From Octopus bimaculoides (Eukaryota), in assembly GCF_001194135.2 (NCBI RefSeq), contig NC_068989.1, positions 89,349,946 through 89,390,869 on the forward strand: a stretch of 40,924 bases of DNA. The letters are read 5' to 3'. The position numbers and the translations under genes were made by a program. Shown piece by piece: positions 1 to 40,924 of the stretch (positions within the stretch are counted from its first letter, which is position 1; every line of letters begins with the position of its first letter). Below the pieces are notes generated by a model. It was not told the origin of the DNA and did no database searches. It was given only the letters and a program-made list of their open reading frames with translations.

Positions 1-38
1 AGAAGAAGAAAATCTGTGGTTATAAAGCAGAGTTAAGA
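1..38 (+). CDS. WDR12: WDR12 internal exon, 3' end only (KKKICGYKAELR), phase-0 donor
   Basis: Frame from position 3 reads KKKICGYKAELR followed by AGA|GTAAGT. It corresponds to the KKQKTEQLGLTR segment that precedes TPIVTLSGH in human WDR12 (recalled) and joins in frame to the exon at 892. Confidence 0.8.
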
Positions 39-279
39 GTAAGTGGATCTACTTGATTGTAGACTTGGGGACAGTTTTAAAAAAAAAACACATTTTATAG
101 GATTATAGTTCTAGGTTAATAAGGTGGCGAGGAGCTGGCAGAAACATTAGCATGCTGGTCGAAATGCTTTAGTGGTATTCTGTCTGGCACTACGTTCCGA
201 GTTCAAATTCCGCCGAGGTCGACTTTGCCTTTCATCCTTTCAGGGTTGATAAATTAAGTACCAGTTACGCACTGAGGTC

Positions 280-289
280 NNNNNNNNNN
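280..289. other. Assembly gap (10 N); others at 8949-8958 and 19119-19128
   Basis: N runs. Sequence is duplicated across the first and third gaps. Confidence 1.
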
Positions 290-606
290 CAGGGTTGATA
301 AATTAAGTACCAGTTACGCACTGAGGTCGATGTAATCGACTTAAACCCTCTGTCTGTCCTTGTTTGTCCCCTCTATGTTTAAGCCCCTTGCAGGTAATAA
401 AGAAATAAGAAATGTTAGCATGCCAGGCGAAATGCTTAGCGGTATTACGTTTGTCTTTGTTCTGAGTTCAAATTCTGTCATGGTCGACTTTGTCTTTCAT
501 TCTTTTGAGGTCGATAAATTAAGTACCAGTTGCATATTGGGGTTGATCTAATTGACTGGCCTCCTCCCCAAAAATTTCGGGCCTTGTGCCTAGAGTAGAA
601 AAGATG

Positions 607-607
<1 letters not shown>

Positions 608-654
<47 letters not shown>
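608..654. repeat. (ATT)n microsatellite
   Basis: Direct reading of the sequence. Confidence 0.95.
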
Positions 655-891
655 GGGATGGATTGGCAGAATAAGACCATTAGAAAAATGCTTTACAGTT
701 TTTTTTTCCCTGGCTCTTTGTGTCTGAGTTCAAATCCTGTTGAAGTTGTCTTTATTTTTCATTCCTCCAGGGTCACTTAATGGTCTACTTGTTAAGTTCT
801 GGGGTCAGTTTTATCAGTTTGTCCCCTTTCCTCAAAAGTCTTGGCCTTTCGCCTAAAAACATTCATTATTATTATTATTTTCCTTCCTTAG

Positions 892-1032
892 GTTCCCCTG
901 CTAACACTGGCTGGTCACTCAGAGGGAATATCATCCCTATGTTGGGTGGACCGTAATCAAATCTGTACTGCATCCTGGGACCACACAATGAAGATTTGGG
1001 ATCTGGAAAAAGCTGAATGTTTAACTACAATG
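892..1032 (+). CDS. WDR12: WDR12 exon (VPLLTLAGHSEGISSLCWVDRNQICTASWDHTMKIWDLEKAECLTTM)
   Basis: Acceptor ttccttccttag, donor ATG|GTAACA, 141 nt. Canonical GH...SWD..WD WD40 repeat matching WDR12. Confidence 0.95.
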
Positions 1033-1119
1033 GTAACATTTATTTGCTTTGCCTTTTTTGATTTTGAATTCATTTTATTTTTCTTGTTTATTGAAGATAT
1101 TTAGGTATTTATCAGTGTA

Positions 1120-1487
1120 CAGGCATGGCTGTATGGGAAGAAGCTTGCTTCTCAACCACATGGTTCCAGGTTCAGTCCCACTGCATGAGCAAGTGGATTT
1201 TACTATAGCCTTGGGTCAACCAAAGCCTTGTGAGAGGATTTGGTAGACAGAAACTGAAAGAAGCCTGTCATATATATATATATTTGTGTGTGTGTCTGCC
1301 ACCACTGCTTGATAACTGGGGGTGTTGGTGTGTTTATATCCCCGTAACTTAGCAAATGAGACTGATAGTATAAATACTGGTCTTTATAAAATGGTACTGG
1401 GGTTGATTCATTTGACTAAAATTTCTTAAAGGGTGTGCCCCACCATGGCCACGGTCTAATAACTAAAACAAGCAAAAAATAAAAGAT
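1120..1487 (+). mobile_element. tRNA-derived SINE, family with internal (TA)n/(TG)n
   Basis: GGTTCAGTCCCACTG B-box-like head, GCCTTGTGAG.GGATTTGGTAGAC.GAAACTG body and CATGGCC.CAGTC..ATGACT.AAACAAG tail. Confidence 0.75.
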
Positions 1488-2524
1488 TTGTATACCAATA
1501 GTTTACGCTTGCTATGTGAATGAATTTAGATGTGAGGGAGTTTGTGATTGTTGAGTGAATAGAAGAGTGTCAGTACGACACCCATCCCAAAGCAAAGGGG
1601 ACATCTGTCCAGTTCTCTGTGGCCAAGAGATGACCGCTACTAAAGCACATACTCTCTCTCTTTCTCTGGTATAAATAAATAGAAGTCGGTTCTTTGCATC
1701 TCTCACTCTCTCTGGTAAAAAGGGGTTGAGTGTTCCTTTATCTGGTGTTAAAAGAAGTTGTCTTCACCTGCCCCTCTCGAAACGGATTTATACGTTTCCT
1801 TCTGTGGAGTCAAGGGGAAACTGTCTTTCTGCATGAGACAAAATGAAATACTTTGGTTTGTCGGTCTGTCTTTGAAAATATGTGGCTGTGTGCCACGAGC
1901 AAGAGCTTACGGTGCCAACAAGTGTTCATTCTCTGGAGAGAATGTATTTAGTTATTCATGTGAGACTATTTTCTAGAAGAGCAGAAATTCCAACATCACT
2001 CTCCTAGAAAGAGAATGGGAGTCCATCGGACTTCTTAAGGATTTATTATCCATTATTTTGGCACAAGTCCAGCAATTTTCACATCATTATTCATTAGCTG
2101 ACCTACAACACATCAATAGTAAGCCTGGAACTTATTCTGTCAGTCTCCTTTGCTAAGTGACAGGGATATAAACACACCAACACCCCCAGTTACCAAGCAG
2201 TGGTGGCAGACATACACATGCTATTAAAACTGTGGGACGTACGAAGGTGAGTACAGAATGAGTATATATTACTGTATTGAGAGGCTGCAAAGATGGGGAT
2301 GTGGCACAAATCTTTTTTACCTCAGTTTCAACATCCTATTTTAGTAGAAACAAAATGACAACCATGAAAGGTGTTTCCTCAACAAAAGTAAAACCAGTTT
2401 ACACCCACCCACCCACACACACTCTCTTCTCTTCTGTATTTTTCATTTGAAAGACTTACGTGACTCTGCTCTGCCACCATCATACCCAACGCATGTCAAC
2501 TTATTCTCACCATTATCTTTGCAG

Positions 2525-2630
2525 CAAGGATCAAAAGTTTTCCTCGACCTTGCTTATTCTCCTCTGAACCAATTGATTATCACAGGATCTGCTGATCGAC
2601 ACATTCGTCTCTGGGACCATAGAACAAATG
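2525..2630 (+). CDS. WDR12: WDR12 exon (QGSKVFLDLAYSPLNQLIITGSADRHIRLWDHRTN)
   Basis: Acceptor ttatctttgcag, phase-1 donor G|GTTTGT. DRHIRLWD is the WDR12 motif. Confidence 0.95.
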
Positions 2631-3186
2631 GTTTGTGGCCTTTCCTTATCTCTCTATCTCTTTCTCTCTCTATCTCTCTCTCTCTCTCTCTCTCATATAT
2701 ATCATCATCATCATCATCATCGTTTAACATCCGCTTTCCATGCTAGCATGGGTTGGATGATTTGACTGAGGACTGGTGAAACTGGATGGCAACACCAGGC
2801 TCCAGTCTAAATATATATCAATGATTCACATTTATTTTGAAGTGAGTTGTGAACTGCAAAATGCAGGTGTGACATTTTTAGGATGTGTGATTTGGGTAGT
2901 AAAATGTGAAATGTAACATTTCTTTTAGGCTATAATAGTATGGATATTGTCTGTTGTAGAGTGGGAGATATGAGATATTTGATGTGGTCTGTGTGGACAG
3001 CAAAGATATATATGTATGTTCTTTCATTTGTTTTTTTTTTTTAATGTGTAAAACTCTCTCTTCGTATTTGATTGTGTGTGTAACTCTCAATCTAGTTATC
3101 TTCAAGTTCAACGGTGTGTGTGCAAAAGCACGATGATGTCATTTTCTGTTTACACGTGCCAATTTCTGTTATTTTCTTGTCTGCAG

Positions 3187-3319
3187 AGGGTGCAATAGTC
3201 AAGAACAGTTTCTCTTCCCATCGAGGGTGGGTGTCCAGTGTATGCTGGTCACCCAACAGTGAAAACCACTTCATCTCAGGTTCATATGACATGCTATTAA
3301 AACTGTGGGACGTACGAAG
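3187..3319 (+). CDS. WDR12: WDR12 exon (EGAIVKNSFSSHRGWVSSVCWSPNSENHFISGSYDMLLKLWDVR)
   Basis: Acceptor ttcttgtctgcag, phase-2 donor AG|GTGAGT. Phases agree with both neighbouring exons. Confidence 0.95.
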
Positions 3320-3524
3320 GTGAGTACAGAATGAATATATTGCTACAAAGCCCCATCCATTATTTTGGCACAAGTCCAGCAATTTTCGCATCATTATCCA
3401 TTAGCTTAGTTAATCTCCATACTTTATTCTTTAGGACAATTATGTAATGGAAATTAGGAACTTAAGACCCAGATATCTTTTATCGTTGTAAGGTTAATGT
3501 TCTTAATTAAAGGTGCTCTCAGTG

Positions 3525-3875
3525 GTTTCAGGCCTGGTTGTCTGGTTAATAAGAAGCTCACTTTACGACCATGTGGTTTCGGTTGCAAAGCCTTGTGCAG
3601 CATCTTGGACATTTGTCCTCTGCTATAAGCCCTGGGCCAATCAATGCCTTGTGAGGGAATTTAGATGACAGAAACTGTGTGGAGGCCTGTCATGTATAGA
3701 CATACATGTGTGTATCTCTGTGTTTGTTCCTGCTCCCCACTTAGAGGTTCAGCAAAAGAGACTGATTAAATACATACCAGACTTTAAAATAAGTACTGCA
3801 GTCAACCTGTTCAACTAAACCCTTGAAAATGGTTCCCTAGCATAGTTGCAATCCTGTGTGTGAAACAAATAAAAG
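3525..3875 (+). mobile_element. tRNA-derived SINE, same family as 1120
   Basis: Same head, body and tail motifs, more diverged. Confidence 0.65.
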
Positions 3876-4254
3876 ATATGGTGACCATCCCTGTCTATGA
3901 TGGATGCCAATAACTTACTGCTATACAGAAAGGTTAAAAAGCATGAATATTAGTTAGAACACCTCATTCTACTCCCAGTTTTTTCTTTCCTTTCTTATAA
4001 TTCAAACCTTTAACAATTTATTTAAACCAGCCACATCTGGCCCAAATATTCTGAGTTTATGTTCAAACTGGTCAGATCTGGCCTTTCACACCTACCTTAC
4101 AATGTCTTCTAAAAATAAACACTCGCATCATTGCAGTCTCAAAACAGTCTGAATAAATAAATATAACATTTGACAGAGTAATCTGAATGCTAAAGGTTGA
4201 AAGACTATTCTTGTATTGTTATTTATCTGTTTTATACATTTGTGTTTTTTCCAG

Positions 4255-4405
4255 TCCAAAAGCTCCACTGTATAACATGACAGGTCATGAGGAAAAGATT
4301 CTTGCAGTGGACTGGTCGATTCCTGAACTTATGTTATCTGGTGGTGCTGACAAACACATGAAGATATTTCACCACACTAATGCCAAAGAATTCATTGCTT
4401 CATAA
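4255..4405 (+). CDS. WDR12: WDR12 terminal coding exon (SPKAPLYNMTGHEEKILAVDWSIPELMLSGGADKHMKIFHHTNAKEFIAS*)
   Basis: Acceptor tttttccag. KAPLY..GHE.K...VDW...LSGGAD matches the WDR12 C-terminus. TAA stop. Confidence 0.95.
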
Positions 4406-4411
4406 TATTTT

Positions 4412-4425
4412 ATTAAAGAATTAAA
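4412..4425 (+). terminator. Candidate WDR12 polyadenylation signals (two ATTAAA)
   Basis: ATTAAA at 4412-4417 and 4420-4425, followed by a T-rich tract. Confidence 0.5.
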
Positions 4426-5080
4426 AGAAAAACAGTTTTTCTTTTTGATTTTATTATTTATAGAATTCTATTAAAAAGGTTTCTTTGCAGCTGTTGATAT
4501 TAATCCCTAATCCAGGAACTGCCATTTTGATTTAAAGTTGTTGCTGGCATAAACAGTCATCAGTTTTTTTCCAATTCCAGATTTTACCTTAGAAAGGGTC
4601 ACCGAGTTGAAAGATCCGTCTTGTGGGTGTTGTTATGGCAGAGGCTGTGTAGAAGATCAAAATAACAAGAGTTTAAGCATTGTCTGTTGGAATAGATACA
4701 TTTTTGGTGTATGAGATAATACATCAACTTTCAGCTTCAATGTACAAATTTCAGGGGTTACAGCATTCATGAATGAAAGACAAATCCTAATGGAACAGGG
4801 TAGCTAGTATTTCAGGCCACATTCTGAGATGATATGGCACCTACTTTTGTTGACAGCTGTGTAAATTGAGTTGTCGCCACTCTCATTACCATAAAAACAA
4901 TGGAACTATTACATGGTCGATTGACTTGCTAGAAATAACAGCCAAGTCTTCATATTCTGTTAAAAGACTATAATGTAGTCCAGAGTTTCCAGAACAGGAA
5001 AAAGACAGGATGGTCATTGCTGGAAGCTTAGTGGATTATTAAATTGGTTTCAAATTTCAGCATTCTACCATTTACCTCTA

Positions 5081-5758
5081 CAGTGGGAGGAAATAAATAT
5101 TCATACATGTCAAAATTCTTTATTTAATTTTTAATGAACATAAATGGGATATACCAATACTATACTGCATACACATACATAAACTAATAATATACAAAAG
5201 AAACTAATAAATTTATATACAACAGGGGTTTTACAACAGGATATCGACCCTAAGCACACGGCGAAATCTACCAAAAATGGATTGTCAATCACAATATAAA
5301 ATTATTAGAATGGCCAAGCCAGTCACTTGACTTGAACCCCATTGAAAATTTGTGGCATTATTTGAAAATTAAAACTCATTCAAGAGCCCCAATGTGCATT
5401 CCAGATTTGAAGAAAATTTGTCAAGAAGAATGGGAAAAAATTCCTAGAGAAACATGCGAGTCATTGATTAAGAAATGCAAGAAGAGATTGGTTGAAGTAG
5501 AACTGAATAATGGTTATGCTACGAAGTATTAAATCAGAATTATCAGTTATTTATGTTCTGTACGAATACTTTTTTCACCCCTAAATAATTATAATTGTAT
5601 ATAAATTCATTAGTTACTCTAATTTATTAGTTTCTTTTGCATATTCTTAGTTTTTGTATGTGTATGCAAATATAGTATTGATATATCCCATTTATGTTCA
5701 TTAGAAATTAAATAAATAAAGAATTTTGACATGTACGAATATTTATTTCCCCCCACTG
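5081..5758 (+). mobile_element. Internally deleted Tc1-family (DD34E) DNA transposon with long IR/DR-type TIRs
   Basis: TA|CAGTGGG...CCCACTG|TA ends and about 135 bp of matching inverted repeat. Transposase C-terminus LQQDIDPKHTAKSTK..WPSQSLDLNPIENLW..GYATKY* (5231-5532) carries one frameshift; D-to-E spacing is 34 after correction. Confidence 0.95.
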
Positions 5759-7169
5759 TATATATGTATGTGTGTAGGATTACATCATCTAGTGCATACG
5801 TCCCCCTAAATTTTCTTACGTTTAACTTAAGGACAAGTGGGGTTTTTTTAAATTTTATTTTCCATATAAAATGTGTCAATAATCTTCTGATTGACATCTT
5901 AAGTCAAGAAAACCGAGAATTACTGCCTTACAGAATCGACTTTTTGTCGTTTGCATGACTATATTGAAACAAGGTTTGAGTCCGTATTCAACAAAACAAA
6001 GATGAAAAAAAAATAATGTAGCCCTAGATATACTGTATGGAAAGAGACAAGATAGCAATGGTTTGATCTTAATTTTAAAAGAATTGTAACAAGTTGGAAT
6101 CACTGAATTGCAAGGATCATATTTATGTCAGACGGGGTGATCTCCCTTTAGATCAAGTTGAAATAAAAATATGAAAATAAATTTTATTACCGCTAGATGT
6201 CGCATTAGTCTTGTTCAGAAAAAGAAAAGATATTTACGTAACTTTTAAAGATAATTCATATTTATTAAGAAAATATTTAATCAAAAGATAATTGTACTAC
6301 GAAAATTAATTATTCGAATTTCTTGAGAGGGAATTCACTAGTTTTAGCTATAATAACCGCAATTCACTGACAGCCGATGACGAACTTTCTCAAATATTTA
6401 TATAATTTCCTGCTCAATATTTCTGTATCACTGAACAGGCAATTTTGTGCACCAATTTCAAGTATAAAATTCTATTTCAATTCTTAATAAATACTCAACC
6501 TATCTACAATTTAAATATTTTTCATAACTTAAGTGTAGAACTACAGCCGTTTAATTGCCATCAAAATGGCCACTGTTTCGTATCTACCCCAGTCACTTGT
6601 GAAAAGACGTTTTATTTTATTAATATACAATTAAGCATTGCGGGTAACTTCAGCTGAATAAGGGGAGAATTATTTAAATAAATGACTTCACCTAATTACT
6701 TTTACCATAAAGATAGTTAACATGTCACCATTAAAACGATTTCTTCTTCAACAATATCGCATCATTATAGGAAAGAATTGTTTTAACTTTTTTCTAAAGA
6801 CAGTCTGTGTGGTCTTCTGTCCTGCAAATATCTCTCTTAAATTAATCATTACGTTATTTTTTCTTTTTGATTATAGATCAGCTCTCTTTATTAGGCAATA
6901 ATAGGTTATTAATCCTGCCATAAACAAGAGCTATTTCAAACAAGGAAAGTCGCATACAAAAAGACGGTAGGTCATGCATGGAACGTTTTTGATCATACGC
7001 CTGCTGTAGCTGTTGTTGAGCCTTGGGCCAAACGACAACATAACCGTGGAACCTACTTGTGTGTTTTCAAGTAATAGGACTGCGACCTTGCTGGGGTACC
7101 GTCATCAAGGGTTTTAGTCGGACAAATCGACCCCAGGACCTAACACACTTTCGCCGAGCCACTAACTAT

Positions 7170-7330
7170 CATTTTATTTGTTTCAGTCATTTGATTACGA
7201 CCATGCTAGAGCACCGCCTTTAGTCAAACAATTCGACCACAGGTCTTACCCTTTGTAAGCCTAGTACTTATTCTATCGGTGTCTTTTGCCGAACCGCTAA
7301 TTTACGGGGGACTTAAAAACACACACACAC

Positions 7331-7376
<46 letters not shown>

Positions 7377-7510
7377 GACGAACTTCTTCCAGCTTCCGTC
7401 TATTAAATCCTCTCACAAGGCTTTGCTCGGCCCGAGGCTAGAGTAGAAGACACTTGCCCAAGGTGTCACGAAGTGGAACTGAACTTGGAACCATGTGGTT
7501 TGTAAGCAAA
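7170..7510 (-). mobile_element. tRNA-derived SINE, same family as 1120
   Basis: TTTCAGTCATTTG..CCATGCT.GAGCACCGCC tail, (TA)n, GACACTTGCCCAAGGTG head. Confidence 0.8.
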
Positions 7511-8635
7511 TATATATAATTACGATTCGGTTGAATTGGGTACTTAAATTGAGGTACCAAGCCACAAATATAACATAAGGAAATAATGTAATAATATTTT
7601 GGTTTCTGGTATTGATATAAATTTGCTAAAAATGGTTTATCCTTTATGTTGGAAAACTATATGGACATCTACGTCTGAAGAAAGCGGTTTCTTTCAAATT
7701 GATTTAATGTTTTCATTGATCGATTAAATGGATCCGCTTGAAACGATCGTAACGCACTGATCCTTGGACATCCTTGTTACTTGTTTGCATTTTATATATA
7801 TGTATACACACACACTCTCTCCATCTCTCTTTACTGTGTGAGTAACAGTATATTCTACAATTGGTTCTCGAAGCTCGCTTTGATAAGACCTAACTAAATC
7901 AGATCAGCAGAAAACATATTCTAGTCTGATCATCCATTTTCCCCCGCTGACTCTGGAATTACAGTATTGTCTAATTTTATTTTTTTAATAATATAAAAAT
8001 TGATTTTCTGCTATTTCTACCGCACTGAATGACCATGTAGGGACTATGAGATTAAGAGATCTACTGAGAAGAAATGCAAGCAATACAAAATATCAACTCT
8101 TGAACCACCGAAAATAAAAACGAAAACTCAGTTATCAGAGGTAATAAAGAGTTACCTCCCTGTAGTTAATGGACAGATGGAAAAGTGACTGATTTTCTTT
8201 TGCAGTGCGTAATGGACATATATTGCACGTTCATTTAATATTAAAGCAAGTCCTTAAGATGCCAATTGTTATTTAAGGAAAGACATTCCAGTCGTGACCA
8301 TCTAATAGGATGTGGTTTGAGGGCTATTTGGCTGCTGCTTATAGCAAAGTGAGTGACTAGGTAGATGGTTCTTTGTTAGGAATTTAGTGAAATGGTTTGG
8401 TGAAGATAAGGCGAGAATTTGTGTGACTATTTAAAAAAAAAATTGTCTCAGTCAAAAATGAAATAAAATCTCATTCTGCCACCCCCACCTATCTTTTTAA
8501 TTTAGGAATTTGAATGCATTATTTGAGTGTTATATATATTTGTTAATTAAACGTGGATATATTGAGAGAAAATTGCACTGACTTTTTCTTTTGTAGAGCT
8601 AATGTAACTTCATAACACATACACAGAAGTAGCAA

Positions 8636-8852
8636 TCTTTTCTATTTTAGATACAAGGCCCGAAATTTTTTTGGGGTGTGGAGCAGTCGATTAAATCGAC
8701 CCCAGTACGCAACTGGTACTTAATTTATCGACCCCGAAAGGATGGAAGGTAAAGTCGACCTCGGCGAAATTTGAACTCAGAACATAAAGACAGACGAAAT
8801 ACCGCTAAGCATTTCGCCCGGCGTGCTAACGTTTCTGTCAGCTCGCCGCCTT
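8636..8852 (-). mobile_element. SINE, Meta-like family, well preserved
   Basis: Reverse complement of the family at 122-600. A deleted second copy follows at ~8866-8925. Confidence 0.8.
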
Positions 8853-9134
8853 TTTAAGCATAAATAGTCTTTTCTATTTTAAGTCCAAGGCCCGAAATAT
8901 TTGGGGAGTGCCAGTTCGCCGCCCTTCTCAGAAGTAATCATAAAAAAGNNNNNNNNNNCCAAAGCAAAAGAGTGTGAATTAAGCTTTTTTTTTTGTTCTG
9001 CGTGGATGAGGGTTTCAAATATCCCTCTAAGATGAAAAATGCAATTTTCGAAATTTTATTAAACATGCTATTTATTTATTTATGTATGTAAGCACGAATG
9101 CATGTATCTCATGTATGCGTATGTATATTCTTTT

Positions 9135-9457
9135 ATTTGTTTGTCATTTCACTACGGCCATGCTGGAGCACTGCCTTTAGTCGAGCAAATCGACCCCAGG
9201 ACTTATTCTATCAGTCTCTTTTGCCGAACCACTAATTTACGGGGACGTAAACACACCCGCATCGGTTGTCAAGCGCTGTTGTGGGGACAAACACATACAT
9301 ATATACGACAGTTTCCGTCTACCAAATCCACTCACAAGGCTTTGGTAGGCCTGAGGCTACAGTAGAAGTCACTTGCCCAAGGTGCCACGCAGTGGGACTG
9401 AACCCAGAACCATGTGGTTGGCAAGCAAGCTACTTACCACACAGTCACTCCTGCGCC
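9135..9457 (-). mobile_element. tRNA-derived SINE, same family as 1120
   Basis: Near full-length copy on the reverse strand. Confidence 0.8.
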
Positions 9458-9904
9458 GGAGGATCTGCAAGCATACGTAGACCCTCACCTTCCTCGGATG
9501 GCAGGTGTTAATGTGTGGCCATGTGTTGAATACCCAGTCCTTGAGCGACCTGAAGGGTTCCTTCCCTTTGATGGCACCAATTATAGCCTCATCTGTAGGG
9601 GTTAGATTGATCCGGCATGCATGCAGCCGTCGGTGCAGAGTTTAGTATCAACACAATGTTGCTAAAATGATGTCTTGAATTACAGCCAACACTCCAAAAT
9701 GTTAAATTCTTCCTCTTCTCTTCACGATTAGAGCTTACAATCCTATACAGAAGCCTGCTAGAAACATCAGCCATCATTTCATCACATCCCACTCTACTAC
9801 CTTAAAGAATGAAGGATCCATTGGTTAATGATATATAATTCTAGATATACCAGCCTCAATAAATGGACACCATGATCTGTACAGGATTAATATTTACTAA
9901 ACAA

Positions 9905-10100
9905 GAATGCTTTCAAATTTTAGCACAAGGCCAGCAACTTCGTGGGAGGGGGTATGTAAATTAAATCGATCCCAATATTCACCTGGTACTTGTTTTATTG
10001 ACCCTGAAAGGACGAATGGTAAAGTCAATCTTGGCAGAATTTGAACTCAGAATGTAAAGACAGAGAAAATGCTGCTACACACTGTCTGACATGCTAATGG
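9905..10100 (-). mobile_element. SINE, Meta-like family
   Basis: Shares CTGGTACTT..TTGACCCTGAAAGGA..AAAGTC..TTTGAACTC. Confidence 0.7.
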
Positions 10101-11154
10101 TTCTGCCAGCTCCCTGCCTTCGTTTACTAAACAAAGACAATAATTAGAAACTGAGACAATGTAGACCAAAGTGTCCTGGTGACAAAGACTTCTGGAAAAT
10201 TAATCTCCTTTCTGGACTGAGTGCAAATTCTACTGAAAATGATTTCTCCTTTCATCATTTTAGGGTTACTAAAATAAGTACCAGTTGAGCGATGGGTTTG
10301 ATGCAATTGACTTCACCATTCCTTGAAATTTGCTGGTCTTGTCCCAAAATTTGAAACCTATATTGAGTGTGTGTAGGTAGAAGGGAGGGAGAGAATCTCT
10401 TCATTTGCCTTGATTCCTGATGAACCAACATTAAACCTGTCAGTTGTTATGCGACCTGCTACAAACATCAAAACATCAAATCCTCACTTTATCTTAACCC
10501 CATCACACTATGTTCCTTGCTATAACAGAAACAGATTAAATGTCATCTCTGCTGGATACCTCGTAAAGCTGTAACGAATAACAGAGAAAAAGAAGATGCA
10601 GCCGTTCTTTAGTTTACCTGTAATTGTTACTGTTGAGCTGTATATGCAACCATTTATTTTATTGCTCAGAAGCCCAGGTGGAGAATAAAGTTAGACAGGA
10701 GGGTCCAGGTTTGAGGGGGTTAAAACAGAAAGAAAATATGGCTACATACACAGTACCTACAAATAGAAATTGTTGAGATGGTCATGGCTGGAATTTCTTT
10801 GGTCATATGCCTACCCAATCAGGACCAAACAACAACAATAATGAAAGCGAACTTTTATGTGATCTCTCTCCTTGCTAGAAACAGCAACTAAATTACCTTT
10901 AAAGTACACACTGTCAATATAAGAACAGAGAACTCACATTGGATAGAATGTAGTTCTGGACTCACTGTCTGAATAAAGGAGGGGATGGTCGTGGATAGAA
11001 TCACTTTGATCATAGGCCTACTCAAACAACATTGACCTGGGGATAAACAAATCTATTTCTTTTTACAATTTCCTGGTTAAATTCCCCAATTAGTGTATGC
11101 ATGTGGAATAAGGAAGGTTGGGGGGGGGGATAGCAATAATGAAAAGAGAATTAA

Positions 11155-11435
11155 TTAAAAAGATGAAAGCTTGCCTGGTGCGGTCGTGTATCCTACCACA
11201 CCTCCCTCCTGTCCAAAACCATTCTTCGTGACACAGTTGAAGGAAGGCAAAAGACAGGAAGACAGAGAAGATCCTGGTTTCACAACATCAAGGACTGGAC
11301 AGGTCATGGTACAGTGAACATGCTCATGCGTGACAGAGAACAGAGATCATTGGCAACAGCTGACTATGAAAGCATCCAGAGTGGAACCCCCCCCCCCCCG
11401 ACTGGCAGCATTGGTTAGGGGACCTTGATGATGAA
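11155..11435 (+). mobile_element. RTE-type LINE 3' fragment
   Basis: LAWCGRV..LSKTILRDTVEGRQKTGRQRRSWFHNIKDWTG..DREQ, ending in a TGATGATGA tail. Confidence 0.8.
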
Positions 11436-11539
11436 TAATAAAAACAACTAAAATTCTTCAAGGAAGCCCCTCTGTGGGTCTGTTCTACCATCAGAGAGGA
11501 AACAAAATGTTGCACTGCATAATAGCCATGGACTTCTTT

Positions 11540-11865
11540 TAGCTGTCAATGAACTGTGGCCATGCTGGGGCACCACTTTGAGGGGTTTAGTCAAACAAAC
11601 TGACACCAGTATTTATTTAAGACTGGTACTTATTCTATTGGTCACCTTTGTTGAACTGCTAAGTTATAAGAATGTAAACAAACCAACAGTAGGGGGTGGG
11701 GAGAGACAAACACACACACATATATGTGATGAATTTCCACAGTTTCCCTGTACCAAATTCACTCACAAGCCATTGGTTGGAGCCATAATAGAAGACACCT
11801 GCTCAATTGGATTGAACCTGAAACCATGCGGTTGCAAAGTGGGCCTCTTAACGACACAGCCATGC
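11540..11865 (-). mobile_element. tRNA-derived SINE, same family as 1120
   Basis: Same motifs, diverged. Confidence 0.7.
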
Positions 11866-12204
11866 CTGAGTTACAGCTTCTTAACTTTAGTTAGGACTGA
11901 ACCCTTACATCCACCTCTGCTATGACAAAAATCGCAACCTGGTCCTTTGCAATGGCTAAACTCCCTCAGCTGTGAACTTTCAGGTTGGCTTTCTCCAGAA
12001 GCTGACCCATACGACAATTAACAAAGGATCTTCTATCAGATCAGAACAAAACAAGGTGACACATGGTACATTAGTCATACAATAGGAGCATGTGGTGCAT
12101 TATGTTAGCCTTGTTGTTTCACCACTATATGTTTGTGTGTGTGTGTGTGAAATGTATGTATGTATAGAAAAAAAAAATGGATGTTAAAATAGAAATGGAT
12201 ACAA

Positions 12205-12210
12205 TTTATT
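12205..12210 (-). terminator. AATAAA overlapping the ZNF106 stop codon
   Basis: Minus strand reads CAA TAA A, followed about 30 nt later by a T10 tract. Confidence 0.55.
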
Positions 12211-15200
12211 GTTTAAGGTGTCTGTCACAGTGTTTCATCAATAAAGATGAAGACTTAAATGTTTCTGAACAAAATACCCAATGGCATTGCCAATTATTCC
12301 ACTTAGCAATTTGTCCTTTCAAGTGTTCACTGTGCAAATGGAATCTCAAGTCTTCGTACAAACCAAATGTTAATGTGCACTTGTTATATCTACAGACCCA
12401 CCCTTTTGGTGAGGAATCACTGGGTATATCAAAAGCCTCAACAAGGCCATAAAAGTTCCCACTGTAGATTTTCCTATCAGACACAGTCAAACAGGAGATG
12501 CTTTGTTTGCCTGCACCGTAAAAAGAGAATGGCTTTATTTTGTCTAAGTCTGTGACTGATCCCCAATACACATTGATTAATTTATCATGACTACCAGTCA
12601 CAAGTATTTTATTGTCAACATAAAGACACGACACTGTGCCAGAATGACCCTGAATGCATCTCACAAGGTCTCCTGTTTCAATGTCAAAGACAGCCAGTTT
12701 CCTATCTTCTGAACAGCTGTATATCAAGTTTTGAGACACTTTGATTGAATAAAGTAGTCTTTGACAGGGCAGCAAGGTTTTCAAAAGAAGGCCTGATGAT
12801 GCAGAGACGATAAGAATTGAAGCATCATAAGCACCGATGCAAAGAATTTTGAGAGCCCCTTCAGTACAAGTGGCAAGACAATGAATTGGTTTAGTTCCGT
12901 ATGATATATTACTGATTTCCTTCAATGTCTTCAAGTTTATCTTAGACACACCACCATCAGCAAGGCCAATAAAAAGATAATTCCATTTTTCATGAAAAGT
13001 GTAAATTTTTCTCATGAGATCAATTTTTGTCAGCAACTGTCCAGTAATTTCATTAAATACAAGAAGCATTTCACTCGCACCACCAGAGAACACTCGTGGG
13101 TTTTCAAAAGAAAACCCAGTCACTAACATACATTGGACTGAAAATGGCTGACAGTTGTATTCTTTTACACAAATTGCAGTTCTAAGATCAAACTTCTGAG
13201 GTGAGTGTCCCTGATATGAAACATAGAGGTAATTCCCAAATATGGCACAATTTGTGACAGGATAATTGGGACCTTTGAAGACAGTATTAGGGGTGGACAC
13301 AAAATCAGAAAACTTTTCTTGACTTTTAGTTGAAAATTGATTTTGTAAAGTATCTGTGCTGGAACCTTCAGGTATAGTATTTAAGACTTGTCGAGGGGCT
13401 GTAGAAGATGGCAATTTATTTACAGTTTTATCAGCGCCATTATCTTCCGAACTGCTATCACCGTCAATTATAATTAGACTAATTGAAGAATCATCTGATG
13501 ATTGTTCATTTTTGGAAATGGTTTCCGAGAGTTTTGAGTTGCTCTTTGCAGTGTTTACATCTACACTTTCTATATATTTAGATCCTGAAGAATTTGAGGA
13601 TAAAGAGAGCGGCTTGATAGAAACTACAGGATTTAAACTGGCAGGCAGAACAAAGTTGTTGGCTTCATCAACATTTATAATGTAAGGAGAAGGTTTAGCA
13701 ATTTGTGATGGAGTTAAGTGGTTCTCAGTTCTCATAGAAGTTTCACACGTTGAAGTAAATGGAGGTAAACTGGAGACGTTTGCAACTGGCACCGTGTCAT
13801 CAGTTTGTCCCTGTGGGAAACATTTATTCATGGTAACATTCTGCTTCTTCCAACATTCTTTCAACTGTTCTACCAAATTATTAGACATGCTCCCTAAATA
13901 TTTCATCGACACATTACCTGAACATTTTTCAGGATCCACATTCTCAATACAAGACGAGTCTAATAAGTTTTTCATTGAAAGTGATGAAAAGAATTCTAAT
14001 TCTTCATCTGATTTCTCTTTGTCATTGTGGTTAGCAGGAACTGAATTCGGTTTCGCTGAATGGTTTGAGGTTGTGGTAGACTGTAATGATGTAGCACTCT
14101 GCTGAACACAAGTAGTGGTGGCCACTTCAAGAACTGGTGAAGTTACTGGCAAATTACTTTCTGACTTGCTGGCATTAACTAACCTATTTTCAGAAGAGAC
14201 TGGATTATCAGTATTAGAACCAACTTCTCCAACACTGCTTTCTGGAAACAAATGAGGTTGACCCTTTTCAAAGCAGTTCACTTTCTGTTGGTTATCAATG
14301 TGGGAAAAAGCTGATGAGGAATCTTGGTTAAGTTCACCCAAACCAAATCCACCAAAGTCTGTTGGTGATTTTGGTTCTTCTTTAATGCTTACAAAGTTAA
14401 AGCCTGAATCAGAAACTGGTGGATTAGTTTCAATGGCTTCTGGAGAGATTGGCTCTGTTTTGATTTGAACATTGTCAAATGTGGAGGTCACTGGAAGTGT
14501 TGTTGGCTCAACAGAAGCCTCGGATTCACAATTTCCATCATTTTCCTTCTTCACAGAAGTTAAACTATGGCTGATTTCTGACACTTTTTTAGACAAGTCC
14601 GTTATGTTTGCTTGCATGTCAACAGAATCTGATGCATTATTATTGTCAGAGTTGGTAATTTTCGATGATGATGATGATGATGACACAGAAGACGGAGCTT
14701 TGAAATTAATGTGTTGTTGTGGAGGGAAAGAAAAATGTAGAGATTTTGAAGAGTTTAAGGTATTCTTTTCTTTTGTTGACAGTAATGGGTCCTCCTGGTT
14801 GAACTGGAAAATACTACCCTTCAGCCCTTTTTTCCCAGAAGAAGTGTTATTTGGAACATCTGGTGGTTGCAAGGTATTGATCCCTTCTTGTGAACTTTCC
14901 TGTAGCTTTAGCATATCTGAAAAGTGCTTTTGATTTTTAAACACAGAATCTTTTAATGTTTTGGGCAGTTTCAGACCTTTGGTGACATCTTTTATTAATA
15001 AAAGATTTGCCATATATTTGTTTTGTGAGTTTGATTGGTGAAGTGTCTCTTGTGTGACCGAACCTGGTTGTTGGAGTCGGGTCCCTTGTGCTGGACAATT
15101 CATCTGGAGTTTGTTGAACACTGACTCAGTTTGCTTTCCTTTTGCTAACAGAGCAGCCAGTGTGGGTTGTTTTTGTTGGGCTGTGGTTAGGATGCCAGTA

Positions 15201-18200
15201 TTTTCTGACACAACAGCAGGTCTACATGTTTCTTGTGCCGTTGTACCATCTTGTTGCATACCAAATGGCTGTTCATTACATGATTCTGGTGGTACTGGGA
15301 TGTTTTGGTGTGTTCCCTCAGAAGCCAAGTGAGATCTCAACAAGTGATTAATTAATTCACTGTTACTGCGATTAGTGTCTCCCATGGCTTCCTTGAGAAT
15401 GCCTATGCGCATTTTTCGTATGTTTTGCTCTTCTTCCATGAGGCCCAGCTGTTCATCTTTACAGGCTTGCAGAGCAATCTTTGAATCTTCAATTAATTTC
15501 TCCAAGTAAGAGATTCTTTGATTTAAATTACTGATGTTACCACACACCTCTTCCTCTCGTAAAGTTAACAAATAGACCTGGTTGAAAACATCAGATGTCT
15601 GGCTGTTTGGTTCCACTGTGTTCTCCACTGCAACATTCTGGTCGACTATTTTGGATGAGTTACTTGCAGCAGTAGTAGTAGATGTAGTGGTAGTTATTGT
15701 TGAAATAGCAGTATTGGTTGTTGTAGTAGGGGTACAGATGGTAGCACAACTTGATGGAGGTGCCTGCCGTGCATTTTTCGACAGAGATTTCTTTGTGCTT
15801 TTTTTGTTTCCTGCTGAAACTGAGGACTTTGTACTTGCAGAACTCAAGTTTGATTGATCAAGATCGAATAAAGGTTGTAAAGGATCTGACACTGTGGTTG
15901 GTACGAGATTCATCTGTATATTTGCTTGACTAGTTTTTGTCATTAACTGGTCTGAATTGGAAAATGTCTCTGTATTTCCTAATTCATCCATGTTCTCTTT
16001 CTTAATCAACATTGTTATTTGTTCCTCTAAGCCCTCAGGTAAGTTCAACTTTTCACTGTTTTCCTTTTGGTTGGTACTGTTATAGATACTAGACAGCTGC
16101 ATGGTCAATCTTGGTACTGCTGACCTCTTGTTTTGAGTCTTTGTGTAGGACTTCATTACAGAGCTTAAATGCATTTTTTCCTTATGGTTCAAGCAAGAAA
16201 GTTTGGTCATTTTCACCAGTTCTTCCTTACCGACATTTTTACTAAGCTGTTGTTTCTCAACAGTTGTTGAGTCGAGCTTTGCTGGAGTTATTTCTTCTGA
16301 ATGATTTGAACGTTCTTGTAAACTGGAAACAGTTGAGTAATTACTCGCAGTTTCAACCTTTTTCCTTGAATTTTTTGCAGCATCTGGATTCAAGTTTTGA
16401 TTTTTCTCAGAAATGCTCATTTCCTTGCTTGTAGAACATTTTAGTTTTTTCAAGAGATTAGGTTTCCCCGAACCTGCAAGATATTCAGAAGAAAGGGTCC
16501 TTTTCCTTGCCACACCACTAACTGCAGTTTCACTCAAAGAACCAGTTGGTTTACAAGTTGTAATGTCTATGCTACTTGAAGAAGAATTTGGCTTCGTTTC
16601 AATTGATTTTGTTGTTTTGGAGTCAGGCTCCTTAGAGTCAGCTGACTTGATTATCAGTCCACTGTTTTCAGAACTTTGAGACAAAGAATTACAAATTTCT
16701 AAGTTTTTACTATTTTTGGTAGCTTCCACAATAACACAGGGTATCTTGGGTGAATTATTACTATTTTCAGAAGTTTCCACAGCATCACTGGGTACATTAG
16801 GTGAGTATTTACTATTTTGGGGTGTCTGCACAACATCACTAACTACACTGGGTGAATTGTTACTGTTTTTGGTTGTTTCCACAGCTTCACTGGGTATAGA
16901 GGGTGAATTGTGACTATCTTTGGACGTTTCCCTAGTATCACTGGGAACAGAGGGTGAACGTAATAAGTTTTCACTCTGCACTTTGACAGTTTTATCCCTT
17001 GATTCTGTTTCCATTTGAGAAACACAAAAGCTGTTTTGATTAAGCGCTTTCGACTTATTATCCTGGTCGTCTTTAACCGCTTCTAATGGCTTGGTGACCT
17101 TTGAAGGAACGGCTTTTAAAACAGATTCAGGTTGTGCTTTGGAGGGAACTTTCAGGGGTGATAATTGTAGAGGTTTTGAATGTTTTTTTGTGGTGTTTGA
17201 TGTTTTTAAAGATCTGTTTTTAGTTGTGAGCTTAGATGATCTGAAGTCTTTAGTTTGGACACGTGACAAAGAGGAATGTTGAGAACTATTATTATTGTCT
17301 TTCATGAACCCTGCTGTCAGTTTATTTGTAAATACTTTATCTCCTTTGTCAGTTGTGGCATTAATCAAATTCAACCTGACAATGTCTAAGTTATTTTTCT
17401 GAAAATCCTCCTCTAAAAACAGTCCTTGTCTAAAGCCAGAAGGGGTTGTAACGACCATTTTTTTCTTAGATCTTGGGGCTAACACACTTCTGGACAAACT
17501 CTGTTTGCTGTCTTTCACCAATCCCTTTTTAGCAGGAAGCCGATTGGCTGACAAGCTTTGGTCATTTGTGGATGAACTGCTTGGGACATCTACTTTATCT
17601 TTCTTAATTTTCTTTTTCTTCATCATGGCATTTTTTTTGCCAACAGAAACCTCATTTTGTTTTACTGGATGAACTTTTAAAAATTTCTGGTCACCACCAT
17701 GAACCACAGAATTGTTCTCATTACAATTCAAACTGATTCTTTCCTCACTAAAATGGACACCAGCTCTCATGGGATTCCCTCTTCCATATTGGTCACCATG
17801 GCCTATCCCTGGCGGATACCTTTGATGCGGCTGACCACCATGAACCATAGAATTGTTCTCATTACAATTAAAACTTCTTTCCTCACTAAAATGGACACCA
17901 GCTCTCATGGGATTCCCTCTTACATATTGGTCACCATGATACGGCTGACCACCATACCTTTGATACGGCTGACCACTATGATCCATAGAATTGTTCTCAT
18001 TACAATTAAAACTTCTTTCCTCACTGAAATGGACACCAGCTCTCATGGGATTCCCTTTCACATATTGGTCACCACTGCCTGTCCCTGGCGGATACCTTTG
18101 ATACGGCTGTGGCAAATGTTTACGACTGTTTAAAGGAGAGATGTAAGGTTTCAAGTGGGAAAAAGGGTAACTTAAATGCCAACTCTTGTTTGGCATCAGA

Positions 18201-18505
18201 AAAGGTGGAACAGGTGTCTTCAGGGACAATAGAGAGCAAGGTTTTGTACTCTCAGATATTTTCTTCTCTCGTAATTTTGTCAATGCTTTTTTGTGCTTCA
18301 GTTCATTCAAATGTTGGCCATATTGAACTAAATTATTCGAGGAAGCCTGGCACAGACAACACACGTGTTCTGGGGGTTTTTCTTTCTGCTCCAATCTCAC
18401 ATGATGCATCAAGGACCAAAGATGCTCCCGCAGCTCCGGTTGACTTGCATAGGACAGCTTGCAAACCTCACAATGGAATGTGGAGGCCTTTGCTGCGTCA
18501 CTCAT
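12206..18505 (-). CDS. ZNF106: Zinc finger protein 106 orthologue, 2099 aa, intronless CDS
   Basis: N-terminal fingers (CEVC..EHLWSLMHH; CCLC..HLNELKH), an LTLREEE coiled coil (~15390-15590), WD40 repeats (~12420-13290, including LATCTEGALKILCIGAYD and GLLLKTL) and two C-terminal C2H2 fingers. Order and motifs match vertebrate ZNF106 as recalled. An in-frame TGA lies upstream of the ATG and a 3' splice site (tttctcaccag) 33 nt upstream. Confidence 0.9.
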   Translation of the reverse strand: MSDAAKASTFHCEVCKLSYASQPELREHLWSLMHHVRLEQKEKPPEHVCCLCQASSNNLVQYGQHLNELKHKKALTKLREKKISESTKPCSLLSLKTPVPPFLMPNKSWHLSYPFSHLKPYISPLNSRKHLPQPYQRYPPGTGSGDQYVKGNPMRAGVHFSEERSFNCNENNSMDHSGQPYQRYGGQPYHGDQYVRGNPMRAGVHFSEERSFNCNENNSMVHGGQPHQRYPPGIGHGDQYGRGNPMRAGVHFSEERISLNCNENNSVVHGGDQKFLKVHPVKQNEVSVGKKNAMMKKKKIKKDKVDVPSSSSTNDQSLSANRLPAKKGLVKDSKQSLSRSVLAPRSKKKMVVTTPSGFRQGLFLEEDFQKNNLDIVRLNLINATTDKGDKVFTNKLTAGFMKDNNNSSQHSSLSRVQTKDFRSSKLTTKNRSLKTSNTTKKHSKPLQLSPLKVPSKAQPESVLKAVPSKVTKPLEAVKDDQDNKSKALNQNSFCVSQMETESRDKTVKVQSENLLRSPSVPSDTRETSKDSHNSPSIPSEAVETTKNSNNSPSVVSDVVQTPQNSKYSPNVPSDAVETSENSNNSPKIPCVIVEATKNSKNLEICNSLSQSSENSGLIIKSADSKEPDSKTTKSIETKPNSSSSSIDITTCKPTGSLSETAVSGVARKRTLSSEYLAGSGKPNLLKKLKCSTSKEMSISEKNQNLNPDAAKNSRKKVETASNYSTVSSLQERSNHSEEITPAKLDSTTVEKQQLSKNVGKEELVKMTKLSCLNHKEKMHLSSVMKSYTKTQNKRSAVPRLTMQLSSIYNSTNQKENSEKLNLPEGLEEQITMLIKKENMDELGNTETFSNSDQLMTKTSQANIQMNLVPTTVSDPLQPLFDLDQSNLSSASTKSSVSAGNKKSTKKSLSKNARQAPPSSCATICTPTTTTNTAISTITTTTSTTTAASNSSKIVDQNVAVENTVEPNSQTSDVFNQVYLLTLREEEVCGNISNLNQRISYLEKLIEDSKIALQACKDEQLGLMEEEQNIRKMRIGILKEAMGDTNRSNSELINHLLRSHLASEGTHQNIPVPPESCNEQPFGMQQDGTTAQETCRPAVVSENTGILTTAQQKQPTLAALLAKGKQTESVFNKLQMNCPAQGTRLQQPGSVTQETLHQSNSQNKYMANLLLIKDVTKGLKLPKTLKDSVFKNQKHFSDMLKLQESSQEGINTLQPPDVPNNTSSGKKGLKGSIFQFNQEDPLLSTKEKNTLNSSKSLHFSFPPQQHINFKAPSSVSSSSSSSKITNSDNNNASDSVDMQANITDLSKKVSEISHSLTSVKKENDGNCESEASVEPTTLPVTSTFDNVQIKTEPISPEAIETNPPVSDSGFNFVSIKEEPKSPTDFGGFGLGELNQDSSSAFSHIDNQQKVNCFEKGQPHLFPESSVGEVGSNTDNPVSSENRLVNASKSESNLPVTSPVLEVATTTCVQQSATSLQSTTTSNHSAKPNSVPANHNDKEKSDEELEFFSSLSMKNLLDSSCIENVDPEKCSGNVSMKYLGSMSNNLVEQLKECWKKQNVTMNKCFPQGQTDDTVPVANVSSLPPFTSTCETSMRTENHLTPSQIAKPSPYIINVDEANNFVLPASLNPVVSIKPLSLSSNSSGSKYIESVDVNTAKSNSKLSETISKNEQSSDDSSISLIIIDGDSSSEDNGADKTVNKLPSSTAPRQVLNTIPEGSSTDTLQNQFSTKSQEKFSDFVSTPNTVFKGPNYPVTNCAIFGNYLYVSYQGHSPQKFDLRTAICVKEYNCQPFSVQCMLVTGFSFENPRVFSGGASEMLLVFNEITGQLLTKIDLMRKIYTFHEKWNYLFIGLADGGVSKINLKTLKEISNISYGTKPIHCLATCTEGALKILCIGAYDASILIVSASSGLLLKTLLPCQRLLYSIKVSQNLIYSCSEDRKLAVFDIETGDLVRCIQGHSGTVSCLYVDNKILVTGSHDKLINVYWGSVTDLDKIKPFSFYGAGKQSISCLTVSDRKIYSGNFYGLVEAFDIPSDSSPKGWVCRYNKCTLTFGLYEDLRFHLHSEHLKGQIAKWNNWQCHWVFCSETFKSSSLLMKHCDRHLKQ
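16703..16957 (-). repeat. Coding tandem repeat in ZNF106, 5 x 51 bp (17 aa, SP-initiated)
   Basis: SPSVPSDTRETSKDSHN / SPSIPSEAVETTKNSNN / SPSVVSDVVQTPQNSKY / SPNVPSDAVETSENSNN / SPKIPCVIVEATKNSKN. Confidence 0.9.
17692..18109 (-). repeat. Coding tandem repeat in ZNF106, 3 x 138 bp (46 aa)
   Basis: Units start at 18109, 17971 and 17833. Consensus QPYQRY...GDQY..GNPMRAGVHFSEER.FNCNENNS..HGG. Confidence 0.95.
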
Positions 18506-18707
18506 GTTTCTTCTTACAATGGGTTCACATCAGATTTCCTGGTGAGAAAGAAAAATATAGGTTTAAATACAAGTGTTATGTATATGTATGAGTATATATA
18601 AATATATGAATGTATATAGGCATATATATGTACACACATAAATATATACGTGTATGTATGTGTATATATGTATGAGTGTGATTATATATATATATAAAAA
18701 GGCAGTG

Positions 18708-18910
18708 AGTTAATAGAAGCATTAGCATGCTGGATGAAATGGTTGGTGGTATTTTACCGTTGCTACGTTCTGAGTTGAATTTCTGCTGAGGTTGACTTTG
18801 CTTTCATCCTTTCAGGGTCAATAAATAAGTACCAGTTAAAAACTGGGGGTTGATGTAATCGACTAGTCCCCTCCCCACAAATCTGAGGCTTTGTGCCTCC
18901 AGTAGAAAGG
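18708..18910 (+). mobile_element. SINE, Meta-like family
   Basis: Same core sequence as the copies at 122-600. Confidence 0.75.
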
Positions 18911-19319
18911 ATATATATATATACATATATATATATACACACACACACACACATACATATATATATACACACACACATATATACACATATACAGACACAC
19001 ACATATATACACACACACATACACATATACATATATATACCCACCCAATAGGGTGCATCTTATACACTGGCCAATATAGTATATGCTAATAGATATGTGT
19101 GTATGTATGCATGTATGTNNNNNNNNNNACACACATATATACACATATACAGACACACACATATATACACACACACATACACATATACATATATATACCC
19201 ACCCAATAGGGTGCATCTTATACACTGGCCAATATAGTATATGCTAATAGATATGTGTGTATGTATGCATGTATGTTAGTGTGTGTGTATACTTTTACTT
19301 GTGTCAGTCATATATGTAT

Positions 19320-19950
19320 ATCATCATCATTGTTTAACGTTCGCTTTCCATGCTGGCATGGGTTGAACGTTTCCACTGAGGTCTGGGCAGCCAGAAGACT
19401 GCACCAGGCTCCAATCTGATCTGGCAGAGCTGGATGCCCTTCCTAACACCAACCACTCCAAGATTGTAATGGGTGCTTTTTACGTGCCACCAGCACAGGA
19501 GTCAGTAAGGCAGGCCATATATAATACATAATCATTATCATCATCATTCTTTAATGTGCTTTTTCCATGCTGGCGTGGGTTGGACAGTTTGGCCAGAGCT
19601 GGAGAGCTGCACCAAGTTCTGGTCTGATTTGGCTTGGCTTCTCTGTCTGGATGCCCTTCCTAATGCCAACCACATTGCAGTGTATGCTGGGTGCTTTTAA
19701 TGTGGCATGGCAGGAGTGCTTCTACATGACACTGGCACAAGTGCCTTTTTATATGGTACCTACACTGTGCTCCTGCCGGCTAATCCTCTTTAACAGGGGG
19801 AGTGGCCTTAACACTTCCACTGGGGATGACGGGTCTTCTTGAGTACAGCAAGGAACCAGGTATCTTGGCCCTTTGTCATCTTGTCTGAGAGGTTCTGGTG
19901 CCACATAAAAAGCACCCAGTTGGCATTAGGAAGGGCAACCATGCCAACAC
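19320..19950 (-). mobile_element. Copies of a (TGA)n-tailed retroposon 3' end, one piece inverted
   Basis: On +: (CAT)n-TTTAACG..TTTCCATGCTGGCATGGGTTGGA..GATGCCCTTCCTAA..CCAACC. Other copies at ~2700-2810, 20288-20500, 20675-20805 and 24105-24300. An inverted piece lies at ~19895-19945. Confidence 0.7.
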
Positions 19951-20804
19951 ATAGACAATGGAACTTTGTGTGAATCTTGGCTATATATATATGAGTATAT
20001 ATACTGGCATACAACAAGCTTCTTTCAGTTCTTGTGCACCAAATCCACACACAATAACTTTGGTTGCTCAGGATTGTGGTAGAAGACATTTGCTCTTGCC
20101 CAAAATGCCATGCAGTAGGACTAAGATGACATGGGTAGAGAAGCAGGCTTTCCAACCACACAGCCACACCTACACCAATGCGACTAAGGAACTGGGTAAG
20201 GCAGGATATGACAGTAGAATGTGAACCAGGGTGGGAATAAGACAGAATGGTCAGGTAAAAGTATGGAGGGGGTAAGTAATGAAAGGGCATCATCATCATC
20301 ATTATCATTTGTTTGCTTTTCATCCTGGCATGGGTTGGATGGTTTGACAGAAGCCGGCAAACTGGAGTGCTGCACCAGGGTCTGTGTTGGTATGTTTTCT
20401 ATGGCTGGATGCCCTTCCTAATGCCAACCACTTTATAGAATACATTGGGTGTTTTTTATGTGGCACCAACAGCAGCACAGGTACTAATTATGTGGCACTG
20501 GCACTATGTATTTAATAGGAGTGATGAAGAGTGTGTGAGACAGAGAGAGCAAGTGGAGGACATTCATAGAAATGGTAAGTGGAAAGTGCTTGACAGATAG
20601 CAATAATAACTTGAGAAAGAAAGAAAGAAAAAGAAAGAAAGAAAGAATATTGCTAATTGTTGACTAAACATAAATCATCATCATTTAATGACTGTTTTCC
20701 ATGCTGGTATGGGTTGGACAGTTTTACAAGAGCCATACCAGGTTCCATTGCCTGTTTCAGCAGCTGGATACCCTTCATAACACCAACCACTTTATAGGGT
20801 GTAA

Positions 20805-21135
20805 GGCACCATCACCTGTGCCTTTTACGTGACACCATCACCAGTGTTTTTTAGGTGACACTAGCACCAGTACCTTTTAGGTGGCACCATCACCAGTGCC
20901 CTTTAGGTGGCACCATCACCAGTGCCTTGTAGGTGGCACCATCACCCGTGCCTTTTAGGTGGCACCATCACCCGTGCCTTTTAGGTGGCACCATCACCAG
21001 TGGCTTTTAGGTGACACCATCACCTGTGCCTTTTACGCGACACCATCACCAGTGCCGTTTACGTGGCACCATCACTCGTGCCTTTTATGTGGCACCATCA
21101 CCAGTGCTTTTCAAGTGGCTCCAGCACCAACAGCG
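20805..21135. repeat. Minisatellite, about 12.5 x 26 bp (GGCACCATCACCAGTGCCTTTTAGGT)
   Basis: Head-to-tail units with point variants and no spacers. Confidence 0.95.
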
Positions 21136-21579
21136 TCATCAAGTCCCTTGCACAACTTGTAATTGAATAGTATAATTAATTATTGCATAATTAATAATTA
21201 CAATAATTAATTCTGACATTCCCTGTTTATCCATTCAACAATAAGATTTATGTTCTTATATTATTATATTTATATGGCTTAAAATTGCAAGCAAATATAA
21301 TTTCATAATTATATAATTAATTGCATAATCAATAATTATATAATTGGTAATTACAATAATTAATAATTGCATGAGTGGCTGTGTGGTTAAGAAACCTGCT
21401 CCCTAACCACATGGGGTTAGAATAAGTACTGAGCTTAAAAATCTAGGGTTCATTTGTTTGACTAAACACTTCAAGGCTGTACTCCAGCTTGGCCACAGTC
21501 CAGTGACTGAAACAAGTGAAAAATATTGGATAACAGAAAAGATAATTAATTCTTACATTTCATGATTTATGTCTCACCT

Positions 21580-22380
21580 AAATGAATTATCCAATAAGAT
21601 TTATATCATCATCATTCTTATATCAATTATATATCACTAAAACTGCACAGTCATGTATAATAATCGTGTTAAATCATGATAACATTTCCACCCAAGGGTG
21701 GTGCTGGACATCCTGCAAGCATCTGATTGATGGCAACATTGGTCAATATCTTCGCCTTTATCAATATTCCAAGAAATTTCCAGATATTTCCATAGAACGA
21801 AAATAATACTAGGCTTACATGTGGTTATGCCATCCTACCAAGGAGTTAATGGTGCAGAATAAACTACATGATTATACATATTCCACAGCTTATAGAGAAA
21901 ACATGGAGCTTGCATGTTACATCAACACATTCTGTCAATAAGTGTGGCTTTGAAGCCGTCTATAACAGGATCAGTTTCAGGCAACACAGTCTCTTGAAGA
22001 TTTTCAAATGTATGTCACTTTATCTAATTTAATGACAACATATTAGTTTTCAGGGCAAACTCAATATCATTTCAATATTTTCTTTGCAATCCCTCACACT
22101 GCAGCTTGTGGTGTATTGCTATGAGTGTTAGTAACTTTTCTTCTTGATTTCCTGCTGTACAAAGAGGACTTCTGGGTGAAGTACGTCGGCAGCATGAGTA
22201 CAATCATTTTCATAACTTACTGTTTCATTTCCACAAACTTTAACTTAGGTTTCACATTTGCCATGTTGCTGGTTCTGACATTCATATGATACAACTCTAT
22301 TTGCCAATTCTTTCTGCTTCACATCTTTGTATCAATCACAAGTAGGCTTCATTTTACTACATTTGCTTTGCATTAACTCC
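21580..22380 (-). mobile_element. Degraded MULE (Mutator-like) transposase remnant
   Basis: Manual translation across stops and frameshifts gives a FLYWCH-like segment (YECQNQQHGKC..CTHAADV, ~22170-22290) and C-terminal MULE-type motifs LWNMYNH, GWHNH (21821-21838) and IWKFLGIL...QMLAGCPAPP. The DDE core was not seen. Confidence 0.6.
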
Positions 22381-22474
22381 AGGACTGAATCACAAAAATT
22401 ATGGCATACTTACAGAGTTATAGTTGTACTATTTGTAGTTCAAGTATATTGTGATATATTGAGAGACTTGGTGA

Positions 22475-22808
22475 AAGCGCATGGCTCAGTGGTTAGAGCG
22501 TCGAGCTTACGATCATGAGGTTGTAAGTTCGAATCCCAGACTAGGCTGCGTGTTGTGTTCTTGAGCAAGGTACATTATTTCACGTTGCTCCAGTTCACTC
22601 AGCTGTAGAAATGAGTTGCGACGTCACAGGTGCCAAGCTGTATCAGCCCCTTTGCCTTTCCCTTGGATAACATCGGTGGCGTGGAGAGGGGAGGCTGGTA
22701 TGCATGGGCAACTGCTGGTCTTCCATAAACAACCTTGCCCGGACTTGTGCCTGGGAGGGTAACTCTCTAGGTGCAATCCCAGGGTCAGTCATGACCGAAG
22801 GGGGTCTC
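22475..22808 (+). mobile_element. tRNA-derived SINE, third family, intact Pol III boxes
   Basis: A-box TGGCTCAGTGGTTAGAGCG and B-box GTTCGAATCCC, continuing into a non-tRNA body. Confidence 0.8.
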
Positions 22809-23404
22809 AGCATATTAGAGACTTGGAGATGGATTCTTAGTAGTCCAAGCACTGACTCCAGATTGGTCATTGTTATTCCCCCAAACCTGTAAATTTGGCC
22901 ATAAGTCAAGTCAAAAATTTCTCCAAACTAATAACTTAAAATGACCAGAATAGGTTTGGTCAACCATTGCTAACAGCCAAACAGGCAGGTTTCAGCAGCT
23001 CAGTTCAATGGGTAAGGTCAGATCTAAGGTCAACAGATAACAATTACAGGGTAGAGTAAGGTAAATCTCACAGGTCAAACCAAAATTAAAGATAAGAAGG
23101 AGTCTATTGATGAAGCAAAATGATATCACTTTTAGTGGTATAATTATAATAGTGTTTTAAGAATATAAATCTTATTATTGGATAACAGATGAAACATAAA
23201 ATATAATAATTAATTACTGCATTAGTATGTACACGAAAATGAAACTTTAATTAGTGTTATTAATATTTAATTTCACCCCTATATTTATGTTGATTCGTTA
23301 ACCCAGTCTTTTTATTCTATAACCAATATTTTACTCTTGTCTCAATTATTCTGAGCACTTCTCCTTGCAGCCCTGTATAAAATCTATTGGTTTCCTAATA
23401 AGAA

Positions 23405-23415
23405 ACCATTAATAT

Positions 23416-23447
<32 letters not shown>

Positions 23448-23463
23448 CATATATGTATATATA

Positions 23464-23511
<48 letters not shown>

Positions 23512-23521
23512 TGTATATATA

Positions 23522-23569
<48 letters not shown>

Positions 23570-23570
23570 T
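23405..23570. repeat. Compound (TA)n/(TG)n microsatellite with a higher-order unit of about 58 bp
   Basis: Direct reading. Other simple repeats at 7321-7375, 18910-19280, 26823-26882, 35516-35540, 38252-38282 and 40830-40924. Confidence 0.9.
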
Positions 23571-23574
23571 TTAT

Positions 23575-23764
23575 TTACTCTTTTACTTGTTTCAGTCATT
23601 TGACTGCGGCCATGCTGGAGCACCGCCTTAAGTCGAGCAAATCGACTCCAGGACTTATTCTTTGGATGCCTAGTACTCATTCTATCGGCCTCTTTTGCCG
23701 AACTGCTAAGTTACGGGGACCTAAACACACCAGCATCGGTTGTCAAGCGATGTTGGGGGAACAA

Positions 23765-23799
<35 letters not shown>

Positions 23800-24057
23800 C
23801 GACAGGCTTCTTTCAGTTTCCGACCAAATCCACTCACAAGGCTTTGGTCGGCCCGAGGCTATAGTAGAAGACACTTGCCCAAGGTGCCACGCAGTGGAAC
23901 TGAACCCGGAACCATGTGGTTGGTAAGCAAGCTACTTTACCACATATATATATAGGTGCAGGAGTGGTTGTGTGGTAAATAATTTGCCTACCAACCACAT
24001 GGTTCTGGGTTCAGTCTCACTGCATGACACCTTGGGCAAGTGTCTTCTACTATAGCC
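23575..24057. mobile_element. Head-to-head SINE pair (full - copy 23575-23945, partial + copy 23955-24057)
   Basis: Arms 23857-23944 and 23971-24057 are reverse complements with about 90% identity by eye. Confidence 0.85.
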
Positions 24058-24552
24058 TAGCATATTTATGCATACACACACACATACACATATATATACT
24101 ATGTATCATCATCATCATTTAACGTCAGTTTTCCATGCTGGCATGTGTTAGACGGTTCGACAGGAGCTGATAAGACTGAGAACTGCCCCAGGCTCCATTG
24201 TCAATTTTGGCAGGTTTGTATGGCTTGATGCCCTTCCTAACGCCAACCGCTTTAAAGAGTGTACTGGGTGCTTTTATGTGGCACCGACACTGACAGAGTC
24301 TCCAAGCAACACGGCTGTGAGTGAGGAGTAGTATTGAGTGGTGGTAGTTTTGTACCAGTTGAGAGATTAAAAGGTAAAGAGGGACAAGGATAGGTGCCTT
24401 AATCTGGAACCTCCTTTCCATGCAAAGTGGTAAACAATAATTCTAACTTTCCTGATGTTCATAAAACAGGTTGTGAGACAAAAACGATCTTCGGTGAATG
24501 TTTCTTTCTCTCTCATTTTTTTTTTATAATGGATGTGTGCAGACAACCTTAC

Positions 24553-24599
24553 CAGAACTGGGGTCACGAATTCGTGAGCAACTTTGAATATTCATTCTA
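24553..24599 (-). other. Candidate ZNF106 non-coding 5' exon 2
   Basis: Minus strand: long pyrimidine tract ending ttgtttttgtaTAG TAG (tandem acceptor), 44-47 nt exon, donor CTG|GTAAGG. Inferred from splice signals only. Confidence 0.5.
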
Positions 24600-25849
24600 C
24601 TATACAAAAACAAAGAGCAATAAAGACGTTACTTTAAAAAAGAAAAAGCGCTACACCATTCATACGCGTTCGAGCCTGAGCATCAACAGCTACGAAACGA
24701 AACTATAGACGCATTAGTCACTGAGCAAAGTTAGGTGGTTCCCCTCGAAATTCGTCAATAACTTACAATCAGCTGAAACACATGGTCATATGTGTTGAGT
24801 GAAGTAACAGACAAGCCTTCCTCAAATCAAATCCCACTCTCATAAAATGGAAATAATCGCACCAGCACGAAAAGAAGGACGTGAAACGAACAAACATAAG
24901 ATAGTAGTAGTTTTAGACCTACATCGTGTCTGAATAAAGGACGGGATAGCTGCAGCTGGAATGCATTTGACCACAGGTATGTTCGAACAGGGCTGACATG
25001 GGGCCAAATAACAACTATAGTTCTTAGCGGCATTTCTTTATTTCTTTTTATAATTCTGTGTATTGATATTTTCTTTTAATATCTATATAATCTAACCACA
25101 AGCCATCACAGCTCTCTCTTTCTTTCACGCAGTCTATGAAACGTCCTAGCAAAGTTAATGTTTATCATCGCATGTCATGTACATCCGATCAAGCAACTTC
25201 AATTTAATAAGGCTGCGATTGATTTTAAAACAGGAATTATCAATCCAATAGTTACATCTCTTAACGATCCTCTACTGTATTAAGGATTCCTGCTCAAAGA
25301 CAGCCCCTGTTTAGCATAAACTACTATTAAAGACACCCTTGTCACGAACCATTCAGTCTTTTATTAATACATAATATATCTAGAACTATATTATCCAATG
25401 TCTACTTCCTTGAGGGGTTGGGGGGTGGAAGAAGATAGGACACAATTGCTATTTCTAGCATATCCAGCGACAGCAGCGTGGCACTGTCGTAGGTTTGGAC
25501 GAAAACACATGAATTCACTAATAATAAACTGTATGGATGTCACTTTTACTAATCGTGTGTGAAATATTTACCTAAATCTTTACAACTCTACCAATGTATA
25601 AACAGACACTTCCATCTGTCCAGTTGATAGGAAACTAGGGAAAACCACATCGAAATCGAGTCCCACTTTAAGTATTGTCACAAGCGACACGTTATCACGT
25701 TTTCCCTTAAATTTCCAATATAAGATGGGGAATAAAATGCTAATGCTATTGATTATTATGGACATTCTTAGTGGATTTAGTTTTTCCATAGACACAAAAA
25801 AATATGCACATTTAAAAAGAAATTAGATATATTTCTCTGGAAAACTCAC

Positions 25850-25905
25850 CAACTTTCAGAATACATCGTGGGTCAAACCGGAAGAAATACTAAGGGAGAT
25901 AACTC
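25850..25905 (-). promoter_or_regulatory. Candidate ZNF106 promoter and first exon
   Basis: ETS-type ACCGGAAG at 25877-25884, donor TTG|GTGAGT at 25850/25849, and locally raised CpG content nearby (26160-26260). Confidence 0.4.
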
Positions 25906-26822
25906 CAAGTAACACATTTTCATTTCCACTTTTTCATTCGTTTTTATTTCAAATATTCAAATGTTTTTGGTTGCTCTCATTAAATTCCATTTACAAATTT
26001 TCATTGCGATTGTTTTCCTTCTTTTCTAAAGATCCTACAAGAAATGCAAAAATAAACATATTCTCTCTCCCTCTGTCTGACTGTGATCGAGGTTTATATA
26101 TAATTGAGTTTGAGTATAGATATTTCTCCAGTTTTTTTTTTTTAAATACATATATGTGAGTATTTATGTACACGTACGCGCACGATCGGATGAACTCGCG
26201 CTATTTCGAAGTGGCATCGGTTTTCCTTTCCAGATATCTAACTCCAAACGAAGCGTAATATAAATTAGGTTTATGTGAAGCTTTAGAGTTGGTTTTAACG
26301 TTCCGATTACTTTTTTTTCTTCTCGCAGAGGTGTCAAGAAAAGTTAAAATGAAGTTAGATCTTGCCTGTGGCACAATAATTCGAGTTGCTCCTTCACTCC
26401 GTTTTCTTCCATGTTACGTTGAAAAATCAACACGAACTGAATATTTACATTTGAATAGTTTCCTTTTTACTGCATGGAATTTACCAATCCTTATTGTTTA
26501 TTCCTCAAGAGTTGTTACTGCTATTTAGTCACAGGTCTACTCTTATTAAACAGTCTTATGATAAAAGACATTCCAGCCATGATCCCATCTCTTTCCTTTC
26601 CAGGACAACATTATCCTGTGTCCTATTTCAAAATACAGTTGGGTATGATTTGTGGGAGATTTGACTGCTATTTCTAACAACTCGAATGACAGCACAGATT
26701 TCCCTCGTTTCATATAGGATGATTTGATTAGTTCAAAGTCCATGGCCAAAGGAATTCCAGTTGTAACCATTTCTCCATTTATTTTTAAAGTTGGTATTCT
26801 TCTTCTTATCCTTATTTTATTG

Positions 26823-26888
<66 letters not shown>

Positions 26889-26950
26889 TGGGGGTGTAAT
26901 TTGAATGAGATTTGGCTGCTATTTCTTACATATTGATCGATCACATAGAT

Positions 26951-27243
26951 CAGGGGTCCCAACCATGAGGTCGCGGACTTGCACCGGGCTGCACAGAAAG
27001 AATAGATTTTTAAATTCCATTTCTATTTCATTGACTATGACAGTCTGCAGGGTGTTTTTGCAATATATATGTATTATGTATGTAATATAATACATATTAT
27101 ATATGTAATAATTAAATTATGTATTATGCACTTTATTCTGTTTTGTTATGTGCGTGATCCCCCTGGTCTGTAGGAAAATTGTCTTGCATGAGACCGGTCC
27201 TTGGTGCAAAATAGATAGATAAATAAATAAAGGTGGGGGCTTG
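26951..27243 (+). mobile_element. hAT/Charlie-type MITE resembling MER1
   Basis: 5' CAGGGGTCCCAACC and 3' GGAAAATTGTCTT..ACCGGTCCTTGGTGCAAAA..AAGGTGGGGG match the recalled termini of Charlie3/MER1-type elements. No clean 8-bp TSD. Confidence 0.65.
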
Positions 27244-27599
27244 CAGACGTAGAAGATTCCATATAGTTTAACTGAAGTGATGTACTATTCCAATGATTTA
27301 ATAGTCTACTCGACCACTTCGCGTCTTGAATAACGTTACTAAACCGTTTAATTCTTCCACCTTTTTTCTTTTCTTTTCTTTTTTTTTCTCTCTATTTCAA
27401 CTTGGACATTTACAGTAATTTCAGAAGCCATAGTCTTAGCATGTTTTTTTTTTTTTGTTTTAATAATGAAGTAACTGTTTTCCTTTCTTCTCATAGTTAC
27501 ATAGATACATGTGATTTACTTTCGGTCAACCGTTAAACTTTCAAAGATTTGTGAAGAAATATCTGTAAAACAAGTGCGTAAAACGAATAGTGAATACTT

Positions 27600-29700
27600 G
27601 GAACAATCTCAAAATCAATGATGATGTTTGAAAGATTGGAGAAGTAAGACTAAAGATTCAACTACAAGACAAAAACATAGTCACCACGGTCATCTCCAAA
27701 TAAGACTAAATGAGGAAGAATTAGATTAAGGCAGGTCTACTACCATAAGTTGTCTGTGAGTCTTACTGACTTCCTTTCCTTACAAAATCATGACCATAGG
27801 TTTATAGAAAGAATCTTTATCGAAGATTAAAAGGTCGCGTGAAAGAATCACAAGATTCTTCAAGCCGAACTAACCAGCAAGGAGACTTAGATGTAGACCA
27901 AGAACGAAATGGTTGAATAATCCATAGTCTCAGTTGGTTACCCTTAAGAATTCAGCAGGAAAGTGTAATGACAGTTGCTTCTGATAGGACTTTATGGAGG
28001 AAGTGCTCGAGGACTCTACCCGAACGATACTTCCAGGAATAATAGGTGGATGGAAGGTGTCCTTTAGAGCGGTTTGAACACCACCACCTGTCCTCTTGGG
28101 CCTAAAATTGCGCCGGAAATAATCCACTCCAGAGCAAGAATCAGCAACTTCTTACATATGAAAATAGGCTTGCGTTTCCTCCCTAATTTCCATCACTAAC
28201 AATTCTTATTGTAAGCGAAAATCAAACAAATAGTGATTTAAAAAAAAATCTATCTGAAAACCGTCAACTTCTTAATGGTCTAGTAATACATTAAATTGGA
28301 AAAATTTTTAAAGAAAAGGCCCGGAGCCCACAGGATTGCTTATCTCTATCCTAGTGTCACAAGATTACATCAAGTCTGATGTAAGATTAAACTGCAACAT
28401 CAAAGATCACAGGTTACGGTCGCAGAAAACCCCTACATTTTATGCCTGTGTTTATGGTTGGTGCCATCTTTTAACGTTAATCTACATTCAAGCATGCAAA
28501 TTTAAAGCATGGAGATGTAACTATCTTCCCCGCACGTTAACATGTGAACACTAATTTTCATTAGCCTTCCCTACCACTAGAACAGCTCTGTGGTACACAT
28601 TGCATCCATTATCAAACCAGTATTTGATACAAAATGGGGAAGCTTTCTCTGCGGGGGATTGACTCCAGAACCATTGTTGTGAAGAAAAAGAGGATTCTAC
28701 AAAGAGTTAGTGGGAATCCCTTTTTACAGGGAGCCAAAAGGATCGAGTACAGGTTAAGGTTTCGTACAGTGCACAGGGTCACTTTTGGTAGTTCGGACAG
28801 TGGTCTTGTAGGAGTTGGGCCACTGATTAGAGGTGGTGGTGATGTGGGGGACGGGTTGGTGAGTTTCTCCAGACGTGAGTATTGTTTTTCTTTTTTACAT
28901 AACTTCAGCACGTCTGTGAATGAAGCGCTGAAGGGATTTGAGTATTTGTAGTGTGTGGGATGTGGAAGAACATGTCTAAAGAATAGATTTAGCCACCTTA
29001 GAATCAGCCTCTATACTCACCTGTGGTGAGTCAGAAGTGAAGCACATTTACTGCCAGTGATAGCTGGCATAAAGCTGGCGGCACTCCAACTAGTCGATTG
29101 ATATGATGTGACATAGGCTGGGCGAATGTATAAGGCGTTGTGTGGTATGTGGATGTGTATATTGAGTAGTTGTGGTGAGGTTATGGCCGAAAAAGCCGAG
29201 AAGTGCAGAGACAGATACAGTTTGGTAGAGATTAGGTTTGGAGGCACGAAAGAGATCGAGAATGTTTGGGGAATCTGAATGTCGATTTTACATATGTATA
29301 AAGGATGAGACAAGTTAATGCAGAGAGATGAGAATCGAAAGGATTCAATTTCTACATCAACTGCATGTGTATAAGATGATTGAAAGAGCCACAACGAACT
29401 GTGAACGTTAAAGTTACCGATGACGACGAGTTGGAAGAAGGGTGAAGTGAAATGCATCCCCCCAATGCAGGACAACATATGGTCGAAGATATGCTGATGG
29501 TTCAAGGAGTTATGAAAGCGATAGAAAAGGAAATGGAGGGGTGAGACTTCGAATCAATGTAACTGGAAGCCATTATAATTGATATCTTGGCGAGAAAGGT
29601 AACAGGGAGATTAGATTCTACGTACGTGTGGAAACTAGAGTAAAGAGTGTAGTTTAGGAAACGAAGATTGGTTGGAAACAGGAGCTGAGAAATTTGTCTT
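27600..29700 (-). mobile_element. Highly degraded APE-endonuclease/RT non-LTR retrotransposon, clade not assigned
   Basis: APE motif VVIGNFNVHSSLWL (29401-29427 region), upstream YTLYS..HTYVES segment, and faint RT-like pieces (LSLH..DYG; TYG.RPALI) at ~27650-28130. Confidence 0.55.
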
Positions 29701-30394
29701 CGAGAGAATTAAAATACATGATCTGTTTGGATCGAATGCTTGTAATAGAGTAAACTCCCCTAAAATATTCAAAGGCCAACTAACTGAGCATTACGATGTG
29801 TCTACCCTTCAGGAAAAATATTACAAGACTACGAGAGAGCAAAGGTCGGTATACAAAGTTTTAAGTTTTACACACACTATAATAAACCCGCGTGACGCTT
29901 TTTAATACAAAGGGAGGTAACTATCTCTCCACAGGCGAGTTTAGAAATTTGAATTTGAAGTCAAGGAGTATGACAAAGATACAATAATAACCGATTTTGT
30001 GAAGTAATATTTTCTAGTGTACGATATCCAAATTTATTATGTCACATAATTTCAACAGATATCTGTTTATCAAAGCTCAGTATATTCCTCCATTCCTTTG
30101 TTTCACATTTTTGCCTGGCTCCATAGGTTTTCAATGTAATTTGTTGTGGTTTGATAAACAGGATTTATAAGCAGAACAGAACAATTCAAAGTTAAATGTT
30201 TATTCCGATCAGATTAAGGGATCATAAGCGCGCCACATATCACTGCTGTCTCTAGCAGGATGAATCCTTGAATAATAAGCATTAATATATTTGCATTTCT
30301 TTGGTGTGCAGGAATAAGGAAGTATTCCTTTGAAGTGTTATCAATTCTTCCAAATATCCATTGTGGAGGCAAACAATTCTTTCTAACTGTGACA

Positions 30395-30592
30395 CAAGAC
30401 CACCAATTTTGAGGGGAAGGGAAAAATCGATTACATCGACCTGAGTATTTGACTGGTGCTTATTTTAGCGACCCCGAAGCGATGGAAAGCATATTCAACT
30501 TCGGCGGGATTTTAACTCAGAACGTAAAGAGTCGGAAGAAATCCTGCTAAGCATTTTGTCCGATGTGCTAATGATTCTGCCAGTTCGCCACC
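30395..30592 (-). mobile_element. SINE, Meta-like family
   Basis: Same core on the reverse strand. Confidence 0.7.
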
Positions 30593-30599
30593 TTTGGAA

Positions 30600-32200
30600 G
30601 CAAATAATGACCAACATATTTCCGGCGGTTAAAAACTGATTCAACTATTTCTAAAATATGACTAACTCTTCCAAGTTTAGCTGGATCAGCAATGAAACAC
30701 TCAGCCACACCACCGCGTATGTAATTTCAACAAGTAACCACAGCTTTTGATGCTAATCCATATTCGTCGTCATCGTCGTAATCGTTGTCATGTGTCGTAC
30801 GCCTGCAGCGCATTAATGACACGACAACAAAAGTCTTCCCCGATTAAGCACGAGTTCTCCAGTTGCCCTGTCACTCTTGTCCAACAAGTTCTTGATAATG
30901 GCCATCTATTGCGTTCTCTGCTTGCCTCTTGATCTACTGCCCTCTACTCTTCCTTCAATGATAATGTTTTCTAAACCTCTGTTTCTTCGAATATGGCCAT
31001 AATGGATGAGCTTTTGTCTTTTCACAATGTTCAGGAGTTGTCGCCTTTCATCTGCTTGTAACACCCATTCATTTGTCCGATGACCCCTGTAAGAAACTTA
31101 CTTAGTAATTTCAGCCGCTCTCCATTCGTCAGTTGATAATATTTTAGTTTCTTGCAGTGACTTGGATGATATATCTGAACGCGAACAAGAACAGGTTGAG
31201 ATTTAGTCCACCAAACAACAACTCAAACGTTTCCATTTGAGCCTGATATCCAGTTATGCTGTCCTAAACATCTACTGCTGTTTGTGACTTAATACATTCT
31301 TGCCAATACTCGAATAGCACCGAATAATTATCAAGATTTCGTCGAAAGCAAACAACGTTTACTGTTCATCTTGTTGCACTCAAAGTTAAGATACTACCAG
31401 ATGTCAATTTACTTTCAAAATCCTCCAGGTTTTATTTAACTCACCAACTAAAATCTCTCCGTGTTGGTGAATACTTAATTAGAAAAACAATCTCTTTACT
31501 GTTAATAATCACTTACAATTTCAGCCACGTTTAGACTTCAAGAATATATTTGGCAATGTGTTTCTAAATCGTTCGGTTGAAGTTTTTCGAAACGCTGAGT
31601 CACTTCAGGTTTTTTCCCTAAGTAGATTCTTCGCTCCATCAAAGGAACATATTTGTATTAGTTTCGTAATCCTTTTCGCACGAGATTATTAGATGATTCT
31701 TTAGCAGTTTCTTACGTGGTTATTCTTTGTTGCAAACACTCATTGATTTTTATTGCGCATTTCTGAATTGTCAGCATTGTTTCCGTACGTCTAACAATTC
31801 TTTACCATTATAACATTTAGGAATTAACACTGCCATTTCAATAGCAGTACGATTGACAGTCAGAGAATCGATGTTCTTCAAAACGCCAACGAACTTTTTT
31901 CCAGTTACAAAATGATTTTTTTAATGCATTTTGTTTACATTTAACATGCTATTGTTTTTAATTTTCATCACAGTTGGCACAGAAAAACAAAATTACAATA
32001 TACATACGTGATCGTATGTTTGGTGATAATGAAGGAAGTTAAAAGAATTGAAACAACTTGAATGAAAAAATAAAAAACACAAAACGCTTCTGGTTGCCCG
32101 ATTTCCGCTTGGAATAATTCAAATTAATTGGTTGATTCGGATGAGTAGTGGCAGCAAACCTGAGGCGGTTTCTTTGTCTGGTTTTACCGATGTTGATTGA
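30600..32200 (-). mobile_element. Degraded hAT transposase (ZMYM1/Tip100-like), interrupted by an RTE fragment
   Basis: Motifs HPNQPINLNYSKRKSGNQKRF, FCNWKKVRWRFEEH, EIVFLIKYSP, LSATR*TV..DNY and ITGYQAQMETFELLFG, with many stops and frameshifts. Confidence 0.8.
30769..31123 (-). mobile_element. 5'-truncated RTE-type LINE with 7-bp target-site duplication
   Basis: HRTNEWVLQ..RRQLLNIVKRQKLIHYGHIRR..IIEGRVEGSRSRG, a GAC/GAT-repeat tail, and ATTCGTC at both 30762-30768 and 31124-31130. Confidence 0.85.
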
Positions 32201-33139
32201 GGTATTGAAACTGAAACTGTTGCAGTAGCAGTGACTTTGCTAGAAGTCTTTGATTATACTTGCAGCTGTGAAATAAGGTTTGTTCCTGTAGCTAATGAAC
32301 ATGAATCATTGGGATTTATCGGTTTTTGTTTTAAAAAATTGCTGCTTGCTACTGATGGGCATACTCGAAATTGTAAAATAATTCTATTAAACACAATTTC
32401 TGAAACAAAGCCATTTTTCAGAGGACATTCAACATGACAAATTAACGATTTTAACTTTTTCAGACCTTATAGCATCACATGTGAACACTTTAATAAATTA
32501 TACTTTAAAACATCATATAATCATTCTGAAATTTTTTGCGTTGGATCCGAGTTTAGTGAATCAACATAATCTTTTATTAAATCGATTGCTGTACTTGGTG
32601 AAAATGTTTTTAAACACAAAAGACATCATCTCATAGTTGAAGCTCTCAGCTTTCTACTCAGACCCGAATTTGTAGGGGTTTTAACTACTTCGGCACAGTG
32701 AAGCACCGACGATAAAGTGTGACTTTCTCCTTAGTTATTTTACATACTATAGACGTAGCATTTAATCATGCTACGTCGACAGTAAATAGCACAACTAAAT
32801 AGAGGCAAAGCAATGAATTGAATCTACCAACTCACTGCTCAGTGATGGTGTTACTTCTCTCTAAGTAGTCGCTTGCCAGTAAAGGCGAATCGCCTAGTTA
32901 TTATGGTGTTGCACGCACCTTTGCAAGACCTTGGTTTCGATTTCCGGATCAGAAAGTGCAAAACACACAATTCATTTCACGTTACTCCGGTCCATTCAAC
33001 AGTAAATGAATGACTGGTGTCCCATTCAGTAGCTATGTTGTGATCTCTATCATTCATATGCCATGGTAAGCTGGCAACCGGCCGTGTGGGTTCTAGGACT
33101 TGAGACACTCATGTCCATCTAAGTAATTGCTGAATTACA

Positions 33140-33330
33140 TTCAAACACATTCATAGAAGAGAGGAACCTTGACGTTGTGAAATCTGTGGTAAATCACTCT
33201 CTCACGGAAGTACTTTAACTATACACAAACTCATTCATTTAGGGGAGAAGCAAAATCACTGTGATATCTGTGACAAGTCACTCCTCGTTAGTAGCAACCC
33301 GGCCACTGGCACACATACACACGGTGAATA
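33140..33330 (+). pseudogene. Decayed tandem C2H2 zinc-finger array fragment
   Basis: KHIHRREEP*RCEICGKSLSHGSTLTIHKLIHLGEKQNHCDICDKSL..THTHGE: about 2.5 fingers with HTGEKP-like linkers. In-frame TGA at 33170-33172 and no start codon. Confidence 0.8.
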
Positions 33331-33529
33331 TACGCAAGAAGGCTGAAGTCAGGCCACAGCAGAATCGCAGCTAACCTGTATCGTGTATCCCCTATATGTG
33401 CAGCAAGTGAGGCATCTTCGATATCGATGCGAAATGGAACAATAGACGAAACCGGCATAACATACATCAATTGGATTTCGAATGTAAATTTTGGAGGTGT
33501 GAAAGATATTAAATATTTCTAAAAATGTA

Positions 33530-33810
33530 ATATTGGTATAGTTTTGCATGCTGATGACAAAGATTGCATTCATTTTCTTTTTTTCTAGAAATTAATAAGT
33601 TACGAGCACTTACAGTTATGTAATTTTAGCCAATCGAAATTATGGAACCTTGAAGTGACAAACAGTGGTGACTTCCGACATGTCCAGGAATGGAGGCTTT
33701 CGATTGGTTAAAATTACATAATTTTAAATGCTTGTAATTTTTTTAATATTCATTTCTAGAAAAAAAAGAAAAGAATGATTTTCGTCATCAGCACACAAAA
33801 GTATTATCAG
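33530..33810. mobile_element. Palindromic MITE-like element
   Basis: Imperfect inverted arms of about 95 bp (TGCTGATGAC...CCAATCGAAA from 33549 versus TTTCGATTGG...GTCATCAGCA to 33793). Confidence 0.7.
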
Positions 33811-34397
33811 TGCAGAAAATTTGAGAATAATCAGGTGAAAATATGAAGTACGTCAAGTGGTTGGAAGATATTTAACAAGATCTACGTTTTTTTTTTTCTT
33901 TTGCTTTCTCTCCTCTTCTTTGAGAAAACAAAACTGAGTTTGCTTGCATATAATTCGTTTTCTTCACCATGGTGTTGGACATGTTTAAAATATTTAACCA
34001 ATCTTAATTCTATTGAAGAAGGCGATTTGTTTAGTTCCTTTTCAATTCTCATAGGTTTCACAGAAGTTCCCGATTTCCATGAGAGACATTGGTTAGCCTA
34101 ATATCAACCTTTGTCCACCAAACCGATCAAAGGCGTCCCAGACAGCTTGTTTTCAACGGTTCCCAACCTTCTTTGCCCTACGAATCGGTTTCATATAAGA
34201 TAGTTTATCCACGAAAAGGGATCACACGCATAACAAAAAGGGCGTAAAATATAATTCAATTATTGTATATATGTATTGCATATATAACTCAAAAAGGCTC
34301 TGCAGATGCGATGGTCAAGAAATAGAATTTTAAAGTTTATTCTTTCTGTGCGGCTCGATACTAAATGATCCGCAGTCCAGTGCTCGGAACACTTCTG

Positions 34398-34746
34398 GGC
34401 AATCCTTCGGTATTGGTAGATGACGTCATTCACCCACACAACCTTCCCTAGACAGTAATGAGGTTCGGTTAAAAAAACGGGGTGAATGACATCCATCTCC
34501 TCATACCAACATTCTGACGACCAATACCGAAGGATCACCGACTTCTGTATAGGGACTATATTATACAATATATCCGTTGATTTTTATTTATTTAGTTATT
34601 GGCATTCCTTCGGTATTGATCTACTAAGTGTCGGTGTGAGGAGACGACGTCGTTCTCCCTGTTTTCCAGCCTAAGCCTCTTTACCTATGTCGAGGGAAAG
34701 TTGTATGGGTGAACGACGTCGTGAGCCAATATCGAAGGATTGCCAA
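34398..34746. repeat. Two copies of a ~145-bp hairpin element in opposite orientation
   Basis: Motif GCAATCCTTCGGTATTGG occurs four times in alternating orientation. Unit 34599-34746 aligns to the reverse complement of 34398-34538. Confidence 0.8.
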
Positions 34747-34964
34747 TTTATGTATTTATTTATTTATTTGTAAAATAATGAAGGTCTTTAAACCACAGTG
34801 AACCACAAATTAGAACACCTTAAACTAACGACGCTATTGTTCACAAAACCAAGGCATAATCTTATTTGATGAGCATAAAAGACGCATCCTAATTACAGCT
34901 GTGCACATTCAAAGGAAAAAAAGGTTTTTAGTGCATAAAGCATGTAATATTTAAAGCAACTTGG

Positions 34965-35160
34965 GCGGCAAGGTGGCAGAACCATGACCGCGCCAGAAAA
35001 AATGCTTAACGGCATTTCTTCCAACTATACATTCTGAGTTCAAATCCCACTATACATTCTGAGTTCGGCGTTGATAAAATGAGTACCAGTTGTACACTGG
35101 AGTTTATGTAAACGACTTGCCCCTACTCCAAAATTGCTGTGCCAACATTTGAAGCCAGTA
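34965..35160 (+). mobile_element. SINE, Meta-like family, rearranged
   Basis: Head GGCGGCAAGGTGGCAGAA, internal duplication of ACTATACATTCTGAGTTC, and GATAAAATGAGTACCAG core. Confidence 0.6.
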
Positions 35161-37269
35161 TTCAAAGCATCTTCGTATATTGGAACCGGGAAAACAGTGT
35201 GTGGCATATGCTTTCGAATACGGTAATTTAAGGTGTGATTTGGCTGCTGTTTCTAGCAGATCTAGTGAGGATCCCTCACATAAAAGCCCCCTCGTGTGTG
35301 TGTGTGTGTGTGTGTTCGTTCAGAGAAATACTTTAGAATTCCCACAACTGAAATGCAAAGTAAGTATCGCGTTGTTTACGTAGGAAATCAATAATTTACG
35401 ATGACACAATCGTAGGCAGTAGACGCTGTGCTATTATTTACACGCAGATGACCAAACGAGAGCAATTTACTGCGGAGCTGTAGTCAATGTTACACACATA
35501 TACCTACTCACCTCCTATATATATATATATATATATATATGGCGTCATGTTGTTAATTGACTAGTGTTGTTATTGAATTTCAGGTCAACTCTGATTGAGC
35601 AGATCTCTAATCAAAGCCGTTCCAGCCATATCCATCCGTATCGAGGACAGCGGTAGAGTGTGATTTGCGAGAGATTTGGCTGCTATTTCTTAGCAACTTG
35701 AGCGAGCACACCAGACTACGTTCTGCGTTTGAATCCCTTTGACATCGTCTTCGTTTGTCATTCTTCCGGGGATCAATAAATAAAACACCAGGCATCCTTG
35801 GTTCCAAAGCTTTGACAGATTAACCGTTTGTCGGACCATTCGCGGTCATGTCATAATAATTCAACACAACACTGACTTCCTAATCATATCTCCCATTCGT
35901 CGAAATTACCATGAACAGTTCTACTTTATTTTGAATCAATACAGATTAAGGGTTTGTGCTTGACACTGTCACTGAACGCTTCCAGTTCTCTTATCTGTAG
36001 TAACATTAGCTAAGGGTGACATTAAGCTGAATAAGCAAGGAATCTCTCAAAATGCTGTTATCACCACAAACAAATGCAGCGTAAATAATGCACGTAAAAC
36101 ACACAGTAACGCCATCTGTGGTCGCGCAGTGATCTATACTGGTAGTCACGGGGACTTCAAGTTCTCCAGCCCCTCGTAATGTATTCAGATTAAAGGAGTT
36201 ACTGAACTATCAGCTGCCAGAATATCGGCGGTATACTCATACATAGATATTACGAACGGAGAAATACAGAGCGACGCAATATCTTTAGATATTTCTCATG
36301 GATCTGAGCCTAAGGAGATATTCCAGCTATCTCGCCGGTTCTCTTTTATCCTCATGCTCCTTTTTCTATGAACTTTTTTCTGTTACTAAACACAAAGCTT
36401 TTGACATCATGGAGAGGTATCCTCACCTTTAACGATACAATATTTGATGGTAAGGTCATATAGCTACGCCGGTTTTGATGTTTTACTCAATTGACCTATA
36501 CAAAGAAGAGAGATCCTTTCAAGAGTTTTGTCCAGTTCTACAAATAGTCCTTGTAATTACGTTACTGTTGTTGTTGATAGTGGTGGTGGTGGTAGTGGTT
36601 GGTGTCTATTTACCTACACTTAAGTGCTCCTGTGTTGGGCGACGCACGAGGCAGCCAAAAGCTCTCCAGCAGGATCGGTCTGCTTATGACCGTAAGCCCG
36701 ACACCGCAATGGTTTTGCATTTTGAACTGTCTTCGTAGCTTGAATTTTTCTTACGGGGACAGGGTGCTTACCTCAAGCTCAGTCACTTGACTTTAGGAAA
36801 GAGACTGTAAATGGAGCTGTTTCTGTCGACTGTTAGCCAATGTCCACGAAACATAATGTGGGTCGCCTTCAGCCACAGACACCTGATTGGCTGTTGGTCT
36901 TCTTGAGACACTTCTGCCCAGTCCGTTGGCCGTTGCGTCAGTTCCTGCACCCGCCTTTTTGGTAAGGCTTCCTTCTTGGTTTATACAAGCTATACGGGTT
37001 GTCGACTTCAACAGCGAGCGTTCACCTTCAAAGATATAAAATCACCGACCTTCTACTCACCATAAGAGGCGTGGGAGAAGTTCAAAAGTGTTCAAAAGTG
37101 TTTTTTTTTTTAATCTTTAGTCAGTCACGAGAGAAGGCCAATGCTGATGACCCTTTGTAGGTCATCTGAGGTCAGAAGGAAGCGGGTGGAAGATATTTTC
37201 AAACTGAGTACATGAAACAGAATTGACTCCGCTAAAAGTACACAAGATACCAGATGGTGGTGTTAAATC

Positions 37270-37520
37270 GGGCGATAGATCAGGTCTACCACCGAAGTAG
37301 ACTATAGCGGGATTTGAATTCAGAACGCAAAGAACCGGGAAAAATACCACAAAGCATACTGTCCGCTGTCGTGATTGGGTACATTTTTTCTATCGACCCC
37401 CATCGCAAAAAAAAAAAAAAAAAAAAAAATGGAAGGCAAAGTCGACTTCGTCAGAATTTGAGCTCAGACAACAGAGAGTCGGAATAAATACTGCGAGATA
37501 TTCTATTCAGTGTTCTAACC
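37270..37520 (-). mobile_element. Two partial Meta-like SINEs
   Basis: GATTTGAATTCAGAACG and GGCAAAGTCGAC..TTTGAGCTCAGA segments. Confidence 0.55.
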
Positions 37521-37961
37521 ACTCCGTCAATTCACCGTGGGACTCGCTTTCTTTGTTGAGTTTTTCTCAGCAACGGTTACCATATTTACTCTTTTATAAA
37601 TGAAGAAAACTAGGGTGCGATATACATGGGGCAAGTTTAAATATGAAGGAAAAGAATTTTGTACTAAGATTTTATTCTAAATTATAGGTTCGACACATAC
37701 ACGAGTAAATACGATAATTTTCCTCAATTCATTTTTTAAATATCCTTTGAATTTTTGATCATTGATTCGTCTTTAACAGGCAAAAGCTCTTCAAAGGCTG
37801 TAACAATGACAGTTCTTTCAGATTTTCAGTAAAAGAGCAACTTTCGCTGCTAAATGTCAACAGATTCATATCGGTCATTCAACTATTTGGATTTGGAATT
37901 TATGATGAACTTTAACGTTAATGATTCCAATACTGAGATGAGCCACATCTACAATTTAGTG

Positions 37962-38165
37962 GCTATGTGGTGAGAAGTTTGCTTCACAACCACGTGGTTT
38001 CGGGTTCGGTCCCATTATGCGACTCCTTGGACAAGTGTCTTCCACTAGAGTCCTTGGTCAATCAAAGCTTTGTGGGTAAATCTGGTTGACGGAAGCTGAA
38101 ATAACCCTTCAAGTAGGTGCCCAAACATGGTCGCAATCCAATGATTGAAACAAGTAAAATATAAA
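37962..38165 (+). mobile_element. tRNA-derived SINE, same family as 1120, internally deleted
   Basis: GTGGCTATGTGGTGAGAAGTTTGCTT..GGTTCGGTCCC head and CATGGTCGCA.TCCAATGATTGAAACAAG tail. Confidence 0.7.
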
Positions 38166-38249
38166 AGAATGTGTACTGGGCAAGTGGTAGTAGCTAATGT
38201 CCCTCTTAAACACTTATTTAGATTTGAGAACACAATCTTTTGTTTGTAG

Positions 38250-38286
<37 letters not shown>

Positions 38287-38419
38287 CGCGAATAACCTAG
38301 GCAGATCTCTTGGTAATATACAGGAAAATATTACAATGTCATTGAGTATCTCAAAACTCACTGATTGCAAATGGCTGTTTCTCTTGATATGTATATTAGA
38401 TAGCTCACTGCTCTTGTTC

Positions 38420-38700
38420 AAGTTGCCTTAACTGAGATGCGTTTCACAATGCCGTAACAGTAACCCTGTCCTGCATCATCCTCGGCAGTCTCCCAATCTC
38501 ACATTTTGTGCCTCTATCAACAATCCGAATGCAGCTGAGCGGCGTTCGTCCTCCACTAGGCTGCGGAAGGTCATTCATTACATTTGATATGACCTGCACG
38601 ATAGCAGTGACTGGCAAAAGTGTCTTGTTTGAAATTATCATTCTGATGCAGATAAGAGCGACGAACAGACAGAATTGCTCGCACACCGGACGACATGCTT
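38420..38700 (-). mobile_element. Probable RTE-type LINE 3' fragment
   Basis: ORF 38444-38686 ends ...PSGGRTPLS..DRGTKCEIGRLPRMMQDRV, which resembles RTE ORF2 C-termini. Confidence 0.45.
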
Positions 38701-39075
38701 CGTAGCGTTTCTTCTGAATTTAAATTCTTAGTTCAAATTGTGCCGAGGTTGATAAAATAAGGACGAGTCGAGCACTGGAATCGATGTAGTAACTAACTCT
38801 CTCCAGCCAAAATTTAAGGCTATGTGCCTGGAAATAATTATTCGATTTCAGAGTGCGGTATAACTATTGTTAATGATATTGCTGCTAATTACTCTGTATA
38901 CTATTTTACTTTGTGGTTTATGTTGGCTCCAAATGTTTGCCAGCTTTCGGATTCCTCTGGTTTATTTATTTGTCTCTCTCTCTCTCTTTTTTTTTTTACT
39001 CTTTTACTTGTTTCAGTCATTTGACTGCGGCCATGCTGGAGCACCGCCTTTAGTCGAGCAAATCAACTCCGGGTT

Positions 39076-39505
39076 CGGATCTTACGTAGAGGACTCCGTT
39101 AAAGAATATATTGCTGTCACCACCCAATGCCAGTACAAATACCAATAAGCGTACAGCTTGTTCTGGCAGCCGCGAGAGCACCAAGGATGTTTTATTTAAG
39201 TAATCTCAGTCCTGCATCAAACGCAGACCGAGGCAGGGCGCCTGGCACCTAGAATGTCGTCAGGCGTTCACACTCCTCTTCCAGTCGGGTAATGAGGTCG
39301 ATGGAAATTATTCCACTATGGCTTTCTATAGAGGGTTAGTGGCGGGTACGTGAGACGATGTTCTCGGGGAGATCCTGGGTGTCGACAAGAATGAGTTTGC
39401 TGGTCTGTTCCGGAGAACTTTTGGGCCGGGGCCTATGGATAATTTTCAGAGGTCCTTGCCCTGGCAGTGCTACCGGGGGGCACTGTCTGTTCGAGATAAA
39501 CTCTA
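39076..39505 (+). mobile_element. L1/Tx1-like LINE ORF2 C-terminal fragment
   Basis: ILGVDKNEFAGLFRRTFGPGPMDNFQRSLPWQCYRGALSVRDKLYRH resembles the zf-RVT lead-in (W..Y.GAL..RDKL); truncated before the cysteines. Confidence 0.6.
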
Positions 39506-39840
39506 CAGGCACAGAAGGGTCGATCAGTGAGCAACTTCACTTTTCCTTATCTATAATTGTTATGTCCGGTCTATTATTTTCCACCTGCTTGTCCGTTTAG
39601 ATAGGGAAGTCCCACAAAATCTTACATTTCTTCGACTCCAGTACTTTTTCGACCTGGTGATTGTACCCTGTGTTTTCAGTTTCAAATCCCCATTTCTGGC
39701 AAAGTGTCCAATGTAAAACGTTTACAACCTGGTCATGCCTCCATTTCTTATACTCTTCCTGCGCCAACTTGGGGCATTCTGTCACAATGTGTGCCATTGT
39801 CTTGTTCCAAGTTCCACAGGCTCTACATTTTCCTGACACA
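39500..39840 (-). mobile_element. R4/Dong-like (restriction-like endonuclease) non-LTR retrotransposon fragment
   Basis: CRACG..HIVTEC zinc knuckle, RHD, KILWDFPI*TD..NRPDI..D..K..LID: the C-terminal RLE signature of R2-group elements. Confidence 0.85.
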
Positions 39841-40504
39841 TTTTATCCATATATATTTTTTCTCAAGTTGTTAGTTTTTATCGCTTGATCTTAGGCTGCT
39901 ACAATTAGGCTTTCTGTTTCTTTTTTTGATTGTCCTTTTTTTTAACCAAGCCCAGGCTGGCCTGGGGCTATAGTGGAAAATACTGGTCCCAGGTGCTGCA
40001 CAATGGGATTGAATCCAAGGAGACGTTTTTTTCTTTTACCGCGCAGCCACTCCTGAATGTTTGCAAACATTTATCATTTTTTTAAATATTTCTACGTGAT
40101 GCACTTGTCACTAAGTATATTCCGTGCAGGCTTGAGACGTTAGGAAGGAAAATAACGACGGTCCTTCCTGTTTTTATCAATGTTGTTGTTAACAGGGTTA
40201 GAGTTATATTTCCTGTCCAGTTATTTGTTTTTCTGAATTATTTGTAAACATTTGGTGTGTTCTATAAATACTTTGAAGACATCGTAAGACACCTTTTGTG
40301 TATCAGAGCCAGTTTTGTACAGATCTGTAGCCATTGTCGTTCTCTGACGACATTCATACATGTTGTGAGAAATATTCCCGTGAATCGAGCAAGTAAATAC
40401 TATACAACCGACAATCTAGCCATGACATCATGTCTTTTTTCTGATATTATTTTCAGTATTAGTTCATTCTGTATATGGGTGCAGGCACCATTGCTTGGTT
40501 TGGG

Positions 40505-40826
40505 TTCAGGCGCGTGGTTAGGTAGCTGGGGTATTCAGCTCATAATCGTAAGGTCCTGAGTTCAATTTCCGCTGGCGCTTTGTGTTCTAGAGTAAGAAAC
40601 TTTATTTCATGTTGCTCCACTCCACTCAGTTGGTAAAAATGAGTGGCACCTGTATTTCAAAGGGCCAGCCTTGTCACATTCTGTGCCACTTTGAATCTCT
40701 CTGAGAACTATGTTAAGGGTATCCATGTCTGTGGAGTACTCAGCCACTTGCACGTTAATTTCATGAGCAGGCTGTTCCGTCGACCGGATCAACTGGAACC
40801 CTTGTCGTCGTAACGGACGGAGTGCC

Positions 40827-40828
<2 letters not shown>
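40505..40828 (+). mobile_element. tRNA-derived SINE with (CA)n tail
   Basis: GAGTTCAATTTCC B-box and TTTATTTCATGTTGCTCCA.TCCACTCAG core (shared with 22475), followed by (AC)n. Confidence 0.7.
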
Positions 40829-40865
<37 letters not shown>

Positions 40866-40924
40866 TACATACAAACATATACATACATATATATATACAT
40901 ATGTTTATATATATATATATATAT

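What the first reader, a model, noticed from the sequence alone, without database searches (positions are those of the whole stretch)
12206..18538. ZNF106 encoded as one 6.3-kb intronless coding exon, a possible retrogene that recruited new 5' exons
Seen: a 2099-codon ORF with no intron from the N-terminal fingers through the WD40 propeller and C-terminal fingers. The only intron evidence is a 3' splice site 33 nt upstream of the ATG, and neighbouring WDR12 has normal small exons. Established: vertebrate ZNF106 is a multi-exon RNA-binding protein gene, and cDNA-mediated copying removes introns. Several WD40 GH dipeptides are degenerate here (GP, CQ), which suggests accelerated divergence. Inference: the locus arose by retroposition or whole-CDS cDNA recombination and either replaced or coexists with an intron-containing parent.
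Basis: partly seen in the sequence, partly recalled or inferred. Interest (0 to 1): 0.7.

Follow-up and report, generated by a model that had tools for sequence, protein, structure and literature searches.

The report
Intronless ZNF106 gene shared by coleoid cephalopods
The octopus version of the RNA-binding protein gene ZNF106 really is encoded by one 6.3-kb uninterrupted exon, but squid-like cephalopods share this state, so it is an ancient, functional, cDNA-derived gene of a known kind and not a recent octopus oddity.

Summary
Window 12206-18505 (minus strand) is one 2099-codon ORF. It encodes two N-terminal C2H2 fingers, a 7-bladed WD40 propeller and two C-terminal fingers, which is the ZNF106 architecture. 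A strong acceptor lies 33 nt upstream of the ATG.

The intronless state is derived. Clam, abalone, oyster and fish orthologues have 17-21 coding exons. At least 11 intron positions and phases are shared between molluscs and fish. All are absent here.

It is not octopus-specific. Genomic DNA of Argonauta, the cuttlefish Acanthosepion pharaonis and an unnamed decapodiform carries the same uninterrupted CDS. WDR12 lies convergent downstream in three of the four genomes. The event therefore predates the octopod-decapodiform split.

The gene is under purifying selection (dN/dS 0.1-0.3). I saw no second copy. The "degenerate GH" motifs are partly shared with clam and abalone.

Octopods have a conserved non-coding exon 1 about 7.3 kb upstream. 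Its promoter motif is also present in decapodiforms.

Best reading: cDNA-mediated erasure of at least 16 introns in the coleoid stem. The more likely route is retroposition followed by loss of the parent gene. In-situ cDNA recombination is a close rival. This is a new example of a known phenomenon and of moderate interest.

The parts
12206..18505 (-). Complete CDS of the ZNF106 orthologue: 2099 codons plus a TAA stop (12208-12206), with no intron.
   Evidence: ORF list and translation. The N- and C-terminal domains align to fish ZNF106 and to the mollusc orthologues.
18293..18472 (-). Two N-terminal C2H2 fingers (aa 12-35 and 49-71). In clam, abalone and fish this region is split by two introns (phase 0 and phase 2) that are absent here.
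   Evidence: Regex for the finger pattern. Intron positions mapped on the alignment.
12428..13285 (-). Seven-bladed WD40 propeller (aa ~1741-2026). The outgroups have 7-8 phase-0 introns in this region; none is present here.
   Evidence: Pfam and PDB WD40 matches. AlphaFold2 model with 28 strands, pLDDT 88 and pTM 0.85. Intron map.
12218..12394 (-). Two C-terminal fingers (aa 2038-2061 and 2074-2096). The second has the C-x-W-x2-C (CWCH2) form. The first has Y in place of W.
   Evidence: Regex, alignment, beta-beta-alpha elements in the model. The CWCH2 definition is taken from PMC4706115.
18506..18538 (-). 33-nt 5' UTR segment at the start of the large exon, directly after the acceptor AG (18540-18539).
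   Evidence: Sequence. The acceptor and the following AAATCTGAT are conserved in Argonauta. PWM score in the top 0.8% of AGs.
18539..25849 (-). Inferred intron 1, lying within the 5' UTR (7311 nt). It is rich in microsatellites and SINE-like repeats and contains a 10-N gap at 19119-19128.
   Evidence: The donor G|GTGAGT at 25850/25849 and the acceptor at 18539/18538 are both conserved in Argonauta, where the intron is ~2.6 kb. Splicing them reproduces the N-terminus MYSESWKSDVNP of O. vulgaris model CAI9727769.1.
25850..25906 (-). Non-coding exon 1 and core promoter; the 5' limit is unknown. It holds the motif GGAGTTATCTCCC (25894-25906) and an ETS-like CTTCCGG (25878-25884).
   Evidence: 76% identity block with Argonauta. 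The motif is conserved in all four coleoid genomes. It occurs once exactly in the window, against 0.05 matches expected.
17693..18109 (-). In-frame 138-nt x3 tandem repeat inside the CDS (46-aa unit). O. sinensis and O. vulgaris have one unit.
   Evidence: TRF. The isoform alignment shows a 92-aa gap in those species.
16707..16958 (-). In-frame 51-nt x4.9 tandem repeat (17-aa Ser/Pro-rich unit). Copy number varies among Octopus models.
   Evidence: TRF and isoform alignment.
865..4405 (+). Context: the last four coding exons of WDR12, convergent with the ZNF106 gene (approximately 865-1056, 2507-2632, 3156-3326, 4220-4405).
   Evidence: tblastx against the Argonauta locus. PDB hit to human WDR12 with E=3e-64. 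The same arrangement is seen in Argonauta and in decapodiform L005.

Best explanation
This is the only detectable ZNF106 orthologue of an Octopus species. ZNF106 is an RNA-binding protein with N-terminal fingers, a WD40 propeller and C-terminal fingers.

In the stem lineage of coleoid cephalopods a reverse-transcribed, fully spliced ZNF106 mRNA gave rise to a gene copy lacking all (at least 16) ancestral coding introns. The route I consider most likely is retroposition into a site next to WDR12, with later loss of the intron-containing parent. This outcome is called 'retrogene replacement' or an 'orphan retrogene'.

The copy is driven by a promoter marked by a GGAGTTAYCTCCC...CTTCCGG motif that all sampled coleoids share. 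In octopods the leader between that promoter and the ATG became a spliced 5'-UTR intron: 7.3 kb in this window and 2.6 kb in Argonauta.

Shown: intron absence in four genomes, ancestral introns in four outgroups, purifying selection, and conserved exon-1 donor and acceptor sites.

Inferred: the cDNA intermediate, the relocation, the loss of the parent, and the order of events in the leader.
For: (1) The CDS is uninterrupted in four independent genome assemblies: the window, Argonauta hians L001, Acanthosepion pharaonis L007 as a single tblastn HSP at 8462-14542, and decapodiform HiFi contig L005.

(2) The outgroups are multi-exon. Ruditapes has 17 coding exons, Haliotis 18, Saccostrea 18 and a catfish 21. 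Clam and abalone share the same phase series 0,2,2,0,1,0,1,2,0,0.... Eleven intron positions fall in the same alignment column and phase in mollusc and fish. The introns are therefore ancestral.

(3) At most of those positions the cephalopod sequences align without indels. That indicates precise excision, as expected from a spliced template.

(4) WDR12 next door keeps small exons, so this is gene-specific and not genome-wide intron loss.

(5) WDR12 is the convergent 3' neighbour in Octopus, Argonauta and L005. In Ruditapes the 3' neighbour is a MutL-like gene and in Haliotis an F-box/FBA gene; Saccostrea shows only a cystatin gene upstream.

(6) The structure 'non-coding exon 1 + 5'-UTR intron + single coding exon' is the usual form of matured retrogenes, and orphan retrogenes are documented (PMC4772013, PMC3548309 and PMC5803294). 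Intronless retro-paralogues that arose early in cephalopods have been reported for SP6-9 (PMC7661307).

(7) In decapodiforms the promoter motif sits ~600 nt from the ATG and there is no acceptor at the octopod position. This fits an originally unspliced retrocopy leader.

(8) dN/dS is 0.26 overall between two cuttlefish, 0.00 in the N-terminal finger region and 0.095 in the C-terminal region. The gene is functional.
Against: No poly(A) remnant or target-site duplication could be found, and the 3' flanks barely align between species. After an estimated >250 My that is expected, but it leaves retroposition without direct hallmarks.

Relocation is not demonstrated. The three mollusc outgroups also differ from each other in their neighbours, and only 10 kb or less of flank was available.

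All four outgroup genes have a good acceptor-like site 3-48 nt upstream of their ATG, in the top 1.4-4.5% of AGs. Octopods have the same arrangement. This would be expected if an ancestral 5'-UTR intron had been retained in situ.

Absence of a parent copy rests on annotated proteomes and capped hit lists, not on a whole-genome search. Nautilus was not sampled.
Confidence: 0.5

Rival explanations
1. In-situ retroprocessing. A reverse-transcribed ZNF106 cDNA that was incomplete at its 5' end recombined with, or gene-converted, the native locus in the coleoid stem. It erased every intron downstream of the start-codon region. The native promoter and the ancestral 5'-UTR intron were left in place. 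Decapodiforms later remodelled that leader.
For: Octopus and Argonauta keep an intron ending 33 and 17 nt upstream of the ATG. Ruditapes, Haliotis, Saccostrea and the fish each have a pyrimidine tract plus AG 3-48 nt upstream of their ATG, scoring within the range of their own true acceptors.

Sparing of the 5'-most intron and simultaneous loss of adjacent introns are the classic signatures of the cDNA-recombination model (PMC2614967 and PMC3296678).

The gene is single-copy in the searches run, so no parent loss has to be assumed.
Against: Erasing at least 16 introns over 6.3 kb in one gene is far beyond the usual 1-4 adjacent introns.

The outgroup acceptors are predictions only, because no UTR annotation or RNA data was available.

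The cuttlefish has no good acceptor near its ATG, and the promoter-to-ATG distance is ~600 nt in both decapodiforms. That is not a precise intron loss.

The coleoid promoter motif was not found in the 10 kb upstream of the clam or abalone genes. None of the three mollusc outgroups shows WDR12 nearby.
Confidence: 0.3
2. Stepwise loss. The introns were removed one or a few at a time over a long stem lineage, by several cDNA recombination events or by genomic deletions, and not in one event.
For: The stem leading to coleoids is long, and no intermediate taxon such as Nautilus was sampled. A gradual series therefore cannot be excluded with the data in hand.
Against: All four coleoid genomes show the identical end state, with zero coding introns. 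Removal is indel-free at most testable sites, which genomic deletions rarely achieve. The neighbouring WDR12 shows no tendency towards intron loss.
Confidence: 0.08
3. The ORF is not truly a single coding exon. Parts of it are spliced out of mature mRNA as internal introns or 'exitrons', as the several O. sinensis isoforms might suggest.
For: NCBI lists O. sinensis isoforms X1-X4 of 2058, 2048, 2047 and 2041 aa. O. vulgaris has a 1743-aa isoform.
Against: The O. sinensis isoforms differ only by in-frame 10-, 11- and 17-aa gaps in low-complexity or tandem-repeat sequence. The same gaps occur as fixed differences in this window's genome and in O. vulgaris. They therefore look like indel polymorphism between the RNA donors and the reference genome, not 30-51-nt introns.

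The reading frame is kept open over ~2000 codons in four genomes, and dN/dS is 0.28-0.38 even in the disordered middle region.
Confidence: 0.07
4. The intronless state is ancestral, and the other lineages gained their introns.
For: None found.
Against: Eleven intron positions with identical phase are shared between molluscs and a vertebrate. Independent gains at the same sites are implausible.
Confidence: 0.01

Closest known systems
Vertebrate ZNF106 / mouse Zfp106 (RNA-binding zinc-finger WD40 protein)
   Same: The domain order is the same: two N-terminal C2H2 fingers, a long disordered middle, seven WD40 repeats and two C-terminal fingers (PMC4706115). Fish ZNF106 is the best non-mollusc hit at both ends of the protein.
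   Different: The vertebrate gene has about 21 coding exons and this one has a single coding exon. Identity is only 27-33% in the domains. The first C-terminal finger has Y where the CWCH2 motif has W. The middle region is unalignable and carries lineage-specific tandem repeats.
Retrogene replacement / 'orphan' retrogenes, e.g. amphioxus SYCP1 (PMC5803294) and human orphan retrogenes (PMC3548309)
   Same: A multi-exon ancestral gene is represented by a single-coding-exon copy. No parent is detectable, the state is conserved across a clade, the gene is under purifying selection, and a non-coding 5' exon/promoter lies upstream.
   Different: Relocation relative to the ancestral locus is not demonstrated here. 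The CDS is about twice as long as AmphiSYCP1 (6.3 kb against 3.2 kb). The event is older, being shared by octopods and decapodiforms.
Reverse-transcriptase-mediated intron loss by cDNA recombination (PMC2614967, PMC3296678)
   Same: Precise, simultaneous loss of adjacent introns. Possible sparing of the 5'-most (UTR) intron.
   Different: The scale is much larger: at least 16 introns, covering the whole CDS. Documented metazoan cases usually involve one or a few introns.
Cephalopod intronless SP6-9b/c paralogues (PMC7661307)
   Same: Intronless genes shared by cephalopods and attributed to retrotransposition early in the lineage.
   Different: Those are extra paralogues that sit beside an intron-containing SP6-9a. 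Here the intronless gene appears to be the only copy.

Membership tests
ZNF106/ZFP106 orthologue group | Two N-terminal C2H2 zinc fingers | tested here: met
   aa 12-35 and 49-71 match C-x2-C-x12-H-x5/6-H. They align to fish ZNF106 aa 7-71 and to clam aa 11-83.
ZNF106/ZFP106 orthologue group | Seven WD40 repeats forming a C-terminal propeller | tested here: met
   Pfam WD40 and beta-propeller hits. PDB WD40 hits. The AlphaFold2 model has 28 strands, i.e. seven four-stranded blades, with pLDDT 88.
ZNF106/ZFP106 orthologue group | Two C-terminal CWCH2-type fingers after the propeller | tested here: met
   aa 2038-2061 (C-R-Y-N-K-C, with Y in place of W) and aa 2074-2096 (C-H-W-V-F-C). Both are aligned with the fish fingers and modelled as beta-beta-alpha. 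The first finger departs from the strict CWCH2 motif at one residue.
ZNF106/ZFP106 orthologue group | Closest relatives outside the clade are ZNF106 proteins, not other WD40 proteins | tested here: met
   Fish ZNF106 scores E=3e-44 and 2e-41; the next hit is a bacterial WD40 protein at 7.5e-8. A profile search returns ZNF106-type proteins with one full-length C-terminal match. Those I looked up were named ZNF106-like in abalone, clams, an oyster, a nemertean and amphioxus.
ZNF106/ZFP106 orthologue group | RNA binding (G-quadruplex / GGGGCC repeats) and nuclear function | not testable with these tools
   Known for mouse Zfp106 (PMC11295049 and PMC5283830, listed). No experimental data exist for cephalopods.
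Retrogene (retroposed gene copy) | Lacks the introns of the parental gene, with precise removal | tested here: met
   There are no coding introns, against 16-20 in four outgroups. Eleven conserved positions are absent, most without indels.
Retrogene (retroposed gene copy) | Lies at a locus unrelated to the parental locus | tested here: inconclusive
   WDR12 is the neighbour in three coleoid genomes. Clam, abalone and oyster have other neighbours. The outgroups also differ from each other, and flanks were 10 kb or less.
Retrogene (retroposed gene copy) | Poly(A) tract remnant and flanking target-site duplications | tested here: inconclusive
   No conserved A-tract and no alignable 3' flank between species. 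Decay is expected given the age of the event.
Orphan retrogene / retrogene replacement | Parental intron-containing copy absent from the genome | tested here: inconclusive
   Only one cluster per species was found among annotated O. sinensis, O. vulgaris and Argonauta proteins. No whole-genome tBLASTn was possible.
Orphan retrogene / retrogene replacement | Copy is functional (selective constraint) | tested here: met
   dN/dS between Sepia sp. and A. pharaonis is 0.26 overall, 0.00 for the N-terminal fingers and 0.095 for the propeller plus fingers. For Octopus against Argonauta the C-terminal value is 0.18.

The most novel reading that the evidence does not exclude
The intron erasure happened in place. 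One long but 5'-incomplete cDNA converted the native ZNF106 locus in the coleoid ancestor, deleting at least 16 introns over 6.3 kb at once while sparing the ancestral promoter and 5'-UTR intron. That would be an unusually large, cleanly datable animal example of the reverse-transcriptase recombination model of intron loss. It would also be a rare genomic change that marks Coleoidea, or Cephalopoda if Nautilus shares it.
Probability: 0.3. Interest if true: 0.5.

Novelty: new member of a known kind. Interest (0 to 1): 0.35.

Why it matters
The locus is a clean, datable case of a large gene (17-18 coding exons) collapsing into one 6.3-kb coding exon and then persisting as what appears to be the only copy across a major animal clade.

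It is a discrete character for cephalopod phylogeny, because Nautilus and Vampyroteuthis can be scored as intron-containing or intronless.

It could be a test case for two questions: how a cDNA-derived gene acquires or keeps a promoter, and how a 5'-UTR intron is gained or retained.

It is also a practical caution for annotation. The Argonauta product carries a bromodomain-protein name. The A. pharaonis model starts at an internal Met. The O. sinensis 'isoforms' look like indel variants.

It does not reveal a new mechanism.

Tried and rejected
- **Retroposition hallmarks.** I looked for a poly(A) remnant and for conserved 3'-flank boundaries between species. Nothing was alignable beyond ~20 nt after the stop codon.
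- **Promoter motif in outgroups.** I searched the clam and abalone loci for GGAGTTAYCTCCC. No match was found in the upstream flanks.
- **Shared neighbours.** tblastx between the cephalopod and Ruditapes flanks found only the gene itself. WDR12 is not within 10 kb downstream in the cuttlefish.
- **Identity of contigs.** I tried to identify the samples behind ERZ21867824, SRR29271456 and SRR27666062 from the literature and found no hits. The taxon was instead inferred from identity to A. pharaonis, 83% in the C-terminal region.
- **Logan contigs as transcript evidence.** I tried to use cuttlefish Logan contigs (L006, L010-L015) to define the decapodiform 5' UTR. They are colinear with the genome, but their library type (DNA or RNA) is unknown. 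L010-L015 extend 530 nt beyond the promoter motif, so they do not define a transcription start.
- **Upstream region of the window.** ORFs in 18.6-40.9 kb are microsatellite or TE-derived. The block at 39.4-40.0 kb is a degraded non-LTR retrotransposon, not a neighbouring gene.
- **Lineus longissimus locus.** It was not on record.
- **Rejected ideas.** Cross-contamination by cDNA in the assembly is rejected because four independent assemblies agree. Ancestral intronlessness is rejected. Accelerated post-copy divergence is rejected.

Full report
**1. The observation**

The window holds one very long ORF at 12206..18505 on the minus strand, 2099 codons from an ATG. The next longest ORF is 171 aa. 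In DNA with ~38% G+C, an open frame of this length cannot arise by chance; that is my inference.

Upstream of the ATG the sequence reads tttttctttctcaccag|GAAATC...(33 nt)...ATG. A position weight matrix (PWM) built from 70 verified acceptors of ZNF106 orthologues puts this AG in the top 0.8% of all AGs in the window.

The neighbour at 865-4405 on the + strand is WDR12. Four small terminal exons match human WDR12 residues 249-414 at E=3e-64.

**2. Identity of the protein**

- C2H2 patterns lie at aa 12-35 and 49-71. C-x4-C fingers lie at aa 2038-2061 and 2074-2096.
- WD40 matches cover aa ~1780-2017.
- An AlphaFold2 model of the last 365 residues gives 28 strands, i.e. seven blades, followed by two beta-beta-alpha fingers (pLDDT 88, pTM 0.85).
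- This is the published ZFP106 architecture: two N-terminal C2H2 fingers, seven WD40 repeats and two C-terminal CWCH2 fingers (PMC4706115).
- Both ends align to fish ZNF106: aa 12-75 to fish 7-71, and aa 1743-2099 to fish 1332-1678.
- Fish ZNF106 proteins are by far the best non-mollusc hits.
- A full HMMER profile search returns ZNF106-type proteins. Those I looked up were from abalone, clams, an oyster, a nemertean, amphioxus and a coral.
- The source is an Octopus species that is neither O. sinensis nor O. vulgaris, to which the protein is 85% identical.

**3. The intronless state is derived**

I fetched the genomic loci of orthologues and solved their exon chains exactly.

| Species | Coding exons |
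|---|---|
| Ruditapes philippinarum (clam) | 17 |
| Haliotis asinina (abalone, gene spans 58 kb) | 18 |
| Saccostrea cucullata (oyster) | 18 |
| Trichomycterus (catfish) | 21 |

Clam and abalone share the phase series 0,2,2,0,1,0,1,2,0,0,0,0,0,0,0,0. On the alignment, two introns in the N-terminal fingers and nine phase-0 introns in the propeller and C-terminal fingers fall in the same column and phase in mollusc and fish. The ancestral mollusc gene therefore had at least 16 coding introns, many of them bilaterian in age.

None is present here. At most of these sites the cephalopod sequence aligns without indels, which is the mark of a spliced template and not of genomic deletion.

**4. It is not octopus-specific**

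- Argonauta hians: the gene range is exactly 2005 codons plus the stop, and it translates directly.
- Acanthosepion (Sepia) pharaonis genome: a cuttlefish protein (P0198, whose 90% cluster contains CAE1311915.1) aligns as one 2029-aa HSP at L007 8462-14542. The NCBI model merely starts at an internal Met.
- A 771-kb HiFi-style contig in ENA (L005): it has a 2070-codon uninterrupted ORF. The gene caller read through its TGA stop.
- The L005 C-terminal region is 83% identical to the cuttlefish and 51% to octopus, so it comes from another decapodiform.
- WDR12 is the convergent downstream neighbour in Octopus, Argonauta and L005.

The single-exon CDS therefore predates the octopod-decapodiform split. 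Nautilus could not be sampled.

**5. Function and constraint**

| Comparison | Region | dN/dS |
|---|---|---|
| Two cuttlefish (dS = 0.10) | whole CDS | 0.26 |
| Two cuttlefish | N-terminal fingers | 0.00 |
| Two cuttlefish | disordered middle | 0.32 |
| Two cuttlefish | propeller + C-terminal fingers | 0.095 |
| Octopus vs Argonauta | C-terminal region | 0.18 |

The 'degenerate GH' argument for acceleration fails for three reasons. GP and C-x-P occur at the same positions in clam and abalone. Cephalopods are as far from fish (27-30% identity) as clam and abalone are (28-32%). The propeller models as intact.

**6. The 5' end**

A 76%-identical block shared with Argonauta lies 7.3 kb upstream. 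It ends in a conserved AAGTTG|GTGAGT donor; the last exon base is 25850.

Joining that donor to the acceptor at 18538 produces the reading MYSESWKSDVNP. That is exactly the N-terminus of the O. vulgaris model CAI9727769.1. This gives annotation-level support for the junction.

The block carries the motif GGAGTTAYCTCCC...TTT(A)CTTCCGG, which is also conserved ~600-650 nt upstream of the ATG in both decapodiform genomes. The promoter is therefore common to coleoids.

The octopod acceptor is not present in decapodiforms. Whether their leader is spliced is unknown. The Logan contigs are colinear with the genome, but their library type is unknown.

**7. Mechanism**

A cDNA intermediate is strongly indicated. 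I put its combined probability at about 0.85-0.9. Two routes compete.

*(a) Retroposition next to WDR12, then loss of the parent.* Evidence in favour:
- The loss is complete, which is the classical retrogene signature.
- The structure 'non-coding exon + UTR intron + one coding exon' is the usual matured retrogene form (PMC4772013, PMC3548309 and PMC5803294).
- There is a cephalopod precedent in SP6-9b/c (PMC7661307).
- The neighbours differ in three mollusc outgroups.
- The decapodiform leader looks unspliced at the octopod acceptor site.

*(b) In-situ conversion by a 5'-incomplete cDNA.* Evidence in favour:
- All four outgroup genes have a good acceptor-like site 3-48 nt before their ATG, in the top 1.4-4.5% of AGs.
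- This mirrors octopods, as if an ancestral 5'-UTR intron had been spared. That is the expected 3'-biased pattern of the model (PMC2614967 and PMC3296678).

I weigh these as 0.5 for retroposition and 0.3 for in-situ conversion. Neither is demonstrated, because hallmarks such as poly(A) tracts and target-site duplications are not recoverable.

**8. Isoforms**

The O. sinensis isoforms X1-X4 differ by 10-, 11- and 17-aa in-frame gaps in low-complexity or repeat sequence. The same gaps appear as fixed differences in this window and in O. vulgaris. I read them as indel variation, not splicing.

**9. Verdict**

This is a real feature, correctly spotted. It is a functional ZNF106 orthologue that is cDNA-derived and appears to be single-copy. 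Its intronless CDS is ancient and shared by all sampled coleoids.

It is a new example of a known evolutionary phenomenon. No paper in the searchable library links ZNF106 with cephalopods. Interest is moderate.

Noticed in passing
window 17693-18109 and 16707-16958 (minus-strand CDS): Two in-frame tandem repeats lie inside the CDS: 138 nt x3 (46-aa unit) and 51 nt x4.9 (17-aa Ser/Pro-rich unit). Copy number differs between Octopus species: O. sinensis and O. vulgaris lack two 46-aa units. The 17-aa unit also varies among the O. sinensis 'isoforms'.
   Followed up: partly
window 18971-19276 (also 280-289 and 8949-8958): There are three 10-N scaffold gaps. The gap at 19119-19128 is flanked by a 148-bp duplication that is 100% identical (18971-19118 = 19129-19276). 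This is probably an unmerged contig overlap inside intron 1, ~600 nt upstream of the acceptor.
   Followed up: partly
window 25864-25866 joined across the intron to 18506-18538: The spliced leader would carry a 13-codon upstream ORF, MYSESWKSDVNPL*, ending 8 nt before the main ATG. The upstream ATG is not conserved in Argonauta. An O. vulgaris gene model uses it as its start codon.
   Followed up: partly
window 25878-25906; L001 7344-7375; L007 7856-7885; L005 9345-9375: A promoter-like element is conserved in all four coleoid genomes: GGAGTTAYCTCCC(Y)TAG...TTT(A)CTTCCGG, i.e. a partial palindrome plus an ETS-type site. Its binding factor is unknown.
   Followed up: partly
window ~39400-40000, minus strand: A degraded C-terminal ORF of a non-LTR retrotransposon (…CRACG…ECPKLAQEEYKKWRHDQV…RPDITIIDKEK…), with in-frame stops. 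A weakly similar copy sits upstream of the Argonauta gene (L001 2484-2798).
   Followed up: partly
window 7172-7509, 9126-9441, 23576-23944, 18715-18881 and others: Dispersed SINE-like repeat families fill the intergenic space and intron 1. One family is also present in several copies in the Argonauta locus (L001 ~5326-5879 and 8941-9098).
   Followed up: no
L002, L008 and L009 at 10001; L004 at 3001 (outgroup start codons): Clam, abalone, oyster and fish ZNF106 genes each have a pyrimidine tract plus AG 3-48 nt upstream of the annotated ATG. The scores fall within the range of their own true acceptors. This suggests that a 5'-UTR intron just before the start codon is ancestral.
   Followed up: partly
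L007 8462-10000; L005 16211-16213; L001 (product name): Three annotation problems in public records. The A. pharaonis model CAE1311915.1 starts at an internal Met, 513 codons into the ORF. The ENA gene call on L005 reads through the TGA stop. The Argonauta product is named 'bromodomain-containing protein DDB_G0270170-like', probably because of low-complexity similarity.
   Followed up: yes
(proteins P0101, P0121, P0006): In the propeller and C-terminal finger region, fish ZNF106 is closer to amphioxus (53%) and even to a coral (42%) than to any mollusc (27-33%). The fast evolution is therefore a feature of molluscs in general, not of cephalopods alone.
   Followed up: partly
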